Part shown: positions 1-64,000 of the stretch, piece by piece | Layout of the letters: every line of letters begins with the position of its first letter | Position numbering within the stretch: position 1 is the first letter of the stretch | The notes under the pieces: model-generated | Seen by the model: the letters and a program-made list of their open reading frames with translations, nothing else | What the model was told of the DNA's origin: nothing | Databases searched by the model: none | Translations under genes and position numbers: made by a program | Origin: Naegleria gruberi | Lineage: Eukaryota | Direction: 5' to 3' (one strand) | NCBI GenBank assembly: GCA_000004985.1 | Contig: GG738871.1 | Length of the DNA stretch: 64,000 bases

Positions 1-402
1 CCCAAACCCAAACCCAAACCCAAACCCAAACCCAAACCCAAACCAAAACCAAAACCCAAACCCAAACCCAAACCCAAACCCAAACCCAAACCCAAACCCA
101 AACCCAAACCCAAACCCAAACCCAAACCCAAACCCAAACCCAAACCCAAACCCAAACCCAAACCCAAACCCAAACCCAAACCCAAACCCAAACCCAAACC
201 CAAACCCAAACCCAAACCCAAACCCAAACCCAAACCCAAACCCAAACCCAAACCCAAACCCAAACCCAAACCCAAACCCAAACCCAAACCCAAACCCAAA
301 CCCAAACCCAAACCCAAACCCAAACCCAAACCCAAACCCAAACCCAAACCCAAACCCAAACCCAAACCCAAACCCAAACCCAAACCCAAACCCAAACCCA
401 AA
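1..402. repeat. Terminal telomeric repeat (CCCAAA)n, about 67 units. G-strand TTTGGG points outward, so this is a left chromosome end. One variant unit (ccaaaa x2) at 43-54
   Basis: Perfect hexamer periodicity read directly. The C-rich strand is 5'->3' on the + strand at the window start. The tract ends abruptly at 402 into unique AT-rich DNA. Confidence 0.9.
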
Positions 403-1073
403 TTATATATTTTCATTTCAAGAAATACATCCGGTAGATAGTACATGGGGATATTTCAAGAGAATGGATGGAAATCTGAAAGGTATATAAACAACTCCAT
501 TTTCACTGAAATTGATATCATGGTATGTAGCCACTCTAATTAGCATATGGTATCAATTTCATGAATATTGGTTCAGTAGATATTGAGTTGTCAACTCTAT
601 CACAATACTATAGACTTTTGAAATAAAATCACAGATTATGCTCCAACTCACTCATTATACGAACAGTCATTCTAAAATCGATACCACATAGATTACACAT
701 CAGTTAAATACACTGTTAATAGTTTGGAAACAATTCGTAGTACGTACAATTAGTGAGTCAGATAATGTTCAATGTCAATAGTGCTTATATCCAAGTGTAC
801 ACTCTATCTCAATGAAAATACATCCAATCATCATGAAACTATACCATATACATTAAATCACATTTATATACATCTGGTATCAATTACATAGTGTTAGTAT
901 TGAATTCAATATGATAATAATAACAATCTGTCAAATTGTCACATTTCAACAAATAGAATATACTCCATCTCATTCATTTTACAAAATATCATACAAGCAT
1001 CAAATATGAATACACTCCTCTTGATGAGGAGAACAATCTGAGAAAGTTTCATATTCATGGCTCAATATCTTTC

Positions 1074-1123
1074 NNNNNNNNNNNNNNNNNNNNNNNNNNN
1101 NNNNNNNNNNNNNNNNNNNNNNN
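1074..1123. other. Assembly gap (50 N)
   Basis: Run of exactly 50 n. Confidence 0.99.
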
Positions 1124-1385
1124 CCCAACCCAAACCCAAACCCAAACCCAAACCCAAACCCAAACCCAAACCCAAACCCAAACCCAAACCCAAACCCAAA
1201 CCCAAACCCAAACCCAAACCCAAACCCAAACCCAAACCCAAACCCAAACCCAAACCCAAACCCAAACCCAAACCCAAACCCAAACCCAAACCCAAACCCA
1301 AACCCAAACCCAAACCCAAACCCAAACCCAAACCCAAACCCAAACCCAAACCCAAACCCAAACCCAAACCCAAACCCAAACCCAA
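1124..1385. repeat. Second (CCCAAA)n block, about 43 units, same orientation as the terminal tract. Either an interstitial/subtelomeric telomere repeat or a scaffold joining artefact
   Basis: Hexamer repeat read directly, immediately after a 50-N gap. First unit is cccaacc. Confidence 0.85.
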
Positions 1386-1678
1386 GGACTCAATTATCTC
1401 GGGAACGGCGAATTAAAAAAATTAGTATTTTCTATCATTTCTTCCAAAACTCATATAGATTGATATTTGAGTGAATCATAACCCGGAACGTTCTCGTCGC
1501 AGAGATAATAGATATACTATGAATTTTTGAGTTGACCATTTTTGATTATCTCAATAACTACGGGGAGTTTTTTCACGTGTATTACAGAATAGATATATTA
1601 ATGTATTTAATAATACATATATAAGAACTGGATAGCCAATATTAGCCGTTCGTTTTATGTGATTAGGTTTTCGCCATA

Positions 1679-1697
1679 CCCAAACCCAAACCCAACC
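1679..1697. repeat. Short degenerate telomere-like remnant (cccaaacccaaacccaacc)
   Basis: Seen directly, about 290 bp internal to the second block. Confidence 0.5.
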
Positions 1698-1899
1698 TAA
1701 AGGTCAGACCCAACTTTTTGACTTTTATTCATCTTAATTAATTATCTCAATAAATACTCATTATAAATCAATATATTATATATCAATATACTCCAAATTG
1801 AATATATAATCATATAATAACATAATATTACATCATTATAATGACTTTTATAAGTTAATTTCATATAATAGATTAGACAATTATAATATCAATGATAAC

Positions 1900-4800
1900 N
1901 NNNNNNNNNNNNNNNNNNNNNNNNNNNNNNNNNNNNNNNNNNNNNNNNNNNNNNNNNNNNNNNNNNNNNNNNNNNNNNNNNNNNNNNNNNNNNNNNNNNN
2001 NNNNNNNNNNNNNNNNNNNNNNNNNNNNNNNNNNNNNNNNNNNNNNNNNNNNNNNNNNNNNNNNNNNNNNNNNNNNNNNNNNNNNNNNNNNNNNNNNNNN
2101 NNNNNNNNNNNNNNNNNNNNNNNNNNNNNNNNNNNNNNNNNNNNNNNNNNNNNNNNNNNNNNNNNNNNNNNNNNNNNNNNNNNNNNNNNNNNNNNNNNNN
2201 NNNNNNNNNNNNNNNNNNNNNNNNNNNNNNNNNNNNNNNNNNNNNNNNNNNNNNNNNNNNNNNNNNNNNNNNNNNNNNNNNNNNNNNNNNNNNNNNNNNN
2301 NNNNNNNNNNNNNNNNNNNNNNNNNNNNNNNNNNNNNNNNNNNNNNNNNNNNNNNNNNNNNNNNNNNNNNNNNNNNNNNNNNNNNNNNNNNNNNNNNNNN
2401 NNNNNNNNNNNNNNNNNNNNNNNNNNNNNNNNNNNNNNNNNNNNNNNNNNNNNNNNNNNNNNNNNNNNNNNNNNNNNNNNNNNNNNNNNNNNNNNNNNNN
2501 NNNNNNNNNNNNNNNNNNNNNNNNNNNNNNNNNNNNNNNNNNNNNNNNNNNNNNNNNNNNNNNNNNNNNNNNNNNNNNNNNNNNNNNNNNNNNNNNNNNN
2601 NNNNNNNNNNNNNNNNNNNNNNNNNNNNNNNNNNNNNNNNNNNNNNNNNNNNNNNNNNNNNNNNNNNNNNNNNNNNNNNNNNNNNNNNNNNNNNNNNNNN
2701 NNNNNNNNNNNNNNNNNNNNNNNNNNNNNNNNNNNNNNNNNNNNNNNNNNNNNNNNNNNNNNNNNNNNNNNNNNNNNNNNNNNNNNNNNNNNNNNNNNNN
2801 NNNNNNNNNNNNNNNNNNNNNNNNNNNNNNNNNNNNNNNNNNNNNNNNNNNNNNNNNNNNNNNNNNNNNNNNNNNNNNNNNNNNNNNNNNNNNNNNNNNN
2901 NNNNNNNNNNNNNNNNNNNNNNNNNNNNNNNNNNNNNNNNNNNNNNNNNNNNNNNNNNNNNNNNNNNNNNNNNNNNNNNNNNNNNNNNNNNNNNNNNNNN
3001 NNNNNNNNNNNNNNNNNNNNNNNNNNNNNNNNNNNNNNNNNNNNNNNNNNNNNNNNNNNNNNNNNNNNNNNNNNNNNNNNNNNNNNNNNNNNNNNNNNNN
3101 NNNNNNNNNNNNNNNNNNNNNNNNNNNNNNNNNNNNNNNNNNNNNNNNNNNNNNNNNNNNNNNNNNNNNNNNNNNNNNNNNNNNNNNNNNNNNNNNNNNN
3201 NNNNNNNNNNNNNNNNNNNNNNNNNNNNNNNNNNNNNNNNNNNNNNNNNNNNNNNNNNNNNNNNNNNNNNNNNNNNNNNNNNNNNNNNNNNNNNNNNNNN
3301 NNNNNNNNNNNNNNNNNNNNNNNNNNNNNNNNNNNNNNNNNNNNNNNNNNNNNNNNNNNNNNNNNNNNNNNNNNNNNNNNNNNNNNNNNNNNNNNNNNNN
3401 NNNNNNNNNNNNNNNNNNNNNNNNNNNNNNNNNNNNNNNNNNNNNNNNNNNNNNNNNNNNNNNNNNNNNNNNNNNNNNNNNNNNNNNNNNNNNNNNNNNN
3501 NNNNNNNNNNNNNNNNNNNNNNNNNNNNNNNNNNNNNNNNNNNNNNNNNNNNNNNNNNNNNNNNNNNNNNNNNNNNNNNNNNNNNNNNNNNNNNNNNNNN
3601 NNNNNNNNNNNNNNNNNNNNNNNNNNNNNNNNNNNNNNNNNNNNNNNNNNNNNNNNNNNNNNNNNNNNNNNNNNNNNNNNNNNNNNNNNNNNNNNNNNNN
3701 NNNNNNNNNNNNNNNNNNNNNNNNNNNNNNNNNNNNNNNNNNNNNNNNNNNNNNNNNNNNNNNNNNNNNNNNNNNNNNNNNNNNNNNNNNNNNNNNNNNN
3801 NNNNNNNNNNNNNNNNNNNNNNNNNNNNNNNNNNNNNNNNNNNNNNNNNNNNNNNNNNNNNNNNNNNNNNNNNNNNNNNNNNNNNNNNNNNNNNNNNNNN
3901 NNNNNNNNNNNNNNNNNNNNNNNNNNNNNNNNNNNNNNNNNNNNNNNNNNNNNNNNNNNNNNNNNNNNNNNNNNNNNNNNNNNNNNNNNNNNNNNNNNNN
4001 NNNNNNNNNNNNNNNNNNNNNNNNNNNNNNNNNNNNNNNNNNNNNNNNNNNNNNNNNNNNNNNNNNNNNNNNNNNNNNNNNNNNNNNNNNNNNNNNNNNN
4101 NNNNNNNNNNNNNNNNNNNNNNNNNNNNNNNNNNNNNNNNNNNNNNNNNNNNNNNNNNNNNNNNNNNNNNNNNNNNNNNNNNNNNNNNNNNNNNNNNNNN
4201 NNNNNNNNNNNNNNNNNNNNNNNNNNNNNNNNNNNNNNNNNNNNNNNNNNNNNNNNNNNNNNNNNNNNNNNNNNNNNNNNNNNNNNNNNNNNNNNNNNNN
4301 NNNNNNNNNNNNNNNNNNNNNNNNNNNNNNNNNNNNNNNNNNNNNNNNNNNNNNNNNNNNNNNNNNNNNNNNNNNNNNNNNNNNNNNNNNNNNNNNNNNN
4401 NNNNNNNNNNNNNNNNNNNNNNNNNNNNNNNNNNNNNNNNNNNNNNNNNNNNNNNNNNNNNNNNNNNNNNNNNNNNNNNNNNNNNNNNNNNNNNNNNNNN
4501 NNNNNNNNNNNNNNNNNNNNNNNNNNNNNNNNNNNNNNNNNNNNNNNNNNNNNNNNNNNNNNNNNNNNNNNNNNNNNNNNNNNNNNNNNNNNNNNNNNNN
4601 NNNNNNNNNNNNNNNNNNNNNNNNNNNNNNNNNNNNNNNNNNNNNNNNNNNNNNNNNNNNNNNNNNNNNNNNNNNNNNNNNNNNNNNNNNNNNNNNNNNN
4701 NNNNNNNNNNNNNNNNNNNNNNNNNNNNNNNNNNNNNNNNNNNNNNNNNNNNNNNNNNNNNNNNNNNNNNNNNNNNNNNNNNNNNNNNNNNNNNNNNNNN

Positions 4801-7086
4801 NNNNNNNNNNNNNNNNNNNNNNNNNNNNNNNNNNNNNNNNNNNNNNNNNNNNNNNNNNNNNNNNNNNNNNNNNNNNNNNNNNNNNNNNNNNNNNNNNNNN
4901 NNNNNNNNNNNNNNNNNNNNNNNNNNNNNNNNNNNNNNNNNNNNNNNNNNNNNNNNNNNNNNNNNNNNNNNNNNNNNNNNNNNNNNNNNNNNNNNNNNNN
5001 NNNNNNNNNNNNNNNNNNNNNNNNNNNNNNNNNNNNNNNNNNNNNNNNNNNNNNNNNNNNNNNNNNNNNNNNNNNNNNNNNNNNNNNNNNNNNNNNNNNN
5101 NNNNNNNNNNNNNNNNNNNNNNNNNNNNNNNNNNNNNNNNNNNNNNNNNNNNNNNNNNNNNNNNNNNNNNNNNNNNNNNNNNNNNNNNNNNNNNNNNNNN
5201 NNNNNNNNNNNNNNNNNNNNNNNNNNNNNNNNNNNNNNNNNNNNNNNNNNNNNNNNNNNNNNNNNNNNNNNNNNNNNNNNNNNNNNNNNNNNNNNNNNNN
5301 NNNNNNNNNNNNNNNNNNNNNNNNNNNNNNNNNNNNNNNNNNNNNNNNNNNNNNNNNNNNNNNNNNNNNNNNNNNNNNNNNNNNNNNNNNNNNNNNNNNN
5401 NNNNNNNNNNNNNNNNNNNNNNNNNNNNNNNNNNNNNNNNNNNNNNNNNNNNNNNNNNNNNNNNNNNNNNNNNNNNNNNNNNNNNNNNNNNNNNNNNNNN
5501 NNNNNNNNNNNNNNNNNNNNNNNNNNNNNNNNNNNNNNNNNNNNNNNNNNNNNNNNNNNNNNNNNNNNNNNNNNNNNNNNNNNNNNNNNNNNNNNNNNNN
5601 NNNNNNNNNNNNNNNNNNNNNNNNNNNNNNNNNNNNNNNNNNNNNNNNNNNNNNNNNNNNNNNNNNNNNNNNNNNNNNNNNNNNNNNNNNNNNNNNNNNN
5701 NNNNNNNNNNNNNNNNNNNNNNNNNNNNNNNNNNNNNNNNNNNNNNNNNNNNNNNNNNNNNNNNNNNNNNNNNNNNNNNNNNNNNNNNNNNNNNNNNNNN
5801 NNNNNNNNNNNNNNNNNNNNNNNNNNNNNNNNNNNNNNNNNNNNNNNNNNNNNNNNNNNNNNNNNNNNNNNNNNNNNNNNNNNNNNNNNNNNNNNNNNNN
5901 NNNNNNNNNNNNNNNNNNNNNNNNNNNNNNNNNNNNNNNNNNNNNNNNNNNNNNNNNNNNNNNNNNNNNNNNNNNNNNNNNNNNNNNNNNNNNNNNNNNN
6001 NNNNNNNNNNNNNNNNNNNNNNNNNNNNNNNNNNNNNNNNNNNNNNNNNNNNNNNNNNNNNNNNNNNNNNNNNNNNNNNNNNNNNNNNNNNNNNNNNNNN
6101 NNNNNNNNNNNNNNNNNNNNNNNNNNNNNNNNNNNNNNNNNNNNNNNNNNNNNNNNNNNNNNNNNNNNNNNNNNNNNNNNNNNNNNNNNNNNNNNNNNNN
6201 NNNNNNNNNNNNNNNNNNNNNNNNNNNNNNNNNNNNNNNNNNNNNNNNNNNNNNNNNNNNNNNNNNNNNNNNNNNNNNNNNNNNNNNNNNNNNNNNNNNN
6301 NNNNNNNNNNNNNNNNNNNNNNNNNNNNNNNNNNNNNNNNNNNNNNNNNNNNNNNNNNNNNNNNNNNNNNNNNNNNNNNNNNNNNNNNNNNNNNNNNNNN
6401 NNNNNNNNNNNNNNNNNNNNNNNNNNNNNNNNNNNNNNNNNNNNNNNNNNNNNNNNNNNNNNNNNNNNNNNNNNNNNNNNNNNNNNNNNNNNNNNNNNNN
6501 NNNNNNNNNNNNNNNNNNNNNNNNNNNNNNNNNNNNNNNNNNNNNNNNNNNNNNNNNNNNNNNNNNNNNNNNNNNNNNNNNNNNNNNNNNNNNNNNNNNN
6601 NNNNNNNNNNNNNNNNNNNNNNNNNNNNNNNNNNNNNNNNNNNNNNNNNNNNNNNNNNNNNNNNNNNNNNNNNNNNNNNNNNNNNNNNNNNNNNNNNNNN
6701 NNNNNNNNNNNNNNNNNNNNNNNNNNNNNNNNNNNNNNNNNNNNNNNNNNNNNNNNNNNNNNNNNNNNNNNNNNNNNNNNNNNNNNNNNNNNNNNNNNNN
6801 NNNNNNNNNNNNNNNNNNNNNNNNNNNNNNNNNNNNNNNNNNNNNNNNNNNNNNNNNNNNNNNNNNNNNNNNNNNNNNNNNNNNNNNNNNNNNNNNNNNN
6901 NNNNNNNNNNNNNNNNNNNNNNNNNNNNNNNNNNNNNNNNNNNNNNNNNNNNNNNNNNNNNNNNNNNNNNNNNNNNNNNNNNNNNNNNNNNNNNNNNNNN
7001 NNNNNNNNNNNNNNNNNNNNNNNNNNNNNNNNNNNNNNNNNNNNNNNNNNNNNNNNNNNNNNNNNNNNNNNNNNNNNNNNNNNNNN
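1900..7086. other. Large assembly gap (5187 N) lying inside the NHL-repeat gene
   Basis: Continuous n run. The ORF-track entries 1889..7540(-) and 1892..7102(+) are translations of N and are not real. Confidence 0.99.
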
Positions 7087-9753
7087 CAGTTGGGGAAGCT
7101 AGCAAAGCAAGGTTTGCAACATTATCATCTCCACTAAATCCAAATTTACCTGTTCCAGAAATTGTCTTAATACCTCCCTTAATATTATCAATCATTCTAA
7201 TCCTATTAGTTTCAGATTCCGAAATGACCATCTTGTTGTCTGTAGTTAACAGAATTTTTGTGGGATTTACATTAGCATAAAAGACATTCGATCCATCTGC
7301 AATACCTCCTACAAGTGGTTCCGTTCGACCATTTGATAAAACTAAATTTCCTGCTGTATAAACAAAATATGGCACTTCTGAGCATAAACCAATCGGAGAT
7401 AGTATTTTTTCATGGAAGGATGAAATTACACCTCCATTAATTATACGAATTTTGTTATTAGCAGTATCAGCAATATAAATAGATTGGTCAATGACATATA
7501 CCATACTTGGTAGGAAGAGTTTTGCCTGTGTTGCAACCATACCATCACCATTATATCCTTATTCTCATCAATATTCATTAATGTATTAGAAACTTACCTG
7601 ATTCACCTGTTCCAGCAATGATTTCAACCTTGAAATCATAATAAACACACAATATTCTGTGATTATAAGTATCTAATATAAATTAATGTATCCTAACTAG
7701 TAGGAAAGAGAAACTTACCTGCTACAAAGAGATTATGATTTGAAACAAACAATCCAAATGGTGAATTCAATTGAGTTTCTTTAGGATTATTGGGAACAAG
7801 GCTAGATCCAGTAATTCCATTTCCTAACACTGTACTAATAGTTCCATTGAAAAAAGATCTGACTCTATGATTGAAAGAATCTGAAATGTATAAAATTTCA
7901 GAATCATAGAATACATATTTTGGTAAGTTGAGATGAGTTTCTAATGGATTCAATCCGTCTCCATTAAATCCATTAGTACCACTTCCAACAATTGTGGTTA
8001 TTGTTCCATTAGGAAATATCATTCTAATTCTGTGGTTTCCACTGTCAGCAATGTAAATATTACCAGAATTCTTATCAAAATGAACTGAATGAGGTTTGTT
8101 TAATTGAGCATTAATTGCCAAACCTCCATCACCAGAAAATCCCTGAAATCCAATACCAGCAATAACCTCTACCATTTCGTTTGAGGTATATTTGAGAATT
8201 CTATGATTATCAGTATCCGCAATATAAATCGTAGAAAATGAATCGAGACAGAATATTCCTGTTGGATTTTTCAAAATTATTGAGGACGGAGGACCTTTCT
8301 TTCTTAATCTATCACCAGTAATGGAACCAGCATATAAACAACCGTTTCCTTTAGATACATCTATTTTTTGAATCATTTTAGTTGATGAAACGTATAAATC
8401 AGAATTTCTGAGTTGTAATGCATTGGGAATGAATTTTGAACGGATAAAACTCTCATTAGTCTCTTCAGAAGAATTCCAACATGAAACATTTGAAAATTTG
8501 TCTATTAATGGAATGGTAGACACAGTTCCAGTTGTCAAATCCACTTTCTTTAAATTAAATCCAAAATTAGAATCAGCAATTAATAGTTCATTACTTGATT
8601 GATTGAACGCAATAGCAGCTATTGAATCAAACACTCTATTTTGCACATTAGTACCATCAATAATAGCTCCATTAATATTTAAAATTGGATAAACTTGTTT
8701 AAGGGACAAATCAGCTTTCATTATAGCTTGTGCATGAAAAATATGATTTGGTGAGAAAAAAGTTGGTGATACAATAGATGAATCGAACAACAAAATGGTC
8801 GAAATATTCCCAGTAGTTTGATTAATCACTTTCCAATATCCTAAATTTGAAAGATAAATTGAATCGTCAATAGGAGAAACTGCAAATCCATACACAAAAT
8901 TAAGTTTAGCATCCAAAGCAGGTCCATCATTGGTATTTCCATCAAATTTTCTCCCTTGAATGACAGTCATCCACCATGTTTGTAAATTAATCTTGAATAT
9001 TGAGAATAAATCACATCCATACAAGTATCCCTTGTGATATCTTATATTCGAAATATAAGTTGAAAACATTGTTTCGTTTGAAAAGCCATCTTTCTTGGTT
9101 AGTGTAAATCCATCTCGCAAACTCATAAACTTAATAATTCCGTTTAAATCAACTCTATATAGGTTTGATTCATCACAAATATACAAGTTTCCAATAGGAT
9201 CCCTAGAAATTGAACCAATTTTGGTAAAAATGGTATTCGAAAGTGCTGAACCTTCCTGAATGGTAGTGGAAGTTCCTAACTGCTTGGAAAGAAGAATTAA
9301 ATTTCCATTTTGAAATTTGTAGATCTGCTTGTTGGTAGCAATATAAATAGTGTCGTATGAAGTTTCGTCCACATGAAAACTAGTAATGGTGAGATAAACG
9401 GTAGTTGCACTATTGATATCACCAGTAGAAACCGAATTCTCGGTCATACAACCAGAATAACAACCAACCAATAATTTTCGATCACCAGAAGTTTGATTAA
9501 ATTTAAAAATACGAAAAGAAGATTCCTGAAAATAAATAATTTCTGGCTGATTTTCGGATTGGTATGCATTGGCAAAAGCTGTTGAAAATTTGCCTACACC
9601 ACTGATAGGTTCCCATCTATACGCAACCAGTTTCGAATAACCAAGCTGAACAAACAAGAATAAACTCAGCAAAATGAGCAGACGCATTTTTCTTTTGATT
9701 CCAATACACATATGATTGATGACTTTAGTGCACCATTTAAAGTTTCTGATCAT
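7087..9753 (-). CDS. Secreted NHL-repeat protein, 5' part of a gene whose 3' part is lost in the N gap. Exons (minus strand): 9753 (or Met at 9687)..7719, 7672..7598, 7557..<=7087. Introns are 46 nt (7718..7673) and 40 nt (7597..7558)
   Basis: 686-aa ORF with a signal-peptide-like MRLLILLSLFLFVQLGYS after an internal Met. Repeated NHL consensus, e.g. YIADTDNHRILKY, VIAGIGFQGFSGDGGLA, YIADSGNHRIRMI. Exon joins are chosen so the NHL repeat reads through: ...NLFVAG|DTYNHRIL... and ...IIAGTGESG|YNGDGMVATQAKL.... Donors are CAG|GTAAGT and acceptors ATTAG| and ATAAG|. Confidence 0.75.
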
Positions 9754-10563
9754 TACATTTGAAAATTAATCTAACAATAAATTTACATTGATTGTAATGT
9801 TGTGGAGGCTTGAAAAATGAAAAGGTTTGTAGATGGAGAAAATTCACATCATCAACACATGAACTACACAGTTGTCGGTGGTAAATATAATGGTAGAGAA
9901 TAATATAATAAACATATTATGAATTGTTGTTTTATTATATTGTTTGAAACTTACGGTGCATAGCGTGAAATATCGGAACTTGGTAAATTGACAACATGAC
10001 GAAAATCTGATAATAAATATGATGTTTATTATCTATTTAAATAGTAGTACTAAAAGACATGATTCAAGTTGGTGAAGTACATGCTTAGTTATGATCCATG
10101 TTATTTTTGTTTTTCAAAATTCACATGTACCTATCCCTATCATAACTTGACCAAAATTGATTAGAGAAAGTTCTCCTACCTACTATTGACCATTCCGAAC
10201 AATACTACATTGACAGTTTTCCAACTTGTCCAGTAGATCCGGCAGTAATGATGAATTTAGTGAAAACATTTCATCAAAATTACATTACTAAAAATTAATT
10301 TCCACAAATACTATTATTATATTGATGGAAAACAATAATGACGATGGTTGGTGAATGATCCGATGATGGAACACCAAATTGTGAATTTCCATCATGAAAA
10401 ATAAATTCCAATTTCATGATGATAATTCACCAATAAAAATTACTATTATTACTATTATATAGATCATGTTGAGATGATGATGTGAAAGTTTGGTGGTTTC
10501 ATGATGTAAACCACTCCGAAATCATCATATCCTCCTGAGTAGAAGAATGTTTTTTTTATGAAA

Positions 10564-10613
10564 NNNNNNNNNNNNNNNNNNNNNNNNNNNNNNNNNNNNN
10601 NNNNNNNNNNNNN
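10564..10613. other. Assembly gap (50 N)
   Basis: Run of 50 n in the intergenic region. Confidence 0.99.
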
Positions 10614-10701
10614 CAATCACTTCCGAATATTTCCTGGTACTCTAATATTTCATCAAATAATTTGCAAAACTTAATGTTATTGAGAATTTTTTGCTCCCTC
10701 A

Positions 10702-13700
10702 CTAAACAGTCATTAATTCAACTTCTTTTTTGGTGGCTATTTCAGGCTGTTTCTTTCTTCTCAAACACTTAACAATAATAATTACTAAAATACTAATGAT
10801 GACACAACAGCAACAACATATACCTAATCCAAGTAACCCAAATAGCCCATACAACTCAGAATTGGATTGGTTGCTATTTGGTATTGATATTGGCAATGTA
10901 ATTGTTGATGTGGAAAGAGTTTTTTCCACCACCACTAATGATGTAACATCTTTTGAGCAATTACAATGTATTAATGAATTGGAAACAATTAGAGAGCAAT
11001 TTAGATTACCTTCACTGAATAGATTATCTATTGGAATACATTCAAGAGTTGAAATGATATTTGTTTTTTGTTGTTTAACTGTTTCACCTGAGCTCTCAAA
11101 ATAGTTATTCACATTAATATTTGAAAAGTTGTAATCATTACGAATGTTGAAGGTAAATGAAATATCAGCAGCATACACCTTATCCAGAAATACAATCTTA
11201 GTGAGTAATCTATAGCTCTGTTTCAATTCAAGTTGTTCAAACTCTGAAACTTGGATATTCTGTGTAGTTGAAATTTGATTCAGATAATCAAAGACACCCA
11301 TATAATCTTCCACTGAGAAAAATGATGTCTCTAGAACAGATCTACTTGGAACATTAGGATCAATTCTATTGAATACAAGAGTGCTATTTCCATCAGAGGA
11401 AGTTATTGTCTTTTTCATTTGATTCTTGTAACTCAAGAGAGAAAATATTGAAAAATGTGAAAGATGTACATGGTAATCCTTTTGACCGACATTATAATTT
11501 CTCAACAAGACATTAGTGAATTTCTTCATTGAATTCAAAACTCCATATCTATAATTTTGTCTGAGTTCACTACAGTTTGTTAATAATCTTATAATATTAT
11601 CAAACAAGCTGTTGCACAATGTTTCAACACCATAAGCTACTCTGAATTTAGTATTCTGATTGGCCAAGTTAATGATTCTCTCTGTCAAATTGAAAAATTT
11701 ATCAAATGGAAGTGATTCAATAGAGTGGCAATTTGAAATTAATGATTCCAATCCAAAAACGTAAACGCTGAAATGAATATCCGAAATTAACTCCAAAGGA
11801 CTTTTCTGATCTAATCCAATAGCCATGCTATTGATCATTTCTTCTCTCAATCCATATGCAACGTCCATGTTCAAGTTTCTTGCTTGGCTCAACTGGGCAA
11901 TCATTAGTTCTGAAGTTCTTGAAATTGTAGCAGAATTGAAAACTAATTTAGCACTGTCACTTGGTAGGTATGATGCAGCATAGGATTGCCATGACTTTAC
12001 TTTGCTTTTAACATTTGATAGAGATGCTGCTGCAGGAGTTAAGATTTCAACAGTTTTGATAAACTCAACAGATGCTCCTGTATCCAAATCAACAATGTCA
12101 ACAAATGTATCCATTTGTTTTGAAAAAAATGGAGAAGGAAGGTATGAAGAAAACTTTTCTCCTAAATTGTAAAGTGGAATTTTTGTTCCTGACTTGTCGT
12201 CAATGAATCCAAAAACAAAATCAATTGATTTTTCTGTATTTTGACACCCAGGACAAGAAAATGAGAATTGAGTCTCTAATGCATATCCATATGATGGATT
12301 AATATAGCAGAGACATGATTTTGGAGATTTGACAAGTTTGAATTTGTAAGAAAATATTGATGATAGATTATTTCTTCTATCTGTTACTTTGAATAATATT
12401 TCATTTTCTGTATCCTCTATGAAGGTGGAAAGTGAAAGGATTAATGATGAGGATTTTGATGGATTAACTGACATTTTGGAAATCATCGAGTCAGTCAATG
12501 TAGCACCATTGATTGTCCATTCTCTGATCATATCATCTTCAGTTGTGTATTTTTCATCTCCTCCCAAAATAACGGATAATTGTAAACTCAAGACTTCACC
12601 TTTGATAACTTTCACTCTGTTTGGTTTGACAGAAATTAAACTAATCACAGGTGGAATCAATAATTCCGTACTTGGAAAATCAATATCTACTGATTTTGAT
12701 ATGTAACGTATTCCTTTTTGGATTGACAATGTTAAAGTAACTTTTGAAAGTGACGATTTTTGAATAGTACATTTTGGAGACTTCAAGTTTGAACATTGGT
12801 TTAAAATATTTGAAATTAATGAATCCTGACATGAATTTTTTGAGATTCTGTCAAAGCAAGACCAAGTCCATGAATCAGAAGTTGATACATCATTATCTGG
12901 ATCTGAATATTCAACATTAGTTTCAGCTTGATTTGTATTCAAATTGGAAAGATAAATATTGACTGATAAATCTCTTGATTTGCTGGATATTGGAATAAGT
13001 AATGTTGCATTTGAATTTGAATTAAATTTTGATATTGCTTTAACACCAAATAAAAAGGATTCATCTTGGCTATTTGAAATTCCAGTTATAACTAAATCAT
13101 TGTTAACATCTATCTGATAATCAATGGTAGAACCTGATGCTTGGTACCAAATATATTCAAATTCCTTGTTTTCAAAATAGCAAGCAGGTAATTCAATAGA
13201 TTTCTTTACAACTATTGGAAGAGAACTTTTCTCAATATTGATTAATGACATTTTACTTGTCAGCATTGAAAGTGTTGGATGTGGAACAAATGATTTAGAA
13301 ATTTCAATAAATTGCTTTTCACTCTTTGAACCACTGAGAGAACTTTCTACAATTAATCCCAATACATACATTCCTGAAATGGAAATGTTGTTTGAATTCA
13401 AAGTGGAATTGAAATTACTTAAAGATATTTTTTCTAGACTGAAATTCGGATCTGGGGACGATTCAATTGACCAAATAAATTTGACTGGTTTCAAATCTCC
13501 ACAATATGATCCTGATGCATCAATTAATATTTCTTCACATGGACTGATACTTTTCTTATATGCAACACTAATGATTGGTTTCACTGGATTATTGGAAGGA
13601 AGTATAGTAACGGATAACGGGCAATTAATGTTAGAAAGTTCATTGTTATCAAGTGCATTTACATTCAAAGTAATATTTAGGAAGGGCAATAAAGAATGTT

Positions 13701-16700
13701 GACCACCAAGTTCAATATAGAAATTACCATCTTTCCAAAAGCATGATGGGTTATTTCCAAATAAAGTTAAACTATCATCTAATAGCAGCTTACTACACTC
13801 TACAAAGCTATTATTGCAGCCAAGTTGCCAGTTATTCATATGAAATTCTAAAGTATTTCCAAAAGAATTAAAAGTTGGTTGTGGACTTTGGGCAAAACAC
13901 CTTGTTCCAATAAAACCAACATTACATTGACAATTATTTTCATCAACACAGAAACCGTTTCCTGAACAAGTTAATGGATCTGCTTGTAATTTTCCAAAAC
14001 AAGAAGTCTTTGTAAAACTTGTCAACAATTCACATTGCAAACCATGATGAAGTGAATTACATTGACATGTGTTGTTTGAGGTACAATTACCATTACCACT
14101 ACAAACTCTTGAATCATTCATTTCATATCCAAAACATTTGGTAACTAAAACAGTGTTTGAAGAGGTTGTTGTTGTATTGGAGGTTGCATTATTTAAGGAA
14201 ACATTGGTATCATTGATTGTTCCAACATTGGTTGAATTTAAGAAACCTGTCGAAGAATTATTAATGGTATTTGTATAATTGTTATTTACAAACATTAAAG
14301 AAGTGTTACTATTAGCTGTAGTATTTGATAATACTGAGTTATTACTCAAGACGGAAGAATTTGAAACTGGTACTGTACTGCAGTTGGTGCATGTAGAATT
14401 ATCTAGTGCCATTGATGAATTAGTCAAATTATTTGTTGAATTGTTACTGGAAGTATTATTCATTAGTGAGCTATTATTAATGAAACCTTCAGTAATATTT
14501 CCAAAATTGGTGGTATTATCAAAAGCTGGAGATGAGTTATTAATGGCAGTATTTGTGTAATTGTTATTAAGGGTTGAGTTATCAATGGAAGTGTCATTAC
14601 TCAATACTTTTGTTGTATTTGAGGTTAAGCTATTATTTGTTGCATTTTTCATGTTTTCAACAGTGGCAGTTTCATTGCAAAACAGTCCAGTTGATCCTTC
14701 ATTACAATTACACACAGCTCTAACGAAACAACTTCCATTTCCACTACAAACCAATGAAGAGTTTGACAGAATACCGAAACATGAAGTCACACTGCAAGTA
14801 TTATCATTGTAACCCTCTTTACATTCACAAATATCAAAGTCGACGCATTTTCCATTTCCGTTGCATACATTAGACTCATCACTCAAGATTCCAAAGCAAT
14901 ATATTTTGGAACAATCATCACCATAATAATTATCAAAGCATTCACAACCATTAAAACTTGTGCAATCGCCATTTCCAAAACAAGCTGAATCATTATTGTA
15001 AAATACACCAAAGCAAGTGAAGTTTTGTAAACAATATCCATATTTGTCTCTTTCACAATCAACAATATAACTATAGAGTCCATAACCAGCTGTATCATCA
15101 ATGAAAACAACATCTCCATCTTGGTTGAAACTGGAGCTAGCTATCTTGAATGTTAAATTGGTTGGATTGACAAAATATGCATCAATCTTTGGATCATACC
15201 AAAACTTTGAACTTTTAGTCTCTCCATAATAAGTTCCATCCTTTAAGAATTCTGAAAAAGAGTTAATATAATCAGCATTTCTAAAATATTTTGGACCAGT
15301 TATGGTTCCATTTCCAAGCACATCCACTACAACTCCTTCATCACGAATTACTCTTCTAATAGGATAATCACAACCACCAGTGTCTCTTATGAAATATATA
15401 TCTCCATTTTCAGCAATAGTCCATCCATATTTACTGAGGGGGGACCTATCACTTGGTGTTCTCAAACCTTGACCTGCAATTTGAACAATCTTGGTACCAT
15501 TTACTACTTTATAAACACCTTGATTACAAGTATCACCTATCATGAAAATTGTTCCATTTTGATCTATTGTCCAGCTTATTGGACTATACGGTAAGCCGTA
15601 AGCAACAGGTGTAATTTCAGTATCTATAATTTTCAACTTGGCAATATAATAGTCTTTAGTATGGAGAGAGGATGAGCAGGTCACATAAATTTCATCATTG
15701 AAACAGAGAATATTTGTAACTGTACAATAATCAACTTTTCCATCAACGGTACGATTTAAGGTTCTTGTTGACAACGTTTGGCTGGTAAGATTAAAGAATG
15801 ATAAATAGGAAGAAGAAATTTCTGAGAACACAAGTGTGTCATCACTTAATAAACAGAGACGTTTCGGTACTGTTCTAGAAAAAGATGCTATTGTTGTGTG
15901 TGTATCATTTGTTGGATCATAGCCAACAACAGATTTTGCCAAGTAGTAAATATTACCATTAGACTTTCTAATAACAAAGCTATTCACTGAATCACCAATA
16001 AAAAAAACTGTTCTCAAAGTAGTCGAATTAATTCGTTCGAAAATATATGAAGAATAACCTGTTTGATATGCAAAGTAGAAATTTTGTGATACTGGATGAA
16101 ATATCATTGTACTGAATAAAGCTGCTGATGTAGGCATAAGATCTCCCTCAGAGGGACGAGGCATTTCGTACAAATTGTTATATCCTCGCCCAACCAAGGG
16201 CATTACCCTATTTTGATTGTCTATATATGAAATAATATTGCTTGTTCTCAGATATAAAGTACCAGTTATTGGATGTGACATAATTCCTAATAACGAGTCA
16301 AATTTAACATCTTTAGCATCTGAATATAATCCAGAAAGACTTATTCCTTCCTGATATCCAACACCAAATACTTTTTTGATGGTGAGATTGGACAGATCCA
16401 GTAGAAATATTCTATGTTGATCAGCTCCATAGCTGAAAAATAAACAACCATTCAAATATTGCATATTCAAGAACTCGGTAATTGAAATATCTAATGAGGA
16501 TTGTCCATCATATTGATATCCAGTTGATGAAGAGCTGTTTCCTGCTATTAATTGTAATAATTTTGAATAAATGTTGAACTTGTATATGAAGTTAGTCACC
16601 TTAGTGTTATTTTTAAACTCAGTGGCAATGAATAAATCCTCTCTTGTTGATTTATCTACTATGCATTGGTAAATATCGTTATTCAAAGTAATCAATGGTT

Positions 16701-17928
16701 TCAATAAACCACTTTTATGCTTCAGTCTGTACACTGTTCGCTTATCCTGTCCAATAATAATAAAATCCCCATTTCTATATGTTTTAATAGGTTTGAAAGT
16801 TGGACTGAATTGAAATCCATGAATGTAGGTTGATAAGGATAAATCCTCCTTGACAAATCCTGCAACATTTTTAGTATTCGAATATTGGTCCACCGTAATT
16901 ATATTAGTTGGTAATGACATGTAATATTTAAGGTTATTATTATATGGAATTATTGAAATTCCTGTGAAAGTATTGGGTCCCAGAGTTTGCAAAGTCTGAT
17001 TACTTCGTTTCAAGTCAATGGTCTCCTTTCCAAATCCAAATACCAGTTCGATATTACCTTCTCTATTTATTTTTCTCACAACAGAATTTGAGTTGTCTGA
17101 AAAATAAATCTCACCATCAATCATTGTGATCAATTTTGGGGAAATAACGCAAGCTTCAAAAGCTAGTCCACTATAGGAGGAATTGAATGAACAGGATGAC
17201 CAACTACCTTTTTCTGCAGCAACTCTAAATAAGGTTCCATTTTGAATTTTCATAATAGAGTTATAAATTGTAAAATAAACTATTCCATTTCGAACAAGAT
17301 AAGATGATGGTGGTCTTAAGGCAGTTGATAAAGCGTTTGAACCATCAGCTGGCATTGCTGTAGTTGTGAATTGATTACCTGCAATTGCAGTTGAACTTTG
17401 TGCTGTTGTATTCACAAATTTAATTCTGTTAAGGCTGTATACAACCAAATTTCCGTATTCATCATCACCGAATATTGTAATTGAACTAGATCCTCCAAAT
17501 GTAACTAATGTGGAAACTGTGTTGTTTTCATGATTAATTACTTTCACTTTACCACTGTATTTCTCTATATAAATACATTGTCCGTTTGAATTTCTTTTTA
17601 GTGAAAGAACCTCTGAAAGAAATTGTTTATCATCAACATCAAGGGTTTTCAGTAAATAAACACTAACAGTTTTCGTAGAAGCATAGTATCTTTTCAAAAA
17701 CTTGCCTTCCCGAAAAATAATATCCTCATTATCTAATACGCACAAGTCTGCAGGTGCAACATTTGCTAAACTGAATACAATATTGGATCCTAATGCTCTA
17801 TCAACAGGTTTAACAATAGATAATTTTGATACATAATTCGGAATTGCATCTACTTGAAAGAATTTGCTTAATAAACTGCTAAGGAGGAAACAAGCAATTA
17901 CCCCAAACAAACAAGAAGAAACTCTCAT
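10702..17928 (-). CDS. Giant (2408 aa) single-exon type I membrane protein. Order: signal peptide, about 950 aa of NHL/beta-propeller repeats, tenascin-type EGF-like Cys repeats flanking an Asn/Ser/Thr-rich heavily sequon-loaded stalk, a roughly 1000-aa uncharacterised ectodomain, one TM helix, and a short basic cytoplasmic tail
   Basis: Uninterrupted 7.2-kb ORF with a verified ATG at 17928..17926. Hydrophobic N-terminus MRVSSCLFGVIACFLLSSLLS. NHL-like repeats (IAGNQFTTTAMPADGSNALSTALRPPS...VYFTIYNSIMKI). EGF-like CxxxxCxGNGxCxxxxxCxCxxGYxGxxC units (CFGNGDCTSFNGCECFDNYYGDDC, CNGNGKCVDFDICECKEGYNDNTC, CSGNGSCFVRAVCNCNEGSTGLFC, CSGNGNCTSNNTCQCNSLHHGLQC). C-terminal LGLGICCCCCVIISILVIIIVKCLRRKKQ. 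Confidence 0.85.
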   Translation of the reverse strand: MRVSSCLFGVIACFLLSSLLSKFFQVDAIPNYVSKLSIVKPVDRALGSNIVFSLANVAPADLCVLDNEDIIFREGKFLKRYYASTKTVSVYLLKTLDVDDKQFLSEVLSLKRNSNGQCIYIEKYSGKVKVINHENNTVSTLVTFGGSSSITIFGDDEYGNLVVYSLNRIKFVNTTAQSSTAIAGNQFTTTAMPADGSNALSTALRPPSSYLVRNGIVYFTIYNSIMKIQNGTLFRVAAEKGSWSSCSFNSSYSGLAFEACVISPKLITMIDGEIYFSDNSNSVVRKINREGNIELVFGFGKETIDLKRSNQTLQTLGPNTFTGISIIPYNNNLKYYMSLPTNIITVDQYSNTKNVAGFVKEDLSLSTYIHGFQFSPTFKPIKTYRNGDFIIIGQDKRTVYRLKHKSGLLKPLITLNNDIYQCIVDKSTREDLFIATEFKNNTKVTNFIYKFNIYSKLLQLIAGNSSSSTGYQYDGQSSLDISITEFLNMQYLNGCLFFSYGADQHRIFLLDLSNLTIKKVFGVGYQEGISLSGLYSDAKDVKFDSLLGIMSHPITGTLYLRTSNIISYIDNQNRVMPLVGRGYNNLYEMPRPSEGDLMPTSAALFSTMIFHPVSQNFYFAYQTGYSSYIFERINSTTLRTVFFIGDSVNSFVIRKSNGNIYYLAKSVVGYDPTNDTHTTIASFSRTVPKRLCLLSDDTLVFSEISSSYLSFFNLTSQTLSTRTLNRTVDGKVDYCTVTNILCFNDEIYVTCSSSLHTKDYYIAKLKIIDTEITPVAYGLPYSPISWTIDQNGTIFMIGDTCNQGVYKVVNGTKIVQIAGQGLRTPSDRSPLSKYGWTIAENGDIYFIRDTGGCDYPIRRVIRDEGVVVDVLGNGTITGPKYFRNADYINSFSEFLKDGTYYGETKSSKFWYDPKIDAYFVNPTNLTFKIASSSFNQDGDVVFIDDTAGYGLYSYIVDCERDKYGYCLQNFTCFGVFYNNDSACFGNGDCTSFNGCECFDNYYGDDCSKIYCFGILSDESNVCNGNGKCVDFDICECKEGYNDNTCSVTSCFGILSNSSLVCSGNGSCFVRAVCNCNEGSTGLFCNETATVENMKNATNNSLTSNTTKVLSNDTSIDNSTLNNNYTNTAINNSSPAFDNTTNFGNITEGFINNSSLMNNTSSNNSTNNLTNSSMALDNSTCTNCSTVPVSNSSVLSNNSVLSNTTANSNTSLMFVNNNYTNTINNSSTGFLNSTNVGTINDTNVSLNNATSNTTTTSSNTVLVTKCFGYEMNDSRVCSGNGNCTSNNTCQCNSLHHGLQCELLTSFTKTSCFGKLQADPLTCSGNGFCVDENNCQCNVGFIGTRCFAQSPQPTFNSFGNTLEFHMNNWQLGCNNSFVECSKLLLDDSLTLFGNNPSCFWKDGNFYIELGGQHSLLPFLNITLNVNALDNNELSNINCPLSVTILPSNNPVKPIISVAYKKSISPCEEILIDASGSYCGDLKPVKFIWSIESSPDPNFSLEKISLSNFNSTLNSNNISISGMYVLGLIVESSLSGSKSEKQFIEISKSFVPHPTLSMLTSKMSLINIEKSSLPIVVKKSIELPACYFENKEFEYIWYQASGSTIDYQIDVNNDLVITGISNSQDESFLFGVKAISKFNSNSNATLLIPISSKSRDLSVNIYLSNLNTNQAETNVEYSDPDNDVSTSDSWTWSCFDRISKNSCQDSLISNILNQCSNLKSPKCTIQKSSLSKVTLTLSIQKGIRYISKSVDIDFPSTELLIPPVISLISVKPNRVKVIKGEVLSLQLSVILGGDEKYTTEDDMIREWTINGATLTDSMISKMSVNPSKSSSLILSLSTFIEDTENEILFKVTDRRNNLSSIFSYKFKLVKSPKSCLCYINPSYGYALETQFSFSCPGCQNTEKSIDFVFGFIDDKSGTKIPLYNLGEKFSSYLPSPFFSKQMDTFVDIVDLDTGASVEFIKTVEILTPAAASLSNVKSKVKSWQSYAASYLPSDSAKLVFNSATISRTSELMIAQLSQARNLNMDVAYGLREEMINSMAIGLDQKSPLELISDIHFSVYVFGLESLISNCHSIESLPFDKFFNLTERIINLANQNTKFRVAYGVETLCNSLFDNIIRLLTNCSELRQNYRYGVLNSMKKFTNVLLRNYNVGQKDYHVHLSHFSIFSLLSYKNQMKKTITSSDGNSTLVFNRIDPNVPSRSVLETSFFSVEDYMGVFDYLNQISTTQNIQVSEFEQLELKQSYRLLTKIVFLDKVYAADISFTFNIRNDYNFSNINVNNYFESSGETVKQQKTNIISTLECIPIDNLFSEGNLNCSLIVSNSLIHCNCSKDVTSLVVVEKTLSTSTITLPISIPNSNQSNSELYGLFGLLGLGICCCCCVIISILVIIIVKCLRRKKQPEIATKKEVELMTV

Positions 17929-18688
17929 ACAATTTTTTTCTCAAAAGATTCAGTGAAGAGCCAATAAAAACATAGTATCACAACCGCAAAAGAATCTCTG
18001 TCTGTTAAGGTGAATTAAGTGATTAAGGGGCATTGAATTTCCAAGTTTTCTAAAACTTCTGTACATTCGTAAATTGAACCAATAAGAAAATAAGTCCAAA
18101 TAAGGATTGTTCTTGCAAACTAATAAGAATAGTGCTGTGAGAAATCATGGAGAACGTTTTTTTAAGGCCATCATTGTTTACCGTAATGTAAAGTTAATTC
18201 ACAGTATTGAGGAGTCTCAATGAATCAAGATTTTTCAAAAATAATGGAGACGCAACTCAAGACGCAGTCTGACTAGTCTCCAGCGAGCTGTAGTGTATTA
18301 TTAAAGGCCCAGACCTCTTGTGAGGATGTTTCACTGTTCAGTTGCCTTCAAATAGATTCAAATCTAGACAGGAACCTTCAGTACCTTATTTAGATCTAAT
18401 TTAATGAACAGTGAAAGAAAGAGAAAATAATTCAAATTGTTCAGTGTGCGAGAAAATAATGTAGAATCGATATATTGATTTGGGAAGATGTGGTGAGTTT
18501 GACATAAATCTACAAGAGAATAAACCCGAGAACAATAAATCAAAAAAGTTATTGGCATTGTTTTGTTGAGAGATATGCCAATTCCAGTATTAGCATCCAT
18601 TATTTACTATTAAATCAACATATTTTAACAATTAGAGATTTTCAAAATTAGGCCAGTTGACTTGTTTTGATGTTTTTGAAAAGAAAAA

Positions 18689-20413
18689 ATGTCTCAAATA
18701 CCTCAACCGATGCACGAAGTCAATGACTTGAATCAAACAACTACATCAAAAGAAATACTTTCTAAAATGATAGTTTATAATGCCCTTCGTTCAAATGATA
18801 ATAATTCGTCTAATTCAACAGATTCGTCTCTGGCAAGTATCACTGGAATTAAGCCTTCTACTGAAATACTTTCATCATTTCAAACTCTGGATCTTTCAAC
18901 ACTTTCTCAATCATATGCCATTCTATTAATCATTAGAAAATTCATTGTTCAGGGTGGGTGCCCATTTTGTAATAGAAGAATGACTCAAATCAATGAATGG
19001 AGAAGATCATTATTGCAATTGGGAATTGTTCCGGTCATTCTTCATTCTGAAAGTGTTCAAGATGGAAATTTGTTTTTCAAAGAACTTGTTAATCCTCAAC
19101 TCAGAGATATTTGGAGAGTTTCAGATCCTTCATATGAAAACACCATTCAATTTTGCAAATCATCTGATTCAGGAACAACTCCATTGCAATTTGTGGATTA
19201 TGATAAATTTTATCCCATTAAGAAAATTACAAAACTCGTTCCAGTGTTAGCACAAGGTTACTTTGATCCTGCTGACAGATATAAATTGGAAAAGGGCATG
19301 AAAATTGATAAGAGTTCATTGGAAGTCAAGGCAAGAATATTATTGATTAAGAATGATAAGGTGATCAAGACATGGGATCATGAAAAACATGAAAATGCAC
19401 CTGATGTGCTTTCAGATGTGATTATGAGATTAGATTGGTTGCCAAGAGAATTAAGCATTGGAGATTTCGAAAGTGAGAATGAAAATAAGGTTGAAGATGA
19501 ACCACATAAAGAATCTTCTGATACAAATCCAGATCATGTCCAAGTTTCAATAGATGATGAAGAAAATGATCCAAGCAAATATTCAACTCCACCAAATTCC
19601 ATGAATTTTCTCAATCAAGACATCAATCAAAAAGACAATCAAACCAATGAGGAATTAATTGAAATTGAACCAAACTCTCCAACATCCCCATCCTCTCCCA
19701 CCAAAACCCTTAATTCCTTATTGGACACTCTCCATACCAACATTGATATTTACAAGAAGGAAAAGAGCAGAAAATTTGAATTTAAGAAAATTTCACCACA
19801 ACAACAGCAAGAAGAATTGAAAGAAAAAACTGAAAAAGCAAAACAAAAATTTAATGATTTCAAAGCTAAGAAATCAAAGGAATCAATTGGATGCTTTGCA
19901 GTGAGAAGGGGTGATTCTGATAAAAAAAGTCAAGCAGTTTCTTTGGAAGATTTGGGGCAGAGCGTTGGATCTTTGGGGAGACTAATCCAAAGTGAAAGAA
20001 AGAGAAAGTATTTGAAATTGTTTAGTGCAAGAGAGTATAATGTGGAATCAGTGTTGTTTTGGGAGGATATCAACTTGTTTTATAAGAAATTATTCACATG
20101 TTCAAAGCTTTCGAATAGAAAAAAGGAGAAAATTGTTGAACATTCGAATAGAATTGCTAAAAGGTACTTATTGGATGAAGATAGTTTGTTTATCCTAAAC
20201 ACTAATAAGAGATTGAAAGACATCGTAAGAGAACATCTTCCACACAGAATTTCAGATCTTAAAACTAAAACAGATATTGCAAATGCAGAAACTCTATTCG
20301 ATTCAGTCCTTTTGGATGTAATGGCACATGTCCTTTCGGATATTTATGTTAGATTCTTATTCTCTGATGAGTACAAACAAATGAATGTTGAATTAGGTTT
20401 CACAACACAATAA
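18689..20413 (+). CDS. RGS-domain protein (574 aa) with an N-terminal CPFC (CxxC, thioredoxin/glutaredoxin-like) motif region and an acidic, low-complexity middle
   Basis: ATG at 18689. C-terminal RGS signature ...FSAREYNVESVLFWEDINLFYKK...DIVREHLP...ETLFDSVLLDVMAHVLSDIYVRFLFSDEY. N-terminal GGCPFCNRRM. Confidence 0.7.
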   Translation: MSQIPQPMHEVNDLNQTTTSKEILSKMIVYNALRSNDNNSSNSTDSSLASITGIKPSTEILSSFQTLDLSTLSQSYAILLIIRKFIVQGGCPFCNRRMTQINEWRRSLLQLGIVPVILHSESVQDGNLFFKELVNPQLRDIWRVSDPSYENTIQFCKSSDSGTTPLQFVDYDKFYPIKKITKLVPVLAQGYFDPADRYKLEKGMKIDKSSLEVKARILLIKNDKVIKTWDHEKHENAPDVLSDVIMRLDWLPRELSIGDFESENENKVEDEPHKESSDTNPDHVQVSIDDEENDPSKYSTPPNSMNFLNQDINQKDNQTNEELIEIEPNSPTSPSSPTKTLNSLLDTLHTNIDIYKKEKSRKFEFKKISPQQQQEELKEKTEKAKQKFNDFKAKKSKESIGCFAVRRGDSDKKSQAVSLEDLGQSVGSLGRLIQSERKRKYLKLFSAREYNVESVLFWEDINLFYKKLFTCSKLSNRKKEKIVEHSNRIAKRYLLDEDSLFILNTNKRLKDIVREHLPHRISDLKTKTDIANAETLFDSVLLDVMAHVLSDIYVRFLFSDEYKQMNVELGFTTQ

Positions 20414-20457
20414 ACTGAACTAAACCAAAAAGAAACCTTGGCACCATTTTCAAAAAA

Positions 20458-21567
20458 ATGTCATTCTTCCAATCTATCAAAAGTGCTTTGTCTTCTGTCA
20501 GCCACTCATCAATTACTTCATTTGCTGCTGATGAAGAAATACAACAAGTTTCTAATAACAATTATCATCATCATCAACCAAGAACGACAATATTAGAAAA
20601 CAATAACATGAAAGATAAATCATCAGAAATTGCAGTATCTTCTTCCATCATTATAACTTCCGATCAACATCACCAAAAGGAAACTAAACTAATCGAAACA
20701 ATATTATTCAATCAAATTCCTTCCGAAATAATAGAAAACCACATTCTTCCCTACTTGGACGAAAGATGGCTCTGGAAAATTGGCAATAGAATTTCCAAAG
20801 AGTGGAATCTTTTAATTTCGTCTATTCCATGTAATTTGAGAATGATTTTCGAGGAGGGAACTCATATAAATAGTTTTATAGAATGTTGTAAGAGTGGAAG
20901 GTTTCGTTCCATCACCTCCTTGACGATTGGTGGGAATTTATTACCACAATATTTGAAAGATTTGGTTGAATGTGAAAAATTGGAATCTTTGGAAAGTTTG
21001 GATATTGGATTTCAGATTGGAAATGCTGGACCCATAATTATTGGAAATTCTAAAATTCCCAATCTGAGAAAGGTTAATTTTAATGGAAATAAGATTGGAT
21101 GTGATGGATTGAGACAATTATCGAAAGGGTCTTCATGTAAAAATTTCAAGTATTTGTGTTTGAATGATAATTGGATTTCAGTGAATGGAATAATGTTTCT
21201 TTCAAATTCGAATCTTTGTAATTTGAGTTATTTGGATTTGAGTGGAAATAACCTGACTGCTGAGGCATTGAAATTTCTCTCTACTGGAAAGCTTTCTCTT
21301 TTGGTTTCACTGATAATGCAGAGATGCCATATTAACAACCAGGGAATTACTCATTTAGTGAGTGGAAATTTGCAAAATTTAACAGAACTCGATTTACAAG
21401 ACAATAATATCCAAACGGAGGGAGGAAAATCAATAGCTAGAGGAAACTTGCAGCAACTAATCATTCTCAATTTGGGAAAGAATTACATTTCGATGGAGGT
21501 TGCTTCTGAAATATTCACCAAGCTTACAACACTGAAGCAGTTCGAGTGGAATGAAAAAAAGAAATAA
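20458..21567 (+). CDS. F-box-like / RNI-type leucine-rich-repeat protein (369 aa)
   Basis: ATG at 20458. N-terminal IPSEIIENHILPYLDERWLWKIGNRISKEW is F-box-like. Then 24-28-residue LRR_RI repeats (LDLSGNNLTAEALKFL..., LDLQDNNIQTEGGKSIA..., LNLGKNYIS). Confidence 0.7.
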   Translation: MSFFQSIKSALSSVSHSSITSFAADEEIQQVSNNNYHHHQPRTTILENNNMKDKSSEIAVSSSIIITSDQHHQKETKLIETILFNQIPSEIIENHILPYLDERWLWKIGNRISKEWNLLISSIPCNLRMIFEEGTHINSFIECCKSGRFRSITSLTIGGNLLPQYLKDLVECEKLESLESLDIGFQIGNAGPIIIGNSKIPNLRKVNFNGNKIGCDGLRQLSKGSSCKNFKYLCLNDNWISVNGIMFLSNSNLCNLSYLDLSGNNLTAEALKFLSTGKLSLLVSLIMQRCHINNQGITHLVSGNLQNLTELDLQDNNIQTEGGKSIARGNLQQLIILNLGKNYISMEVASEIFTKLTTLKQFEWNEKKK

Positions 21568-21622
21568 AGATGTTAGGGTTGATCCTTAGCAAGCAATTCA
21601 CCCTTAATGATTTCATTGTGAA

Positions 21623-21696
21623 GCCGTCATAGCTCAGTTGGATAGAGCACAGGACTTCTAATCCTGGGGTCGTGGGTTCGAGCCCCATTGTCGGTA
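21623..21696 (+). tRNA. tRNA-Arg(UCU): tRNA-Arg (anticodon UCU)
   Basis: Cloverleaf read by hand: acceptor GCCGTCA/TGTCGGT (one U-U mismatch), D arm GCTC-AGTTGGATA-GAGC, anticodon stem CAGGA/TCCTG with loop CTTCTAA, T arm GTGGG-TTCGAGC-CCCAT. Followed by a T-run (atttttaatttt) as a Pol III terminator. Confidence 0.8.
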
Positions 21697-22146
21697 TCTG
21701 ATTTTTAATTTTCAGATAAAGCAGTGCGGTTTTTAAGATTATATTGTTTAAGATTAAAGTTTTACAATTTTATTTCAAATTCAGTTCTAAATGATATGAG
21801 TAGCCGGAAAAGATCATGTTACTCGTGCTATGTCTCCACTCGCAAATATAATCCGAAAACGAATAGCATCACCGAAGTGTACACCTTAATCTCTATCAAA
21901 CTTAATGTTCCTTTAGGTCAAGGAATTTATGTTTATGGTGTTTCATAGGGAAGTAGTGTAAGTTTTTTATGAATCTTAGAGATTGATGAGATATTTAGAA
22001 TTAACTGGAAGACAAAACATGTAAAAGCTGTTGTATTGGTCAACACTCATTGAATCTATGGCAATGATTTCTTCACATTTGGTTTAAATTATGTAGCTCA
22101 GCAATTACTGCAAATTTGTGGAGATGTTAAAAGCTCGAGGAGATGA

Positions 22147-23089
22147 TTGATTNCCTTAAAAAACTTGGTGAACAACACTCTCTCATTCTCCTTGCCCAGA
22201 TTATACCAAATTATTCAACTATTTATCAAACTAAAAATATATTTGGTTTCTTTTTGGCTTCAGACAGCACCAGAATTCATCATTCACAGAATTAACAGAT
22301 GTAATACTCAAATTGATGTCCCAATCTTCCAAGCAACTTTTGATAAATTCTATGGAGCTAAGCCATCATCCAACTCTGAAGGATACTCACCATTGATGGA
22401 TTCAGATCATATCAAGATGAACATTGCCCATTCAGAACTTTGGGATTCAAGTGTAACAATTGAAACTTTAGATTCCCTCCTTGAAAATGCTGTTGCTACA
22501 ATGGGATCCACTCACGATTTCGTTACAATATATAATATTACAAATTGGGATCGTTACACAGTTGATCCAAAGAAAGGATTTTAGGAATATTAAAGGAAAT
22601 AGTAAGGGAGGATTGATTTTGGTTGAATTTTCTCCTCATGCAACCATGATGAATTCAGCCCAAAGTGGAAGTCCATATCCATGTGGAATGGAATTATTGG
22701 CAAATTTCATTACAATGGAGAATTCAGATATTGACAAAATGGACAAATCATGCCTTTCTCGATTGAATTTTTCATTTAAAGGCCAAAATGTTTCAAATCT
22801 TCAACTAATGGGAACTGAAGATATTTATGATGGTAAACTTCCAGTTCCAACCCCTGAAAAATCAGCTCTTGTTGAAGAATCACTATAAAATGAATCATCT
22901 GTGGTAACAATGAGTAAGGTTGGATTTGGGGTTCTCATTGGTATTCTTAGTTTGGTTATTATCTTATTGGGATTAATGCTTGTAGTTGTTTGTGTGAAGG
23001 GAATGCTTAAGAAACAAAAATCAATTAAGAATGAATCAATTAAACAACCACTTGAGTCAACACATTACATTAGAAAAACACCAAACTAA
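22147..23089 (+). pseudogene. Fragmented ORFs (22147..22584 frame 1; 22472..22888 and 22901..23089 frame 2) that together look like one type I membrane protein: ectodomain, a TM helix (VLIGILSLVIILLGLMLVVVC), and a basic tail. The frameshift has no canonical intron, and there is an ambiguous base at 22153
   Basis: Three consecutive same-strand ORFs with frame changes. No GTAAGT/GTATGT donor in the overlap. n at 22153. No recognisable domain. Confidence 0.3.
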
Positions 23090-23241
23090 TTATTCACTTA
23101 CTTGTTCCTCTTAGGAATAATTAAATATCAAGAAAGATTGACACTAATTCTTACTACCCACAACAAATTAACAGTATGTGCCATGTAGCAAGTGAACTAA
23201 ATGATATTAAAATATTGAAATCAAAAGTTAACTGATTTTAT

Positions 23242-24180
<939 letters not shown>

Positions 24181-25113
24181 TTAGAAAATTGTTGTATTTT
24201 TTTTGTTGGAGAAAAGCCTGAACAGCTGATGAGTTTTTAAATAGATTTTACAAGTTTATTTTTAGAATTGGAACACTTTAAGATTACTTTGTGTACAAGA
24301 GATTTTGTGTTACTTTACAATAACACGTAATGATGGAAAGGAAAATCTTCCTCTTGCCAATACAACTCAAAAGGAAGAGAAGGAAAAATCAAGGAATGGA
24401 AATTTGAAATTCCAATATCGGAATTTATTAATATCGAGAATACAATGTAAATACAACCATCAAATGTATTAACTATTTCATGAGGAATTTCTCATCCATC
24501 ATAAATAAGTTTACATTCATTATCATCTTTACAAAGAAGTGATGATGGATTTTGAATCGTAAGCTAACTTTCTTGATGACGGATAACAATCTATTTGGAT
24601 ATTGTCTATTCAATTTTAATTTGTAATACTGTTGAGAAATGTTTATTTCTAAATTGAATTATCTGTTATTCAACATGAACAGGAAGCAATTCAATTTCAA
24701 TAATTAATACCATCTCCACCTTCAGCAATTTTCTCCACAAAACAATTTCTCGAATTTTACTCGAGAATTGGACGTGATTAAGGGTTCAACACTACAACTT
24801 CAATGTGAAAAGCAATCTTTCACGTAGTCATATTAGTTTCTCATTCTCAGTCATCTCTTGTCTTTCAGTTGTAACCAATTTTATATCTACTCTTTTTCAG
24901 ATGGCAATGATTGCCAGCTATTACCACATGTGGATTACTACATTCTGATTCCTCTCGCTTGTACTTTACTCACCTTCTTCATGGCCACAATTCTTGCAGT
25001 GGACACAATTGGATTGGGTTCAAGGGAAAGGCAAGTGTGACCACCACTACAAACACAACCACTCATGCTACTCCAAGTATTGCTATTGCTCACAGTTGCA
25101 ATTGTTCAGCCAA

Positions 25114-25163
25114 NNNNNNNNNNNNNNNNNNNNNNNNNNNNNNNNNNNNNNNNNNNNNNNNNN
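25114..25163. other. Assembly gap (50 N) that truncates a 5S rRNA gene
   Basis: Run of 50 n. Confidence 0.99.
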
Positions 25164-25253
25164 TCTCCAACCTCAGTACTGATGTGGCTCGACGATGCTT
25201 AACTTCTCAAATCGGACGGGATGAGGTGCATTCATCGTGATATGGCCGTAGCC
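25164..25253 (-). rRNA. 5S rRNA gene, copy 1. The 5' 90 nt are present; the 3' roughly 28 nt are lost in the adjacent gap
   Basis: Identical over 90 nt to the complete copy at 28525..28642. Confidence 0.85.
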
Positions 25254-25541
25254 ATTAAATACCTTAAAACTCTAATGATAAACAGCCAATCTGTCTTTAA
25301 CCAGAATAGACAATTAACAATGTTGGACAAACTCATAATGGATTGTAAATGATACCTTACCACAAACAAAGTATTGAATACAGCAATTGTTTCGAAACTT
25401 TGAATTTTGCTGTATTACTCCTTAGTAAATTGATGCAGCTTTCTTTCCTGTTTCCTCACTCCTCTGCAAGATGATGAGAATTTTATCAATTTCTTTCCAA
25501 TTCATAAATTGTCTGAGATATTATTTCAATTGTTAATTTTG

Positions 25542-25602
25542 GACGGGAAGCCTGCCAGGAATATGGCGACTATCCCGCTACAGTCTTTGACTGTATGAAC
25601 AG
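25542..25602. promoter_or_regulatory. Conserved element B, copy 1 (gacgggaagcctgccaggaatatggcgacTatcccgct plus the hairpin acagtctttgactgt), about 289 bp upstream of the 5' end of 5S copy 1
   Basis: 38-nt core is near-identical to 28926..28963. Same distance and orientation relative to the 5S gene. Intervening spacer is unrelated. Confidence 0.5.
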
Positions 25603-26350
25603 TGAAGGCAACTAATCTATTGATTGTTGGTTCAGTAAGTTATTGTTTAGAAAAACTTGCAACGTGACCATATTTTTATCACCTTTGAATTTTATCTATT
25701 TAGAAAGGGAAACTTGTGGTTGATCAATAAACCTTCAAATTTCGAATTTGAGTCTTCAAATATATTGTATCGTATTGAACTTCGATGATTTACCAACAAC
25801 CTTACCTGGTATTATGTAATTCCAATACAATGCAATGAATTTTGTTATCTTGCTTGATGATCATTGAATTGTGAAACCTGATTAATACACAATCTACAGA
25901 ATTGTGAATTGGTATTTCCGTATCATTTCTCTAGTTAATTTTATTTTCTATTAATTGAAAAAAAGTTTAAAAGGTACCAATCTGCAAGTTCACAAATCCC
26001 CCATTCACAAACCATGGCTGGTAAGGAATGCGGCAATCATAGCTTCATCTTGGTTAACCTCAAAGGTCAGATTGACTCAAAAAAGTCGAGTTTATGTATT
26101 CCTACAGAAAAGATCCTGTAGAAGTACAGTCAATGGTTTTATCAAGAAAGCTTTCTGAGGTTTGTGATATTGGCTTTGAATGTGTGACAAGTGCGATTTA
26201 GGAAAGTTTGAACCCAACCACACACAAAACGTGATTTAGTCCCTTTTTGACCAGATCGGAATTCACAACGTGATTAAAATAAACTTAAAATTAGCAACAC
26301 AACTATTTGCCTTCAGAATAAAAGAAAAAGAAACCAACAACAATTGAAAC

Positions 26351-28315
26351 ATGCTGCCTGCCAAAATATCAAAAAAGTCATCAAGGAAACCAAGAATTGC
26401 CATTCCACCCTGTGCCATGCTGATGGATCCAGACGGATGGGCAAGATTTGCAACCGATCTGACTGTAACTGCAACCATCGCACGTGGCAACAAGAAGGGA
26501 AGAGCGAACATGCTTGCTCAACTACAGATGAAACAAGCAATGGACAAATTGAAAATGAAACAGTTATTGGAAAGTACATTGGGATGTGCAGATATTGTGC
26601 TGGAAATCATGTCAAACTATAGTGATGAGGAATTCCTTGCTGAATTGATGAAGTATTTGATTAATTTTCCTGATTTGGTAAATAGAGAAGCTTGCTTGCA
26701 AATTCTCATGCACAGAAGAGTTTGGTGTTGTAACAATAATAGTCAATTAGAATTTTTACATGGTTGGTTGGAAAATGAGCCAATTATTCATGACACTGAA
26801 TGTGTTGTGAGATTTTCAAAATATTCACTTAAATTCATGTCCACAATTGAAAAGTTTAGTACAGTTACCTTAAATGGTATCTCAATTACAAAGAGACAAT
26901 TGGTTGACTTGATGAATGCAAGTACCAGTAAGATCCAACATTTAAAATTCAACAACTTTCGGCTCCTCAACCCAGAATCTCGATTCTCAAAAAGAATTTT
27001 TAGAATTACACCTTATTTGAAAAAGTTGACATTTGACTTTGAATTGCCATTCATTAGAACCTTGACAAATGAAGGGAAAGCTAAGGAAATTGATAACCCA
27101 ATATTTACACTTGTCAATAATCTTGATTTGATTTCTTCCAATATTGAAGAATTATCATTCTCAAATATAATTTACGACAATAGTGATTTCTCACTTATTT
27201 CACATTTAGGTAACAAGTTGACTCGATTATTATTTACAACACCACCAAATAATTATGACATTTCCACCATTGCTCCCAATCTTGAATATTATGAGAGTCA
27301 CAAGTTTCCAGACAGATCCATCACAATTCCAACTCTCTGTGTTTCACATCCAAGTCAAGAAAACCTCTTAAATCATTCAAGTGAAAAGGTCAGGAAATTG
27401 ATCCTTCGTAACACTGTTAGTTCATGTAAAGAATTGAGATCCTTTTTGAATGATGTATTGGGGAAATGTTATCCTAATTGTGAAGAATTGATTATTCCAG
27501 AAACATTCTTGCAATCATTGTCCAAGGAAGATTTGAAGGGACCAGAAATTGTGTGTTCATTGAAGAGAATCATTGTTAAGCATTCTAGCTCCACGCAACC
27601 ATCCAAATATGGTGCACTCAAGCTTGCTTTATCCTTTTTCTTTCCTTCAAATACAGTATTCCTATTCGAAACCATTCAAAAAGAGGATAATTTTGGAACC
27701 CTTCTTTCCAGTAACAGATCTATCAAAGTTGACTGCTATGAAGATGTGCTCTTCAAAAGAATTGAAAGCACCGAAAGACATTTCAAAGTATTGGACAACT
27801 CTCTCATTACCAAACAAATCAGAAAGATTAAGAAGAAATTCATTAAATGCATCATTTCTAATAATTTTTCAAAATTCCAACGCATTAATGAATCATTGGA
27901 CATTTTGGAAGGATTGAAACGTAACAAACAACTCATGCTCCATACCATCCATCAAGCTATAGAAAATTATCATGACATATTTGACAATGATTCATTATTC
28001 ATGTCAATTAGTGAAAAGTTTGACAAGTGCATGTCAATTCTTGAAGATGAATACATTAGTGAACTTGACTTTGCCCAATGCTACAATAAATTGGAACTTC
28101 TCTTCCACCAAATGATTAAGGTAATTGAGGAGAATGGCTATCCCACAAAAGTCCTCTTCAATGAACAATGGTTCAATGAGCAAATTGTTGAGATTTATGG
28201 TTTTCAATCGGATGAAGTTCAGGTCTATGAAGATTCACAAGAAGAAATGGAGCAGGCAAGTTATGATTTAATGCAAATGGATGAAGTAAATATTGACATG
28301 GAAGATGTTGTGTAG
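26351..28315 (+). CDS. Hypothetical protein (654 aa) with a basic N-terminus and F-box/LRR-like (FBXL-type) irregular leucine-rich repeats
   Basis: ATG at 26351. Single uninterrupted ORF. L-x-x-L-x-L/N-x-x-I-periodicity segments (LKFNNFRLLNPESRFSKRIFRITPYLKKLTFDFELPFIRTL...). No stronger domain call possible. Confidence 0.55.
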   Translation: MLPAKISKKSSRKPRIAIPPCAMLMDPDGWARFATDLTVTATIARGNKKGRANMLAQLQMKQAMDKLKMKQLLESTLGCADIVLEIMSNYSDEEFLAELMKYLINFPDLVNREACLQILMHRRVWCCNNNSQLEFLHGWLENEPIIHDTECVVRFSKYSLKFMSTIEKFSTVTLNGISITKRQLVDLMNASTSKIQHLKFNNFRLLNPESRFSKRIFRITPYLKKLTFDFELPFIRTLTNEGKAKEIDNPIFTLVNNLDLISSNIEELSFSNIIYDNSDFSLISHLGNKLTRLLFTTPPNNYDISTIAPNLEYYESHKFPDRSITIPTLCVSHPSQENLLNHSSEKVRKLILRNTVSSCKELRSFLNDVLGKCYPNCEELIIPETFLQSLSKEDLKGPEIVCSLKRIIVKHSSSTQPSKYGALKLALSFFFPSNTVFLFETIQKEDNFGTLLSSNRSIKVDCYEDVLFKRIESTERHFKVLDNSLITKQIRKIKKKFIKCIISNNFSKFQRINESLDILEGLKRNKQLMLHTIHQAIENYHDIFDNDSLFMSISEKFDKCMSILEDEYISELDFAQCYNKLELLFHQMIKVIEENGYPTKVLFNEQWFNEQIVEIYGFQSDEVQVYEDSQEEMEQASYDLMQMDEVNIDMEDVV

Positions 28316-28524
28316 ATGTGTCTATTCACTTTGCAATGTTGCTTTAGCATTGCGAATATTCAACATTTAATACAAATATATTTTCTTAAAGTATTGTGAA
28401 AATAAAAAAAGTTTATTGAATGGTAAGTTGTTTGTATACATGAATCAATTTGAATCTTGTAATGAAAATGTCTCTAAATAGAAAATAAAAGAATATTGTT
28501 AACATTTCTTAGTAAAAGGAAAAA

Positions 28525-28642
28525 GACTACAGCACCACAGGTTCCCAAGTTGTCTCCAACCTCAGTACTGATGTGGCTCGACGATGCTTAACTTCTCAAA
28601 TCGGACGGGATGAGGTGCATTCATCGTGATATGGCCGTAGCC
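28525..28642 (-). rRNA. 5S rRNA gene, copy 2, complete (about 118 nt)
   Basis: Minus-strand reading: GGCTACGGCCATATCACGATGAATGCACCTCATCCCGTCCGATTTGAGAAGTTAAGCATCGTCGAGCCACATCAGTACTGAGGTTGGAGACAACTTGGGAACCTGTGGTGCTGTAGTC. Helix-I pairing 5' GGCUACGGC with 3' GCUGUAGUC. Conserved CCGUCCGAU / AGUACU / GGGAAC / GGUGCUGUAG blocks of eukaryotic 5S. Followed by TTTTTCCTTTT as a Pol III terminator. Confidence 0.9.
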
Positions 28643-28925
28643 ATTCACTACCTTAATACATTGACTATAAAGAATATTGCAAATCTAAGCAATGTTACAC
28701 AGATTATAGAATTGACTTAGTTTTCGTATTAGATACTTTCAATAATCGTATTAATGTGGGGTGAAAGAAATAACATTTGAATGGAAGAATACTCAACAAT
28801 TTTTATCTAATTTCGTTAATTATTGCATGAAAGAAATACTATGAAGGTCAACTGTTCCCACATTAACAAATGACATTGAAGGTCGACTGTTTGAATTTAA
28901 AAATGCTTATTCAATTTACAATTAA

Positions 28926-28979
28926 GACGGGAAGCCTGCCAGGAATATGGCGACAATCCCGCTGTTCATACAGTCAAAG
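28926..28979. promoter_or_regulatory. Conserved element B, copy 2, about 284 bp upstream of the 5' end of 5S copy 2. The hairpin segment is inverted relative to copy 1
   Basis: gacgggaagcctgccaggaatatggcgacAatcccgct, then gttcatacagtcaaag, which is the reverse complement of the acagtctttgactgtatgaac seen in copy 1. Confidence 0.5.
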
Positions 28980-29637
28980 AATCTTGTTGGTTCAGGTTTT
29001 GTTTGAAGAAATTGAAAAGGTTGATTAACCTCATATTTATTGAACATTTGTCATGTTAAATTGCTTGATGCAAATTTTGGTTTCTCTTATTCTGATCAAT
29101 TCGAAATTGAAACTTCATCTATTTCAAAACAAATTAGTTTATTTATACTGAATTATTTACAAGTTGTAATTTACATCTTTTTCGATTTGGTAATCTTCTT
29201 ATTTGTGGTGTTTGATTGTTGTTTAGCTCTCTTTTCAATTGAATTTTTCGAAGATCTTTTCACAGAAATTTGTTTACCATTTAAATTTGCATGGTGATAA
29301 TCAATATTATTACGATGTCTAGTTCCACTTATAATATTTGAAGTATCAATAAAAGATAAATCAATTGGTTTAGATCTTGACCAAACTGTTTTTGTTGGAA
29401 TTCTATCTTCGGAAGATGAAGAATTTGATGAAGTATTTTACTAAATGTTTTGTTGTGGAAATATCATCATCCTACAATTATCTATTTATTTCCATGGTGA
29501 TTTCCACTAATTTTGTGATTCCAATTTTTGTAGGATTTTCCACTCATCACAAGAATTTGAATTTTTCTATTAATATTTTGATGAAGGAAATTTAATGAAA
29601 ATCAAACAAAAGAAAATAACAAAACAACAATAAGAAA

Positions 29638-29853
29638 ATGGTCTCAACAAGAAGAAATATGTTTAATTCCTCCAATAATACTTCACAATTTAATTCCGAA
29701 ATTTCTCTGGATAATATTATTGGTGGTACAAGAAGAAGAAATTTAATTGATTACAAAACATTGAATTCTATTGGAAGTGAAACAAGTAAAACTTCCAAAT
29801 CTCAATCACATAATACTTTAGAAATGAGAAACAAACAATTCAAAATGTGGTAA
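29638..29853 (+). CDS. Small basic Ser/Asn-rich ORF (71 aa). It has a diverged inverted paralogous segment at about 29190..29440 on the minus strand
   Basis: ATG ORF. Protein-level similarity between DNIIGGTRRRNLIDYKTLNSIG (+) and SNIISGTRHRNNIDYHHANLNGK (-). Similar C-termini, ...KQFKMW versus ...KSKKM. Confidence 0.3.
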   Translation: MVSTRRNMFNSSNNTSQFNSEISLDNIIGGTRRRNLIDYKTLNSIGSETSKTSKSQSHNTLEMRNKQFKMW

Positions 29854-30214
29854 TCTCCATTTAACTTTAAATTTTGTAAACCTAGGCAATCATTGTAAAT
29901 AAACCCAAAATGTAAATATTCAATAATGTACAGTAGAATTTTTTCTTTATTTTCTACTGAATTTCTGATTCAATTCAGATCAACATAAATTTCAATGTAA
30001 TTATGTCAATTCTGTGTTTTCTTCATGTTCATCTATATCAAAGAAGTCAAAAGCAGGATGCTTACTACTGTCTTGTTTTGTAATTTAAATATTTCGTTTG
30101 TTGCACATTACATTTATGAATGTAAGGAAATGAATGCATAAAAAGTAATTTTCAAATATTTGAATGCAAAATTTTTAAAAAGTCTTACAAAATTGTGATG
30201 GCTCGCCACGTTTA

Positions 30215-30285
30215 CCGTCTCGGGAGGAATCGAACCTCCGTCAATGGATTCAAAGTCCACTATGCTACCATTACACCACGAGACG
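30215..30285 (-). tRNA. tRNA-Gln(UUG): tRNA-Gln (anticodon UUG)
   Basis: Minus-strand sequence CGTCTCG-TG-GTGT-AATGGTA-GCAT-A-GTGGA-CTTTGAA-TCCAT-TGAC-GGAGG-TTCGATT-CCTCC-CGAGACG-G. Block-for-block similarity to canonical eukaryotic tRNA-Gln (TGGTGTAATGGT, GGACTTTGAATCC). Perfect 7-bp acceptor stem but an unusual C1:G72 pair. Confidence 0.75.
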
Positions 30286-31041
30286 AGCACATAAATTATG
30301 AACAATCTAACTACATGAACGATTCTGCTTTTGATACGTATCCTGCAAATGAAGCTTGATGAAAATCACCAATTAAACTTGTTGTACATTGGATACATTC
30401 CACATTTCCCTTGTGGTCACAATAATGAATTTGTAATAAATAAATATAATAAATTAATAATATATTATGAATTATTAGGTAATAGAAAAATCTCTTCTCC
30501 CAAGAAGAATGATGAAGTAAATAGAGTGATTGCTCCAAGAAGTACAACTTCTCCATAAGGAAGAAATCTTGCTTCGGTAACTTGTTTGCCTGTAAATAAT
30601 TTGAATAAAATCTTGTACTCTTTCTGTTATTAACAATATTCCAAGTATTGGTGTTTTCATCAAAGAGGAATGTTGCCATCAAGAGCAAGAAGAAGGAAAT
30701 TGTCTATTTTCGTTCAAGAAACCTTCCTCATTGCGCACTTGTACATTGTTGAGTATCACAGTACTTCACAACATAACAATTACAACAACATCAGCATTCA
30801 ACAAGAATATATCATCACAGAAAGAGAAAGAAAAATCCAATTTCAAGAGTTCTCAACAACAACAACAGATTGTCGTCCATACATCCTTTGCATAATTGAT
30901 TGGAGGCATTTTTCAGCCAAGAATTTTCTTGTTATCATCAAAGGGACAAAATTTTCATTGTAAATAACGCTGCGTCATACGTAATTTGTTTGCAAAAAAA
31001 TACAACAAGTTTCTGCAGGTACCATCAACCTTCTCATCACA

Positions 31042-31557
31042 ATGTCTGCCGTAGAACAACAATCAACTCAACAACAAGAATCCACCAAGAAGACTGGTAA
31101 GGATAAGTACAAGTTTGAAGTCAATCAAGCTAAGCTTGCCCAACTCAAGAAGATGTCCAAGGATGTCGTCATTGCTGGTGGTATGCGTAGAAAGCACAAG
31201 GTTGTCAAAGCCAGTTCTCAAAATGAAAGTAAAATAAGAAACATTGTTAACAAGTGGAGAATGACCACCATTCCAGAAGTTATGGAAGTCTCAATGGTCA
31301 TGGAAGACAACACCATCACCACATTGACTCAACCAAAGGTTGAAGCTGCTGTCCACTCCAACTCATTCGTCATTGCTGGTAAATACCAAAGAATGACCTA
31401 TGAAGAATACTTCCCAACTATGCTCAAGCAATTGTCTAACAATTTGGATCCTAACCAATTACAACAACTCTTGGCCGGTTTGAGCCAAAAGGAAGAAAAG
31501 ACAGCTGCTACTCAAGAAGAATTGCCAGTTGTTGAATCTTTCGAAACTGTCCAATAA
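31042..31557 (+). CDS. BTF3: Nascent polypeptide-associated complex subunit beta / BTF3 (171 aa)
   Basis: ATG at 31042. NAC domain: QAKLAQLKKMSKDVVIAGGMRRKHKVVKASS...IPEVMEVSMVMEDNTITTLTQPKVEAAVHSNSFVIAGKYQRMTYEEYFPTMLKQL matches the BTF3 consensus ([25 protein letters not shown]...[37 protein letters not shown]). Confidence 0.85.
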   Translation: MSAVEQQSTQQQESTKKTGKDKYKFEVNQAKLAQLKKMSKDVVIAGGMRRKHKVVKASSQNESKIRNIVNKWRMTTIPEVMEVSMVMEDNTITTLTQPKVEAAVHSNSFVIAGKYQRMTYEEYFPTMLKQLSNNLDPNQLQQLLAGLSQKEEKTAATQEELPVVESFETVQ

Positions 31558-32060
31558 ATTATTTAAAAAATTTAAATTTTCAATCATTCCGATATTCTTT
31601 TCAACATGAAAGTTGGTTTAATGATATTAAGCCATGTTGGTGCCTCTTGATTAGCGACCAATATTAAATAAAAATTATTTTAAAAAAATATCAATATTTA
31701 TTAACAATGATGAACAACAGCTGGTGCGAACTAAAGTAGCTTGGAACCTTGATATCGATTAGGAATAATGTTATTTTCATATTGAAGTTCATTATCGGAA
31801 TGAAATTATTTAATTGGATTCCTTGGTGGGCGCCTTTAACAGTTGTTGGTACTTCTCCTACTATTTAAACTGCTTGCAACAATTCTTCGTTCTGTGTGGA
31901 CTAGAAATAATAATTATGATTTACTTGTTGCAAAGGCTAAATTGAAATCAACAACAATAAACCTTTCCATTCTTTTCAATACGTACTGTTAATCATCATT
32001 AATTTGATGGAGAATCTCTAAAGATGAACTTGGAATGATTACAATAGTAAAATCAAAAAA

Positions 32061-32576
32061 ATGTCATCATTAAAAGAAGGACATCTTTCCAACGATTCTT
32101 TACATCTCATCGTTACTAATTGTCAAGAACCAAAACATAATTCATTCAGAACTACACTACAAAAGAAAGAAGGTGATGAAGTTTTTAAATGCGAAATTGA
32201 TGAAAGTACTGATCAACAAACTTACTCAGTGACTGCCCTGTTGTATTTACATAATGATGGAACATTTGATTATTCTTTGGATGGATATTCTGCTAATGAT
32301 GAAATGGGTTCTACAATTACAAATTCATTCTTTGGGGTGTGGAATCTAGTGGACAATTCTCTAACTCTTACTCCCGTCTACAAACACAAATATCTGAGTG
32401 AAGGTTGGGAATTGATAGACAACAAATATATTGAAATGCATACAGTGAATACCAATAATTATGATGGCAATTCTATTTTGGCATGGAATCCAAGTAACTA
32501 CACAGACACTATTACCTGTTTTTTATATAAGGATAAGAAAGAAGTTGCCACTTTCAAAAAGTTCAGTCAACCATAA
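32061..32576 (+). CDS. Hypothetical protein (171 aa)
   Basis: ATG ORF with coding-like composition. No recognisable domain. Confidence 0.45.
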   Translation: MSSLKEGHLSNDSLHLIVTNCQEPKHNSFRTTLQKKEGDEVFKCEIDESTDQQTYSVTALLYLHNDGTFDYSLDGYSANDEMGSTITNSFFGVWNLVDNSLTLTPVYKHKYLSEGWELIDNKYIEMHTVNTNNYDGNSILAWNPSNYTDTITCFLYKDKKEVATFKKFSQP

Positions 32577-32621
32577 CTCTCAATATCCAAGTGCCTAAAA
32601 GTGGATTAACAAAACTGAAAT

Positions 32622-32694
32622 CGCCCACCGTGGGGGTCGAACCCACGACCACAAGGTTAAGAGCCTTGCGCTCTACCGACTGAGCTAGACGGGC
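32622..32694 (-). tRNA. tRNA-Lys(CUU): tRNA-Lys (anticodon CUU)
   Basis: Minus-strand GCCCGTC-TA-GCTC-AGTCGGT-AGAGC-G-CAAGG-CTCTTAA-CCTTG-TGGTC-GTGGG-TTCGACC-CCCAC-GGTGGGC-G. Canonical cloverleaf with A/B boxes. T-run downstream. Confidence 0.88.
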
Positions 32695-33281
32695 TACACA
32701 TTACCTCAGAAAACTCTCAATAAAATTATTAAGACTTGATAATTATCAAGTAGTAAGTATTTTTCTTGTATAAAGTGAACTGAAAAACTAATTGAAATAC
32801 TGTCTGAATAAAATATTGGAAACAAGAATAAAGTAGACAAATTAATCAACAACCAAAATATCCATTAATAAAACTAATTTATTGCACTTTCAAAATTGAA
32901 AACAATCTCTCACTATCAGCAATCATACTGCGACAAAGATGTTCCGCGAGGAGCAACATATGGTTTGGATGGTTCGATTGCTGTGTTATGGGCCATTCCT
33001 ACCAGTTGTTCTTTTTTCGTTAATTCAATTTATTCAACTATAAGGTTTTATAATTGTTGCAAAGAACAATCACTGGCCATCAATTTTGGCAGCTTTTCTC
33101 AAATTGCAAAGAAAAGTTCATTCGCAACTACAGTAAGTTTTAAAGCAAAACAACTTAAAAAAAATTACAGTTTTCCCGCGCTTCTTATTGTGTTGCAACA
33201 GCCACTGTTTCAATTTTTTATTATTTACTTTATACATTTCATACAAATTAAATAATCGTAAAAAGTAGCAATAGAGTGAGA

Positions 33282-34904
33282 ATGACTAGTATTTTGGAAG
33301 AATCAAGTAAATTGTTTAAGGAACGTAAATATGATGAATGTATTGAATTGATAAGAGATTATTATCCTTCCTTGAGCAGTCCTGAAGATTATAAGAATAC
33401 AGCCTTGTTGTACATGACCAAGGGTTTATGTTCCTTTAATAAGGTTGCAATGAATGGAGGATGTTCTTCCGATGATCATGTGGATTATTTGCTTACTTCC
33501 ATTGGCGATTTTCAACAAGTTGTGGATTACTTTGGTACTTACTGGGAAGAGTCCATGAAGGGAGAAGAATTTGAAACCTTGGTAGGAAAAACTGGTTTTA
33601 TGGACGCTTTTATATGTAAAATTAAGGCTGGATACTTGATCGGAAAGGCCTTGTTGGAAGCTTATAATTTTAATAATGAAATTGATATTGGTAAAGGGAT
33701 TCATGCCACTTCTCTCACTATTGACCATTTGAACAAGTTGAAGGAGGCTCAAGAGCACATCACCAAGGATAGAAAGGCTCCATTTGAGTTGATTGCCCAG
33801 TGTTATTTAATCAAGGGACAATGCCAAACAATCTGGGGTCTTTATCTTGAGGCTGGAGAATCTCTTAATACTTATTTAAAGATCTTGGAAGATGGAAATG
33901 ATTTGAGTGAGGAAAAGAAACAATCTGGGTTAGCAATCGGATATCATCATATGGGTAATTTGAATTATCTTACAGGAAATAATGAAATTGCCATCCAATA
34001 TTATTCCAAATCAATTGATAGATGCGAGAATTTAATGATGATTGACTTTAAACAACACCATGTTGATCATGTTATTGAATCACATTTAAAGAGAGCCAAG
34101 GTATTAGTAAGCTTTATTCTTGAACTCGCTGACCAATCAACTGTCGATGAGGAAAGAATTCATGAATGCTCTGAAATGGTTTGTGAGGATTATGAGTTTG
34201 TCATTAGAAATAGAAAGGAGAAGAACCATCTTTACAAGCTCAAATATTACAGATTCATTTTGAACATGATTGAAAAGCTTGGACACTACATATCTGAGGA
34301 AGACTTGGCACACTTTTATGAAAGAGCCTACTCTTTAATTAATGACTGCTTGGAATACTATGAGAACAATAGCAAATTATATCAAGATTTGGCCAAGTGT
34401 ACCTCCAAGATTGAAGATGAAGACAATTTGGACACAGCTCTGGAACTTTATGACACAAGTATCAAACTAATGACTCTTAATAATCGTGAACTTTCTTTAC
34501 CAATGAAAAAGTTTATTGCTCGTTCCCATTTCGAAAGGGGTGTAATTTATGTACAAAAGGAACAATTAGAAAAGGCTCTCCACGAATTTGATTTGTCGCT
34601 AAATTTCTCTCCAACCTTCCCAGATTCTCTCTATAATAGAGGTATTGTGAAAACTCATTTAGGACAATTAGAAAGTGCCAATGATGATTTTAAAAAGGCT
34701 ACCAACTTCAACCACCAGGATTTGGAAGCATACAGACAGTGGTTTCTCAATCTCAGAAAGGCAGGCAGCAAGAAGGAAGCAGAAAAGATTGCTGAGCATG
34801 TCTTTGAAAAACTTTCCAATGATGAAACACCTCTCGATTTTTACCTTGCAAAGATTGAATCTGGAGAATTAGCAATTGAGCAATCCAAGATTAGAGAATT
34901 GTAA
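33282..34904 (+). CDS. TPR-repeat protein (about 540 aa)
   Basis: The track ORF starts at GTG 33276 and the first ATG is at 33282. C-terminal TPR-like repeats (ALHEFDLSLNFSPTFPDSLYNRGIVKTHLGQLESANDDFKKATNFNHQDLEAYRQW). Confidence 0.6.
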   Translation: MTSILEESSKLFKERKYDECIELIRDYYPSLSSPEDYKNTALLYMTKGLCSFNKVAMNGGCSSDDHVDYLLTSIGDFQQVVDYFGTYWEESMKGEEFETLVGKTGFMDAFICKIKAGYLIGKALLEAYNFNNEIDIGKGIHATSLTIDHLNKLKEAQEHITKDRKAPFELIAQCYLIKGQCQTIWGLYLEAGESLNTYLKILEDGNDLSEEKKQSGLAIGYHHMGNLNYLTGNNEIAIQYYSKSIDRCENLMMIDFKQHHVDHVIESHLKRAKVLVSFILELADQSTVDEERIHECSEMVCEDYEFVIRNRKEKNHLYKLKYYRFILNMIEKLGHYISEEDLAHFYERAYSLINDCLEYYENNSKLYQDLAKCTSKIEDEDNLDTALELYDTSIKLMTLNNRELSLPMKKFIARSHFERGVIYVQKEQLEKALHEFDLSLNFSPTFPDSLYNRGIVKTHLGQLESANDDFKKATNFNHQDLEAYRQWFLNLRKAGSKKEAEKIAEHVFEKLSNDETPLDFYLAKIESGELAIEQSKIREL

Positions 34905-35012
34905 ATTTTAAAATAATACGATATTTCTTTTTCTCTTTAGAGAACTTTCATTGTAATATGCATATTTTTAAATCAAAAAAATAGCTCGACTTGGTTCCTG
35001 ATATTGTTAACC

Positions 35013-36323
35013 ATGAAAAATACCATTTCCATGCAGACAATTGGAGTTCAACAAACAGTTGATTATGTTGCTCCAACAAAATTTGAAACTCTCCAACTCA
35101 ACCTTCCCAACTCACATACAACAACAACAGATGTGAGGAGTATCCATTGTGGTGGTACGTTTTTTGTTGTGAGACCATGGTCATCAAATCGAAAATACTT
35201 TGCGGAGGAGCTCTATGTAAAGTTTACTACTCCATCACCTAGAGGATGCACACATTTACAATCCTTGCTAGGTTCTTCTTCATCATCTGATAGTAGTGAA
35301 AGCTCTGATACAAACCCATTTTATTTATTAGATTATCGATCTGCAATTGACAGGTTAGATTTCGTAAAATGTTATCAAATTGAGAATGTTTATTGTACAC
35401 AGGCATACATTATATTACAAATGGAGAATAATTTGCTGTTGGGATTTGGTCACGATACAGAACATGCATTTTATTGCAAGAAATTTATGGATGATGGAAT
35501 TAGAGAGATTACGTGTGGACCACTCTCTTTTCAAATTCTTGTTTGTGGAAATGATGGAATGGGTTATTATTTCAGAGTGGATGCTCCTACATTTTTAGAG
35601 GATGAAAAGTTCCATTTGGATTTCACTAAAAGAAAATATATCACGGCTGCAGTGAGTGGAAGATCAACATTTGTAGTTTATGAAAATGAGGATGGATCTC
35701 ATCACATTTTGAGTCACGGCGACGATCAATTTCGTATACAGAGTGGTCAACCTTCTGAAGATAAATTCTCTGAATTGGAAACACCATTTGATGGAAGAAG
35801 AATCCATCAAATTAAATGTGGATATTTTCACACTTGTGTTTTATTAGAAGATGGAGATGTTTACACATGTGGATACAATGCATATGGACAATGTGGAGTC
35901 CCAGGCCCAGATCAAAATTTCATCAAAGTTATCTTTCCATCCTTTCCATTACAACCAACCAATGATCATTTTCCTGCTGTTTATGAAGGTAGTTCAACAA
36001 GTAATCACAAATTCCAACCCACACGAATTATTTGCTCATCAATTGCCACCTTATTCTGCAATAAGGATGGATTTATGATTATTGGTGATCCAGTAACTGC
36101 CTTTTCTCCAAAATATCAATTCTTTCCTTCTGTTGATTGTATCTATTATGCTTTTAATCAGAAGATGAAGAGTAGCCTTTATACCCAAACTGTTGAATGT
36201 GGTGGATGGCATGTTGTAATTTACAACAAGAAGGTTGTGGAAAGTAAAAGTATGATATACTTTTATGATAATTTGAAAAAGATAATTACTGAAACAAGTT
36301 TTTCAGATATTCAAATAAAATAG
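35013..36323 (+). CDS. RCC1-like repeat protein (about 436 aa)
   Basis: The track ORF starts at TTG 35004 and the first ATG is at 35013. RCC1-type repeat signatures (CGYFHTCVLLEDGDVYTCGYNAYGQCGVPG, ...VCGNDGMGYYF). Confidence 0.5.
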   Translation: MKNTISMQTIGVQQTVDYVAPTKFETLQLNLPNSHTTTTDVRSIHCGGTFFVVRPWSSNRKYFAEELYVKFTTPSPRGCTHLQSLLGSSSSSDSSESSDTNPFYLLDYRSAIDRLDFVKCYQIENVYCTQAYIILQMENNLLLGFGHDTEHAFYCKKFMDDGIREITCGPLSFQILVCGNDGMGYYFRVDAPTFLEDEKFHLDFTKRKYITAAVSGRSTFVVYENEDGSHHILSHGDDQFRIQSGQPSEDKFSELETPFDGRRIHQIKCGYFHTCVLLEDGDVYTCGYNAYGQCGVPGPDQNFIKVIFPSFPLQPTNDHFPAVYEGSSTSNHKFQPTRIICSSIATLFCNKDGFMIIGDPVTAFSPKYQFFPSVDCIYYAFNQKMKSSLYTQTVECGGWHVVIYNKKVVESKSMIYFYDNLKKIITETSFSDIQIK

Positions 36324-36435
36324 ACTCCTTTCATCCTTACCACTTAGTATCTTTTATTTCAAAATGTTTGAGTTAAACAAATTCTCGAACAATGAACTTG
36401 AACTTAGTAGAATTTCGAAAAGACAGTAAAAAAAA

Positions 36436-37605
36436 ATGGCATTCGAAGATTTAACCACAATCGTTTTGGATGTTGGTTCATTTCGTGTTAGAGCAGGAAT
36501 TGCAGGAGATGATGAGCCAAAAATTAATATTCCAACTCTTGCATCTCGGAATCCAAAATTTAAATCTACAAAATCTACAAATTTGGAATCCAAATTGACG
36601 AATAATGAACAAGATGATGCTGATACTTATTTGAAAAGGGAATATTTAATTGGATCGGAAATAATTGATTATGAAATAATGAATAATGATGGGAAATTAG
36701 AAATCACAAGTCCATTTGGTGATGGAAAGGAAATTAATGTTGATGTAATGGAAAGGATTTGGAGATTTACATTTGAACAATTAAAAGTTGAGCCAGAGGA
36801 GTGTCCATTAGTGATGATTGAACATGCATTGACTGAAAAGAGAGTTAGAGAGACAAAGATGCAAATCATGTTTGAGTCATTTGGGATTCCAATGTATTAT
36901 TCTGGATATGATTCAGTGATGAGTATGTATGCGAGTGGTAGAGTGACAGGAATTACAGTGAATATGGGATATGAGGAAACTCAAATTGTTCCAGTTTTTG
37001 AAGGATTTGCATTACCTCATGCAATAATGACAATGAATTTTGGAGGACGACAATTGACTGAATACTTAGCTCAAAAATTGAAATTGGATGGGCATAATTT
37101 AACTAATGATCAAGTGAGTCAATTGAAAGAGAAATTGTGTCGTGTAGCTGAGGATTATGATGAAGAATTGAGAACAATAGACAGTGCATCTTTTGAACTA
37201 CCTGATGGAAATGTTATTCAAATTAAGAATGAACGATTGACATGTCCAGAAATTTACTTTAACCCACAAATTTTTCAATCCCAAGAAATTGGTCCAATAC
37301 ACCTTCAAACCTATTCTTCAATTCAGAAGTGTGACATTGATGGAAGAAGATTTTGGTACTCGAACATTCTCCTCACAGGAGCTAGCTCATGTTTCCCTAA
37401 AATGACAGAGAGATTAACCAAGGAAATGGTCTTCTTGTCACCTTCCTCAATGAAAGTCAAGGTGATTGGTGCACCAGAGAGAAATATTCAGGCATGGTTG
37501 GGAGGCTCTATATTGGGATCCATTTCCGCCTCTCAAACGATGTTCATCACACGAGAGGAGTATGAAGAAGTTGGTCCAGTTCTTGTTCATAGGAGGTGTT
37601 TCTAA
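36436..37605 (+). CDS. Actin-related protein (Arp family, divergent; 389 aa)
   Basis: ATG at 36436. Actin-fold hallmarks: N-terminal IVLDVGSFRVRAGIAGDDEPK (compare actin [21 protein letters not shown]), and C-terminal ...ITREEYEEVGPVLVHRRCF (compare actin SKQEYDESGPSIVHRKCF). Confidence 0.8.
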   Translation: MAFEDLTTIVLDVGSFRVRAGIAGDDEPKINIPTLASRNPKFKSTKSTNLESKLTNNEQDDADTYLKREYLIGSEIIDYEIMNNDGKLEITSPFGDGKEINVDVMERIWRFTFEQLKVEPEECPLVMIEHALTEKRVRETKMQIMFESFGIPMYYSGYDSVMSMYASGRVTGITVNMGYEETQIVPVFEGFALPHAIMTMNFGGRQLTEYLAQKLKLDGHNLTNDQVSQLKEKLCRVAEDYDEELRTIDSASFELPDGNVIQIKNERLTCPEIYFNPQIFQSQEIGPIHLQTYSSIQKCDIDGRRFWYSNILLTGASSCFPKMTERLTKEMVFLSPSSMKVKVIGAPERNIQAWLGGSILGSISASQTMFITREEYEEVGPVLVHRRCF

Positions 37606-38192
37606 TTGTTGGTTAATTGAATATTTTACAAGAATTGCCATATCTAATTGTTAAAACATGATGTAATTCCATTATCACATTATGGAGAAAGAGTGTATTT
37701 TACATGTAATAGTAAAAAATCAAGAGGAACCTCGATAATGATTAAACACTGGAGCTGTCCTTAATAATATTTGTTGATACAATCATATGGAAAAAATAGT
37801 GGCTTCTGCATTTCCATTATTCCTCACCATAGAGGAGTATGAGGATTTCGGGTTGCTAGCCATAAATAGTGGTTTGGATTTCCTTATTGCCCTTTACATA
37901 CCATAAATTGTCGTTTACTGATTTTTGCAACTTTGAATTCAATATTGAAACTTCCACATGACTGGTCTTCCAAATAAGTAAGCATCACCACAACAACATT
38001 AAGGATAATAAATCACAGGCCAATTAAGGAATAGTTGGTATTATTTATTGGTTCCAATAAGCGCAAGATCCACTCACAAAAAGGATTTGTGCTTATTGAT
38101 TGGTTTGTGGTAAGGAAAATTGATCGGTTGGGAGGAAAGGAGGAATTGGTCATTATCATCAGAGGATGCAATGATTAAGAGAAGGTTTCATG

Positions 38193-38540
38193 TTAAGGTT
38201 TAAAGTAACTTCTCATGGACTGGACAGAACGTGATGATGTGAGTTTCTTTCTCTTCTTTTCACCTTCGAGAGCCAAATCATCCTGTGGTAAATTATTCAC
38301 CACTCTCTGCACACAAGTCAATTGGTCAGTTAATTGTCTAGTCGATTTGTTATTCACAGTTCTTAAATTATCCATCTTATTCACTGTCATTTCATGTAAG
38401 GCAGCCTGAAATTCGAGCTTTCTCTGCGAATAACTCTTCTTAGAGATTGGGCTCAACATTGGAGCATCAACTTCGGATGCTGCTGAATCTGAAGATAATG
38501 ATGGATTCTCCATAATTTGAATTTCAACGCTATGACTCAT
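38193..38540 (-). CDS. Small hypothetical coiled-coil protein (115 aa)
   Basis: ATG ORF on the minus strand, isolated in a 2-kb intergenic interval. No domain recognised. Confidence 0.35.
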   Translation of the reverse strand: MSHSVEIQIMENPSLSSDSAASEVDAPMLSPISKKSYSQRKLEFQAALHEMTVNKMDNLRTVNNKSTRQLTDQLTCVQRVVNNLPQDDLALEGEKKRKKLTSSRSVQSMRSYFKP

Positions 38541-39684
38541 TGTTTTGATTTGTTTTTTTTGTGTTTTGATTTTAAAACCTCTTCAACAACAACCAATAAC
38601 TGCTATTCTTCCACAATAACCTTTGTGATTCTTTAATCGCCACATTCGTGTTGATATCAGAATTATTAAGCGTGCCTTAATATGGACCAGATGAACATGC
38701 CCAACAGCAAATCTTAGTACAGTGTATTATATTCAGCATTGTGGTGATGACTGATGAACCTGATTCAAAACATGTTCAACCGTGGAGCTAAACAGCTAAA
38801 AAGTCTTGACTACTATCCGGAGTTTTGAAAGGCCTTAGGTCAAAGAGAAATGATTGTAAAAAGAGTAGGAAATCTGAAGTATGTATACAATCAATACATG
38901 TACTCTTTTTCAATCATCAACAATCTTCATCTAAGGACTGAAACATATTTAAATACTTGCTTCATTCTTCCTCGGTACATGTACGTTCGCATACAGCATT
39001 CCGAGCACCGACTCTTTAATGCTAAAACAAGTCTATTGGCAGGTTGTTGAGCTGTGTCAAATTGAAGAAACTCAGAGATTCATGAATGCAACGTGTTACT
39101 GAAGGAGATAAAGAAATTGCATCCACACTACAATTCTACATGAACCTTCTAAAACAAGTCAGAGCACCCAATATCTTACGACAACGCTTGTTGAACAACT
39201 CACCCCTTTAGCAATGATTTTCTCCAATTTACAACTGGATAGTGTCAGCATTCATCTACAAATATTTCAAAATAGGATACAGCTGCAAGCTCAATTAGTG
39301 CAGCCACAGATTCAAGATAACAGAAAGTTGAGTTTTGTTACCAATTTGTCTCTATTGGTCGTTTTCAATATCGTTGCCATCTTTGCTGCAGTAACATAAA
39401 TTTAAATTGTTTCTATGCATTTCCAATAAGGAAAATTAGATTGGCTTCCAAATAGTCAAGTCATACCCAAGAACCTGCTTTGTATGTATCAAGGACAAAC
39501 TAGGCAAGTATCAATACCGCGTGCAGAAATTAACTGAGCGCTCAATTCGTCCAATCTAATAACCCTTTCACCACTACTTTAGAATATTCAAGAAACAAAA
39601 AAAAAAGTCAACCCCCATCAGTATTGAGAAAGGATAACAATCTCTTTCGAACCATCCCTCTTTCTTCAATCCACGATAAAAAAC

Positions 39685-41121
39685 ATGTCAACCAGTGTTA
39701 CCATAACCTCGAATCCAACAACAACATCTACAACCCAACAACCTATTCGAAAGCGTTCGACTGCTTCTCGAGATGGAAGTGGAGGTATCGAAGTGAATAC
39801 ATGTTGTGGCTCCGTCTCCATGTCCAATACCAAATGTCTGGTTGTAGTTGTTCTCCTTCTCAATATTATTGCATTCTGTGTACTGCTGGCTCTCTTAATT
39901 GATATTTATATTGGAAAAGTCAACCAAAACTTGGAATCCATCACCAAGAGAGGTGATGCTCTATTATATTCTGAAATTCTTTCTTGTAGTTCGAGGATGG
40001 CTGCTTCTTCCTCCAATGAGAATATTACCAAATTCTTCCTCGACAGATATGATGAATATCATCCAAAATATATGGCTCTGATGAATGAAATCATTAATTT
40101 GGTTCCTGCAAGTGCAGTTGGTCAAATTCAAAGTGAAACCAATGAGGCCAACAATATTACAAGGGATGAATCTGTTGTAATGGAGGAAGAGGCCATTAGT
40201 TTAGTAAAGGCAGGTGAAAAGGATGATGCATTGGAAATTTTAGATGGTTCTGAATATGCATCTGAAAAGGAGGATTATGATTCTGATTTAAAGGGATATA
40301 CAGATTATATTCGTACTGAAGAATTGAAAAAGGATGCTCAGACCAATGATAGAACATTGGCTTGTTTGATTCTCATATGTTGTTTGATGGCATTAGTTTT
40401 ACCTGTTGTGGTCATTTCACTGGTGGCCTCCTTCAGTAGAGAAAAGCAAGAACGTGCCAAATTGGAAAGAGCCAAAGCAATTGTTTTGAATGATACAATG
40501 GCAGATCCAAAACTTAAAGAGCTTTTCAAAAAGCATTGTGAGCAAGAGTTCAGTATGGAGAATTTCCTCCTCTTGGAAAGAATTGCTGAATACAAGAGTT
40601 TGTGTGAAAAGAGTTTTGACATTCAAGTATTCCTCTATGATTCTAGTTCTGATGAAGTCTCAACAAATTCTGGAAACACAACCAAGACAAGTGTTTCAAC
40701 ATCAACATCAAATTCTTATTCCAAGGATCCAAGCAAAAAGCCATCAGGCTACAATGAGAAGGATTTGGAATTGGTTGAAAAGCAAAAGAGAGATTTGGCC
40801 CAGAATGTCTTTGACCAATTCTTGAACATTAATGGTATCATGCCTGTCAATGTGAATAAGAAGATTGCTGATGATATTCTGCTTGAAATTCAAACAGCAA
40901 GCAATAGTTTCCAAAATTTAACTTCTCCAACTGATATGGAACTGGGTTCAATTGGTGCTAACACTATCCTCTTGTCAGATTCATTATTTGATGTTCTGGA
41001 GAATGAGGCTCAAATTGTAATGTTAGATACTCACACTAGGTTCAAACAATCACTTGCATTCCAAAAGAAAATGAAAATCGACAGCATTAAGCAAAAGATG
41101 AATAATAATAAGAAAAAGTAG
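39685..41121 (+). CDS. Membrane-anchored RGS-domain protein (478 aa): two predicted TM helices followed by an RGS domain
   Basis: ATG at 39685. TM helices CLVVVVLLLNIIAFCVLLALLIDIYIG and LACLILICCLMALVLPVVVISLVASF. RGS signature KELFKKHCEQEFSMENFLLLERIAEYKSL... Confidence 0.8.
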   Translation: MSTSVTITSNPTTTSTTQQPIRKRSTASRDGSGGIEVNTCCGSVSMSNTKCLVVVVLLLNIIAFCVLLALLIDIYIGKVNQNLESITKRGDALLYSEILSCSSRMAASSSNENITKFFLDRYDEYHPKYMALMNEIINLVPASAVGQIQSETNEANNITRDESVVMEEEAISLVKAGEKDDALEILDGSEYASEKEDYDSDLKGYTDYIRTEELKKDAQTNDRTLACLILICCLMALVLPVVVISLVASFSREKQERAKLERAKAIVLNDTMADPKLKELFKKHCEQEFSMENFLLLERIAEYKSLCEKSFDIQVFLYDSSSDEVSTNSGNTTKTSVSTSTSNSYSKDPSKKPSGYNEKDLELVEKQKRDLAQNVFDQFLNINGIMPVNVNKKIADDILLEIQTASNSFQNLTSPTDMELGSIGANTILLSDSLFDVLENEAQIVMLDTHTRFKQSLAFQKKMKIDSIKQKMNNNKKK

Positions 41122-41226
41122 ATTTTTCCAATGATAGATATTTGGAAAGTAAATTACTGATTAGTGACAAGTAAGAATGTTAGAAAGTTATAGTGTGTTA
41201 ATAAGCTCCAATCATAATCAACAATA

Positions 41227-42567
41227 ATGGAAAGAAGAGGCAACAATAAAAAGTTGACAACCAACAACATTAAACCTTCATTCAAAAAAAACATGTCGAA
41301 GTCGCTTGTTGTTGTTGTTTCGTTCACAGCTGTTGTGTTACTCCTTGCATGCAGTGTATCTGTGATTACATGTTTGTATCCATCCCAAGTTGTTGATATC
41401 GAGAATTGGTATCTGACCCTTCCAATTGGTGATGTTAAAGACCCTACCGACATTTATCAACCAACATTAGCAACCTATTCCATTGATCCATACTTTGTTG
41501 TTGGACCAAATAATAATTCTATTCGTTTTCGTTCAGTCATTTTCAATGAAAGTGTTACAACTGTTGGTTCAAAATATCCAAGATCAGAACTTAGAGAAAT
41601 GGACCCAATCAATCCAGCCAAAGTCAAGATTTCATGGAATAACACAGTTGGTGTCCATACCATGATTATTGACCAAGCCATCACTCACTTGCCAATCACA
41701 AGAGACAGAGTCATAGCAGGTCAAATCCACGATGATAATGAATTCATCTTTACCATCACATTATCTGGCACAACTCTTTACATTAATGCTGCCAATAAGG
41801 CAACTGCTAAGGTCATTACCAAAACCTATCAATTAGGTACAATCTTTAGACTCAAAATTGAAGCACTCAATGGTACTACCAATTTCTACTATAATGACAT
41901 GTCCACTCCAATTTATACTCATCCATTGGTATTTAAGAATTCATACTTTAAGGCAGGTTGTTATGCTCAATCAAATTGTACTGTGGAAGGATCATTGTGT
42001 GGAGATTCAAATAATTATGCAGAAGTGTTGATTTACAATTTGACTACTACTCATGATTATTCATCATCACCATCGTACGTAAATAATTCATCATCCTCAT
42101 CTAATGGAACAATAATTAATAATAATAATGGAACAATTAATTCCAATTCAACCAATAATAATGGTACAATAATTAATAATAATAATGGAACCACTCCGAA
42201 TAATAACAACAATGGTACTATCAATAATAACAATGGAACAATCAATTCAAATTCTACAAATAATTCAACCAATAATAACAATGGAACAATAATTAATAAT
42301 GGTACAACTCCCGATAGTAATAACAATAGCACTAATAATAATAATGGTACAATTATTGATAATGGAGGCTCATCCAATAATAATTCAACAAATACTCCAA
42401 AGGCTTCAACTTCTAATCGGGTTGTTGTGAATATGGCTACTAGTTCTTTCATTCCTCATCATTCATTTGCTAATATTCTGCTCCGATTCATCCTAATGCC
42501 AATACTAGTTTCCTACATTGTCTATTCGCTGGCTTTCCATGATAGTAGCATCTTTCCCACCAATTAA
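41227..42567 (+). CDS. PL7-family (alginate-lyase-2-like) polysaccharide lyase domain protein (446 aa). It has an N-terminal signal/anchor, an Asn/Thr-rich repetitive stalk, and a C-terminal hydrophobic segment (possible GPI signal or TM)
   Basis: ATG at 41227. All three PL7 signatures are present in the right order: RSELRE (R-x-E-L-R), IAGQIHDDN (QIH) and YFKAGCYAQS (YFKAGxYxQ). Hydrophobic N-terminus LVVVVSFTAVVLLLACSV. Stalk of N(n)GTI(N/I) repeats. C-terminal FANILLRFILMPILVSYIVYSLAF. Confidence 0.75.
   Translation: MERRGNNKKLTTNNIKPSFKKNMSKSLVVVVSFTAVVLLLACSVSVITCLYPSQVVDIENWYLTLPIGDVKDPTDIYQPTLATYSIDPYFVVGPNNNSIRFRSVIFNESVTTVGSKYPRSELREMDPINPAKVKISWNNTVGVHTMIIDQAITHLPITRDRVIAGQIHDDNEFIFTITLSGTTLYINAANKATAKVITKTYQLGTIFRLKIEALNGTTNFYYNDMSTPIYTHPLVFKNSYFKAGCYAQSNCTVEGSLCGDSNNYAEVLIYNLTTTHDYSSSPSYVNNSSSSSNGTIINNNNGTINSNSTNNNGTIINNNNGTTPNNNNNGTINNNNGTINSNSTNNSTNNNNGTIINNGTTPDSNNNSTNNNNGTIIDNGGSSNNNSTNTPKASTSNRVVVNMATSSFIPHHSFANILLRFILMPILVSYIVYSLAFHDSSIFPTN
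42090..42400 (+). repeat. Coding minisatellite: imperfect tandem 18-30-nt units (aataataataatggaacaat...) encoding the Asn-rich NnGTI(N) stalk of the PL7-like protein
   Basis: Seen directly. The antisense ORF 42057..42452(-) is a by-product of the repeat. Confidence 0.7.
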
Positions 42568-43235
42568 TTAATTTAAAAATCATAATTATTTTTTAAAAAT
42601 AAAATATTAATCAAAAAAGTGTGATATTATCTTACACTCTTAAATAATATTATATTGTAATGTATTGCTCTGAGTAGTAATCAAATAGAAAGAATAGGTG
42701 CTCCGAACCAGCCGATGAAATATCTCCTCTGAGAGCACTTCTACTCCTCCACAAGGACATTTGGCTAGCCAAATCACAAGTACCAAAGACAATTTCCAGC
42801 ACAATTTCACATTTAGTGCATTCAGTCTCGGTAATAGACAATGTTTAGGAAAGAACTTTGCTCTCTTGGAAGCAACAATGATGTTACAAAAGTACGAACT
42901 CAAATTGTTAAATGATGAAAGTAAGGATCCATTGCACCAATAGACCTACTAATTTGAAAATTCAAAGTCAACTATTGCCTCTCAATGAAAAATGATAATT
43001 ATCTTTTCCTTTTTAAAAACCACAATATTTAACGTTTTACTATTAGAATTCTTGACAATATTGTCAAGAATGTTAAAACTATCGGAATTATTCTAGTAAC
43101 CATTGATCAGACCTACTGTTAAGGTAATGTTATAGTAAGGCATTTATGCAAGATTACTAGATGACTAGAATAATTCTTTTAGAACTTTGAATTTAATCTG
43201 GGGTGGATTTGAAAAATTAAATTTTATATTATACA

Positions 43236-44894
43236 TTAAAAATAGGCTGTTTCATTTTCCAAGCCAGTGACTGTCTGAATATCACCACCTTCAGTCTTGT
43301 AGACAAGCATGAAACTCTTGAGAACATTTGGCCAAGTATCTCCAAAATTAGAATTGGTGACATGAATAGAACCAGTGTTGGCCAATTGTCTAGCTCTTTG
43401 AGTCAAATCTTGAGTTCCATAAGTAAAGCAAATAATCTTTTCTGGGGAGTGGACATAGCCAAGGTGCTTCTTTGATGACACATTAACATGTTGACCCTCT
43501 TGACATGTAACAAGATAATAATCACTTTCACTCTTCAAAACCATTGAGAAGGACTTTGGCCAACCAGGTAAACTATCTTCAAAGTTATGGTTATTGGCTC
43601 CAATATTAAAATTATTTCCACCACTTAAATCTTTTGAGTCCTCAGTTACATCCACAGGTCCATAAGCAGCTGCAAGAATGGACAGATTAGATGAATCAAC
43701 TGGAGCAACAGGTTGAGTAGTTGGTTTTGATTGTGGTGGACCATTGACATTCACAACACATTCTTTTTGATACAAGTGATGATTAAGAATAATCTTGATA
43801 CTATCATCGTGCCACATTGCTCCCTTTTCAGTAGTGGATGGACAAAATACTTGAGAATTTCCTGGTTCCTTAACACAAAAGAAGAGATTGAAATTGTCAA
43901 ATCCTCTTGCCATTATACCAGTTGAAGTGTGATCACAACCAAAACAATGACCCAATTCGTGCATTGAAGCACCAATACCAGTAGCACAGTTGGCATAATA
44001 AGTTCCACGACCAGCACTGTCATCTCTCAAATGTGACTTATCGACAGAAGTGTCATTCATAAAGGAAGCTTGGATCTTATCAACAGAATTAGGATATGAG
44101 TACATATTGACATCAGCCCACATTGCCAAATATCCCCCACCCAAGGCGGCTCCCAATTTAGTCTTATTCAATACAGGATCATAATAATGTCCACTAGTTA
44201 TACAATAATAAACAGTTTGTGGAGTGTGTTTTGAGCTATTGACCAATTGATTATGAATATGGCTATATGCAGCATTACCACCATCATTCATCCAATCATT
44301 ACTCAAACTGGCAAATTCCTCTCTCGTATACTTTTCAGAGTAAACAACATCAATGAGTGGCATATTCTTGTGGTGAGGATCAACTTCTAATGGGAATGTT
44401 CTTCTACCGTCCTGAACCTTCTCAGCACAGAATGTTTGCATCATCAACAAGGCTACTTGCATTCTCTTAATAGCCTCACTTGAATCATTCTTTTCGTGTG
44501 GCATATTTCTGAAAGAACCATCATGATCCTTGCAAACAAACCAAATTCCCTTAACCTTTGAACCACTTCCTGAACCAGCTACATTGATCATATTCGGATC
44601 ATAATTAACCTTAAAGTGCAAATCAGAGTCCTTTCCCGATTGACTCGAGAGGTGAATATTATTCTCTCCTTCCTCCAACAAGACGAGAGCCTTGAAAAAA
44701 GTTTCATAGATAGGGAATTGATATTGTGTTCTCTTTCCGGTCATGGCAGAGACACAACTCACAAATAAAACCTCACCGACATCACCCTTTGATGATGGAC
44801 ACTGACCAAATAACCTGATCAAGCTGTAGCCGAGAGAAGAACCACTCTCATGATTATGAACAATGATTTGAGGCATTATTTTTGTTAAGTTCAT
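43236..44894 (-). CDS. Putative metzincin-like zinc metalloprotease (552 aa)
   Basis: ATG at 44894. Zinc-binding motif HELGHCFGCDH (HExxHxxGxxH) at about residue 310. No clear signal peptide. C-terminal about 150 aa of unknown fold. Confidence 0.55.
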   Translation of the reverse strand: MNLTKIMPQIIVHNHESGSSLGYSLIRLFGQCPSSKGDVGEVLFVSCVSAMTGKRTQYQFPIYETFFKALVLLEEGENNIHLSSQSGKDSDLHFKVNYDPNMINVAGSGSGSKVKGIWFVCKDHDGSFRNMPHEKNDSSEAIKRMQVALLMMQTFCAEKVQDGRRTFPLEVDPHHKNMPLIDVVYSEKYTREEFASLSNDWMNDGGNAAYSHIHNQLVNSSKHTPQTVYYCITSGHYYDPVLNKTKLGAALGGGYLAMWADVNMYSYPNSVDKIQASFMNDTSVDKSHLRDDSAGRGTYYANCATGIGASMHELGHCFGCDHTSTGIMARGFDNFNLFFCVKEPGNSQVFCPSTTEKGAMWHDDSIKIILNHHLYQKECVVNVNGPPQSKPTTQPVAPVDSSNLSILAAAYGPVDVTEDSKDLSGGNNFNIGANNHNFEDSLPGWPKSFSMVLKSESDYYLVTCQEGQHVNVSSKKHLGYVHSPEKIICFTYGTQDLTQRARQLANTGSIHVTNSNFGDTWPNVLKSFMLVYKTEGGDIQTVTGLENETAYF

Positions 44895-45032
44895 TTCTTT
44901 CCCGCCATTATTTACAAGGAGAGTAGTTCAATGGTTCGTAAACCTAACCATACCACAAGAATCTTGTAAATATTAGTATTGTACATTACTATTATAATAA
45001 ATTAAAGTTGTATTAATATTTTGTCATGTCAA

Positions 45033-48000
45033 CTAATAGTAGGAATGAATGGAGAGGCGAGAAGGTTTTTTATCGTTACCATCCTCATTTGAACTTGTAT
45101 CAGAATTTGTACTCGATTCCTCCTCAAGGCAATAAGGTGTGTCTCTATAGAGTAAACTTGATTGATTCGGATAGGTTGGATGATAAGGTCCATATTTCAC
45201 AGACCAAGTGTAAAAGTCAATAATTTCATGATCATTGACGTGATATTCAGCACAATTAGTCTTGAAACAGAGGAAAATTCTAAAGGCATGTTCAATGGCT
45301 GCACTAACAGATGGAGAATAGGTTTCGAACCAAACAGGGTCTCTTCTTTTTGCTCTTCCCCATGATTGATAATCATTGATGAGTATGTACTTTGTAACGG
45401 TATCATCCTTTTTAGAGTAACTATCATGAGAGGAACCCTCAGATGATCTATCCTCAAAGGTTGATTTCATCCAAACGATTGAAATATTGCTTTTGTAAAT
45501 TATTTGATCTAGGTTTGGTTTAGAGTAGGCAATTTGATAGAAATTATCGTGTACAGGATGGAAACTCCCAATTGGAGTTTGTGATCCGGGTTCTACTGTA
45601 ATAAATTCAATATAGCTTGGAACATGAATGCAAGGAGGCTCTTTTTCATAATGGAAATTAGTTTTAATATCGTTAAATGTGCAAATAAAGAAGTGTCTCT
45701 TTTCATAGGAATAGGTCAATAACCCATTATACACTGTTCTAGCTTTCTGAATACTATCATATATTTTCCTATTACAAGTGTTAACCAATTTTTCTGTTAA
45801 CAATAAAACTTACTTTGGAGGATATCTGTTTGTTTTGATAAGTGCAATATTGAAATAATCAGAAGGTCTAGTATCCTCATCAAATACTAAATCTTTTGCC
45901 CATTTTTCTTCTGCAAGATGAGCATTTACTCCTTCTGGAGAATCATGGCTAGCAAGAATGTGCTTTGGATTTTTAGAGGTACATGCAAATTCAAACATTA
46001 GTAATCGAGCAAGTCCATGGACATGTTTTTGAATTTTTGCAAATGTATGAACTCTTGGATAGTGCAACAATTCGTTCTTAACTTTGCTATGGTGATATCC
46101 AGGCACAGAAACAGCAAATCCACGTTTGGCATACTTATAGAGTCTGTATTCATAGGTAGTAGATTGTCTATCGATATCCACCAAGTTGACACCATGAGCC
46201 AAGGATCTTCTACATCTATCAGTTGACCAAACAGTGTTTCCATCAAAACCAACAGAAGCAGAATCAATATCAAAAGAGAGCAACACTTCAGCAGGGGACT
46301 TGTAAATTCTCAATACTACTTGTATTGGTCTAGTTTTGTAACCGTAGAAAGTAACTGCATGCTTGGTTCTCATTATAATTACATCGTCATCCACCACCTC
46401 ATGTACTTCTGTTGATTTTTTTTCAGAACTGCTTGTAAAATAAAGATAATTACTGTCACTGCCTGGACCCAAATCACGAACAAGTCTCTTTTTCAAATTT
46501 CCCTTAATAGTGTTGTAGATGTGCTCGATTTTTTCCTTTGCTTCTTCCTCGTCGACTGCATACAGAAACAAGTCAATGTCTGATTTTTGAAAACTGGAAG
46601 GAATATCAGGATCTGGAATATACTTTGCTTGACTCTTATCTATACTTTCTATTGGTTCTGGTGGAGAAATATTTGATTGTTTCGAAGTTTGATTAGCTTT
46701 CTTTCCACTAATATTGTGTTTTCGTTTCTCGTTTGCATCAGCAATTTTTTTCCTTATCCATTCAAGACCGCTAAATCTCTGCAAATGAGATCCTAAAACT
46801 CCACACCCATTTGAAATGGACGAAAATTGATGGTATTGACTTTGTACAACTGTGTTTGCTTTGTTGGTACTTGTTTTCCAATATTTGAAATCACTTTCAT
46901 CCAAATCGAACGATAAGGTCTTCCTCTCCAAAATAGATGTTGTGCTATAATGCTCAGTCGAGGAAGCGGCTGGCATATATTCAGTCATGATAGTCGTCCT
47001 TTCAGTATCGTTTTCATCTCCTTTGAAAAGACAGCCCAAGACACCTCCACCAGCAGCAAAAATTCCATTCCAATCTAAACCTTCGAGAAGACCATGAGTA
47101 AAGTTGTACCAATTCTTCTTGAAAGTTTCCAAACTATTCACTAGTTTTGGTTTTTCAACATGTCTTGAATATTTCAACTTGTTTGACAAATCCAAAATCT
47201 TGGGACATTTCACATAGTCAATCTTGAATTTCTCTCCAGAGTGAATCTCATCCAACTTTTCGAAAACAGGTGATAGAGTCAAGTACATGTCATCTAGTAA
47301 TGGGGAATCTCTATGTTTAACATAGAACTTTCTTAGCCAATCATCCCTTTCCTTCATTTGAATATTTTCGCTGGAGAGCAATTCGATTGGATATCTCAAT
47401 CCATCCAAGTATTCATCTAGAAGCGTGTTCAAACCATAAAATTCTGCCTCCTTCTTGAATTGAAGTCTCTTTGCATCTGACATGGTAGCAGGAAAATGAT
47501 TAAACTTTCTATTACAAATCAAATAGCTATAAATTAAAGAAAATAATTCTGGATTTCTGTCAATAAATAAGTACCCATCGAGACCAACTCGAAAATTTGG
47601 AGATTGAATATATTTGGTCACAATAAAGTCGTCATGTTGAGCCAAAACTCTGAATGGAATGATAAACTTTTGACCTGATACGTTCAACTTGACTACCAAA
47701 TCTGCACTCTCAAAAAACTCGTCTTTCCTATTGTTATCAAGCAAAAAGTCCTGGTATTTTTTGGAAATTTCAGAACTCAATTGTTTGATAATTTGCTCCT
47801 TCTGTCTCGATTCTTCTTCAATCAGTTGCATATCCTTTTCAATAGATAGAATGGGTGGCTGTGATTTCATTGTAGCATTATTTTCACATTCCAAAACTTC
47901 AGAATTGTGATAGGTCCTCATTAGTAATTGAATATGATGTGAAAGTTTTTCAGTTTTGAAAAATTTTGACTCCTCCATAATACATTTCAACAAGTTTAAA

Positions 48001-48611
48001 TTAAACTTTTCAATACCAAGACATTTCACCTTCCCTGCCATTCTCAAATGTTCCAAAACAAACTCAAAACCTATTGGATTTCTATCTATAAATTGAGTGT
48101 TAACACTCTCTTCAGTGCCATCATATAATTTCAATTGATCTTTCATGGATTGAAATAAATTGTCTCCTGCCTTTACATATAAAAAGCTGTCAGCATCACA
48201 CATTGTGACTAGTCCCATCTCTTTGGTAAGTTCCTGTCTTATAGTTGAATCTTCATCGGTCAGTCGGTCACGATTTGAAATTTTGGTATCAACAGGAATC
48301 TTTCCAAAAGTAGCCTCTCCCATCAATGTTCCTCTGGTAGTATAGAATAATTTATCTTGAATTTTAATTACCACTACATAATTTTGCATACGTCCCACAA
48401 CTTGACAAGTCTTATCTTCTGATGATGAAGCATTGATGAGAAGATTTTTGGTATTTTCTAATTGATCTCGGAGTGAAAGATTAGCATGAAATTGATCAAT
48501 CAGAGCCTCATCCATTTGATGATGACCATGATCGTGCTCTGTACTTTGTGATGAGAGAACATTATTTAAATCCCTCTTCAGAGAAGATGAGGAAACTTCA
48601 TGTTGACTCAT
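45033..48611 (-). CDS. Tandem T1-type BTB/POZ (KCTD-like) domain protein, about 1175 aa. Two exons, 48611..45814 and 45768..45033, with a 45-nt intron (45813..45769)
   Basis: ATG at 48611. Two BTB_2-like segments (VVVIKIQDKLFYTTRGTL...FIDRNPIGFEFVLEHLR and VKLNVSGQKFIIPFRVLAQ...YLFIDRNPELFSLIYSYL). The upstream ORF ends with AA|GTAAGT and the downstream track ORF (45803 TTG) is in frame after TGTAATAG|G, giving ...RYPPK-KIYDSIQ.... Intron length matches the others in the window. Confidence 0.7.
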
Positions 48612-48811
48612 TTTTCAATTTTTTGAAAAGAAGAATCAAACATTTTTAATTTAAAATTTCTTTGAAAAAGTTAACGTTAAAAAAACATTTCATTATTTTT
48701 CATTGGAGAAGATGTTGTTGTAGGAGACTTGGGATTGTTTTTGTTGGATTGTAGAGGTTTTATTATCGAACGTATGATAGCGTGGAAATGTGATGATGCA
48801 AATTTAAAAAA

Positions 48812-49834
48812 ATGGACGAAAATACTAACAAACAAATTAATGATGATGAAGAGAGAATGGAAATAGGCAAAGTTTCTCTTGTTATTAATAATACGAAAGG
48901 AAATTCACCCTTCTCTGACGATGTAATTGGTGAAATTCTATCTTTTCATGATGATTTTATATTTGTAGTGATGAAATGTGCACTAGTTTCGAAACAGTGG
49001 CTGAATATAATTATGGAAAGGAGTAAATTGTCACTAACATGTAACCATAGTAAAATGAAGGGTAGATTTCTACCAAATATTGTAACTCTAGAATGGACAT
49101 GTAGTAGATATCAAAAGTTTACATTTGATAGTGGAATATTTGGTACTATGAAACAATTAACCAAACTAAAAATTGGTGAAAATAATATTGGTGATCAGAA
49201 CGCCAAATGTTTCATTGAAATGAAACAATTAACCAGTCTTGATGTTTATCACAACAATATTTCTAAGGAAGGAGCCAAGTTTATTGGTGAAATGACACAA
49301 TTAACCTATCTCAATGTTAATACTAATAATGTTGGTGAACTGGGAGCCAAATATATCAGTAAGCTCAACCAATTAATCACACTCAATATTGGACTCAATT
49401 CTATTGGTGAACAAGGAGCCGAATATATTAGTGAAATGAAACAATTAACTGACCTAAATATTTATAGTTGTAACATTGGTAATCGAGGAGCCAATCATAT
49501 AAGTAGAATGAAACAATTAATCTCACTTAATACTGGTCGTAATGGTCTTGACGATGAAGGAGTCAAATATATTAGTGAATTGAATCAATTAAATTTTCTT
49601 AATATTGCAGACAGTAATATTAGTGAAGAAGGTTTAAACTACATTAGTGGGATGAAACAAATAATTCATCTAGATATTAGTAACAACTTTATTGATGATG
49701 AAGGAGCCGAAATCATTAGTAGAATGAAACAATTAACACGACTTGACATTAGTAACAATAGCATAGGTGAAGAAGGCACCAAATATATCAGTGAAATGAA
49801 AAAATTGACATATCTTGATATTGGTGAATTTTAA
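48812..49834 (+). CDS. RNI-type leucine-rich-repeat protein with an F-box-like N-terminus (340 aa)
   Basis: ATG at 48812. Nine regular 24-aa LRR_RI repeats (LTSLDVYHNNISKEGAKFIGEMTQ / LTYLNVNTNNVGELGAKYISKLNQ / ...). Confidence 0.75.
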   Translation: MDENTNKQINDDEERMEIGKVSLVINNTKGNSPFSDDVIGEILSFHDDFIFVVMKCALVSKQWLNIIMERSKLSLTCNHSKMKGRFLPNIVTLEWTCSRYQKFTFDSGIFGTMKQLTKLKIGENNIGDQNAKCFIEMKQLTSLDVYHNNISKEGAKFIGEMTQLTYLNVNTNNVGELGAKYISKLNQLITLNIGLNSIGEQGAEYISEMKQLTDLNIYSCNIGNRGANHISRMKQLISLNTGRNGLDDEGVKYISELNQLNFLNIADSNISEEGLNYISGMKQIIHLDISNNFIDDEGAEIISRMKQLTRLDISNNSIGEEGTKYISEMKKLTYLDIGEF

Positions 49835-51146
49835 TATTTGTTTGCAAGGAATGGAATATCTTACTGAATTGAAACAATCAACCATGTGAATCATCTAATA
49901 TTTGAATTTCTGTTGTTATTAGAGCGAGGAAACACACTAGGTACTTCCTCACGTATCAAAAATTTTGAAGGAGGGCAATAGCCAATGGCAATTGACCATA
50001 TACAGGACAGCTTTTCAGAGTGCAAGGAAAAGCGTCGACTGCATAACTTTCCAACCTTCTTGATCATTGGAAAGTCCTTCAAGGTAAGTATGAAGATTTA
50101 AGAGAGGCAAAGTGGGAATATATTTGAAGGCATTTTAATCTACAATTTTGAAATAAAAATTATGGTAGTAATTTTTAATTAAAAAGCCATTCGATATCAT
50201 TGGGCAAGTTATTTGCTCATCTTCAGTCTCAATCCAAAAATTATGATTAAGTATTGGATTAACATGATTAAGCAACTCAGAAAGAGTGTAAACAAATAAT
50301 GAATCAAAAAGCTTATTTATTTTCTTTCCATCACATGATCATTAATTTACTAATAATTAACAATCAAAACACAAACATTCATAATGATCGCCATCATCAT
50401 CAAATTAATATTTTACATTAAAGCTAGTAGACCGAGTTGATTCAACCGGTTGGGTATTAAACAAGGAGATTTGATCCTTGTCGTGATGTTTTCTCTCAAC
50501 TGGTTGATCATCCGAAGGTTGACAAATTTCTCCCTTGATGGTTCTTCCTACTCCACTGAAGGGTTTGAAAGGATGTTGTTGTTGAGGTTCTGAAGAATCA
50601 TTAGAAGAAGAGGAAGGAGGAGAGTGATGCTCCGGATCATCGAAAGGATGCCTATTCATATTCTCTCTTCAATAGATGATATATTTGTTTTATTAGAAAT
50701 GATTATTATTGGAGGGAGAAGAGTTTGTAATTTAATAATTTGGGAAAATAGCTTGTTATGTTCAATAGATGAAATTTCAATTTACAAGAATGGTATGTTT
50801 CTTTAATTGTAATTCTCGTCAACATGCTATCTATTCGAAAGTGGTAAATATTAATTGTGCTTAGTACTCAATTTTAAAAGTGGTAACACCTTACCCCGCC
50901 GCGGGTATTAGTTCACTAATTACTTGTGAAATTCGTCAATATCTTTGTGATGGGGACCTTAAAAGAAAGGTTGTTAACTTTTGTATTGTGGTCTGTGGGT
51001 AAATTGACGAGACAGGTATGGACAGGTTGCCAAATTTACAACCAGCATGAAAGGATAATAGAAGAGGTTGAAACACTTAATTTTCATACCAACAGAAAAA
51101 AACAAATCCATTCGAAACATATTTCATCACTCTCTCGGATACTACT

Positions 51147-52241
51147 ATGAAGATAACTGTACTAATGCTCTTGACAGTAATGGCCTTTTTGTTGATGGGT
51201 GTCAACAACTCGAGACAAGAAACCATCATTGTCGATCCACCAAGTAATGTGAACAGAACACAAATTTACATTACACAAAACTTTGCTGATGTGATTGATG
51301 CTGCAACTGCTGCCTATATTACTACATCCAAGGTATGTCCATCCATAATTCTATTAATTCACATCATTTAAATTATTATTGGAAACCTTTCGTCACCACA
51401 CAGTGGACAACAAGTTTGGCAGATTATGGTGTGCCGTACAATGTACCAACTTGTGCTTCCTCTCCAGAATGGCCATCTACATTTGATTTCAAATCTGATG
51501 TAATGACAATGTGTTATGAGTTGGAAACTAATGATCCAGTAAGTATTTTATTCACATTTAAATGTGAAATACTTATCCATATTTATTCAATAGTGGGCTA
51601 ATATTCACGAATTGGCAGGAACTTTGCTCTTAGAACAGGTCAATAACAAGTATAAGAGAAATATTCAACCACAATTCATCAAATTAAATACTACCAAATT
51701 AGCTTATTGGGAAACTCTCAAACAAGCTGCTAATTTTGGAGACTGTAATGTAATTATTGCTTCAAATAATTATGATTTGGTTAGAGCTTCTCAGGTTCAC
51801 TTCCAATGCATGTATGGATCATCAGGTTATGGATATTTGAGAACTGGATTGGATTTGGGAACTGTCATTATTAATTCTGATAAGGATATTAACAATACTA
51901 ATGTAACTGTTGGCACATTTACTGGAACAATTTATGATACCTATGTCACTAACAATTTCCAAGCTGCCAAAATCACTAGAAAGAATGCTGGTTGGGTGGA
52001 TGTTTTCCAAATGGTTGTTGAAAACAAGATTCATATTATGGTAGCTGAAGCTACTGATTTGCGTAATTGGTTAAGCAAGAATCAATATCGATGCGCCAAT
52101 TGCACAACCAAAATTATGGGCATTCCATTCTCATACAGTTCGTTTGTTACAAAGAATATTATCAAATCTGCAAGCTCCACAATTGTCATGAATTTGGCAG
52201 TTGTGCTGATCAGCTTGTTGGTTGGCCTTGTTTGTTTTTGA
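51147..52241 (+). CDS. Secreted or GPI/TM-anchored hypothetical protein. Three exons: 51147..51332, 51404..51538 and 51594..52241. Introns are 71 nt (GTATGT...CAG) and 55 nt (GTAAGT...TAG)
   Basis: Three same-strand track ORFs joined in frame by canonical donor and acceptor sites. Signal peptide MKITVLMLLTVMAFLLMGVNNS. C-terminal hydrophobic IVMNLAVVLISLLVGLVCF. Confidence 0.6.
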
Positions 52242-52345
52242 AATTAATTTTATCACAATAATTGGTAAATGCAAGTTTATCAGATAATTTATTCTCAATC
52301 ATATACCATATCATAGTATCATAATAAACATTATAATAAATAATA

Positions 52346-53473
52346 TTAAGGTTTATTTTCTTCTCTTAGTGTCAATAGACAATCAACAACCCAAGAATCG
52401 ACAACTTTCACCCGTTCATCACTTGATTGTGATAGACTATCCTCTTCACTCGACGATACTACAGTTGATGATGAAGCAGAAGAGGAAACAGTTGTATAGC
52501 TGGAGAACATTGATGCATTCGATGAGGAACTGGCAATTGAATTCTTTCTGAGACGTTTTGTGTCTGGGAAATTATTGGAGGTTGGTCTCTTCTTATTCTC
52601 ACTGTTCGGTAACAACCTTCTTCTAGCATTGATAAACCAATAGTTGATTCGTTTTTGACTTAGACCAGTTTGATTTTGAATTTGTATCTTTTCCTCTTCT
52701 GTTGGATATGGATTTTCTTTGTGGGAAAATAACCATTCTTTCATTATGGAAACAGCTTGTTTAGGGAGGTTTCTATTGGAGGTTGTTCGAAATGGATTGG
52801 CTTCTTCTTCTTCTTGTGGGTTTTCCATAACAATGGCTGAGTTTGAGGAGGATTCTTGGGCTTGTTTCTTGTTCTTTCTCCTAATAGAAGTATCGATCAG
52901 TGGTGCTTGAATAGTATGAACAGTAGAAGTGGATGTATTCGAAATAGAATTGCTTTGTACTCTTGAATTATTTACAATTAATGGCGTTCTAAAATCACAA
53001 GATGAAGAACCAACATTTGAAACTTGAAAAGTATTCTCAATAGAAGCAGAACAACCAACAGATGTTGGTTTTAATTTCTTGTTGGTTGACAAGTCCATAT
53101 TTACAAATGTCAAATGATTAGGAATGCATGATTGAGTTGTTTTCTTTTGATTTGGTGGATTCTCATACATTGCATTATATTTTGAAGGTTGAAAGGTAGG
53201 AACTGGAGTTGTTGAGGAAGGAAACAAATTGGTTGGATTGACTTGATGAAAAACAAATGACGTTTTAATAGGAGGAGAAATGTTTCTCGATACATGAGTA
53301 ATAGCTTGGGAATTATTCGAATGTGAAGGTGGAAACAATGGAACGAATGGTACAGGTTTTGGAGGACAACAATATTGTGTCAACGTTTGAATTGGAGGTA
53401 AACGAGTTGTGATTGCCTCGTTGTTGGTTGACAGGGTTGGCAGTTGATTGAAAGGGATGAGGTTTTGTGGCAT
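52346..53473 (-). CDS. TALE-class homeobox transcription factor (375 aa)
   Basis: ATG at 53473. Homeodomain ...[50 protein letters not shown] with the diagnostic 3-aa loop insertion and the WFINARRR helix 3. Ser-rich low-complexity flanks. Confidence 0.85.
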
Positions 53474-53695
53474 TTCTTATTAGTGTCAAAATAGGTTGAA
53501 CATAATCGTGTCAAATACGTTTTTTGGATGATTTACCAAAATGCAGTCAACGTCTGTTCTTAAATTGAATTGTTGATAAACGTGGTTATTATGCAAATCT
53601 TGTTCATTGTTGACGTCAATAGAAATGCCATTTGAAAAAGTATTTGTTTGGATTGATCTCTTTTAGAAAATTTCTAAAAATGTAACATGTAAGGA

Positions 53696-55372
53696 TCAGT
53701 GTAATGTATCAAGCTTTTTGAGAGAATGCTCTGATGTAACTTCTCGTTCTATTTGTGACATCTGCCGTCTTGCCTTTAGTGCCTTTTCTAAATTGAGAGA
53801 AACCTGTGGTCCCCTCATTTTAATAATCTTATTCCAGACACCACTTGGTACTTTACCTCCAATATCAATAAATGATATTGTTGTCATTTTGGTTTGTTTC
53901 TCATTCAATTGTTCAATGAAAATGGCGCCGAAAAAGTATCCTCTGATGCATCCTTTCTTTACAGGTGTACTGGGCTCGTAGGATTTTCTGAGAACTGAAT
54001 AATTTGTCATTTGATTGGTCACTTGATTTGGTTCTCTTCTGACACTGGTACAAGCATAGATTTCTCTATCATCGAGAGGCCACGGAGTCTTAACAACAGT
54101 GGATGAACAACTGATAGGGTAGGTCTTGATTTGATTTCCCAGGGAATCAAAAGTTGTACTCTCCTCAATAAATTCAATGAATTTTGTGTGAGTTACATTC
54201 GGTTCTGAGAATTTAGTTAATCTCGAATCAATGAATGCATAGAGAATTTCCTCTGGTAAATCATCCACAATGCAAACTTCCTTAACAATGCTCAATCCTC
54301 CTTTGGATTTACTCTTTAACTTGCCCTTGGATACGAGTTTTTCCTTACTGATATAACTGGTCACATTCTTTGAATCGTAAATTTCCTTCCAAATATCCAT
54401 CTCCGAAAGAGTTTTGAAAAGGTTATAGTATTGATCAGTGATAATCTTTGAATCCTTTTCCAATAACAAGTTGGTGAGAGCTTCCTTCATTTCCACCTTT
54501 TTATGTTTTGTAGACATGTCGGAAGCAGTTGATTCAGTATCTACTTCGGAATCTGACAGATTTCCTGACCTAGAAGAATTGGCAGGACTATTACTCGATT
54601 GCTGAGCATTGGATTGTCTTCTTTCTCCAAAATAGATCAAATTATTGTCCAAAGTTTTCATAAACTCTTGTACATAGTCTTGACTCAATTGATTTGATTT
54701 GTTTGTCATTGGAATGGTAATTTCTTTTGAAACTAGTGAAAAGAGACAACCTGTGAAGAAGCTACTCGACAAGAATCTTGAAAAGTTGTCATTTCTCAAT
54801 TCCATATGTACAATACGTCTACAATTATCAAAAAGGTCTATATCAATATCTGAATTTTCATCATACTTTTCAAATCTATTTATCACATCATTTCTAACAT
54901 TATCTGTAAGGTTAAGTTGGTCTGATGACATATCCTCGAGGAATCTCTTGATGATTCCTGAAGCCTTGTGATATCTACTTCCTTTTTCATTGACAAAATC
55001 ATCATAGGCAATAATAAAATCCAAACTACTCAAATTATGTTCAAATATCAAGAATTGTCTAAAGGCAGGCAAAATTGCCAACTCGTCCGTTAAACAAGCT
55101 TCAAAATTAATAGTATATTGTATGACAACATCTTCTATCAATCTCATCAATAAACTCTCCACTGTTTGATTAGCATTTGTTGGTGTATTCAGAATGGTAT
55201 GAACATGATTATTATAGAGTGCCGTTTGCATTAGTGGAGAAGATGAAGAGGGTGAAATAGGAGAAGCGAGAGGAGAGGTTGAGTATTTCTTTCGAGAAGG
55301 TGATAGTGGAGAGGTTGGAGAAGTTGGTGTGGAAAGGGTGAGCGAGCTTGTACTCAGGGATTGTTGTTTCAT
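53696..55372 (-). CDS. RGS domain plus C-terminal START (StAR-related lipid-transfer)-like domain protein (558 aa)
   Basis: ATG at 55372..55370 verified. RGS-like FRQFLIFEHNLSSLDFIIAYDDFVNEK...IIKRFLEDMSS. C-terminal START-like PWPLDDREIYACTSVRRE...GCIRGYFFGAIFIEQL...ISFIDIGGKVPSGVWNKIIKMRGPQV (compare PCTP/StAR ...DNPGGQIPSWLINWAAK). Confidence 0.6.
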   Translation of the reverse strand: MKQQSLSTSSLTLSTPTSPTSPLSPSRKKYSTSPLASPISPSSSSPLMQTALYNNHVHTILNTPTNANQTVESLLMRLIEDVVIQYTINFEACLTDELAILPAFRQFLIFEHNLSSLDFIIAYDDFVNEKGSRYHKASGIIKRFLEDMSSDQLNLTDNVRNDVINRFEKYDENSDIDIDLFDNCRRIVHMELRNDNFSRFLSSSFFTGCLFSLVSKEITIPMTNKSNQLSQDYVQEFMKTLDNNLIYFGERRQSNAQQSSNSPANSSRSGNLSDSEVDTESTASDMSTKHKKVEMKEALTNLLLEKDSKIITDQYYNLFKTLSEMDIWKEIYDSKNVTSYISKEKLVSKGKLKSKSKGGLSIVKEVCIVDDLPEEILYAFIDSRLTKFSEPNVTHTKFIEFIEESTTFDSLGNQIKTYPISCSSTVVKTPWPLDDREIYACTSVRREPNQVTNQMTNYSVLRKSYEPSTPVKKGCIRGYFFGAIFIEQLNEKQTKMTTISFIDIGGKVPSGVWNKIIKMRGPQVSLNLEKALKARRQMSQIEREVTSEHSLKKLDTLH

Positions 55373-56623
55373 TTTGTTTCTCTAGTTTCTAGTGAGGGAA
55401 TGACGACAATAGACAACTCCAAAATAGTGTTGATGATACCTGTATTGTCAATTAGAACAATTGTGCAATGATAACAAGGTGAAACTTGTTTTCTTTAAAT
55501 ATTTAAAATATTGAATATTATTAAACACTTCTCTGATGAAGGTTTCGAATAATAACTGTCAATTGATGATGATGGTGTTAAAAAAACAACAACAACTGAT
55601 GGTGGGTGGGTTAACAGTATATAATTGAATGTTTTTTGTACGAAGATAATTATGCCTGTTGGGATTGCGTTGTTGTTTTTGCAGATTTGAAACTGCTGAT
55701 GTTTGAGACTATTTTGGTATTCGTACGCTGTGTTTGTCTCTGATTTTGTATATGGCATGTTATGACATGTATTGATAATTGGGCAATGAAGTAAATTTCA
55801 TAAGGATTACCGAATGTTGTGTTAATAGAAAGTGAATCTAAGGCAAGGACAATAGAATCCATTGAATTGAATCCGACCCACTTCAAAATATTAACAATTT
55901 TATGAGCCATTTACTGTTCTTGTTTAAACATAATTTCTCTTCTCTAAAGATTCCTAATAAAATTAACTTCCCGATTATTCCTCATCATCAACCCATTTTC
56001 TTCAATATTGTTTTTTATCATCAACATTAAAAAATCCGCGCCATTATTACTACTCTTAATTTTTCATTTTGAAATTTTTTTAAGGTTTGACAATTTGAGT
56101 GAGGGATGAAACAAGTTGATCCTTATTACTTGTTTGAATCCAATGATAGATAGATTTTAGAAAAATCTAATGGTTGATTTGTTGAAATGTTCAACATATG
56201 CAAATGTTCTTTACTTGGGATGACATTTAACCTGAAACAATACTTTTTCTCATTTATTTCATCTACCAAAAATGATTATTAGCATTAAAAAGACCTTTTC
56301 CAATGCATACAGCAAACAACAAAATTGATTCTCTATTATTACATTACAACAGCAGCACATTTCATATTAATCTCAATACCTCATATTTGCTATGAACATT
56401 CCTGGTCAGCAACTACAGTTGTACTGCTTGCTGCCTTACAGCAGTGACTCAAGTCACATCAACCATCATCACAAAAAAAATAACTGAAACTTTGGACCAA
56501 CCTCTCATCATCTCCAGGTCCATCACAACAACAAGAACATCAGTTTTTTTAGATTCGCGAAAGAGTTTTGACTTCTTACTGTGAGGTTTTTATAATTTAA
56601 TAGCGGAAGAAGATTTTTGGAAG

Positions 56624-59239
56624 ATGAGATCCTACAAAATTAGCGTTTTGTTGGGATTACTTTTATTATTATGCTTTGGTTTTTGTATGATTAACGGAGA
56701 GGCTTCCGTTGATTCAGTCGAAGCTTTGGAAGGTAATTTATTGGTAACTGATGATGATATTGCCTCCTCGAGAAGTGATGGTGCTGTAAATTTATATGCT
56801 CACCTTGATAGTGCTATTCTTGGAAAGGGTTTGCCAGCTCTGCAAAAGAAGTATAAGAAATCCATCAAGAAAAACAAGAAAAAGACCAAATCCTATGCTC
56901 CAGCCAATAAGAAATTCTTCAAGAAGACTAAATCCTCTTCAGTCACCAAGAAAAAGAAGACCAAGTCCTCTCCTTCATCAAAGAAGAAAAAGATCAAGTA
57001 CTCTAAGAAGAATAAGACAACCAAGACTTCTTCTCCACCACAAGCAACAACAACAACTTCAACAACCACAACAACTAAAAAACTCACCTCCCTTCCACCT
57101 AAAGTTGCCGCAGTTGCCAAGCTCTCTCCTCGTCGTTGGAACATTTTAAAGAACATTTTTAGTATTTCAATGCTTGGTGGTCCAGCTTTCCATCCATTCA
57201 AGAATGAAATGATCTTTGTTTCATCTGCTTCTGGAGTTTATCAATTGTACAAGGTTGGTATCAATAGAAAGAAGGGAAAGATTACTGGTAAGCCAATTCG
57301 TCTCGTTCATACCAAGTCTAGATGTTCTGCTCCAAGATATCTCCACGATGGTTCAATTCTCTATTATCATGATCGTGGTGGTAATGAAAACTTCCAAATT
57401 GGTCTCATTACACCAAAGGGAAAGCACATTTGGTTGACCGAAGACTTGAAGGCCAAACATTTGATCAATCGTGTTACAAAGAACTATCTCTACTATCAAT
57501 CCAATTCTCGTAACAAGAAATTCTTTGATTTGTACAGAAGACCAATGCCACTCGTTAATAAGGATGGCTCTCTCATCAAGGCTGAACGTCTCTACACTCC
57601 TGAAGTTGGTATTCCACGTGTTACATTGGTATCCTCTGATGAAACTCAACTTGTCATTGAACAAAAGTATAGCAACATTCACAATGAATTATTCTTGAAG
57701 GATTTGGTTGACGGTACATTGACTCCACTCACAAAATCACTTGTTCCCGGTATGGCAAAGGTTAGATGGTCTCCTCTTCGTTTCTTGAATCGTGGTCACA
57801 CTAAAATGTTAATTTCTACTGATTACAAGTCTGATTTCAAGAGATTGGCTATTTTAGATTTTGAAGGAGATATCAAATCCAATCCAGCCAAATTTATTGC
57901 TTTGAAGGAAATGGAAACTCTCAAACATGATATTGTTGGTGTTATGGGTAATTCTCGTACCAAGTGGACTTATATTGAATTGAATCAAGATGGTTACAGC
58001 AAGTTGTATAAGGCCAAACTTGGTCCACAGGGATTCAAGACACCTCTTATTCCAGTTCCATTACCATTAGAAAATGGTGTAATTGTTCACGGTGATGCTC
58101 GTTCATTTGGTCACAGTTCTTCCATTACTCATGATGGTAATTTGATGGCTATTACCATGACCGATTCTGTTCGTCCAGTTAACATTTTCATGCTCGATCT
58201 CGATCCATACAATGTCAGATTCAATAAGAAGGCAAAGGAAGTTAAGAAATTGCAAGAGCAACAAAAGGAAAAGAAGGAAAATGATCCAACCACTTCAACT
58301 CTTGTCACCAAAGAAAAGTTCAAACATATTGCCATGTATTGGACTCTCCTCAATGATCGTCTTCCAGGTGCTCTCAAGGATTATGAAAACAAATTCTCCA
58401 CTGAAAAATTGATTAGTGTAAGCAGCTTTGATGGTTTGATGATTCCATTCTTTGTATATTCCCCAGTTGGTGATGAACCAGAAGGTGGATGGCCAGCAAT
58501 TATCAAACTTCACGGCGGTCCTGAAAGTCAAAGCAGACCAGTCTTTAGTCCATTGATTCAATTCTTGACACTCTCTGGATATGCTGTTGTTGTTCCAAAT
58601 GTTAGAGGTTCAAAGGGATATGGCAGAAAGTATTTGGATGCTGACAATGTTGAAAAGAGAATGCACGCTGTTAAGGATGTTGCTGCTATTGCTACATTCT
58701 TGCAAAGATATAAGGGTATTAACGGAAACAAGTTATTCTTGGGTGGTGGTTCTTATGGTGGTTATCTCACTAACTTGTGTATGACTCAAATTCCACAATA
58801 TTTTAAGGGTGGTATTTCTATTGTTGGTATGACTAACTTACTCACCTTCTACAAGAATACTGCTGAATTCAGAAGAAGGCAAAGATATGAAGAATATGGT
58901 AACTACCACACTCAAAAGGACTTCCTCAAGAGCATCTCACCAGTTACTTATATTGACAATGTTGTTGCACCAATGTTCATCATTCAAGGTAAGAATGACG
59001 AAAGAGTTCCTGCTGAAGAAGCTGAAAATTGGTATAACAAGCTCTTGCAAGAATCTAAGAAACCAGGCAAGTCACAACTCAAACACAGCAAGCTAGAGCT
59101 CTTTGCTGATGAAGGACACGGTTTCTCCAATAGAAACAATAGACTCAAGGCTTATCATGACTTGGTTGACTGGTTGAATTTAATCTTGAACGAACAACCT
59201 GAAGCTCCAAAACCAGCCGCTTCCACTGTTAGTAAATAA
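56624..59239 (+). CDS. Secreted S9-family serine peptidase (prolyl oligopeptidase / acylaminoacyl-peptidase-like; 871 aa). Order: signal peptide, a Lys/Ser/Thr-rich basic linker, a beta-propeller, then an alpha/beta-hydrolase catalytic domain
   Basis: ATG at 56624. Signal peptide MRSYKISVLLGLLLLLCFGFCMINGEA. Nucleophile elbow LGGGSYGGYL (GxSxGG). Downstream acid residue in IQGKNDERVP and His in ADEGHGF, in the S9 order Ser-Asp-His. Confidence 0.8.
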   Translation: MRSYKISVLLGLLLLLCFGFCMINGEASVDSVEALEGNLLVTDDDIASSRSDGAVNLYAHLDSAILGKGLPALQKKYKKSIKKNKKKTKSYAPANKKFFKKTKSSSVTKKKKTKSSPSSKKKKIKYSKKNKTTKTSSPPQATTTTSTTTTTKKLTSLPPKVAAVAKLSPRRWNILKNIFSISMLGGPAFHPFKNEMIFVSSASGVYQLYKVGINRKKGKITGKPIRLVHTKSRCSAPRYLHDGSILYYHDRGGNENFQIGLITPKGKHIWLTEDLKAKHLINRVTKNYLYYQSNSRNKKFFDLYRRPMPLVNKDGSLIKAERLYTPEVGIPRVTLVSSDETQLVIEQKYSNIHNELFLKDLVDGTLTPLTKSLVPGMAKVRWSPLRFLNRGHTKMLISTDYKSDFKRLAILDFEGDIKSNPAKFIALKEMETLKHDIVGVMGNSRTKWTYIELNQDGYSKLYKAKLGPQGFKTPLIPVPLPLENGVIVHGDARSFGHSSSITHDGNLMAITMTDSVRPVNIFMLDLDPYNVRFNKKAKEVKKLQEQQKEKKENDPTTSTLVTKEKFKHIAMYWTLLNDRLPGALKDYENKFSTEKLISVSSFDGLMIPFFVYSPVGDEPEGGWPAIIKLHGGPESQSRPVFSPLIQFLTLSGYAVVVPNVRGSKGYGRKYLDADNVEKRMHAVKDVAAIATFLQRYKGINGNKLFLGGGSYGGYLTNLCMTQIPQYFKGGISIVGMTNLLTFYKNTAEFRRRQRYEEYGNYHTQKDFLKSISPVTYIDNVVAPMFIIQGKNDERVPAEEAENWYNKLLQESKKPGKSQLKHSKLELFADEGHGFSNRNNRLKAYHDLVDWLNLILNEQPEAPKPAASTVSK

Positions 59240-59325
59240 ACATTCGTGTGAATTAGCTCTACAATTTCTTCAACATTACTTTGCATTGAAATGTTCTATT
59301 CCAAGAATTAGATTTAAAGAAAAAA

Positions 59326-60462
59326 ATGCCTCAATCAACCTTACAAAATAATTCACCCGATAGACTTTCAAGGCCAGGCGGTTTTACTGATGAATTAAGA
59401 GGATGTCCACTCCCTCTATATCATGACCATCCTGGCTATGTTTCTGAAATGCTATTTGTCAGTGAGGAAGATTTGAAGCTATTATCTTGTACGGATATTC
59501 CAAATCCTTTTCAGTTAACATTCACTCCCAGAATTTATTGTTATTATGACTTGGTAAAACAAATGAGAAGAAAGCTAAACCCAGTTGTTGATATTCATTC
59601 TATATTCAACAATAGTAATGGGGAAAAGGAACACATGTTGGGATCAGGATTTATTGTTTCACCCCCATCTTCAAAAGAAGTCTACATTTTTACATGTTTC
59701 CACAATGTGAGTGGGTTCAGAAAGAATGGAATTTGGTACAATAACGAGTCAGTTTATGTATTATTGGATCCAGATAGGAGTCAGAGACCTAACTTTACAG
59801 TAGAGCATTATTGTAAGTGTGAAATTGTTGAAACTGGATCTGTTTTAGAAAATGAATTGTTAACAGATCATCCTCAAGAAGATTGGGCCCTACTCAAAAC
59901 ATCAACAGAGTTATTACTTGAAGAAGATCCAAATTTCTTTTTTATTCCATCCCCATCCAATGTTTCTGAATTACAATCAAAAGAAGAGAAAACATATAGC
60001 GTGTGCCTTCAATCCATTCCAAGTAGAGTTCAAGAATTAGATATGAACACACATCCTTGTAATGTGAATATCAATATGGAGACAATTTGTCAATATATAG
60101 AATTTGATGTGAAAAGTGCAAGCTTTGGCAGAGGGAGAGGAGGAGATGAAGGTGTGTCTTTTTATGATTCCGTATCTTTCAAAGGTAGCTCAGGAGGGGC
60201 TGTTACGACGTGTAATCAACATTATGAAGATTGGTCATTGTTTAAAGAAAAAATCGAGTTATCGAATAGAGTTGTTGGAATTCATATTGGTGCTGAGAAT
60301 TTTGGAAAAGTCGATTGTTCAAACCATGTGAATAGATGTTGCAGTGTAAAAAATTGGTTCCAGTGCTATCTTTCGAAAGTGTACGACCCTCTGAGAGAAC
60401 ATTTCTCTCAAGCATTCCAAGAGTTGGTTGAGTCAGAAAGATACTTTTTTAATAAGAATTAG
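59326..60462 (+). CDS. Trypsin-like (S1 / Trypsin_2-type) serine peptidase domain protein (378 aa), no signal peptide
   Basis: ATG at 59326. Catalytic-triad contexts: GSGFIV...IFTCFHNV (His), EDWALLKT (Asp, compare DIALLKL) and FKGSSGGAV (Ser, compare GDSGGP). Confidence 0.5.
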   Translation: MPQSTLQNNSPDRLSRPGGFTDELRGCPLPLYHDHPGYVSEMLFVSEEDLKLLSCTDIPNPFQLTFTPRIYCYYDLVKQMRRKLNPVVDIHSIFNNSNGEKEHMLGSGFIVSPPSSKEVYIFTCFHNVSGFRKNGIWYNNESVYVLLDPDRSQRPNFTVEHYCKCEIVETGSVLENELLTDHPQEDWALLKTSTELLLEEDPNFFFIPSPSNVSELQSKEEKTYSVCLQSIPSRVQELDMNTHPCNVNINMETICQYIEFDVKSASFGRGRGGDEGVSFYDSVSFKGSSGGAVTTCNQHYEDWSLFKEKIELSNRVVGIHIGAENFGKVDCSNHVNRCCSVKNWFQCYLSKVYDPLREHFSQAFQELVESERYFFNKN

Positions 60463-60873
60463 CAAGTAAGCACAATAAAAAAGATATTTTAAAGACAATT
60501 GATTATTAAAGCTCAGGGGCTGAATCACCTTAATGGTGAAACACTCTGGCAACTGCTTTGAAGAATGTATCTTATTGTTTCTTTGTTGGGGTTTCATTCT
60601 TGTTCATTCTATTTGATTCGAATAATGTTGAGCAAATTTACTATCAGAAACAGGTCTATTCCTCAAATGCCCCCAACATTTTGTTAATACGTAAATTGAG
60701 TGAGGTTTAGTTTCGAAACATTAATCATATTTTAAATTGATTTCTCGGATAATGACTTGAGGATTGATGGATAGTTTTATTGGATTCCTCAATCGTTTTC
60801 GAATCCAATGATATGAAAATTAATGTAGTAATTAATTAAATATTTAAATCTGATAATTCAATAAAAATAAAAA

Positions 60874-61524
60874 ATGTCTTTACACACTCCACGCAGAAGC
60901 CAACGCAATATAAATAAACCAAAGATACGTTATAGTAGAAATTTTTTAGTTGATGAAGATAGCGATGAAAATGATGAACCACCTACAAGATGTAAAAAGG
61001 TCAAACCAAGCAATGACGATCATCATGAAACAGTTTCAAACAATTCCGAAATGTTGAGTACAACACACCACGATAGTAATAACAATAGTAGGGAGGCATC
61101 TACAACAGAATCCATAAATCTAGATCAAGATACCAACACTGACCACGAATTATTTGAGCCATTGGAACAACAATTAACAAAACCTGTTATTATGGAAAAT
61201 GAAATGATGGAAACAACCATAACCTCGGAACAACAAAAACAAATGACAAGTGGAATCACAATCAGAAAACCTTCTGTTATGGAAAATCTGTTGGATAAAC
61301 CTATTAATTATCGTTTGGAAATTATTTCACAATTACTAAGCTCTCTTCAAAATGATTATGAACAAGCTGAACAAAATGCTGTATCCATGTCAGATGTAAT
61401 TAAAAGAGCCACATTTACAATTGAAGAATTGGATAAACTTGATAAGGAAAAATTAAATCAATTAAGAAAAGTGTTGCAAAACTCTGCCAATATTGCCACT
61501 GAAATATTGTTAGAAAGAAAATGA
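60874..61524 (+). CDS. Acidic hypothetical protein with a C-terminal coiled coil (216 aa)
   Basis: ATG ORF. No domain recognised. Confidence 0.4.
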   Translation: MSLHTPRRSQRNINKPKIRYSRNFLVDEDSDENDEPPTRCKKVKPSNDDHHETVSNNSEMLSTTHHDSNNNSREASTTESINLDQDTNTDHELFEPLEQQLTKPVIMENEMMETTITSEQQKQMTSGITIRKPSVMENLLDKPINYRLEIISQLLSSLQNDYEQAEQNAVSMSDVIKRATFTIEELDKLDKEKLNQLRKVLQNSANIATEILLERK

Positions 61525-62054
61525 TCATATTACATCATTGGAAGTGAATTGATTAACAGGAATTCTGAAACACAAGAACAGCTGTACAAAGTAGCACTCA
61601 ATGCAAACTTTAATAATTTATGGTCTTTCAGATAGCAATTGATTAATATTGGGAATAATTAATGAGTAGACAGTGACTGATTCCAAATGGTTTTGAATGA
61701 GAATTCTTTTGATAGCGGCCATGAATTCTTTGAATATCTTTTGTCTTCTTTTCAAGTCTCATTAGCAAATAGCCATAGGCAAAATCACTCAATTTTCTCT
61801 ACTTGCTATCACTACCACCAGCAATAAATAAGGTGATAGTAATATTTGAATTCATATTAATTACTCTTTTAAGGTGGTTCTAGAAAATCACTCATTTCCA
61901 ACAGTGCACTACACCAGAGCATATTCCTTATCCGATCACTATTGAATATCAATTATATGATTTTAAATTGCTGATTCGGAGCTGAGAAATTAGAAATCAA
62001 AAAGCATTCAAAATCGAAAAAATCCTAATTTTAAATTCCTTCTTACTCAAAAAA

Positions 62055-64000
62055 ATGCCTCAAAAACAACATCAAGGCGCCAACTACAACAACAACAATA
62101 CAATAATGAGGAGTTGTTTGTCGAATCGGAGAGGAATTGTTTTACTTGCTTTTTTAGTGATGGTGTTCATGATGAGTACATCAGCAACAGTAGCAGCCAT
62201 TCCTTCATCACCATCGGCAGCATCGGATGTTCTTCTTTATACAACACTGGAGGCTGAGTCACCAAATAATACAAATCCTAACGATCACAATACAATAGAT
62301 CCATCATATAATTATCCTATTTGGATTCCTTGGGCTATTTGTGGAGTATTATTCTTTGTTATTTTCATCATTACTTCAATTGCTGTTTGTTTATTTCAAG
62401 ATAGGAGAGAAAAGAGTTTTATTGCTTTGGTTACTTCAATTGTGGGAATTTCTCTGGTTGTATTTTCAATCTTTGTTGTTCCTGTTGATATCTTTAATGT
62501 TTCTCAAACTTTTGATCCAAAGGAAAATTCCCTCGTCATTAAGATTCTCTATTATAGTATTTATTTAATATTATTGATTTTTGGCTCTGTCATTATTCCA
62601 TTTGCTTATTTCTGGTATGAAGAAGATCCAAAATTAGGAGAGAATGAAGATGATGATGACAAGTATTCTCTATCTTCAAAGAAACAACAACCATCAAGAG
62701 CAAGTGGATTGGGATGGAGATTGTTTCACACTATCAAATTTACACTCTTTACATTCATTGCAGGTATTTTGATTATCATTATGGGTCTTGTCATGTCTGC
62801 TATTAGTGGAACTGTTGCTGATAAGAATAGTGTTACTGATTGGTTGAAACAATTGGTAGATGTCGAACATTTTGGAGATAGAGCTATTAGATTCATTGTT
62901 GGTTGTTTGGCTGTTGTGGGTTGTTTTGGATTCAATATTTATACAGCCTATGGTCTCTCTGCTTTACCAATTGGATTAATGAAGAGAAAATATCTCACCT
63001 ACAAGGATGAAAATGTTGTGGATAGAAGGGCTGATGAAGTTGATGAAGAAATTGACCTCCTTCAAAAGAAATATAGAATGAAGGGAACTTCCATGAATAG
63101 AGAAGATCAAAAGAAGTATGACAGACTCAGACAAGAAAAGACAGAACTCGAAAATACCTCAATTAGAATTGAAAGATCCAAGAAGAGTATCATTGCCAAG
63201 TTGGAACCATGCATGTATCCATTTAAATTATTGATTGGATTTGGTATTTTGGTGGTATGTATTAATTTTTATTGAATGTTTTTTTAATGATTTATTGAAT
63301 TAATTGTTTTATATTGTAATCAAAACAGGTAATCATTTTCCTTCTAATTTCTCTACTCATCAACTTGATTTATAGAACTGTTACCAGCAAGTGTGGTATT
63401 GCTTGTGGATTTGTCACTGAAGAAAATTGTTATTTCAATCCTTTGGATTTATTGCTCACCTACAGTTCCATTATTTTCCCAATTGACTATATTATTTTAG
63501 CTTTAATTATTTGCTTATTTATTTGGGCAAGTATGGTTTCACTTTCAACTATTGGATTGAGATTCTTGTGTGTTAAATTATACAAGTTAAAGGTCAGATC
63601 AACTGTTCCACAAGGTTTATTAACTTCTGGAATTTTCCTCATGTTTATCATGTTGGCAACCTCCTTCATGTTACCAAGTTTTGCTCCAGTCTATACTACC
63701 TTTGGTTCACAAAAATATCAAGATTCAACTGGAGCTTGGAAGCAATGTGCATTGGCTGCCTTCAACTTTACAGAACATAGTAATAATTCTCACTCCTTAT
63801 TTAATCATCCTGAAATTCCATCTCTATTTGGCGATTTGGATGGAAATTACACTAACGGAAATAACACTAACACCACAAGACCTTGTTACATGACAGAACT
63901 ATCTCAGAATGTTAACAGCGTGACAATTGGTGTTCCTGTTTTCAGTATTATTTTCTACTTTGAAAATTGGTTATTTGTACTGTGCTTTATTATTGGGTTC
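62055..64000 (+). CDS. LMBR1-domain multi-pass membrane protein (LMBD1/LMBR1-like), partial at the 3' end. Exon 1 is 62055..63254, a 74-nt intron (GTATGT...ACAG) follows, and exon 2 runs from 63329 to beyond the window end
   Basis: ATG at 62055. Multiple TM helices separated by a charged coiled-coil loop (KYRMKGTSMNREDQKKYDRLRQEKTELEN), typical of the LMBR1 family. In-frame continuation after the intron (VIIFLLISLLINLIY...) with further TM helices to position 64000. Confidence 0.6.

Follow-up and report, generated by a model that had tools for sequence, protein, structure and literature searches.

A hexanucleotide array begins at the first base of the 64,000 bp stretch of Naegleria gruberi DNA analysed here (contig GG738871.1; hereafter the window), and it raises the question of whether this array is the telomere of a chromosome and how far the draft scaffold can be trusted as a picture of that chromosome's end. 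Parsed in register, positions 1–402 comprise 67 hexamers (TRF: period 6, 67.0 copies, 99% matches). The initial annotation had described about 67 perfect CCCAAA units; the number of hexamers was correct, but 65 of them are perfect and two consecutive units (43–48 and 49–54) read CCAAAA. These variant units could have been produced by telomerase or during replication, or they could be errors at the low-coverage end of a read. The C-rich strand runs 5′ to 3′ inward from window base 1, and the TTTGGG strand lies on the minus strand with its 3′ end pointing off the scaffold, which is the orientation of a left telomere, as had been proposed. The coordinates of the features discussed below are collected in Table 1.

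Table 1. Features at the scaffold end and elsewhere in the window, and environmental contigs that carry the same repeat.
Feature	Position	Strand	Description
Terminal array, read as telomere	1..402	C-rich strand on +	65 CCCAAA + 2 CCAAAA
Two consecutive variant units CCAAAA (TTTTGG)	43..54	+	Close to distal end
Flank of first array	403..1073	.	AT-rich, 29.7% GC, non-coding
50-N scaffold gap	1074..1123	.	Between two telomere-bearing contigs
Second telomere-type array	1124..1385	+	CCCAA then 42 perfect CCCAAA
Flank of second array	1386..1899	.	AT-rich, 26.8% GC, non-coding
Degenerate interstitial telomere relic	1674..1703	+	CCATACCCAAACCCAAACCCAACCTAAAGG
5,187-N gap	1900..7086	.	Between telomeric contigs and first gene-bearing contig
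Gene model P0040	9687-7711, 7682-7596, 7564-7145, 1666-1722	-	836 aa, NHL repeats
Small RNA	28524-28642	-	
Small RNA	25168-25253	-	
Small RNA	49924-50091	-	
Small RNA	21623-21696	+	
Small RNA	30215-30285	-	
Small RNA	32622-32694	-	
JAESGV01 loci			L003, L012, L013, L019, L038, L039, L041, L042, L050, L057
JAESGV01 loci, continued			L059, L064, L069, L080, L085, L087, L088, L093, L101, L108

The repeat was found to be confined to the scaffold end. A search for (CCCAAA)3 allowing up to two mismatches returned 109 matches in the window, all on the plus strand and all inside 1–1696, compared with none in 100 dinucleotide-preserving shuffles. Two contig ends within the window carry the repeat, and no telomere-like tract of at least 10 nt was present on either strand in the remaining sequence from 1,700 to 64,000 (approximately 62 kb). 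Dimers of TTAGGG, TTTAGGG, TTGGGG and TTTTGGGG were absent from the whole window, in agreement with the earlier remark that this is not one of the common telomere types. The unit conforms to the TnAmGo class of telomeric minisatellites in its length of 5–8 nt, its T-rich 5′ part and its 3′ run of G, and the array conforms to it in starting at window base 1 with the G-strand outward. An interstitial tract or microsatellite has non-repeat sequence on both sides, and within the window the array at 1–402 has nothing to its left. The host is the amoeboflagellate N. gruberi: two ORF products from the window are identical to the N. gruberi proteins XP_002676503 and XP_002676508, whose scaffold is 417,575 bp long.

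We conclude that 1–402 is, with high probability, the telomere of one N. gruberi chromosome end as represented in a gapped draft assembly. The TTTGGG repeat of this species is real, and its candidacy as the telomere is already known. An in-silico survey of TnAmGo repeats in 143 genome assemblies, judged by position and orientation, named TTTGGG as a telomere candidate for N. gruberi (Fulneckova et al. 2013, Genome Biol Evol, PMC3622300); the survey, which is also the source of the genome-wide evidence for the motif, was carried out without experiments and itself states that experiments are required (PMC3622300). The repeat had been put forward as something that could help to place the organism, but since the motif was published for this very species in 2013 (PMC3622300), the present finding rediscovers an in-silico result. 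Among the papers searched, no later one tests TTTGGG in N. gruberi or describes a Naegleria telomerase or TERT.

By analogy with other TnGm telomeres, telomerase would most likely synthesise the array from an RNA template with about 1.5 copies of CCCAAA, the G-rich strand (TTTGGG)n running 5′ to 3′ toward what is presumably the physical end of the chromosome. From general telomere biology, the array is expected to finish in a G-rich 3′ overhang, and proteins binding the double-stranded repeat and the overhang would form a cap and compensate for sequence lost in replication. A gene for the RNA component was sought in the window, where no telomerase RNA matched Rfam at the gathering threshold, and a permissive Rfam scan of 403–1899 gave chance-level matches only (E > 3). 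The degenerate relic at 1674–1703 was considered as a telomerase RNA gene on account of a TATA-like sequence upstream and T5 downstream; it is far too short, and a decayed telomere junction explains it better.

The initial annotation treated the locus as a chromosome end, and the hallmarks of a telomere are indeed in place; the end is nevertheless not a clean single telomere, for a second array stands behind an assembly gap. That array (1124–1385), the relic (1674–1703) and the 5,187-N gap (1900–7086) had all been overlooked. The first array and its flank make up a read-sized contig of 1,073 bp (1–1073). The second array starts directly after the 50-N gap, at a contig edge and in the same orientation as the first, and the contig that it opens is 776 bp long and ends at the large gap. 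Within this contig the relic matches the second array's junction (1358–1387) at 87% identity. It has non-repeat sequence on both sides and is thus interstitial; the left neighbour of the second array is the 50-N gap itself. No similarity was detected between the flanks at 403–1073 and 1386–1899, or between either flank and the rest of the window, and an allelic relation of the two flanks was rejected for this reason. The second array and the relic are the same kind of sequence as 1–402, the order of the contigs being uncertain, and 1–402 is telomeric whichever order the two small contigs have.

Because the second array follows 50 Ns and is itself followed by the relic and the 5,187-N gap, the scaffold end can be described as two telomere-tipped contigs stacked before a large gap. 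The exact end structure in the draft scaffold is uncertain since the second array sits behind an assembly gap, and with the contigs stacked in this way the first 7 kb are not trustworthy as linear sequence. The gaps in the window fit the draft state of the public assembly (ACER00000000), whose 1,977 contigs are grouped into 784 scaffolds. The 514 bp that flank the second array also contain three copies of the short motif ATTATCTC, at 1393, 1545 and 1741, the latter two extended to ATTATCTCAATAA; the first is just inward of the telomere junction, and the third follows the relic by about 40 nt.

Two accounts of this architecture carry most of the weight. The first, to which we give an even chance, is that the arrays are two alternative ends, either haplotypes or the related subtelomere of another chromosome, which the scaffolder set in series. 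In that case 1–1073 would not be distal to 1124–1899, and the true telomere of the chromosome would be the array at 1124–1385. Consistent with this account, each telomeric contig is about as long as a single Sanger read, the two are joined by Ns alone ahead of the 5,187-N gap, and the second array begins exactly at a contig edge, although reads would normally be expected to cross an array of 258 bp that had unique DNA on its left. The lack of similarity between the flanks and the draft state of the assembly, with its 784 scaffolds, point the same way. On the other hand, mate-pair links would have been needed to place and orient the first contig, implying some physical linkage, and nested tracts are present in a gap-free contig from the environment.

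That contig was found by scanning metagenome contigs for (CCCAAA)8; the 120 loci among the matches listed were each classed against the true ends of their contigs. Among these matches, 44 loci had a terminal array in telomere orientation and 11 had a terminal array in the wrong orientation (binomial p = 9e-6). All 20 contigs of the environmental assembly JAESGV01 among the matches listed end in (CCCAAA)n in telomere orientation (p = 2e-6), and in several of them the standard code yields ORFs longer than 1,000 aa. Sequence adjoining the arrays is shared between contigs: positions 766–2539 of L039 match 105–1878 of L050 at 92%, and 1584–3000 of L019 match 250–1665 of L088 at 93%. The first 260 bp of the gap-free contig L088 open with (CCCAAA)16 at the contig end; 130 bp of AT-rich spacer separate this array from an internal (CCCAAA)4 at 230–253, and the nested tract so formed resembles the layout of the window.

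As to the source of these contigs, L064 encodes a SET1-type methyltransferase whose best named match is from the heterolobosean Acrasis kona (E = 8e-227, compared with ~1e-61 for the next named matches). Given this closest named relative, the JAESGV01 contigs probably derive from a heterolobosean that is so far unsequenced and shares the telomere motif, and the result suggests a second heterolobosean lineage with TTTGGG-capped chromosomes, the taxonomic connection being based on a single contig (L064). In Acrasis kona, the contig that carries the SET1 orthologue begins within that gene and has no telomere. A ciliate origin of the AT-rich JAESGV01 contigs, which have longer ORFs under genetic code 6, was considered and rejected: the code-6 ORFs are low-complexity read-through with 30–42 in-frame TAA/TAG codons, and the AT-rich contigs have subtelomeric sequence in common with contigs that carry long standard-code ORFs. 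On contig L042, a Ty3-like retroelement polyprotein (229–3765, plus strand; RVT_1, RNase H and integrase) starts about 90 nt from the array and is followed by two PPR-DYW genes of the RNA-editing deaminase type (5668–8616 and 8702–11497, both on the minus strand).

The second account, which we consider a serious possibility somewhat short of an even chance, is that the order in the scaffold is real. Inward from its telomere the chromosome would then have, in this order, at least 671 bp of spacer, an interstitial tract no shorter than 43 units, a second spacer of 290 bp and the degenerate relic, a nested series that may have arisen through repeated healing of the end or through capture of subtelomeric sequence. 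The three tracts share one orientation and their decay rises inward, from perfect through perfect to degenerate. JAESGV01 contigs share subtelomeric sequence that is truncated by telomeres at different offsets, and the internal tract of L088 is located exactly where the sequence shared with L019 starts. Against a real order, the key junction is an assembly gap, and a perfect internal tract of 42 units would need a very recent origin. A broader proposal, that the stacked arrays are real and that TTTGGG is common to the Heterolobosea (Naegleria together with the Acrasis-related environmental lineage), is in our judgement rather unlikely. If it were true, heterolobosean chromosome ends would carry nested telomere–spacer–telomere modules from repeated healing or capture, and the fixed motif, with a predicted template of approximately CCCAAACCC, would be a handle for finding the telomerase RNA of this branch of Discoba.

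A reading without telomeres, in which the arrays would be ordinary hexanucleotide microsatellites of internal DNA at which the assembly broke, is very improbable. Repeats often end contigs, and (CCCAAA)n is also an ordinary microsatellite in other organisms. Internal (CCCAAA)n with n of at least 8 was seen at 65 of the 120 environmental loci among the matches listed, so at no fewer than 65 loci, and with internal tracts in this many environmental contigs the motif alone is not diagnostic of a telomere. Median GC among the matches listed was 0.53 for loci with internal arrays versus 0.36 for correctly oriented terminal loci; internal-array loci of particularly high GC include L005, L022, L046, L067 and L071 (0.63–0.71). 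A microsatellite origin is nevertheless difficult to reconcile with the placement of both long arrays at the left ends of contigs with the C-strand inward, with the absence of anything comparable across 62 kb of internal DNA, with the strong orientation bias of the environmental terminal arrays, and with the verdict of the 2013 survey, which found the repeat convincing by its position and orientation in the assembly (PMC3622300).

Lower still, and negligible in our estimate, is the chance that the contig at 1–1073 is chimeric or a contamination, for instance by a ciliate whose telomeres contain C3A3: its origin is not directly verifiable, as it has neither a gene nor a match in the rest of the window, but it lacks the CCCCAA units of Paramecium, the GC content of its flank (29.7%) resembles that of the neighbouring N. 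gruberi flank (26.8%), and the adjacent contig, tied to the N. gruberi gene contig by a public gene model, carries the same pure motif at its tip.

That gene model, P0040, has itself been affected by the structure of the scaffold end. Its last exon (1666–1722) encodes 19 aa, VKKLGLTFRLGLGLGMAKT, lies beyond the 5,187-N gap and is the relic in translation, GLGLG corresponding to CCCAAACCCAAACCC on the other strand; this terminal exon is almost certainly an annotation artefact, so that the public model reaches over a 5-kb gap and takes a spurious last exon from a telomere relic. The introns of this annotated first gene measure about 40–46 nt, within the range of 40–75 nt given earlier for the locus. 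The first gene inward of the telomere (7145–9753, minus strand) encodes a beta-propeller protein of the NHL/teneurin type. In a homologue search, the matches listed were its own record followed mostly by bacterial and metagenomic NHL proteins, with no N. fowleri or N. lovaniensis orthologue; since neither of these two species was among the matches listed, this subtelomeric gene may be specific to the lineage or have been acquired horizontally.

Further inward, a four-unit polyubiquitin gene with a 228-nt period was identified at 23242–24159 on the minus strand. N. gruberi, N. fowleri and N. lovaniensis all have a recorded protein identical to the one it encodes; the polyubiquitin loci of N. 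fowleri and N. lovaniensis are internal, not syntenic with the window and free of telomere-like tracts. Small-RNA genes are dispersed within 50 kb of the chromosome end, comprising one full 5S rRNA, one weaker 5S match, one U1 snRNA and three tRNAs; the weaker 5S match starts 5 nt past a 50-N gap, and the U1 snRNA scored just above the gathering score. A homology search with the ORF at 18689–20413 gave no match, the candidates having probably been saturated by low-complexity words.

The tract at 1–402 very probably marks one true chromosome end within a fragmented draft, and it agrees with the published motif in a lineage whose telomere biology is otherwise unstudied. Knowledge of the motif would help the search for the telomerase RNA. 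The presence of TTTGGG at the ends of heterolobosean-like environmental contigs also hints that the motif is older than the genus Naegleria.

Several known systems invite comparison with this chromosome end. In yeast subtelomeres, internal telomere tracts lie between Y′ elements. If the scaffold order is real, the tracts at 1124–1385 and 1674–1703 would likewise be internal, separated by spacers and telomere-oriented; unlike the Y′ layout, there is no repeated Y′-like element here, the two spacers are unrelated, and the critical junction is a gap.

The macronuclear telomeres of Paramecium are built from a hexamer of T and G only, presumably made by telomerase as in N. gruberi, and TTTGGG is one of their two units, as the initial annotation stated. 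There it occurs in random mixture with TTGGGG, through misincorporation at one position of the template. No such mixture was found in the terminal array of N. gruberi, in which 0 CCCCAA dimers accompany the 65 CCCAAA units and the sole variants are the two CCAAAA. The host, moreover, is not a ciliate that reads TAA and TAG as Gln but a heterolobosean with the standard code, with ORFs of up to 2,408 aa. The earlier exclusion of Paramecium is thus borne out by the missing CCCCAA, by the long standard-code ORFs, by introns of about 40–46 nt and by the window proteins identical to N. gruberi records.

With the TTAGGG telomeres of the human type, found also in other Discoba such as trypanosomatids, the N. 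gruberi array shares a 6-nt unit, a 3′ block of GGG, a terminal position and an outward G-strand; TTTGGG differs from TTAGGG by one base, with T in place of A at position 3. In the 2013 survey, TTAGGG was regarded as ancestral and TTTGGG as a derived replacement (PMC3622300). A dictyostelid source for the window, to which Asn/Ser-rich proteins and a GC content of about 33% had pointed, was rejected: the telomere unit is TTAGGG in D. fasciculatum and TAAGGG in P. pallidum, and the exact protein matches are to N. gruberi. The closest precedent is the 2013 candidate itself, which concerns the same species and the same motif and rests on the same kind of evidence, namely terminal position and orientation in a public assembly. 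The window is one instance of what the survey scored, and there is no substantive difference between that candidate and the array described here; what the present analysis adds is the local anatomy of one scaffold end and a set of environmental contigs with the same terminal repeat.

What the first reader, a model, noticed from the sequence alone, without database searches (positions are those of the whole stretch)
403..1899. Duplicated telomere-repeat blocks separated by unique DNA and scaffold gaps
A second 262-bp (CCCAAA)n block at 1124-1385 and a degenerate remnant at 1679-1697 lie internal to the terminal tract, in the same orientation. They are separated from it by 670 bp of unique AT-rich sequence and a 50-N gap. 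This is either a real interstitial telomeric sequence, such as a healed or duplicated subtelomere, or a scaffolding artefact in which two telomere-bearing contigs were chained. The downstream NHL gene is cut by a 5.2-kb gap, so this end of the scaffold is poorly assembled.
Basis: partly seen in the sequence, partly recalled or inferred. Interest (0 to 1): 0.5.

Follow-up and report, generated by a model that had tools for sequence, protein, structure and literature searches.

The report
Two telomere-capped contigs chained at scaffold end
The start of this Naegleria gruberi scaffold carries the species' known TTTGGG telomere twice because two short telomere-bearing contigs were most likely strung together across a placeholder gap, so this is an ordinary draft-assembly feature; only a tiny decayed telomere remnant nearby is certainly internal.

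Summary
(CCCAAA)n occupies 1-402 and 1124-1385. A 40-bp decayed remnant lies at 1674-1713, with an exact core at 1679-1695.

The window is the start of a 417,575-bp Naegleria gruberi scaffold. TTTGGG was already proposed as that species' telomere in 2013.

Block 2 begins exactly at the gap edge, and 42 of its 43 units are perfect. It sits on a 776-bp contig, next to a 1,073-bp contig. The 50-N gap is a placeholder size: three of the four multi-N gaps in the window are exactly 50. The two unique segments share no similarity, so "duplicated subtelomere" is rejected.

My best reading (about 0.55) is that block 2 is a genuine terminal telomere of a second version of this chromosome end, either the other homologue or a truncated and healed copy. 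Mate pairs would then have chained both ends into one line. A real 262-bp-plus interstitial tract on one molecule is not excluded (about 0.25). No reads or second assembly could be reached, so this stays unresolved.

The small remnant is a real short interstitial telomeric sequence. The published gene model XP_002676590.1 uses it as a spurious last exon. Interest is low.

The parts
1..402 (+). Terminal telomere tract, C-rich strand, (CCCAAA)67, with two CCAAAA variant units at 43-54. Its orientation is correct for a left chromosome end.
   Evidence: TTTGGG is reported as the candidate N. gruberi telomere in PMC3622300.
403..1073 (.). u1: 671 bp of unique, AT-rich (29.7% GC), non-coding DNA. 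It is the rest of contig A (1-1073).
   Evidence: No similarity to u2 or to the rest of the window. No open frame over 50 aa. The only Pfam match is far below its curated cut-off, and there is no Rfam or tRNA hit.
1074..1123 (.). 50-N scaffold gap of placeholder size.
   Evidence: Three of the four multi-N gaps in the window are exactly 50 N (1074, 10564, 25114). The flanks of these gaps do not overlap.
1124..1385 (+). Second (CCCAAA)n block of 262 bp: 42 perfect units plus a first unit CCCAA. It starts at the very first base of contig B and has the same orientation as the terminal tract.
1386..1673 (.). u2a: 288 bp of unique non-coding DNA (30.9% GC) between block 2 and the remnant.
   Evidence: No Pfam match above its curated cut-off, and no Rfam or tRNA hit.
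1674..1713 (+). Decayed short interstitial telomeric sequence in the same orientation: CCATA CCCAAA CCCAAA CCCAA CCTAAA GGTCAGA CCCAA. The exact 17-bp core is at 1679-1695.
   Evidence: It is the only match outside the two blocks, and chance expects 0.01. Telomere repeats align to it at 75-80% identity over 40-56 bp. It is flanked by unique sequence on both sides within one contig.
1714..1899 (.). u2b: extremely AT-rich (15.6% GC) stretch with short AT-rich tandem repeats, running up to the large gap.
1900..7086 (.). 5,187-N gap with a size estimate. It must contain the 3' end of the NHL gene.
1666..1722 (-). Spurious last exon of gene model XP_002676590.1 / NAEGRDRAFT_68122. It encodes the last 19 aa, KLGLTFRLGLGLGMAKT; GLGLGLG is the translated telomere remnant.
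   Evidence: tblastn of P0001 against the window, translation, accession.
7087..9687 (-). NHL-repeat gene (exons 9687-7711, 7682-7596, 7564-7145 in the model). The frame continues open to the gap edge at 7087, so its 3' end is missing.

Best explanation
Block 2 (1124-1385) is not an interstitial tract. It is the telomere of a second telomere-capped DNA end. Contig A (telomere plus u1, 1,073 bp) and contig B (telomere plus u2, 776 bp) are two alternative versions of the end of the same chromosome arm in the sequenced N. gruberi culture. They are either the two homologues of a heterozygous diploid with different terminal sequence, or a full-length copy and a truncated copy healed by telomerase at 1386.

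A clone that starts in a telomere must have its mate a few kb further in. Both contigs would therefore carry mate-pair links, in the same orientation, to the unique NHL-gene contig. The scaffolder had to put two non-overlapping contigs into one line, so it placed them one after the other with its minimum 50-N gap.

The order telomere-u1-telomere-u2 would therefore not exist on any single molecule.

Separately, the 40-bp remnant at 1674-1713 is real and internal. It is the decayed stump of an older telomere onto which about 290 bp of new DNA and a new telomere were added, by end capture or healing.

**Shown:** the anatomy, the organism and the telomere motif, the placeholder gap size, the purity of block 2, the absence of any u1-u2 similarity, and the internal position of the remnant.

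**Inferred:** the mate-pair mechanism, and which of the two alternative-end scenarios applies.
For: 1. Block 2 starts at the first base after the gap. No sequenced base lies distal to it, so contig B looks exactly like a chromosome-end contig.
2. Block 2 has 42 of 43 perfect units. That is purer than the terminal tract itself, which has 2 variants in 67, whereas the one certainly internal copy in this window (1674-1713) is heavily decayed. Purity is what telomerase-maintained ends show.
3. Contig A ends in unique sequence with no CCCAAA at its right end, so no assembled read joins u1 to a telomere tract or to u2.
4. The 50-N gap is a floor value, not a measurement: three of the four multi-N gaps are exactly 50.
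5. Contigs of 1,073 and 776 bp are about one to two Sanger reads long (the read length is from my own knowledge). There are three gaps in the first 7 kb, against contigs of 14.5 kb and over 38 kb further in. This indicates thin coverage, as expected for haplotype-specific or subpopulation-specific ends.
6. Naegleria is described as a heterozygous diploid, citing the N. gruberi genome paper (PMC9928731). The scaffold carries a single ambiguous base at 22153.
7. Both tracts having the same orientation is the automatic outcome for any telomere-bearing contig scaffolded by inward-pointing mates (inference).
8. A survey of 143 genome assemblies notes that most assemblies with terminal telomere repeats also show internal blocks over 100 bp (PMC3622300).
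Against: - No read, mate-pair or long-read data could be examined, so the mechanism is inferred.
- Gaps and short contigs near a chromosome end are also expected for a real structure, because clone coverage falls near ends.
- The remnant at 1674-1713 proves that this end has internalised a telomere at least once before. That makes a second, more recent internalisation (a real interstitial block 2) plausible.
- A freshly internalised tract would also be perfectly homogeneous.
Confidence: 0.55

Rival explanations
1. Real interstitial telomeric block. On one chromosome the order is terminal telomere, u1 (at least 671 bp), an internal (CCCAAA) tract of at least 43 units, u2, the decayed remnant, then the NHL gene. 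The end would have been extended twice, by capture of foreign DNA onto a shortened telomere followed by new telomere synthesis, or by break-induced replication. This would leave nested telomere tracts in one orientation, older ones further in.
For: - The remnant at 1674-1713 is an unquestionable internalised telomere stump in the same orientation, only 288 bp proximal to block 2. The process has therefore happened here before.
- The scaffolder did place A distal to B.
- The order of decay, with the remnant decayed and block 2 intact, fits a series with the oldest innermost.
- Low clone coverage near ends can explain the gaps (inference).
Against: - Block 2 has no sequenced distal flank, and contig A shows no repeat at its right end.
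- A perfect tract of 43 or more units that is purer than the terminal tract would have to be very recent.
- The 50-N gap carries no distance information.
- u1 and u2 are unrelated, so this is not the tandem-element type of subtelomere in which long internal tracts are known (my own knowledge of yeast Y' arrays).
Confidence: 0.25
2. Plain mis-join. Contig A or contig B belongs to a different chromosome end, or derives from a chimeric clone. It was pulled into this scaffold by spurious links, for example through a subtelomeric repeat hidden in the 5.2-kb gap.
For: - Both contigs are tiny and flanked by gaps.
- The 5.2-kb unassembled stretch could hide a repeat shared between chromosome ends (inference).
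- u1 and u2 are unrelated.
Against: - The contig on the other side of the gap carries an NHL gene. The protein search found no second N. gruberi copy of it at E <= 1e-10, so links that jump the gap should be specific.
- Scaffolders normally need several concordant mate pairs (my own knowledge).
Confidence: 0.15
3. u1 is the end of a telomere-targeted mobile element, like MoTeR of Magnaporthe, SART/TRAS of Bombyx or GilM/GilT of Giardia. It would have inserted into the telomere array and split it in two.
For: The telomere-insert-telomere layout with both tracts intact is what such insertions produce (my own knowledge; MoTeR is described in bioRxiv 10.1101/845669, listed).
Against: - u1 has no open frame over 50 aa.
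- Pfam gave no match above its curated cut-off and nothing resembling a reverse transcriptase or endonuclease.
- There is no poly(A) or poly(T) at the junction with the terminal tract, and no second copy in the window.
Confidence: 0.03

Closest known systems
Naegleria gruberi candidate telomere (TTTGGG)n, Fulneckova et al. 2013 (PMC3622300)
   Same: Same organism, same hexamer, found at an assembly terminus in the correct orientation.
   Different: Nothing differs for the 1-402 tract. The paper gives no account of this locus. The terminal position has not been verified experimentally, as the authors themselves note.
Internal telomere blocks produced when telomere-bearing contigs are chained in draft scaffolds (a general assembly artefact)
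   Same: The block abuts a gap on its distal side, has the same orientation as the terminal tract, follows a placeholder gap, sits on a read-length contig, and has perfect repeat purity.
   Different: Not demonstrated with reads here. The neighbouring genuine remnant shows that real internalisation also occurs at this end.
Short interstitial telomeric sequences left by end healing, end capture or repair (as in vertebrate short interstitial telomeric sequences and human subtelomere block boundaries)
   Same: The 40-bp remnant at 1674-1713 has a few units, is decayed, is flanked by unique DNA on both sides, and points toward the chromosome end.
   Different: It lies about 1.7 kb from the scaffold end in a heterolobosean. 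The event that created it is unknown.
Yeast Y' tandem subtelomeric elements separated by internal TG1-3 tracts
   Same: Telomere tracts alternate with non-telomeric segments in one orientation near the end.
   Different: In yeast the segments between tracts are copies of one element. Here u1 and u2 are unrelated, so the defining feature is not met.

Membership tests
Terminal telomere tract of N. gruberi | Tandem array of the species' telomere unit (TTTGGG/CCCAAA) | tested here: met
   Blocks 1-402 and 1124-1385. Motif from PMC3622300. Organism.
Terminal telomere tract of N. gruberi | Lies at the physical end of the sequenced molecule, with the C-rich strand reading inward from a left end | tested here: met
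   Block 1 starts at base 1 of the scaffold. Block 2 starts at base 1 of contig B. Both are C-strand on the + strand.
Terminal telomere tract of N. gruberi | Terminal position on the chromosome shown experimentally (Bal31 sensitivity or terminal restriction fragments) | not testable with these tools
Interstitial telomeric sequence | Telomere repeats flanked on both sides by non-telomeric sequence within one contiguous piece of sequence | tested here: met
   Met for the remnant at 1674-1713, which lies inside contig B.
Interstitial telomeric sequence (block 2, 1124-1385) | Telomere repeats flanked on both sides by non-telomeric sequence within one contiguous piece of sequence | tested here: not met
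   The distal flank is a 50-N placeholder gap, and contig A's right end has no repeat. The join rests on scaffolding only.
Chained telomere-bearing contigs (scaffolding artefact) | Internal block abuts a gap distally, has the same orientation as the terminal tract, and the gap size is uninformative | tested here: met
Chained telomere-bearing contigs (scaffolding artefact) | Reads or read pairs show that the two tracts are never on one molecule | not testable with these tools
   No reads or second assembly were reachable.
Duplicated subtelomere or tandem subtelomeric elements (yeast Y'-like) | The segments following each telomere tract are copies of one another | tested here: not met
   blastn with word size 7 found no u1-u2 match. 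Repeat finding gave only chance-level matches of at most 34 nt.
Telomere-targeted retroelement (MoTeR, SART/TRAS, GilM/GilT-like) | Reverse transcriptase or endonuclease coding capacity, or a poly(A) junction, in the inserted segment | tested here: not met
   No open frame over 50 aa. The only Pfam matches are far below their curated cut-offs and unrelated to such enzymes. No A or T run at the junction with the terminal tract. The right end of u1 lies in the gap, so a longer element cannot be fully excluded.

The most novel reading that the evidence does not exclude
The layout is real on one molecule, or the two ends coexist in a clonal culture. In that case Naegleria chromosome ends turn over quickly by breakage, telomerase healing and capture of unrelated DNA. 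This would leave nested same-orientation telomere tracts: a 40-bp old stump, a perfect internal tract of at least 262 bp, and the current end. Such turnover would give a sequence-level basis for the chromosome-size polymorphism reported between Naegleria strains.
Probability: 0.25. Interest if true: 0.35.

Novelty: already known. Interest (0 to 1): 0.13.

Why it matters
It matters mostly as quality control.

- **Scaffold reading:** the first 7 kb of this N. gruberi scaffold should not be read as a linear map.
- **Surveys:** the internal 262-bp telomere block should not be counted as an interstitial telomeric sequence.
- **Annotation:** the C-terminus of XP_002676590.1 (NAEGRDRAFT_68122) is an annotation artefact built from a telomere remnant across a 5.2-kb gap.

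If the nested structure were real, it would be a modest first glimpse of how heterolobosean chromosome ends are remodelled. Nothing is published on that: PMC3622300 said no information was available before its in-silico motif call, and none of the papers my Naegleria telomere and subtelomere searches returned that I opened describe Naegleria chromosome ends.

Tried and rejected
1. **Ciliate macronuclear origin.** My first guess was Paramecium-type telomeres with alternative telomere-addition sites. I rejected it. Standard-code open frames reach 2,412 aa, and the NHL protein is 100% identical to an N. gruberi protein.
2. **Dictyostelid origin.** I guessed this from composition. One search also rejects it.
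3. **Independent copies of u1 and u2.**
   - Two exact-match scans of JGI metagenome contigs, with 25-nt and 38-nt unique probes, gave 0 hits.
   - The exact-protein contig index has no record for P0001.
   - The protein search returned no second N. gruberi-derived copy of the NHL protein, and its cluster has one member on one contig. I concluded that no other N. gruberi assembly is in these collections, so I ran no further search on short open frames from u1 and u2.
4. **Scan of bacterial and archaeal genomes for (CCCAAA)6.** It gave at least 120 contigs, mostly internal repeats in high-GC bacteria. This says nothing about the question and was a wasted scan.
5. **Function for u1 and u2.** Pfam on all open frames of 30 aa or more gave only two matches, both far below their curated cut-offs. 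Rfam at E <= 1 and tRNA search found nothing.
6. **Overlap across the 50-N gaps,** which would have proved negative gap estimates. None was found at any of the three gaps.
7. **Literature.** The N. gruberi genome paper and a Naegleria review are not held. The N. fowleri Nanopore paper does not mention telomeres. The Naegleria pangenome paper does not mention telomeres either, though it documents heterozygosity.
8. **Linear mini-chromosome or t-circle rolling-circle array.** I rejected both. A linear mini-chromosome would carry its second tract in the opposite orientation, and a rolling-circle array would repeat the same unique segment; here the two tracts have the same orientation and the intervening segments differ.

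Full report
**Observation**

- Tandem Repeats Finder reports CCCAAA x67 at 1-402 (99% matches), an array at 1127-1385 (43.2 copies, 100% matches) and a small array at 1674-1695.
- Counted unit by unit, the terminal tract has 65 CCCAAA and two CCAAAA (43-54). The second block has 42 CCCAAA preceded by one CCCAA that touches the gap.
- N runs lie at 1074-1123 (50), 1900-7086 (5,187), 10564-10613 (50), 22153 (1) and 25114-25163 (50).
- The 17-mer CCCAAACCCAAACCCAA, with up to two mismatches, matches only in the two blocks and at 1673-1695. Shuffles expect 0.01 matches.
- No G-strand run exists anywhere in the 64 kb.
- The remnant extends in decayed form over 1674-1713: CCATA CCCAAA CCCAAA CCCAA CCTAAA GGTCAGA CCCAA. 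Telomere repeats align to it at 75-80% identity over 40-56 bp.

**Whose DNA it is**

Standard-code open frames reach 2,412 aa, so this is not a ciliate with reassigned stop codons. The 690-aa NHL open frame at 7696-9765 (minus strand) is 100% identical to "predicted protein [Naegleria gruberi]", an 836-aa protein on a 417,575-bp contig. Its accessions are XP_002676590.1, EFC43846.1 and NAEGRDRAFT_68122. The window is therefore the first 64 kb of a scaffold of the published N. gruberi draft.

Fulneckova et al. 2013 searched genome assemblies and named TTTGGG as the candidate telomere of N. gruberi. They said beforehand that no information on its telomeres existed (PMC3622300). The same paper remarks that most assemblies with terminal repeats also contain internal stretches or blocks over 100 bp, and that terminal position needs experimental proof. 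The motif and the terminal tract at 1-402 are thus already known.

**Anatomy**

The N runs split the start of the scaffold into the following contigs.

| Contig | Coordinates | Length | Content |
|---|---|---|---|
| A | 1-1073 | 1,073 bp | 402 bp telomere plus 671 bp u1 (29.7% GC) |
| B | 1124-1899 | 776 bp | 262 bp telomere, 288 bp u2a (30.9% GC), 40-bp remnant, 186 bp u2b (15.6% GC, AT-rich short tandem repeats) |
| C | 7087-10563 | 3,477 bp | NHL gene |
| next | 10614-25113 | 14,500 bp | |
| last | 25164-64000 | over 38 kb | runs beyond the window |

- u1 and u2 are unrelated to each other and to the remaining 57 kb. The best blastn hits are chance-level matches of 17-32 nt. This rules out a duplicated subtelomere or a Y'-like tandem element.
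- Neither segment has an open frame over 50 aa.
- Pfam on all open frames of 30 aa or more found only two matches, both far below their curated cut-offs. Rfam at E <= 1 and the tRNA search found nothing.

**The gene next door**

tblastn of the 836-aa model places residues 1-659 at 9687-7711, 654-682 at 7682-7596 and 680-819 at 7564-7145. The last 19 residues map to 1722-1666, on the far side of the 5,187-N gap. Those residues, KLGLTFRLGLGLGMAKT, are the minus-strand translation of the telomere remnant.

Meanwhile the NHL frame itself stays open up to the gap edge at 7087, ending ...GKFGFSGDDNVANLALLASPT. The annotated C-terminus is an artefact.

**What could not be obtained**

- No reads, mate pairs or second assembly were reachable.
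- Exact-match scans of the metagenome collection with unique probes from the start of u2 and the end of u1 found nothing.
- The exact-protein contig index has no entry for the gene.
- The protein search returned no second Naegleria-derived copy.
- A scan of bacterial and archaeal genomes for (CCCAAA)6 returned only irrelevant bacterial repeats.
- A Nanopore-based N. gruberi assembly exists (PMC12695648), but it is not in any collection I can query.

**Weighing the explanations**

The three telomere-like pieces do not have equal standing.

The remnant is inside a contig with unique DNA on both sides. It is a genuine short interstitial telomeric sequence: the stump of an older telomere to which about 290 bp of other DNA and a new telomere were later added.

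Block 2 is different.

- It begins at the first base of its contig, so nothing sequenced lies distal to it.
- Contig A ends in unique sequence without a single repeat.
- The gap between them is the scaffolder's floor value, since three of the four multi-N gaps are exactly 50.
- The block is perfectly homogeneous. It is purer than the terminal tract, in sharp contrast to the decayed remnant 288 bp away.

A contig that starts with a pure telomere tract is, on its face, a chromosome end. Any telomere-bearing contig is oriented by mates that lie further inside. Two such contigs that both link to the NHL contig must therefore come out in the same orientation, one behind the other (inference).

Naegleria is described as a heterozygous diploid (PMC9928731). 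Read-length contigs and three gaps in 7 kb fit thin, haplotype-specific or subpopulation-specific coverage. The comparison with Sanger read length rests on my own knowledge.

I therefore prefer [quoted passage not shown] at about 0.55. The two ends could be two homologues, or a full-length and a truncated-and-healed copy; I cannot separate these.

A real internal tract on one molecule remains possible at about 0.25. The remnant shows internalisation has happened here before, a very recent event would still be pure, and coverage falls near ends anyway.

A plain mis-join from another chromosome end gets about 0.15. The apparent uniqueness of the NHL gene argues against it.

A telomere-targeted retroelement gets about 0.03. 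u1 has no coding capacity and no poly(A) at its sequenced junction with the terminal tract.

**Comparison with what is known, and verdict**

The terminal tract is a member of the published N. gruberi TTTGGG telomere class. The remnant meets the definition of a short interstitial telomeric sequence. Block 2 fails the defining test for an interstitial sequence, which is non-telomeric flanks on both sides in contiguous sequence. It meets all the sequence-level signs of a chained end-contig. The read-level test cannot be done here.

Nothing lies outside known kinds, so interest is low (0.13). The practical outputs are three:

- a caution about the first 7 kb of this scaffold;
- a correction to the gene model XP_002676590.1;
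- a precise long-read or PCR test that would settle the one open point.

Noticed in passing
window 1666-1722 (-) and 7087-9687 (-): Gene model XP_002676590.1 / NAEGRDRAFT_68122 splices across the 5,187-N gap into a 19-aa last exon that translates the telomere remnant (…RLGLGLGMAKT). The true NHL frame runs open into the gap, so the annotated C-terminus is an artefact.
   Followed up: yes
window 7696-9765 (-): Apart from itself, the NHL protein's best database relatives are metagenome-derived proteins at 24-41% identity. Their source names are bacterial-style (YvrE lactonase, secretion-system C-terminal sorting domain, TIGR03437). No other eukaryote-labelled or N. gruberi hit appeared at E <= 1e-10. 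This may be a bacterial-origin gene sitting next to a chromosome end.
   Followed up: no
window 10705-17940 (-): A single open frame of 2,412 aa with EGF-like, teneurin-EGF and REJ domains. It starts just after the 50-N gap at 10564-10613, so its 3' end may also be affected by a gap.
   Followed up: no
window 23245-24180 (-): Polyubiquitin gene with four ubiquitin repeats.
   Followed up: no
window 22153: A single N inside an otherwise continuous contig. It is probably an ambiguous consensus base, consistent with two collapsed haplotypes.
   Followed up: no
window 1714-1899: An extremely AT-rich stretch (15.6% GC) with short AT-rich tandem repeats of period 8-15, immediately before the 5.2-kb gap. 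This is a likely reason the contig breaks there.
   Followed up: partly
loci L008, L015, L022, L025, L057, L080, L081, L095, L109 (contig or locus ends): Several metagenome-assembled bins labelled as bacteria have (CCCAAA)n or (TTTGGG)n exactly at a contig end in telomere-like orientation. These could be mis-binned eukaryotic chromosome ends or assembly artefacts. Most other hits are internal repeats.
   Followed up: no

Follow-up and report, generated by a model that had tools for sequence, protein, structure and literature searches.

Teneurins are type II membrane proteins with an N-terminal intracellular domain, eight EGF repeats, an NHL domain, a shell of YD repeats and a C-terminus that resembles a toxin. 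NHLRC2, a thioredoxin-NHL protein of the cytosol, has a single six-bladed propeller. GAIN domains are known from animals, Dictyostelium and Tetrahymena. The sea-urchin protein SpREJ1 has one transmembrane (TM) helix together with EGF, REJ and GPS (PMC1934368). Here we describe two genes of Naegleria gruberi in a window of 64 kb (the whole stretch of DNA that was analysed), which we call outer and inner by their distance from the telomere. In our judgement both probably encode type I single-pass surface glycoproteins of a family expanded in Naegleria and Heterolobosea, in which a variable distal head is carried on a base of the polycystin-1/REJ type.

Two neighbouring genes at a chromosome end

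The window begins with 67 units of CCCAAA (positions 1-402; TTTGGG on the other strand), and TTTGGG has been published as the candidate telomere repeat for this species (PMC3622300). A second CCCAAA array of 43 units (1124-1385), internal to a 50-N gap, could reflect a join between scaffolds or else a nested telomere; since the first 1.1 kb has this second array behind the 50-N gap, the exact structure of the chromosome end is uncertain. Telomere arrays and ORF map agree with the first-pass annotation that the two genes nearest the telomere lie on the same strand and that the outer one enters an assembly gap of about 5 kb. This gap, 5,187 N long (1900-7086), must contain the 3' part of the outer gene. 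The 5' part (7087-9687, minus strand) has its likely ATG at 9687 (MRLLILLSLFLFVQLGYS) and three exons (9687-7719, 7672-7598 and 7557-7087) separated by two short GTAAGT..AG introns (7673-7718 and 7558-7597); the spliced frame is open for 838 aa, to the gap edge at 7087. We rejected a 3' end distal to the gap, as an open frame is absent from 1386-1899 and 403-1073. Two very long "ORFs" (1889-7540 and 1892-7102) are artefacts produced by the run of N.

The inner gene (10702-17928, minus strand; NAEGRDRAFT_68123) is intronless, as had been claimed. Its uninterrupted ORF of 2,408 aa plus stop exactly matches EFC43847.1/XP_002676591.1 of N. gruberi, named "predicted protein" in GenBank. Further in, the remaining ~45 kb of the window are occupied by ordinary genes (RGS, LRR, polyubiquitin, actin, RCC1 and homeobox), and no further members, fragments, pseudogenes or cassettes of the NHL–EGF–REJ–GAIN family were found in the rest of the 64 kb.

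Domain map of the inner protein

Domain, sequon, cysteine and hydropathy maps of the inner protein, all on the minus strand, gave the order that had been read by eye, from NHL-type head through EGF repeats, glycan stalk and ectodomain to one TM helix and a short tail. Hydropathy places a signal peptide at aa 1-27 (17848-17928), and an N-terminal hydrophobic sequence accords with the earlier claim that both proteins carry one. An all-beta head of degenerate NHL-type blades, detected by profiles and a blade HMM, spans aa 28-966 (15031-17847). It is followed by EGF repeats 1-3, which are six-cysteine units of teneurin/tenascin type (aa 967-1086; 14671-15030), by an N/S/T-rich stalk dense in N-glycosylation sequons (aa 1087-1262; 14143-14670) and by EGF repeats 4-5 (aa 1263-1346; 13891-14142). 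Nearly half of the protein's N-x-S/T sequons (33 of 70) fall within aa 1100-1300. The EGF assignment held, with matches to three Pfam EGF families (EGF_2, EGF_TEN and EGF_Teneurin) and five six-cysteine units by cysteine map. Inward of the fifth EGF repeat lie a beta-rich PKD-like Ig domain and a REJ module (12034-13890), a GAIN-like domain (aa 1966-2340; 10909-12033) with a degenerate GPS motif (aa 2297-2337; 10918-11040), a single TM helix that includes CCCCC (aa 2360-2387; 10768-10851 by hydropathy) and, in the ORF translation, a 21-aa cytoplasmic tail ending in VELMTV-COOH, plus the stop codon (10702-10767). Because it has a signal peptide and a C-terminal TM helix, the inner protein is predicted to have type I topology.

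A head of probable, degenerate NHL-type blades

NHL repeats had been claimed for both proteins. The claim stands for the outer one, and for the inner one probably in degenerate form: its putative blades are invisible to Pfam and were seen with family profiles only. In the inner N-terminus no Pfam NHL match was obtained even at E<=10, separate segments included. A profile built from the inner protein and a paralogue, compared with solved structures, gave NHLRC2 (6g7w) as the best match of the head (E=7.9e-5). On the inner head the blade HMM scored 37.3 bits, whereas shuffled sequence reached 8.2 at most; two blades are clear (aa 194-233 and 250-298) and fainter ones lie at aa 468-522 and 782-850; at homologous blade positions paralogues scored 55 and 91 bits. 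By BLASTP the head also matched the NHL regions of family members P0013 (5e-9) and P0006 (6e-5). Collectively, the profile and blade-HMM tests suggest that the predicted head is an array of ~940 aa of degenerate NHL-type beta-propeller blades, with only a faint blade signal in about half of it (aa 540-966).

Structure prediction, which the first-pass annotation had suggested for the ectodomain, yielded AlphaFold2 models with mean pLDDT of 38 for the head and 41 for the C-terminal half. Both are poor because each alignment held 2-3 sequences. In Foldseek the head model resembled multi-propeller proteins and the C-terminal model Ig/cadherin arrays, in each case with TM scores of ~0.1, which makes this a weak consistency check only. 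At a mean pLDDT of 38, propeller number and a six-bladed fold are therefore without 3D confirmation, and the quality of the models leaves the GAIN fold in the same position.

The juxtamembrane half is a REJ-GAIN module

The stretch that had been described as a long uncharacterised ectodomain proved to contain a PKD-like Ig domain and REJ, followed by a GAIN domain whose GPS is degenerate. Pfam REJ (PF02010) matched aa 1675-1974 with E=1.1e-15 (57.7 bits, where the cutoff is 25), and paralogues scored 1e-16 to 1e-27. The PKD-like Ig domain lies at ~aa 1460-1530, and P0005 and P0010 have a K319L-like PKD match at the homologous position. Ig domain and REJ together form the best-conserved part of the inner protein.

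The search for GAIN/GPS was positive through a family profile and hhalign, not through single-sequence Pfam: a Pfam GPS search of the inner protein gave no match, Pfam on its C-terminal 459 aa alone gave nothing useful, and a three-sequence C-terminal profile found nothing among PDB sequences. GAIN structures were reached only by a 14-member family profile of the juxtamembrane region, which has four invariant cysteines followed by the TM helix. Compared with solved structures, this profile matched the GAIN domains of ADGRL3 (latrophilin-3; E=0.0032) and ADGRD1 (0.014) and also CELSR1, in each case in register and with the alignment ending at CxCxHLT. In hhalign the family GAIN profile aligned over 270 columns with REJ relatives that have a canonical GPS (91% probability, E=1.1e-6). 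These relatives in turn match solved GAIN domains, up to 5.6e-16, and have Pfam GPS precisely where the Naegleria profile aligns. Collectively, the alignments establish that the predicted juxtamembrane region is homologous to GAIN/GPS. In the low-confidence model of the C-terminal half, the helix/strand pattern suggests a helical subdomain A (~aa 1970-2150) followed by a beta subdomain B.

The inner GPS motif reads C-x13-C-x10-C-x-C-SKDVTSLVVVEK, with its four cysteines invariant across the family. At the GPS site itself the inner protein has CNCSKDVTSLVVV, that is, K-D-V-T in place of HL|T. The catalytic His of HL|T occurred in none of the 14 aligned family members, which mostly have Lys instead. 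At P1', some members have T/S and others G. Because the whole family is without this His, the GAIN domain is probably uncleaved; cleavage may still occur, since the inner subfamily retains T/S at the presumed P1'.

The order REJ, GAIN/GPS and TM helix is that of the PKD1 family, and invites the reading that the inner protein is the sensory subunit of a polycystin-type complex, which would bind an external cue and gate or regulate a TRPP/PKD2-like cation channel, as with SpREJ1 and PKD1. Chemotaxis, mechanosensing and the amoeba-to-flagellate switch are example settings. SpREJ1 itself, with its one TM helix, EGF, REJ and GPS, triggers an ion-channel-dependent response (PMC1934368). We nevertheless consider such a role unlikely. 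The inner protein has no Pfam match to PLAT or PKD_channel, one hydrophobic helix instead of an 11-TM body, no C-terminal coiled coil and a tail of just 21 aa, and a PKD2-like gene is absent from the 64-kb window.

The outer gene and the wider family

The outer protein begins with a signal peptide and then ~450 aa in which the NHL blades are degenerate (the blade HMM gives 59 bits over aa 1-470), followed by at least six canonical blades at aa 455-838. Its Pfam matches are NHL (E=1.1e-21) and TEN_NHL (E=1.6e-16), and its NHL head matches the heads of the REJ-family members P0006, P0013, P0008 and P0010 with E~1e-37. Most likely the outer gene shares the layout of the inner gene, the gap concealing its EGF-REJ-GAIN-TM part, although it could instead encode a secreted or differently anchored NHL protein; with its 3' part in the gap, its assignment to the family is made through the NHL head alone. 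The two genes had been described as a tandem paralogous pair. They are indeed same-strand neighbours, but close paralogy did not hold up: the best BLASTP match between the proteins had E=0.002 over 42 aa. The predicted products are distant relatives from different subfamilies, and the genes are not a recent duplicate pair.

Plain homology searches with these low-complexity-rich queries were weak. The full-length query recovered itself and one paralogue, the C-terminal query one Willaertia fragment, and the N-terminal query nothing, not even itself; the family became visible only in an exhaustive HMMER search of representative sequences, which found 23 relatives at E<1e-30, almost all of them from Naegleria. 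The inner gene's family has at least 18 members in N. gruberi, spread over ~15 scaffolds that range from 35 kb to 1 Mb, and is also present in N. fowleri, N. lovaniensis and Willaertia. One N. fowleri member is named only "PKD/REJ-like domain-containing protein". P0006, P0008 and P0010 combine Pfam NHL, teneurin-type EGF and REJ in the order of the inner protein, and most members have an EGF insert in GAIN subdomain A, which the inner gene is without. The predicted domain order of the inner protein and its membership of this family are established.

Identity between the inner protein and P0002 or P0004 is 44 or 32% in the head, 43 or 23% in the stalk and 73 or 57% in REJ, so that the predicted head and stalk have diverged more quickly than REJ-GAIN. 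This pattern would suit a subtelomeric contingency or variant-surface family, in which ectopic recombination and silencing at chromosome ends switch adhesion or recognition specificity. So would the position of both genes as the first after the telomere repeats, the expansion in N. gruberi to at least 18 members and the presence elsewhere of pairs with neighbouring accessions (EFC38199/38200, and EFC41041/41042, which fall into one 90% cluster). Against such switching, this end has only two members, distantly related, and the next 45 kb are ordinary genes with no family fragments or pseudogenes. The members are scattered over ~15 scaffolds (35 kb to 1 Mb), and N. gruberi is free-living, without host immune pressure. 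At just 52% identity, the closest paralogue of the inner protein gives no indication of recent exchange. We regard a contingency family as quite improbable; nothing here shows a telomere-driven variable family, for which telomere adjacency alone is insufficient.

The propeller matches also bear on whether these proteins might be membrane-anchored or shed enzymes, with catalytic six-bladed propellers of NHL/SGL type (lactonase, lyase or amidating-lyase type) and the rest as a stalk. P0006 matches the propeller families Vgb_lyase, SGL and Arylesterase as well, and the outer protein has a weak Pfam SGL match (E=0.036). Such matches reflect the common propeller fold and lie far below the NHL/TEN_NHL scores, however, and the inner head is too degenerate for any Pfam enzyme-family match. 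Since, in addition, it is the REJ-GAIN module that the family conserves, and not the head, an enzymatic role appears extremely unlikely.

Discussion

We favor the reading of both proteins as type I surface glycoproteins on a REJ-type base. From the outside in, the inner protein would present ~940 aa of NHL-type blades, three EGF repeats, an N-glycan stalk and two further EGF repeats, and then a PKD-like Ig domain, REJ, GAIN, one TM helix and the 21-aa tail (VELMTV). The propeller head may be the ligand-binding end, directed at substrate, prey or other cells, and the EGF repeats and glycan stalk would keep it off the membrane. REJ and GAIN would form an extensible, rigid juxtamembrane base comparable to that of polycystin-1 and sea-urchin REJ1, the GAIN domain probably remaining uncleaved and structural. 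As the protein is without a 7TM or 11TM body, any signal would have to reach partners by way of the single helix or of the short conserved tail. Cell-surface location, ligand binding and non-cleavage are predictions made from sequence.

A 2,408-aa "predicted protein" thus becomes a readable receptor and a member of a sizeable undescribed Naegleria family of the layout NHL-EGF-PKD-REJ-GAIN-1TM. The receptor type itself is already known; the NHL-headed Naegleria version is undescribed. Our literature search for Naegleria with GAIN, REJ, polycystin, NHL-repeat or teneurin found no paper drawing the connection, and Naegleria goes unmentioned in the paper that defined GAIN. With this family, GAIN domains are now supported at sequence level in Heterolobosea too. 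The family proteins may act in recognition of substrate or prey or between cells, and their natural His-less GAIN domains could be used to study GAIN function away from a GPCR or channel. A tentative and doubtful extension is that the Naegleria proteins represent a free-standing, single-pass REJ-GAIN juxtamembrane module in Discoba which, together with the cases from animals, Dictyostelium and Tetrahymena, would place GAIN near the last eukaryotic common ancestor. If so, the REJ-GAIN module may have begun as the base of an adhesion protein, before its fusion to 7TM in adhesion GPCRs or 11TM in polycystins, and the Lys that replaces the catalytic His throughout the family would be the mark either of a GAIN domain that ancestrally did not cleave or of another chemistry of cleavage.

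Among known systems, teneurins share with this family the teneurin-type EGF and NHL Pfam models that match its members (TEN_NHL on the outer gene), and in both the NHL domain is distal and the EGF repeats are nearer the membrane. The inner protein differs in being type I, and the intracellular domain, FN-plug, YD/Rhs shell and toxin-like C-terminus of teneurins are all missing from it; Pfam gave it no match to Ten_N, YD/Rhs or Tox-GHH, EGF_TEN and EGF_Teneurin being the only teneurin models to match. The first-pass annotation was right that topology is reversed relative to teneurins, as signal peptide and C-terminal TM helix give the chain the opposite direction. We reject a teneurin relationship on type I topology and the missing YD shell; the resemblance is one of common domains only. 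With NHLRC2 the inner head shares the blade motif "..P..i..d..g.iYvaD..n..Irki", but its predicted array would be extracellular, with ~16-18 largely degenerate blades.

Adhesion GPCRs (latrophilin/ADGRL, ADGRG and CELSR) are similar in their long modular adhesive ectodomain and, by profile, in a GAIN domain next to the membrane that has four GPS cysteines and ends in a beta-strand. They differ in that HL|T is replaced by K-D-V-T in the inner protein and by K-L-T or K-L-G in relatives, and in that the inner protein has one TM helix and no secretin-like 7TM domain; without the latter it has no target for a tethered agonist.

From SpREJ1 and PKD1 the Naegleria proteins differ in their head, which is made of NHL-type propellers and not of C-type lectin, LRR or WSC domains, in the absence of the GPS catalytic His throughout the family and in the EGF insert in GAIN subdomain A of most members. 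Relative to PKD1, the inner protein is also without PLAT, the 11-TM channel-like body and the coiled coil; SpREJ1 and SpREJ2 are likewise without PLAT and the 11-TM body (PMC1934368). Like polycystin-1, it has a PKD-type Ig domain upstream of REJ. With SpREJ1 and PKD1 it shares a large glycosylated type I ectodomain, a head that in the inner protein is putatively ligand-binding, EGF and REJ, and a GPS-bearing domain just before the first TM helix.

Results

The inner gene (minus strand, 10702-17928) is a single open reading frame with no interruption, and its 2,408-aa product is exactly EFC43847.1/XP_002676591.1 of Naegleria gruberi (NAEGRDRAFT_68123, "predicted protein"), whose record places it on a scaffold of 417,575 bp. 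The product is a type I, single-pass protein. It opens with a hydrophobic signal sequence and has a single strongly hydrophobic helix (about aa 2360-2387), after which a tail of 21 aa remains. Five six-cysteine EGF units lie between the N-terminal head and the juxtamembrane region, at aa 972-1084 and 1265-1344, and Pfam confirmed their assignment to EGF families. The N/S/T-rich stalk between these two groups is dense in N-x-S/T sequons, with 33 of a total of 70. The first-pass annotation had described this layout accurately, from uninterrupted frame and signal sequence to EGF repeats, glycan-rich stalk, single TM helix and short tail. A search for the REJ domain that it had proposed was positive, placing the domain at aa 1675-1974 (Pfam E=1.1e-15).

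The predicted TM helix contains five cysteines in a row (window 10804-10818; aa 2371-2375), and that of the paralogue P0002 contains three (P-numbers denote protein relatives of the inner product, itself P0001); these could be palmitoylation or helix-packing sites. The inner tail (window 10702-10767) ends VELMTV. Its [VI]-E-L motif is common to the tails of P0002, P0004, P0007, P0008, P0013, P0015, P0023 and P0025, and many family tails end [VI]EL.TV, STV or xSV. Such ends resemble class I PDZ ligands or export signals with a C-terminal valine, and they may serve in PDZ-like binding or in sorting.

Pfam found no match in inner aa 28-985, even at E<=10. However, a profile combining the heads of the inner product and P0002 gave two matches to the NHL propeller of NHLRC2 (6g7w, E=7.9e-5), and BLASTP aligned inner aa ~155-300 with the NHL regions of P0013 (5e-9) and P0006 (6e-5). 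With an HMM trained on 67 NHL blades, taken from the outer gene and from family members, the inner head scored 37.3 bits, and 300 shuffles reached at most 8.2; the clear blades lie at aa 194-233 and 250-298. P0002 and P0004 scored 55 and 91 bits, with extra blades at homologous positions. The AlphaFold model of the head was all-beta and unreliable (mean pLDDT 38); Foldseek with this model returned multi-propeller proteins at very low TM scores. Our preferred description of the inner head is a row of NHL-type blades, most of them degenerate, forming one or more putative propellers.

We aligned the 400 residues preceding the TM helix in 14 family members. The aligned segment has a helical part and a beta part, with four invariant cysteines (C-x~13-C-x~10-C-x-C) and, after these, a hydrophobic strand and the TM helix. 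When its profile was compared with all PDB sequences, the best non-EGF matches were GAIN domains: ADGRL3 (6vhh, E=0.0032 over 248 residues; second entry, 0.013), ADGRD1 (0.014) and CELSR1. The ADGRL3, ADGRD1 and CELSR1 alignments all end in register at C-x-C-x-H-L-T-x-F. Eight more distant REJ-module relatives have the canonical CxCxHLT, and in the three of them examined with Pfam, GPS (E 1.9e-13 to 9.3e-8) falls exactly where the Naegleria profile aligns. A profile of these eight matched solved GAIN domains with E up to 5.6e-16, and hhalign joined it to the Naegleria profile over 270 columns spanning both subdomains (91% probability, E=1.1e-6). On the strength of the PDB matches, the GPS register in the relatives and the hhalign result, we interpret inner aa 1966-2340 as a GAIN domain whose GPS is degenerate, the outcome of a further check suggested by the first-pass annotation. 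A low-confidence AlphaFold model of the region has the expected order of about seven helices, then strands.

The inner product belongs to the REJ/GAIN superfamily and lacks the catalytic His, which is absent from all 14 aligned members and usually replaced by Lys. At the catalytic site it reads CNCSKDVTSLVVVEK. The likely P1' Thr/Ser is nevertheless kept in the inner subfamily (P0001, P0002 and P0004) and some relatives (K-L-T in P0009; Q-L-T in P0011), and is Gly in other members. From these residues, cleavage appears unlikely. Most members carry an EGF-like insert (C-x-G...C-x-C..G....C) that separates the first helices in subdomain A of the GAIN-like region: it is present in P0004, P0007-P0011, P0013, P0015, P0020 and P0023, and missing from the inner product, P0002, P0018 and P0024.

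An exhaustive HMMER search with a profile of inner aa 1349-2357, the same region of P0002 and a Willaertia fragment returned 98 relatives at E<1e-3, of which 23 reached E<1e-30; the strong matches are almost all from Naegleria. The family has at least 18 members in N. gruberi, spread over about 15 scaffolds, and also occurs in N. fowleri (UniRef name "PKD/REJ-like domain-containing protein"), N. lovaniensis and Willaertia magna. In P0006, P0008 and P0010, Pfam detected NHL, teneurin-type EGF and REJ, in this order; P0005 and P0010 have a PKD-type Ig match homologous to inner aa ~1460-1530. Head and base differ in conservation. Identity of the inner product to P0002 and P0004, respectively, is 44% and 32% in the head, 43% and 23% in the stalk, 73% and 57% in the REJ module, and 66% and 52% in the helical part of GAIN, a pattern that fits a variable, putatively ligand-binding end on a conserved base. 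Adjacent accessions share a scaffold in two cases, EFC38199/EFC38200 (P0010/P0008) and EFC41041/EFC41042 (P0102/P0101), and tandem duplication therefore seems to recur in the family. The latter two fall in the same 90%-identity cluster, suggesting either that they duplicated in tandem recently or that one gene was split into two models.

The outer gene most plausibly starts at 9687 (minus strand), its product opening MRLLILLSLFLFVQLGYS. Removal of two GTAAGT...AG introns (7673-7718 and 7558-7597) leaves a single open frame of 838 aa to the gap edge at 7087, consistent with the earlier description of a same-strand NHL gene running into the gap, which comprises 5,187 N (1900-7086). No open frame was found distal to this gap, which places the 3' end inside it. 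The 1,883-aa and 1,736-aa "ORFs" spanning 1889-7540 are artefacts of translating the gap as X. Pfam matched NHL (E=1.1e-21) and TEN_NHL (E=1.6e-16), and the first 470 aa scored 59 bits with the blade HMM. The domain assignments of the first-pass annotation were right: Pfam confirmed NHL in the outer product and EGF in the inner, and profile, BLASTP and blade HMM gave an NHL-type signal in the inner head. In its canonical NHL region the outer product shares 30-40% identity (E~1e-37) with the NHL heads of the REJ-family proteins P0006, P0013, P0008 and P0010; judged by this similarity, the outer gene is probably another member, with its EGF-REJ-GAIN-TM part in the gap. That part would need about 2.5-4.5 kb, against 5.2 kb of gap in the assembly. 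The proposed paralogous pairing is loose: the two genes are not close paralogues, the best BLASTP match between their products covering 42 aa at E=0.002.

The left end of the window is an array of 67 CCCAAA units (1-402), with CCAAAA variants at about 43-57. Between it and a second array in the same orientation (43 units, 1124-1385) lie 671 bp of AT-rich unique sequence along with a 50-N gap, and a short, degenerate tract is found at 1674-1700. TTTGGG is the reported candidate telomere repeat of N. gruberi (PMC3622300). The arrays' unique flanks are unrelated to each other; the double array reflects either the joining of two telomere-bearing contigs in the scaffold or a telomere that is nested (healed). 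The other 46 kb of the window holds ordinary genes (RGS, LRR, TPR, RCC1, BTB, homeobox and LMBR1-like proteins, polyubiquitin, an actin-family protein, an alginate-lyase-like protein, a metallopeptidase and an S9 peptidase) and no further family members, fragments or pseudogenes. Since the four-unit polyubiquitin gene (23242-24159, minus) and the actin-family gene (36436-37605, plus) lie <40 kb from the telomere, this subtelomere is neither gene-poor nor reserved for surface genes. An Alginate_lyase2-domain gene (41227-42567, plus; E=1.5e-30) adjoins a putative "Metallopep" peptidase gene (43236-44894, minus; E=1.5e-59); an amoebal alginate lyase may reflect gene transfer from bacteria. As judged from the window, the idea of a subtelomeric contingency family has little support; the first-pass interpretation as a whole is partly supported.

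Discussion

We propose that the inner product acts as a surface adhesion or recognition receptor. A ligand outside the cell would be bound by the propeller head, with the EGF repeats and glycan stalk as spacers, and the REJ-GAIN unit, like those of polycystin-1 and SpREJ1, would be the base next to the membrane. Because there is no 7TM or 11TM body, any signalling would have to use partners, presumably reached through the helix or short tail.

Our literature searches returned no relevant paper that connects Naegleria with GAIN, REJ, polycystin, NHL-repeat or teneurin proteins. Dictyostelium and Tetrahymena are reported to have GAIN domains, in a paper that does not name Naegleria (PMC3321182). 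The inner product is not an adhesion GPCR, as it lacks a 7TM domain, nor a teneurin, being type I and without a YD shell. SpREJ1 is a carbohydrate receptor with one TM helix, EGF, REJ and GPS (PMC1934368). The inner product is related to the PKD1/REJ family and would work like it, but it has no PLAT domain, no 11-TM body and no HL|T triad.

Follow-up and report, generated by a model that had tools for sequence, protein, structure and literature searches.

A pair of dispersed 5S rRNA genes bracketing a protein-coding gene on scaffold_27 of Naegleria gruberi

Introduction

Two 5S rRNA-like sequences that lie on one strand with a protein-coding gene between them raise a simple question: are they genuine 5S genes, and if so, do they belong to a scattered family, to the remains of a tandem array, or to a more local event? 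We examined such a pair in a window of 64,000 nucleotides, the whole stretch of DNA that was analysed, which corresponds to scaffold_27:1-64000 (JGI) of Naegleria gruberi (Heterolobosea, Discoba).

The rRNA genes of this organism have been described in two parts. Feng et al. 2012 (PLoS One; PMC3369914, Table S1) catalogued 279 N. gruberi 5S copies and gave their organization as 'located with rDNA units: N' and 'tandem arrangement: Y'. In PMC5805870, the Naegleria 18S, 5.8S, and 28S genes are placed, one copy each and with no 5S, on a 14-kb circular plasmid (CERE) that is present as ∼3,000 to 5,000 circles (Clark & Cross 1987, as cited there). The original prediction for this locus took an rDNA palindrome as its point of reference, which is not the form described for the large rRNA genes of N. 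gruberi in PMC5805870.

Results

Identity of the two 5S genes

Both elements are genuine 5S rRNA genes of N. gruberi, already catalogued in 2012 (Table 1). A cmscan of the 64-kb window at the gathering threshold (38 bits for RF00001) gave exactly two RF00001 matches, both above the threshold and both on the minus strand, as had been predicted. Copy 2 scored 105.4 bits (E = 4.4e-22, model positions 1 to 120) and copy 1 scored 52.7 bits (match at 25168-25253, E = 3.8e-08). The N-run list, the ORF, and the repeats also bear out the earlier description of a gap-cut copy 1 and a complete copy 2 in direct orientation around a plus-strand gene, and the strings it quoted, AGTACTGAGGTTGGAGACAAC and GGTGCTGTAG, are present in copy 2. 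The two copies are direct repeats with a start-to-start spacing of 3389 bp, and they are identical at 90/90 positions, up to the first N. No further 5S genes or 5S relics were found in a whole-window scan at E <= 0.5, and when a 43-nt 5S probe was allowed up to 3 mismatches, copies 1 and 2 were its only matches in the window (0 expected in shuffles).

The minimum free energy structure of copy 2 folds into the three arms of a 5S rRNA (-41.5 kcal/mol; z, -2.6). All 9 pairs of helix I form, and an alignment of copy 2 with 7 other 5S sequences (8 in total) has compensatory changes in 20/39 pairs. In the internal control region of copy 2, box A is exact at nt 50 to 64 and box C is found at nt 80 to 97 with 2 mismatches. 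A T5 run (TCTTTTTCC) at the 3' end is followed by a second run, T4. RNA polymerase III terminates in T runs, and the T5 run is thus expected to be the Pol III terminator of copy 2; that of copy 1 would lie inside the gap. In the catalogue of Feng et al. (PMC3369914, Table S1), copy 1 is R32403 (scaffold_27:25164-25250) and copy 2 is R33518 (scaffold_27:28523-28639); the BLAST-set gene ends given there fall 3 nt inside the 5' end that helix I pairing backs.

Table 1. Features in and around the interval between the two 5S rRNA genes (window coordinates)
Feature	Position	Strand	Remarks
tRNA-Arg	21623-21696	+	
Scaffold gap, 50 N	25114-25163		N-run list and sequence; directly abuts copy 1
5S rRNA copy 1	25164-25253	-	5' 90 nt present; 3' 29 nt inside gap
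Promoter-proximal region, copy 1	25254-25282	-	TTAAGGTATTTAAT at -14..-1; TTTAT at -29..-25
Diverged block 1	25525-25763		homologous to and colinear with block 2
38-mer copy 1	25542-25579		GACGGGAAGCCTGCCAGGAATATGGCGACTATCCCGCT (plus-strand letters); 289 nt upstream of copy 1 start
U3 snoRNA-like sequence	25975-26133	-	in the copy 1-ORF interval, on the 5S strand; subthreshold
Protein-coding gene	26351-28315	+	single exon, single open frame, 654 aa; bracketed by both 5S genes
T5 run	28520-28524	-	at/after the 3' end of copy 2
5S rRNA copy 2	28524-28642	-	complete, 119 nt
Promoter-proximal region, copy 2	28643-28671	-	TTAAGGTAGTGAAT at -14..-1; TTTAT (TATA-like) at -29..-25
Diverged block 2	28910-29122		upstream of copy 2; partner of block 1
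38-mer copy 2	28926-28963		37/38 identical to copy 1; 284 nt upstream of copy 2 start
tRNA-Gln(TTG)	30214-30286	-	ARAGORN and Rfam; 1571 nt upstream of copy 2, on the 5S strand
tRNA-Lys	32622-32694	-	

Copy 1 and the assembly gap

Copy 1 runs down to the first base past the N run. The 29 nt missing from its 3' end would read CAACTTGGGAACCTGTGGTGCTGTAGTCT, and beyond the gap the sequence is unrelated. In the real genome copy 1 is probably a complete gene whose 3' 29 nt fall in the gap, a loss that may well stem from the difficulty of assembling 5S repeats so alike. The original prediction had suggested that 5S copies are assembly-breaking repeats, and this is plausible, with 40 catalogued copies on 39 small scaffolds and some of them cut at scaffold ends (for instance, scaffold_594:1-86 in Table S1).

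Genes between and around the copies

The 654-aa ORF is 100% identical to an NCBI entry, 'predicted protein [Naegleria gruberi]' (P0001), and has a 91% paralog (P0002) and a 56% homolog in another heterolobosean assembly (P0003); a Pfam search with it returned nothing significant. The gene is convergent with copy 2, and 208 nt separate its stop codon from the 3' end of that 5S gene. The window begins with a (CCCAAA)n array, which matches the reported candidate N. gruberi telomere repeat, TTTGGG, and the 5S pair is ∼25 to 29 kb from this telomeric start of scaffold_27. A NAC gene elsewhere in the window has its closest relatives in Naegleria fowleri and Willaertia. The genes for tRNA-Gln, tRNA-Lys, and tRNA-Arg make up a local group of Pol III genes with the 5S genes.

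The earlier reading had missed a U3-like sequence in the interval, as well as the sequence that the two loci share beyond the 5S gene itself. The U3 family was tested under Rfam clan CL00100, for which boxes A'/A and C'/B/C/D are expected. Against RF01848 (ACEA_U3), whose gathering threshold is 55 bits, the sequence scored 37.7 bits (E = 1.3e-5 when 1.1 kb was scanned and 7.6e-4 for the whole window) and thus fell short of it. By eye, its 5' end (UUGACUGUACUUCUACAGGAUCUUUUCUGUAGGAAU) is a convincing likeness of boxes A'/A. The sequence is short (159 nt in total), its terminal stem ACCAA/UUGGU flanks AGAUGA and CAGA, and the box D position reads CAGA, not CUGA.

Upstream regions

The flanks of the two 5S genes are unrelated except for positions -1 to -29 and one diverged block further upstream. 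The motif at -14 to -1, TTAAGGTAnTnAAT, was considered as a general promoter element and rejected: it is absent from the Willaertia copies and from L009, the only Naegleria-like contig (118/119 identical) among the 19 metagenome contigs that matched a 24-mer of the 5S gene. The other contigs carried 5S of unrelated eukaryotes, and an exact scan with a 35-mer had no match. Because of this absence, a shared ancestry of the two loci is the likelier source of the motif, as judged from the sequences compared. A TATA box and an internal control region have been reported for N. gruberi 5S genes, and Feng et al. found no TFIIIA in N. gruberi (PMC3369914), which makes the classical type-1 promoter mechanism no more than a candidate for these genes.

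The shared block, ∼240 bp long, starts ∼270 nt upstream of each 5S gene, stands in register with the 5S genes, and contains a 38-nt core. In blastn, the two blocks align at 87% over 55 nt (E = 5e-12) and at 65% over 151 nt (E = 2.6e-4); in addition, a 19-nt piece at 25584-25602 is inverted in the other block at 28962-28980 (19/19). Between this block and the promoter-proximal region, no similarity of locus 1 to locus 2 was found across ∼240 nt. Neither L009 nor the upstream regions of the three tRNA genes contain the block, and there were no Rfam matches in 28643-30214.

The 38-mer occurs only twice in the window at up to 3 mismatches (0 expected) and is predicted to fold into a hairpin on either strand. 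Two identities were tried for it and dropped. As a 5S relic it shares GCCATAT and TCCCGTCC with the 5S gene, and the Infernal 5S model had no match at E <= 5. As a coding exon it has a minus-strand frame that is open in both copies (ending SGIVAIFLAGFPS before the stop) with indels in multiples of 3, and no protein among 5.8 billion sequences shares even three 5-residue words with it.

Arrangement of 5S genes in the genome

Two copies alone are weak grounds for calling a gene family dispersed, and the original prediction to that effect is right only through the genome-wide table. In our reanalysis of Table S1, the 279 copies are spread over 117 scaffolds; no two lie closer than 363 bp, only 2 intervals are below 1 kb, and the median same-scaffold spacing is 33.8 kb. 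The catalogue was drawn from a draft Sanger assembly, which could have collapsed true tandem arrays or stranded them on small scaffolds. No head-to-tail 5S arrays are present in these coordinates, so the 'tandem' label of Feng et al. is not borne out by their own data. Intervals shorter than 5 kb number 33, where copies placed at random on 41 Mb would give ∼9 (P∼1e-9). Loose pairs 1 to 5 kb apart are thus in significant excess, copies 1 and 2 being one such pair; the catalogue mentions neither this excess nor the shared upstream block.

That the 5S genes lie off the large-rRNA replicon, as had also been predicted, agrees with the 'located with rDNA units: N' entry and with the window itself, where Rfam found no SSU or LSU rRNA match, including in the scan at E <= 0.5. 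With the 18S, 5.8S, and 28S genes on the circular plasmid, the 5S genes are therefore unlinked to them. At the locus itself, the 3389-bp interval is unique sequence with a conserved gene, unlike the spacer of a tandem array. The organization is that of dispersed, nontandem, rDNA-unlinked 5S genes.

Willaertia magna and N. fowleri

At the NAC locus of Willaertia magna (GCA_041937235.1, JBEGDK010000058.1; here L023), a stretch of 6 kb holds three 5S genes on one strand, with a tRNA and protein-coding genes among them, and one of the three is degenerate. The nearest is 317 bp upstream of the NAC gene and divergent from it; N. gruberi copy 2 is 2.4 kb upstream of NAC and also divergent. The 5S sequences of the two species are identical at 99/119 positions, with compensatory helix changes. 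In contrast, the intervening genes are not homologous, and W. magna has no 38-mer. The 654-aa ORF was considered as an ortholog of the F-box-like gene between Willaertia 5S copies and rejected (BLASTP E = 0.74). The syntenic N. fowleri interval contains no 5S. The loose 5S style of W. magna supports the interspersed organization seen in N. gruberi.

Discussion

We regard it as very probable that the pair consists of ordinary chromosomal N. gruberi 5S genes, drawn from a scattered, rDNA-unlinked family of ∼279 copies; an old local duplication is the most likely origin of the pair itself. On this explanation, the near-identical copies of the family would sit singly or in loose groups among protein-coding genes. 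Each is most likely transcribed by RNA polymerase III, to judge from the sequence elements, with the internal box A/box C-type region, the TATA-like sequence near -27, and T5 termination as the likely signals. The duplicated unit was probably at least 0.6 kb, comprising the 5S gene and ∼510 bp upstream, and it would since have diverged, with the 5S gene, the ∼30 bases just upstream, and the 38-nt core as the parts that stayed alike. We hold this origin with moderate confidence. An old duplication is suggested because the upstream homology is colinear and in register, and because the -14 to -1 motif is common to these copies and not to those of L009 or Willaertia; the origin stays uncertain because ∼240 nt are without similarity and no second copy of the ORF stands beside copy 2. 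Alternatively, the block found at both loci may be a dispersed element in its own right.

Several other readings of the locus have to be weighed against this one. The original prediction had called the 5S sequence close to the dictyostelid type, which would make this a dictyostelid with 5S dispersed instead of on an rDNA palindrome. A likeness of the 5S 3' half and a GC content of ∼33%, compatible with some dictyostelids, speak for it, but we give it next to no credence: the ORF product matches an N. gruberi protein at 100% identity, the 5S coordinates are those of N. gruberi scaffold_27, the NAC relatives are N. fowleri and Willaertia, and the telomere is of the TTTGGG type. That the assembler collapsed a tandem 5S array, so that the dispersal is an artifact, would fit the gap abutting copy 1, the 'tandem arrangement: Y' entry (PMC3369914), and the many 5S copies on tiny scaffolds. 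We consider it very unlikely, since 3.3 kb of unique sequence with a conserved protein-coding gene splits the copies, their flanks differ, the closest catalogued pair is 363 bp apart, and the same interspersed pattern appears in the independent Willaertia assembly. Copy 1 might also be a truly truncated pseudogene with only the 5' 90 nt rather than an intact gene cut by the gap; some 18 Table S1 entries fall outside 112 to 120 nt, and a degenerate 5S is known in the relative Willaertia (L023:7592-7694, 103 nt, 41.9 bits). Against this, copy 1 matches the intact copy 2 right to the first N and retains its promoter-proximal sequence, and the unrelated sequence across the gap is what reads ending within a repeat would leave, all of which makes truncation improbable.

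The shared upstream block invites two further readings. Ty1/Ty3 and Dictyostelium TRE elements insert upstream of Pol III genes, and the 5S genes might have been spread or targeted by a mobile element, the block and 38-nt hairpin being a transposon or solo-LTR remnant, or the 5S gene and block having been retroposed together. The block does lie at equal distance and in equal orientation upstream of both 5S genes, pairs 1 to 5 kb apart are in excess genome-wide, and 5S positions vary by species, with none in the syntenic interval of N. fowleri and none around the homolog of the 654-aa ORF in L001. Yet no reverse-transcriptase or transposase ORF, poly-A tail, or target-site duplication was seen around either unit; the 64 kb hold just two copies of the block, which is missing from the tRNA upstream regions and L009; and, unlike retropseudogenes, the 5S copies are of full length and carry an upstream promoter of their own. 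A mobile origin therefore seems improbable to us, about as much so as truncation of copy 1. Somewhat less remote, though still doubtful, is that the 38-nt core in its ∼240-bp block is a functional 5S-linked element (a distal Pol III control or a small RNA), with local duplication or targeting producing the excess of pairs 1 to 5 kb apart and so the '5S-gene-5S' brackets. The old local duplication of ordinary 5S genes remains our preferred account.

Dispersed 5S families are found in other eukaryotes, such as Schizosaccharomyces pombe, Neurospora crassa, and Acanthamoeba castellanii. In these organisms, many near-identical 5S genes are scattered with their own flanks amid Pol II genes, unlinked to the 35S/45S rDNA, and carry an upstream TATA-like element together with internal ones, as in N. 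gruberi. N. gruberi differs in its higher copy number (∼279), its excess of pairs (1 to 5 kb) and triplets, and its large rRNA genes on a circle. Dictyostelium discoideum is likewise a protist with extrachromosomal large-rRNA genes, and some of its 5S strings look similar, but it belongs to another supergroup. Its 5S gene lies on the extrachromosomal rDNA palindrome, whereas N. gruberi has its 5S genes dispersed over the chromosomes and a circle as its rDNA replicon. Within Naegleria, the CERE is the other half of the rRNA gene system, described without 5S in PMC5805870, and the 5S genes are the chromosomal half.

Both loci are already known from the catalogue of a dispersed 5S family, and by themselves they mean little. 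The points that are new here are minor: the shared upstream block with its 38-mer, the subthreshold U3-like sequence, and the loose 5S cluster of Willaertia. For N. gruberi, the published 'tandem' label does not fit the published 5S coordinates, and the common claim that Naegleria has no chromosomal rRNA genes overlooks ∼279 5S genes. If the 38-nt element or the 1- to 5-kb excess were functional, it would bear on how dispersed Pol III families spread and sustain their identity and on how the cell keeps its 5S output in step with rDNA that plasmids carry in thousands of copies.

Identification and structure of the 5S rRNA genes

An Rfam scan of the entire window (RF00001, gathering thresholds) identified 5S_rRNA matches at two minus-strand sites, as the original prediction had it. 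5S-2 is complete at 119 nt. 5S-1 remains visible as far as 25164, the first base past a run of 50 Ns, and the cut by the gap that had been predicted leaves 90 nt; all 90 aligned positions are identical to 5S-2, and the 3′ 29 nt are absent. 5S-1 is probably whole in the real genome and shortened only by the assembly. The genes lie in direct orientation 3,389 bp apart (start to start, predicted as ∼3.4 kb) around the plus-strand gene ORF654. They were the sole matches in the window to a 43-nt probe with up to 3 mismatches (0 expected by chance), and a permissive scan of the whole window (E ≤ 0.5) found no other 5S gene or 5S relic. All the factual points of the original prediction are thus borne out.

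The two ends of 5S-2 form all nine pairs of helix I, and the minimum-free-energy structure of the gene has the canonical three-arm 5S shape (−41.5 kcal/mol; z, −2.6). In an alignment of 5S-2 to seven further 5S genes (a Naegleria-like metagenome copy, Willaertia magna, and five unrelated eukaryotes), pairing was retained through changes on both sides at 20 of 39 predicted pairs. Both sequences carry the full 5S rRNA signature in sequence and structure.

Features of the 5S region in the window and 5S genes at the Willaertia magna NAC locus (JBEGDK010000058.1)
Feature	Position	Strand	Remarks
tRNA-Arg	21623-21696	+	
Polyubiquitin gene	23242-24159	-	4 head-to-tail ubiquitin repeats, 305 aa; 228-bp tandem repeats, 74-88% DNA identity
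Region without long ORF	between polyubiquitin gene and gap		954 bp
50-N gap	25114-25163		adjoins 5S-1
5S-1	25168-25253 (Rfam match)	-	52.7 bits
Interval	between 5S-1 and ORF654		1097 bp, holding U3-like sequence
ORF654	26351-28315	+	654 codons, one open frame
Spacer	between ORF654 and 5S-2		208 bp; 5S-2 (-) convergent with ORF654 (+)
5S-2	28524-28642	-	Rfam 105.4 bits, E 4.4e-22, model 1-120
Spacer	between 5S-2 and tRNA-Gln		1571 bp
tRNA-Gln	30214-30286	-	
NAC gene	31042-31557	+	NAC-domain protein
tRNA-Lys	32622-32694	-	
W. magna 5S	3570-3688		
W. magna degenerate 5S	7592-7694		103 nt
W. magna 5S	9566-9684		

Genomic setting

The original prediction was right on gene identity and dispersed organization and wrong on the taxon. 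Its dictyostelid attribution fails because of the protein matches, the scaffold coordinates, and a telomere-type repeat. Along its full length, ORF654 is 100% identical to the NCBI entry "predicted protein [Naegleria gruberi]" (a 91% paralog lies on a different N. gruberi contig), and the closest named relatives of the NAC protein are from Naegleria fowleri (72%) and Willaertia magna (70%). In the 2012 5S catalogue of Feng et al. (PMC3369914, Table S1), rows R32403 (scaffold_27 25164-25250) and R33518 (scaffold_27 28523-28639) coincide with the window coordinates of 5S-1 and 5S-2; therefore, the window is JGI Naegr1 scaffold_27:1-64000. It starts with ∼390 bp of (CCCAAA)n (1-395), the beginning of scaffold_27, and TTTGGG is a candidate N. 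gruberi telomere repeat (PMC3622300), which puts ∼25 to 29 kb between the 5S pair and an assembled chromosome end. At ∼1690-1710, just ahead of a 5,187-N gap (1900-7086), is a short CCCAAACCCAAACCCAA relic.

The window has five clear Pol III genes (tRNA-Arg, both 5S genes, tRNA-Gln, and tRNA-Lys), and they all fall inside 11 kb (21623-32694), four of them on the minus strand. A U1 snRNA gene at 49924-50091(-) scored barely above the Rfam threshold (70.4 versus 69.5 bits).

Genome-wide arrangement of 5S genes

We reanalyzed the 279 catalogue entries, which are spread over 117 scaffolds. The 162 intervals between same-scaffold neighbors have a minimum of 363 bp and a median of 33.8 kb, two are below 1 kb, and the coordinates contain no head-to-tail arrays. 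The predicted dispersed, nontandem organization thus holds, refined by a tendency of copies to form loose groups about one gene apart. Intervals below 5 kb number 33 (31 of them at 1 to 5 kb), against ∼9 expected under random placement on a 41-Mb genome (PMC10161547); the excess has a Poisson P of ∼1e-9, and the maximum in 5,000 simulations was 21. The window pair, with 3,272 bp between catalogue hits, is one of roughly thirty loose pairs or triplets. In Table 1 of the same paper, the arrangement in N. gruberi is given as "tandem: Y," which is at odds with its own coordinates in Table S1.

The suggestion that 5S copies break assemblies is plausible. It fits that 40 copies sit on 39 small scaffolds, some of them cut at scaffold ends (e.g., scaffold_594:1-86 and scaffold_975:9-125); in the window, however, just one of four gaps of at least 50 N touches a 5S gene.

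The prediction also placed 5S genes away from an rDNA palindrome. They are indeed off the rDNA replicon, which in Naegleria is a circle with no palindrome: PMC5805870 places the 18S, 5.8S, and 28S genes on a ∼14-kb circular element present in 3,000 to 5,000 copies, and Feng et al. score N. gruberi 5S as not located with rDNA units (PMC3369914). No 5S gene is mentioned in the sequence reports on the element (PMC5805870 and abstracts of related reports). Papers on this rDNA plasmid describe nuclear DNA as lacking rRNA genes (PMC5805870), a statement that overlooks the 5S family.

Transcription signals and origin of the pair

5S-2 contains an exact match to box A at nt 50 to 64 (consensus as used by Feng et al.) and box C at nt 80 to 97 with two mismatches. 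Its 3′ end reads into TCTTTTTCCTTTT, a T5 and then a T4 run, as would be expected of a Pol III terminator. Upstream, 5S-1 and 5S-2 have in common TTTAT at −29 to −25 and TTAAGGTAnTnAAT at −14 to −1. The latter motif is confined to these two copies in comparison with those of W. magna and L009, a 1,964-bp metagenome contig, and fits common descent of the pair better than a general promoter signal. The sole upstream feature in common with L009 and W. magna is a TATA-like A/T box at roughly −30 to −20, in agreement with the TATA box reported for N. gruberi 5S genes by Feng et al., who did not find TFIIIA in this species (PMC3369914). Each 5S copy would be a Pol III transcription unit of its own, and selection and/or gene conversion may keep the copies identical.

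A repeat search revealed a 38-mer, 37/38 identical, at 25542-25579 and 28926-28963, 284 to 289 nt upstream of each gene. Its copies are 3,384 bp apart, in register with the 5S genes; the window holds no third copy (0 expected by chance). Around the 38-mer, sensitive blastn revealed a diverged block, colinear between the loci (25525-25763 versus 28910-29122), that comprises 55 nt at 87% (E, 5e-12), a 19-nt segment exactly inverted between copies, and 151 nt at 65% (E, 2.6e-4). The ∼240 nt separating this block from the promoter-proximal 30 nt have no similarity between the loci.

Folding predicts a hairpin in the 38-mer on either strand, and it matched no Rfam family. It is not present in L009, the W. 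magna and N. fowleri loci, or L001 (a contig from run ERR1598038). It has GCCATAT and TCCCGTCC in common with 5S, yet as a 5S relic it went undetected by the 5S model. A minus-strand frame is open across the region in both copies, with three indels, all multiples of three; a coding exon is not supported, as no database protein contained even three 5-residue words of the peptide. On the simplest reading, an old duplication spanning 0.6 kb or more gave rise to both loci, and the 38-mer has been retained under some constraint. We infer, with moderate confidence, that the pair formed via local duplication.

Comparison with relatives

The L009 contig (36% GC) carries a 5S gene 118/119 identical to that of the window, flanked by unrelated coding sequences. 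The W. magna NAC locus (3570-10498) echoes the N. gruberi layout: three same-strand 5S genes with a tRNA-Ser among them are grouped in a stretch of under 6 kb immediately upstream of NAC, the nearest at a distance of 317 bp. Those that are intact match the N. gruberi gene at 99/119 positions, and changes in helices are paired. Only 5S and NAC are clearly common to this locus and the window (tblastx), and the gene between the W. magna 5S copies has no homology to ORF654. That 5S adjoins NAC in two genera may reflect either ancestry or coincidence.

The corresponding interval of N. fowleri is syntenic, with both the beta-helix/EGF gene and NAC, and has neither a 5S nor a tRNA gene within 10 kb. 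In the Logan assembly of ERR1598038, L001 (10001-13195) encodes an ORF654 homolog (56%) directly beside an actin-family gene, and no 5S is found on this contig. The window counterpart of the actin-family gene lies at ∼36.8 to 37.6 kb, ∼9 kb from ORF654 and in the opposite orientation, which indicates local rearrangement. Across these comparisons, 5S positions therefore turn over between species.

Metagenome contigs from unrelated eukaryotes held dense snRNA/5S gene clusters: U1, U5, SRP RNA, U2, U6, U4, and 5S inside 1.7 kb (L020, 321-1998); 5S, U3, U6, and U5 together (L018); and 5S adjoining U6 (L002 and L004).

A U3-like sequence and remaining leads

The sequence at 25975-26133(-) scored 37.7 bits against ACEA_U3 (gathering threshold, 55), with E values of 1.3e-5 in a 1.1-kb search and 7.6e-4 in the whole window. 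Its first 38 nt closely resemble U3 boxes A′/A, a terminal stem brackets AGAUGA and CAGA, and downstream come T4 and T7 runs. It is short, with an internal T6 run and a noncanonical D box, and is a candidate that may represent either a short U3 gene or a U3 pseudogene.

Both 5S genes, the size of their family, and its separation from rDNA have already been published; what remains as minor leads is the 38-nt element upstream of the genes, the surplus of 1- to 5-kb pairs, and the U3-like sequence.

Follow-up and report, generated by a model that had tools for sequence, protein, structure and literature searches.

A conserved hairpin-forming module lies about 285 nt upstream of two 5S rRNA genes in Naegleria gruberi

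The DNA analysed here, called the window in what follows, is the 64-kb chromosome-end stretch scaffold_27:1-64000 of Naegleria gruberi, which carries telomere repeats at positions 1-402. Two 5S rRNA genes, separated by 3.4 kb, are encoded on its minus strand:

25168-25253, minus strand: 5S rRNA gene 1 (5S-1), Rfam match, 5′ end at 25253
28524-28642, minus strand: 5S rRNA gene 2 (5S-2), complete, Rfam match of 105.4 bits, 5′ end at 28642

The missing 3′ part of 5S-1 falls in an assembly N-gap (25114-25163). Both genes are among the 279 N. gruberi 5S loci of Table S1 in PMC3369914 (entries scaffold_27 25164-25250 and scaffold_27 28523-28639), and the coordinates in that table show that N. gruberi 5S genes are dispersed and not arranged in tandem repeat units. 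The same paper describes an internal control region for the N. gruberi 5S and did not find TFIIIA in this organism (PMC3369914). Immediately upstream, the two window genes have in common a TATA-like box at -29 to -23 and a TTAAGGTA box near -10, the conservation of this promoter-proximal region being only partial.

What else do the two genes share? Further upstream, each is preceded by a module made of a 38-nt core, a 19-nt block and a 12-mer. The features of both loci, in the order in which they are met when moving away from the 5S genes, are as follows:

25254-25541, minus strand: spacer 1, the 288-nt gap between 5S-1 and core copy 1, 30% GC
25542-25579, minus strand (5S sense): core copy 1, 38 nt, at -289 to -326 relative to 5S-1
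25584-25602, plus orientation: 19-nt block copy 1, TCTTTGACTGTATGAACAG, one member of an inverted-repeat pair
25624-25635, minus strand: 12-mer copy 1, TTGTTGGTTCAG on the plus strand and CUGAACCAACAA in the 5S sense
25636-25725, minus strand: distal flank of copy 1, 90 nt on the module side away from the 5S gene, including ATAAAAATATGG
25975-26133, minus strand: U3 snoRNA candidate (ACEA_U3, 37.7 bits, E = 5e-6, gathering score of 55 not reached)
28643-28925, minus strand: spacer 2, the 283-nt gap between 5S-2 and core copy 2, 27% GC
28926-28963, minus strand (5S sense): core copy 2, 38 nt, at -284 to -321 relative to 5S-2
28962-28980, reverse-complemented (minus): 19-nt block copy 2, overlapping the last 2 nt of core copy 2
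28984-28995, minus strand: 12-mer copy 2, with the same sequence as copy 1
28996-29085, minus strand: distal flank of copy 2, including ATAAATATGAGG
29171-29440, minus strand: small ORF with a CHZ histone-chaperone motif (PF09649, 26 bits, E = 6e-6)

The U3 candidate, whose GAC/A′/A-box sequence was recognised by eye, is the same-strand upstream neighbour of module 1, and the CHZ-motif ORF, which has no ATG and may be incomplete or a pseudogene, is that of module 2.

The original prediction placed a near-identical core on the same strand 289 and 284 nt upstream of the 5S 5′ ends (25253 and 28642), and both the likeness and the positions were confirmed. The core (GACGGGAAGCCTGCCAGGAATATGGCGACWATCCCGCT on the plus strand) occurs exactly twice in the window, with the same orientation and distance relative to the 5S gene, and its copies are identical at 37 of 38 positions, the only difference being an A/T substitution (0 matches expected from 100 shuffles). 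Core copy 2 sits one base to the left of where the end coordinate given by the original prediction would put it. A palindromic hairpin of about 21 bp was also said to be flipped between the copies. The inversion is real, since the block is identical at 19 of 19 positions on opposite strands (0.04 expected), but it extends over 19 nt and the 6-bp palindrome ACAGTC-TTT-GACTGT exists only in copy 1. The 12-mer is a third shared block, missing from the original prediction. Over core, 19-nt block and 12-mer, 1 of 69 positions differs between the copies (68/69 identical); the whole module measures 70–94 bp, the copies differing by the inversion and a 21-nt insertion, with 21 vs 45 nt from 12-mer to core.

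The similarity is confined to sharp islands. As the original prediction had stated, the spacers are unrelated: when the proximal 30 nt are excluded, spacer 1 and spacer 2 are no more alike than shuffled sequences (global z = 0.35, local z = -0.09), and they can be aligned solely in the 5S-proximal ~30 nt. The 40 nt adjoining the core likewise compare as shuffled sequence does between the copies. On the other side, the distal flanks are weakly alignable (z = 2.7, an equal score being reached in 0.8% of shuffles), and an ATAAAWATATG motif is placed ~35–45 nt before the 12-mer in the 5S sense. The boxes are conserved as much as the 5S RNA itself and the intervening DNA is randomised. The module is real, it is associated with 5S genes within the window and it matches no known family.

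Is the module a component of the 5S promoter? This was the leading idea of the original prediction, and the equal position and orientation at both 5S genes speak for it. Also, with TFIIIA not found (PMC3369914), 5S transcription might rely on unusual elements. The module-less 5S genes of relatives make an obligatory upstream Pol III promoter element extremely improbable, the least likely of the explanations considered here. In another Naegleria, the 5S gene of locus L009 is 99% identical to the window 5S, yet it has no core within 1.3 kb upstream and a protein-coding gene begins at about -165. In Willaertia magna, all three 5S genes (two of them, a and c, intact) are without the module; the two intact ones have neither a conserved upstream element nor a hairpin, and one gene has just 101 bp of intergenic DNA before the ATG of its upstream neighbour. 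The original prediction had named other 5S genes without the core as evidence against itself, and such genes exist in these related species, so that the module as a basal or obligatory element is unsupported. In type 1 Pol III promoters the control elements lie inside the gene, and upstream elements reach no further than about -30. The core, at -284 to -326, is neither inside the gene nor within ~30–40 bp upstream, and a basal type 1 element was rejected. The 5S genes of relatives argue instead for a module that is, on present sequences, lineage-specific.

The genomic positions of the 5S genes themselves turn over among Naegleria species. No 5S was found at the polyubiquitin loci of N. fowleri and N. 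lovaniensis, at the locus of the ORF654 homologue from ERR1598038, at the N. fowleri NAC locus, or at the N. lovaniensis and N. fowleri loci of the hydrolase that adjoins the L009 5S, and ORF654 has no detectable homology to the Willaertia F-box gene at the same position. A 5S gene adjoining NAC is common to the N. gruberi window and Willaertia magna, and because this adjacency also occurs in Willaertia, it suggests that the 5S-2 locus may be older than the module.

The core can fold, as had been proposed. In the 5S sense copy 1 reads AGCGGGAUAGUCGCCAUAUUCCUGGCAGGCUUCCCGUC, a quasi-palindrome of 61% GC with 16-nt arms and an internal loop of 4+4 nt. The plus strand folds at -14.8 kcal/mol, and the minus strand reaches -19.6 kcal/mol in copy 1 (z = -4.0) and -18.2 kcal/mol in copy 2. 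Among all 40-nt hairpins in the window these two rank first and second in stability, above the tRNA arms. The 5S-sense fold is better by 3–5 kcal/mol, two G.U pairs accounting for the difference. The better fold in the 5S sense and the rank of the two hairpins in the window would suit an orphan small structured RNA gene of ~75–100 nt, running in the 5S sense from near CUGAACCAACAA to the 38-nt hairpin and belonging to a same-strand run of small RNAs (U3 candidate, X, 5S, X being this putative RNA). The sharp halt of the similarity past the hairpin points the same way, as do the weak similarity over ~90 nt on the 5′ side, with its promoter-like placing of ATAAAWATATG, and a GC content of 61% within spacer of 27–30%, which resembles other RNA genes. 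We nevertheless consider such a gene unlikely, although it deserves serious attention. The lone core substitution disrupts a stem pair and there is no covariation, and the module is missing from relatives. The copies have no terminator in common, a T5 run lying 23–27 nt 3′ of the hairpin in copy 2 and ~270 nt in copy 1. Moreover, the two RNAs would be of unequal length (21 vs 45 nt between 12-mer and core) and complementary to each other over the 19-nt block.

Nor does the module resemble a known RNA class. Searches with Rfam 15 at the gathering score gave no match overlapping the module, and at E <= 10 the only overlap at either locus was at chance level (snR40, 14.5 bits, E = 4.2). Small-RNA genes linked to 5S genes exist, namely the spliced-leader (SL) RNA in Euglenozoa and nematodes and U-snRNAs in some animals, and Heterolobosea are the sister lineage of Euglenozoa. 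The module is similar to the SL RNA/5S linkage in that a short conserved island resembling an RNA gene accompanies each 5S at a distance of a few hundred bp, but it differs in that the 5S genes are dispersed, no Rfam family matches, no Sm site of the RAUUUUGR type was seen at the module by inspection, and the GTATGA of the 19-mer (GUAUGA in RNA) is on opposite strands in the two copies; an SL RNA gene was rejected on these last two grounds. A U7-like layout can be recognised (12-mer, then AGAUUNNUUGNC, then the hairpin); its Sm-like motif departs from the canonical form and is not the same in the two copies, and there is no Rfam match to U7 at the module. No pair of C (RUGAUGA) and D (CUGA) boxes common to both copies was seen by inspection, and a C/D snoRNA candidate within spacer 1 (GATGATGA...CTGA, 25470-25517, plus strand) lacks a terminal stem and has no counterpart in spacer 2. 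An H/ACA snoRNA was discarded since ACA directly follows the plus-strand hairpin in copy 1 and comes 7 nt later in copy 2, and since the internal loop measures no more than 4+4 nt. A tRNA-like companion was dismissed because ARAGORN gives just three known tRNAs in the window; A and B boxes were not seen by inspection, the GGTTCAG of the 12-mer deviating from GGTTCGANNCC at conserved positions of the B box. Derivation from 5S itself, as a fragment or SINE, was rejected with an alignment score of 7 vs a null of 6.9 (z = 0.1, both strands), the only 7-mer common to module and 5S being GCCATAT. A protein-coding exon was also rejected, because only copy 2 contains a 41-aa ORF, and in copy 1 a TAA interrupts the frame and neither an ATG nor an acceptor is present.

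The sharp borders, near-identical copies and unrelated flanks are likewise what a mobile sequence would leave. The module might be a small non-autonomous element that propagates by inserting upstream of 5S genes at a favoured distance, or else the surviving end of a larger element of this kind, and its two copies would then be recent insertions of two subfamily variants. The mosaic relationship of the copies, one inversion and a 21-nt insertion apart, is consistent with this, and so are the turnover of 5S positions between Naegleria species and the fact that Willaertia magna shares the 5S-NAC adjacency and has the module at 0/3 of its 5S genes. Pol III-targeted mobile elements are known, such as Ty3 and Ty1 in yeast and TRE5-A and DGLT-A in Dictyostelium, and the module recalls them in its fixed orientation, its characteristic distance upstream of a Pol III gene and its unrelated flanks. 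These elements, however, are kilobases long or leave LTRs, have target-site duplications and insert mainly at tRNA genes, whereas the module is 70–94 bp long, has no target-site duplication and is not found at the three tRNA genes of the window. On inspection there are no terminal inverted repeats, convincing target-site duplications, CTRR or poly(A) end; Pfam detects a transposase, integrase or reverse-transcriptase domain in 0 of the 19 window ORFs that were scanned, and an exact, 5S-specific target at -285 would require an unknown mechanism. Specific candidates fared no better. For a MITE or DNA transposon, the two termini of the module (GACGGGAAG... and ...GGTTCAG) do not form inverted repeats and the copies have no flanking direct repeat in common; for a Helitron 3′ end, no CTRR is at a constant distance on either strand; an LTR primer-binding site was rejected on inspection; and for a CRESS-type replication-origin loop, CATATTCC agrees with the TAATATTAC-type nonamer at just 6/9 positions.

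Further copies were not encountered in the sequences covered. In the 64-kb window no additional core was found with up to 3 mismatches, U1, the U3 candidate and all three tRNA genes are without a module copy, and self-comparison of the whole 64 kb returned 5S, core and 19-mer as the only non-coding repeated islands. A covariance model of the hairpin gave no additional copy when applied to the window plus 20 loci, JGI metagenomes and viral contigs contained no module copy, prokaryote genomes gave two 21-mer matches only, at chance level, and a full-text literature search for the module sequence had no match. Altogether, we regard a propagating element as doubtful.

Could the module have no function at all? 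Only 3.4 kb separates the two loci, which lie close to the end of a chromosome, a region prone to ectopic exchange, and the gene between them has a 91%-identical paralogue on another scaffold, so a duplication relic or a gene-conversion patch between neighbouring 5S loci has to be considered. Another N. gruberi 5S pair, on scaffold_43 (164721-168176), shows the same ~3.34-kb spacing and may flank this paralogue. A functionless relic or patch is very unlikely. Neutral DNA would not remain 68/69 identical beside randomised flanks, a conversion tract beginning in the 5S would homogenise the spacer too, and conversion would not be expected to leave three discrete patches with one in inverted orientation.

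We therefore favour, tentatively and with a probability of about 35%, a distal cis element that selection has retained within the 5S unit, where it would serve as enhancer or boundary. Of the original prediction, a non-random, 5S-linked and probably functional island stands, and it may still be a factor-binding element or an independent small RNA; a basal or obligatory Pol III promoter element is not supported. The occurrence of conservation in sharp islands amid randomised spacer was counted for selective retention, and a 19-nt block that is identical on opposite strands fits orientation-independent recognition of double-stranded DNA and not a sequence-specific RNA. From this we infer that the module is under purifying selection, works as DNA and has an enhancer or boundary role. 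The 12-mer, the either-orientation 19-mer and the 38-bp core would be part of at least some N. gruberi 5S units and would be inherited along with the unit on duplication. Most likely the module would act as DNA bound by a protein, some two nucleosome lengths ahead of the Pol III promoter, and it could have two main functions: i) it could serve as a distal enhancer of 5S or ii) it could be a boundary or terminator shielding the 5S promoter from transcription out of the same-strand upstream gene.

Equal distance and orientation, the orientation-independent box and the same-strand upstream genes give positional support to a distal cis element. The basal promoter is explained by the TATA-like box and the internal control region (PMC3369914). 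Each module has the 5S on one side and a same-strand upstream gene on the other, while the upstream neighbour is divergent at 3/3 intact module-less 5S genes of relatives (L009, Willaertia a and c); this argument from neighbour orientation is weakened because Willaertia may lack the module entirely. Upstream of the tRNA-Arg gene of the window (21623-21696, plus strand), a gene on the same strand ends at a distance of 55 nt and there is no module, and any shielding is therefore not a general property of Pol III genes. Against a distal cis element stands the number of copies (n = 2). A palindrome with 16-nt arms looks unusual for a transcription-factor site and more like an RNA or single-stranded DNA hairpin, and the better 5S-sense fold, together with a weak similarity that extends solely 5′ in that sense, favours an RNA gene.

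Two known systems resemble the proposed element. The distal sequence element (DSE) of vertebrate snRNA, U6 and 7SK genes is a conserved box cluster ~200–260 bp upstream that functions as an enhancer and not as a basal promoter. The module has in common with it compact boxes, kept spacing, unconserved intervening sequence and a box usable in either orientation. However, the DSE belongs to type 3 and Pol II snRNA promoters and not to 5S (type 1), and the module is without octamer and SPH motifs, having in their place a 38-bp hairpin-forming core seen only in N. gruberi. The second system is the promoter-proximal terminators of rRNA genes, the TTF-I site T0 at ~-170 in mouse and the Reb1 site at ~-215 in yeast, which are bound by protein, stop incoming polymerases and set promoter chromatin. 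The module is comparable in that it precedes a strongly transcribed RNA gene at a constant distance and has a same-strand upstream gene, but T0 and Reb1 sites serve Pol I genes, are Myb-type sites of 10–18 bp and form no hairpin, and the tRNA-Arg with its same-strand neighbour has no such element.

Textbooks present 5S genes as the model case of a Pol III gene with an internal promoter, and it would be out of the ordinary for them to have a strongly conserved distal module that forms a hairpin and keeps a set distance. If limited to this pair of loci, the module would be a local curiosity only. An undescribed small structured RNA gene or self-propagating hairpin element travelling with N. gruberi 5S is also conceivable, though improbable in our judgement; if true, Heterolobosea would have their own counterpart of the SL-RNA/5S linkage, occurring at many of the 279 dispersed loci. 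If many 5S loci carry the module, it would provide a handle on how 5S genes are controlled, how their sequences stay identical and how they spread, and it would be useful whether it is a control element, a linked RNA or a dispersal vehicle.

Both 5S rRNA genes of the window are preceded by a module composed of a hairpin-forming core, a 19-mer and a 12-mer:

25168-25253, minus strand: 5S rRNA gene (5S-1), truncated by an assembly gap; Rfam match
28524-28642, minus strand: 5S rRNA gene (5S-2); Rfam match
25542-25579: core copy 1, 38 nt, 288-nt gap to the 5S-1 5′ end
28926-28963: core copy 2, 38 nt, 283-nt gap to the 5S-2 5′ end
25584-25602 and 28962-28980: 19-mer, 19/19 identical, inverted from one copy to the other
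25624-25635 and 28984-28995: 12-mer TTGTTGGTTCAG, common to both copies

As the original prediction proposed, a near-identical core (37/38) lies at a set distance above both genes; it occurs exactly twice in the window, where no occurrence is expected. The block beside it is indeed flipped, the 19-mer being reverse-complemented between copies; sensitive pairwise comparison of the two loci revealed both this 19-mer and the 12-mer. In the 5S sense (minus strand), the order is a weakly similar stretch of about 90 nt (z = 2.7, matched by 0.8% of shuffles, including ATAAAWATATG), the 12-mer, 21 or 45 variable nucleotides with the 19-mer, and the core, at whose 3′ edge similarity between copies drops abruptly. 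Similarity is at shuffled level in the 40 nt adjoining the core, in the 300 nt past the 12-mer and in the rest of the 283-288-nt spacers, which had been described as unrelated and are so apart from the ~30 nt nearest the 5S. GC content is 61% in the core versus 27-30% in the surrounding spacers, and self-comparison of the whole window returned only the 5S, the core and the 19-mer as non-coding repeated islands.

Is the module a 5S promoter? Table S1 of PMC3369914 places the scaffold_27 5S genes at 25164-25250 and 28523-28639, in agreement with the window, which is accordingly scaffold_27:1-64000. They are among 279 putative N. gruberi 5S genes scattered across over 100 scaffolds; an internal control region and a TATA box were reported for these genes, and no TFIIIA is recognisable in the species (PMC3369914). 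Loose pairs with 1.5-3.4 kb between members are frequent, for example scaffold_43 164721/168060, scaffold_81 50274/52665 and scaffold_12 420559/422722 (Table S1, PMC3369914). The spacing of the scaffold_43 pair is about that of the window's pair. Both window genes share TTTAT(C/A) at -29..-23 and TTAAGGTA near -10; their TATA-like box, at about -25, is a normal one.

No match to the core was found in JGI metagenomes or viral contigs. Scanning metagenomes with a 24-mer from the 5S recovered a contig (L009) whose 5S is 99% identical to that of the window; a divergent hydrolase gene starts about 165 nt above it, and no core is present within 1.3 kb upstream. Since the hydrolase search brought up nothing from N. 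gruberi at E <= 1e-30, this contig probably belongs to another Naegleria species. The NAC gene lies 2.4 kb from 5S-2, and its Willaertia magna orthologue likewise has a divergent 5S immediately upstream, an arrangement that is conserved synteny:

Willaertia magna JBEGDK010000058.1: 5S at 3570-3688, 7592-7694 and 9566-9684; NAC at 10001-10498

One of these three 5S copies is degenerate (41.9 bits), another feature being that one gene sits only 101 bp from the neighbouring gene's ATG, and none of the three has a common upstream element or stable hairpin. No 5S is present at the NAC locus of N. fowleri, where it has been lost, or at the hydrolase locus of N. fowleri or N. lovaniensis; 5S positions in the group therefore undergo rapid turnover. 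An AT-rich eukaryote in metagenome contigs VFQM.../VFQO... (L005-L008, L010-L014, L016, L017) has numerous 5S genes, single and dispersed, with 84% identity to those of Naegleria; each is surrounded by protein-coding genes, and they have no common upstream element. The search for other 5S genes without the core was positive in relatives: those found in L009 and Willaertia lack it. Since these genes do without the module and the window's genes have their own TATA-like box, the suggested upstream Pol III promoter is not borne out, and a basal or obligatory role is excluded.

A neutral relic is also excluded, because 68/69 positions have been preserved amid randomised flanks. The simplest history would be an ancient duplication of a unit made of module, ~285 nt and 5S, from which the functional islands alone survived; no special mechanism would then be needed to account for the similar spacing. 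A short propagating element that prefers 5S upstream regions is a quite unlikely alternative. It would fit the sharp borders, the mosaic differences between copies and a lineage-specific presence at a 5S locus seemingly older than the module; on inspection the module showed neither terminal inverted repeats nor target-site duplications nor a CTRR end, and no transposase-like protein was present among 19 window ORFs scanned against Pfam.

That the core can fold was confirmed, an imperfect hairpin being predicted on both strands (-19.6 and -18.2 kcal/mol in the 5S sense, z = -4.0; -14.8 kcal/mol on the plus strand). Two positions pair as G.U in the 5S sense, which makes that fold the stronger of the two. 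When every 40-nt window was scanned on both strands, the two cores were the most stable hairpins in the 64 kb, above tRNA arms. In the 5S-sense fold the sole core substitution (A/T) replaces an A-U pair with U.U, and so gives no covariation evidence for or against. A small RNA gene running in the same direction as the 5S is a reading that we consider somewhat unlikely; in its favour are the length of the hairpin, the asymmetry due to G.U pairs, the abrupt 3′ edge and, on the 5′ side, a weak conservation resembling a promoter. The module matched no Rfam family, even at E <= 10; ARAGORN found no tRNA-like fold, inspection no snoRNA boxes or canonical Sm site, and the copies have no common ORF. 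A 5S-derived fragment was rejected (similarity to 5S, z = 0.1), as was a spliced-leader gene, because the splice-donor-like GTATGA changes strand from one copy to the other.

The surroundings of the modules are as follows:

1-402 and 1124-1385: telomere-type repeat (CCCAAA)n, with which the window opens
1074-1123 and 1900-7086: N-runs, the second a 5.2-kb assembly gap
23242-24159, minus strand: polyubiquitin, four repeats; N. fowleri and N. lovaniensis have an identical protein
25975-26133 (by eye about 25970-26137), minus strand: U3 snoRNA candidate (Rfam ACEA_U3, 37.7 bits, E = 5e-6, under the gathering score of 55)
26351-28315: ORF, 100% identical to an N. gruberi predicted protein
29171-29440, minus strand: small ORF with CHZ motif, module 2 downstream
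29638-29853, plus strand: second small CHZ-motif ORF, head-to-head with the first
41227-42567, plus strand: ORF with full-length alginate lyase 2 domain (PF08787, E = 1.5e-30)
43048-43071: perfect 24-bp palindrome ATTCTTGACAATATTGTCAAGAAT, between convergent genes 41227-42567 (plus) and 43236-44894 (minus)
49924-50091, minus strand: U1 snRNA gene (70.4 bits, barely over the Rfam gathering threshold of 69.5)

The terminal repeat places the 5S pair ~25 kb away from the end of a chromosome or scaffold. The genomic context of polyubiquitin differs in N. fowleri and N. lovaniensis; the U1 gene has a canonical 5′ end AUACUUACCU and Sm site AAUUUUUGA; alginate lyase is an unusual enzyme to find in an amoeboflagellate, and may have come from bacteria. 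The U3 candidate lies between ORF654 and module 1, the module being downstream when read on the minus strand. At its 5′ end the candidate has UUGACUGUACUUCUACAGGAUCUUUUCUGUAGG, similar to U3 GAC/A′/A boxes, and its internal U6 run argues against Pol III transcription. CHZ is an H2A.Z-H2B chaperone motif, and both small ORFs contain ...NII(S/G)GTRxRNxIDY...; the minus-strand one has an open frame without ATG and may be spliced or a pseudogene. With the U3 candidate above module 1 and the CHZ ORF above module 2, each module has a gene of the same strand on one side and a 5S gene on the other. No module accompanies the window's three tRNA genes, the U1 gene or the U3 candidate.

The module is real, lineage-specific and 5S-linked, and no curated RNA family matches it. 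That the 19-mer is perfectly conserved yet inverted argues for recognition as double-stranded DNA. Our first-ranked reading, to which we give about one chance in three, is that the module may be a distal protein-bound element, acting either as an enhancer at a distance, like the distal sequence element (DSE) of vertebrate snRNA-type genes, or as an upstream terminator/boundary of the kind that T0 and Reb1 sites form ahead of rRNA promoters.
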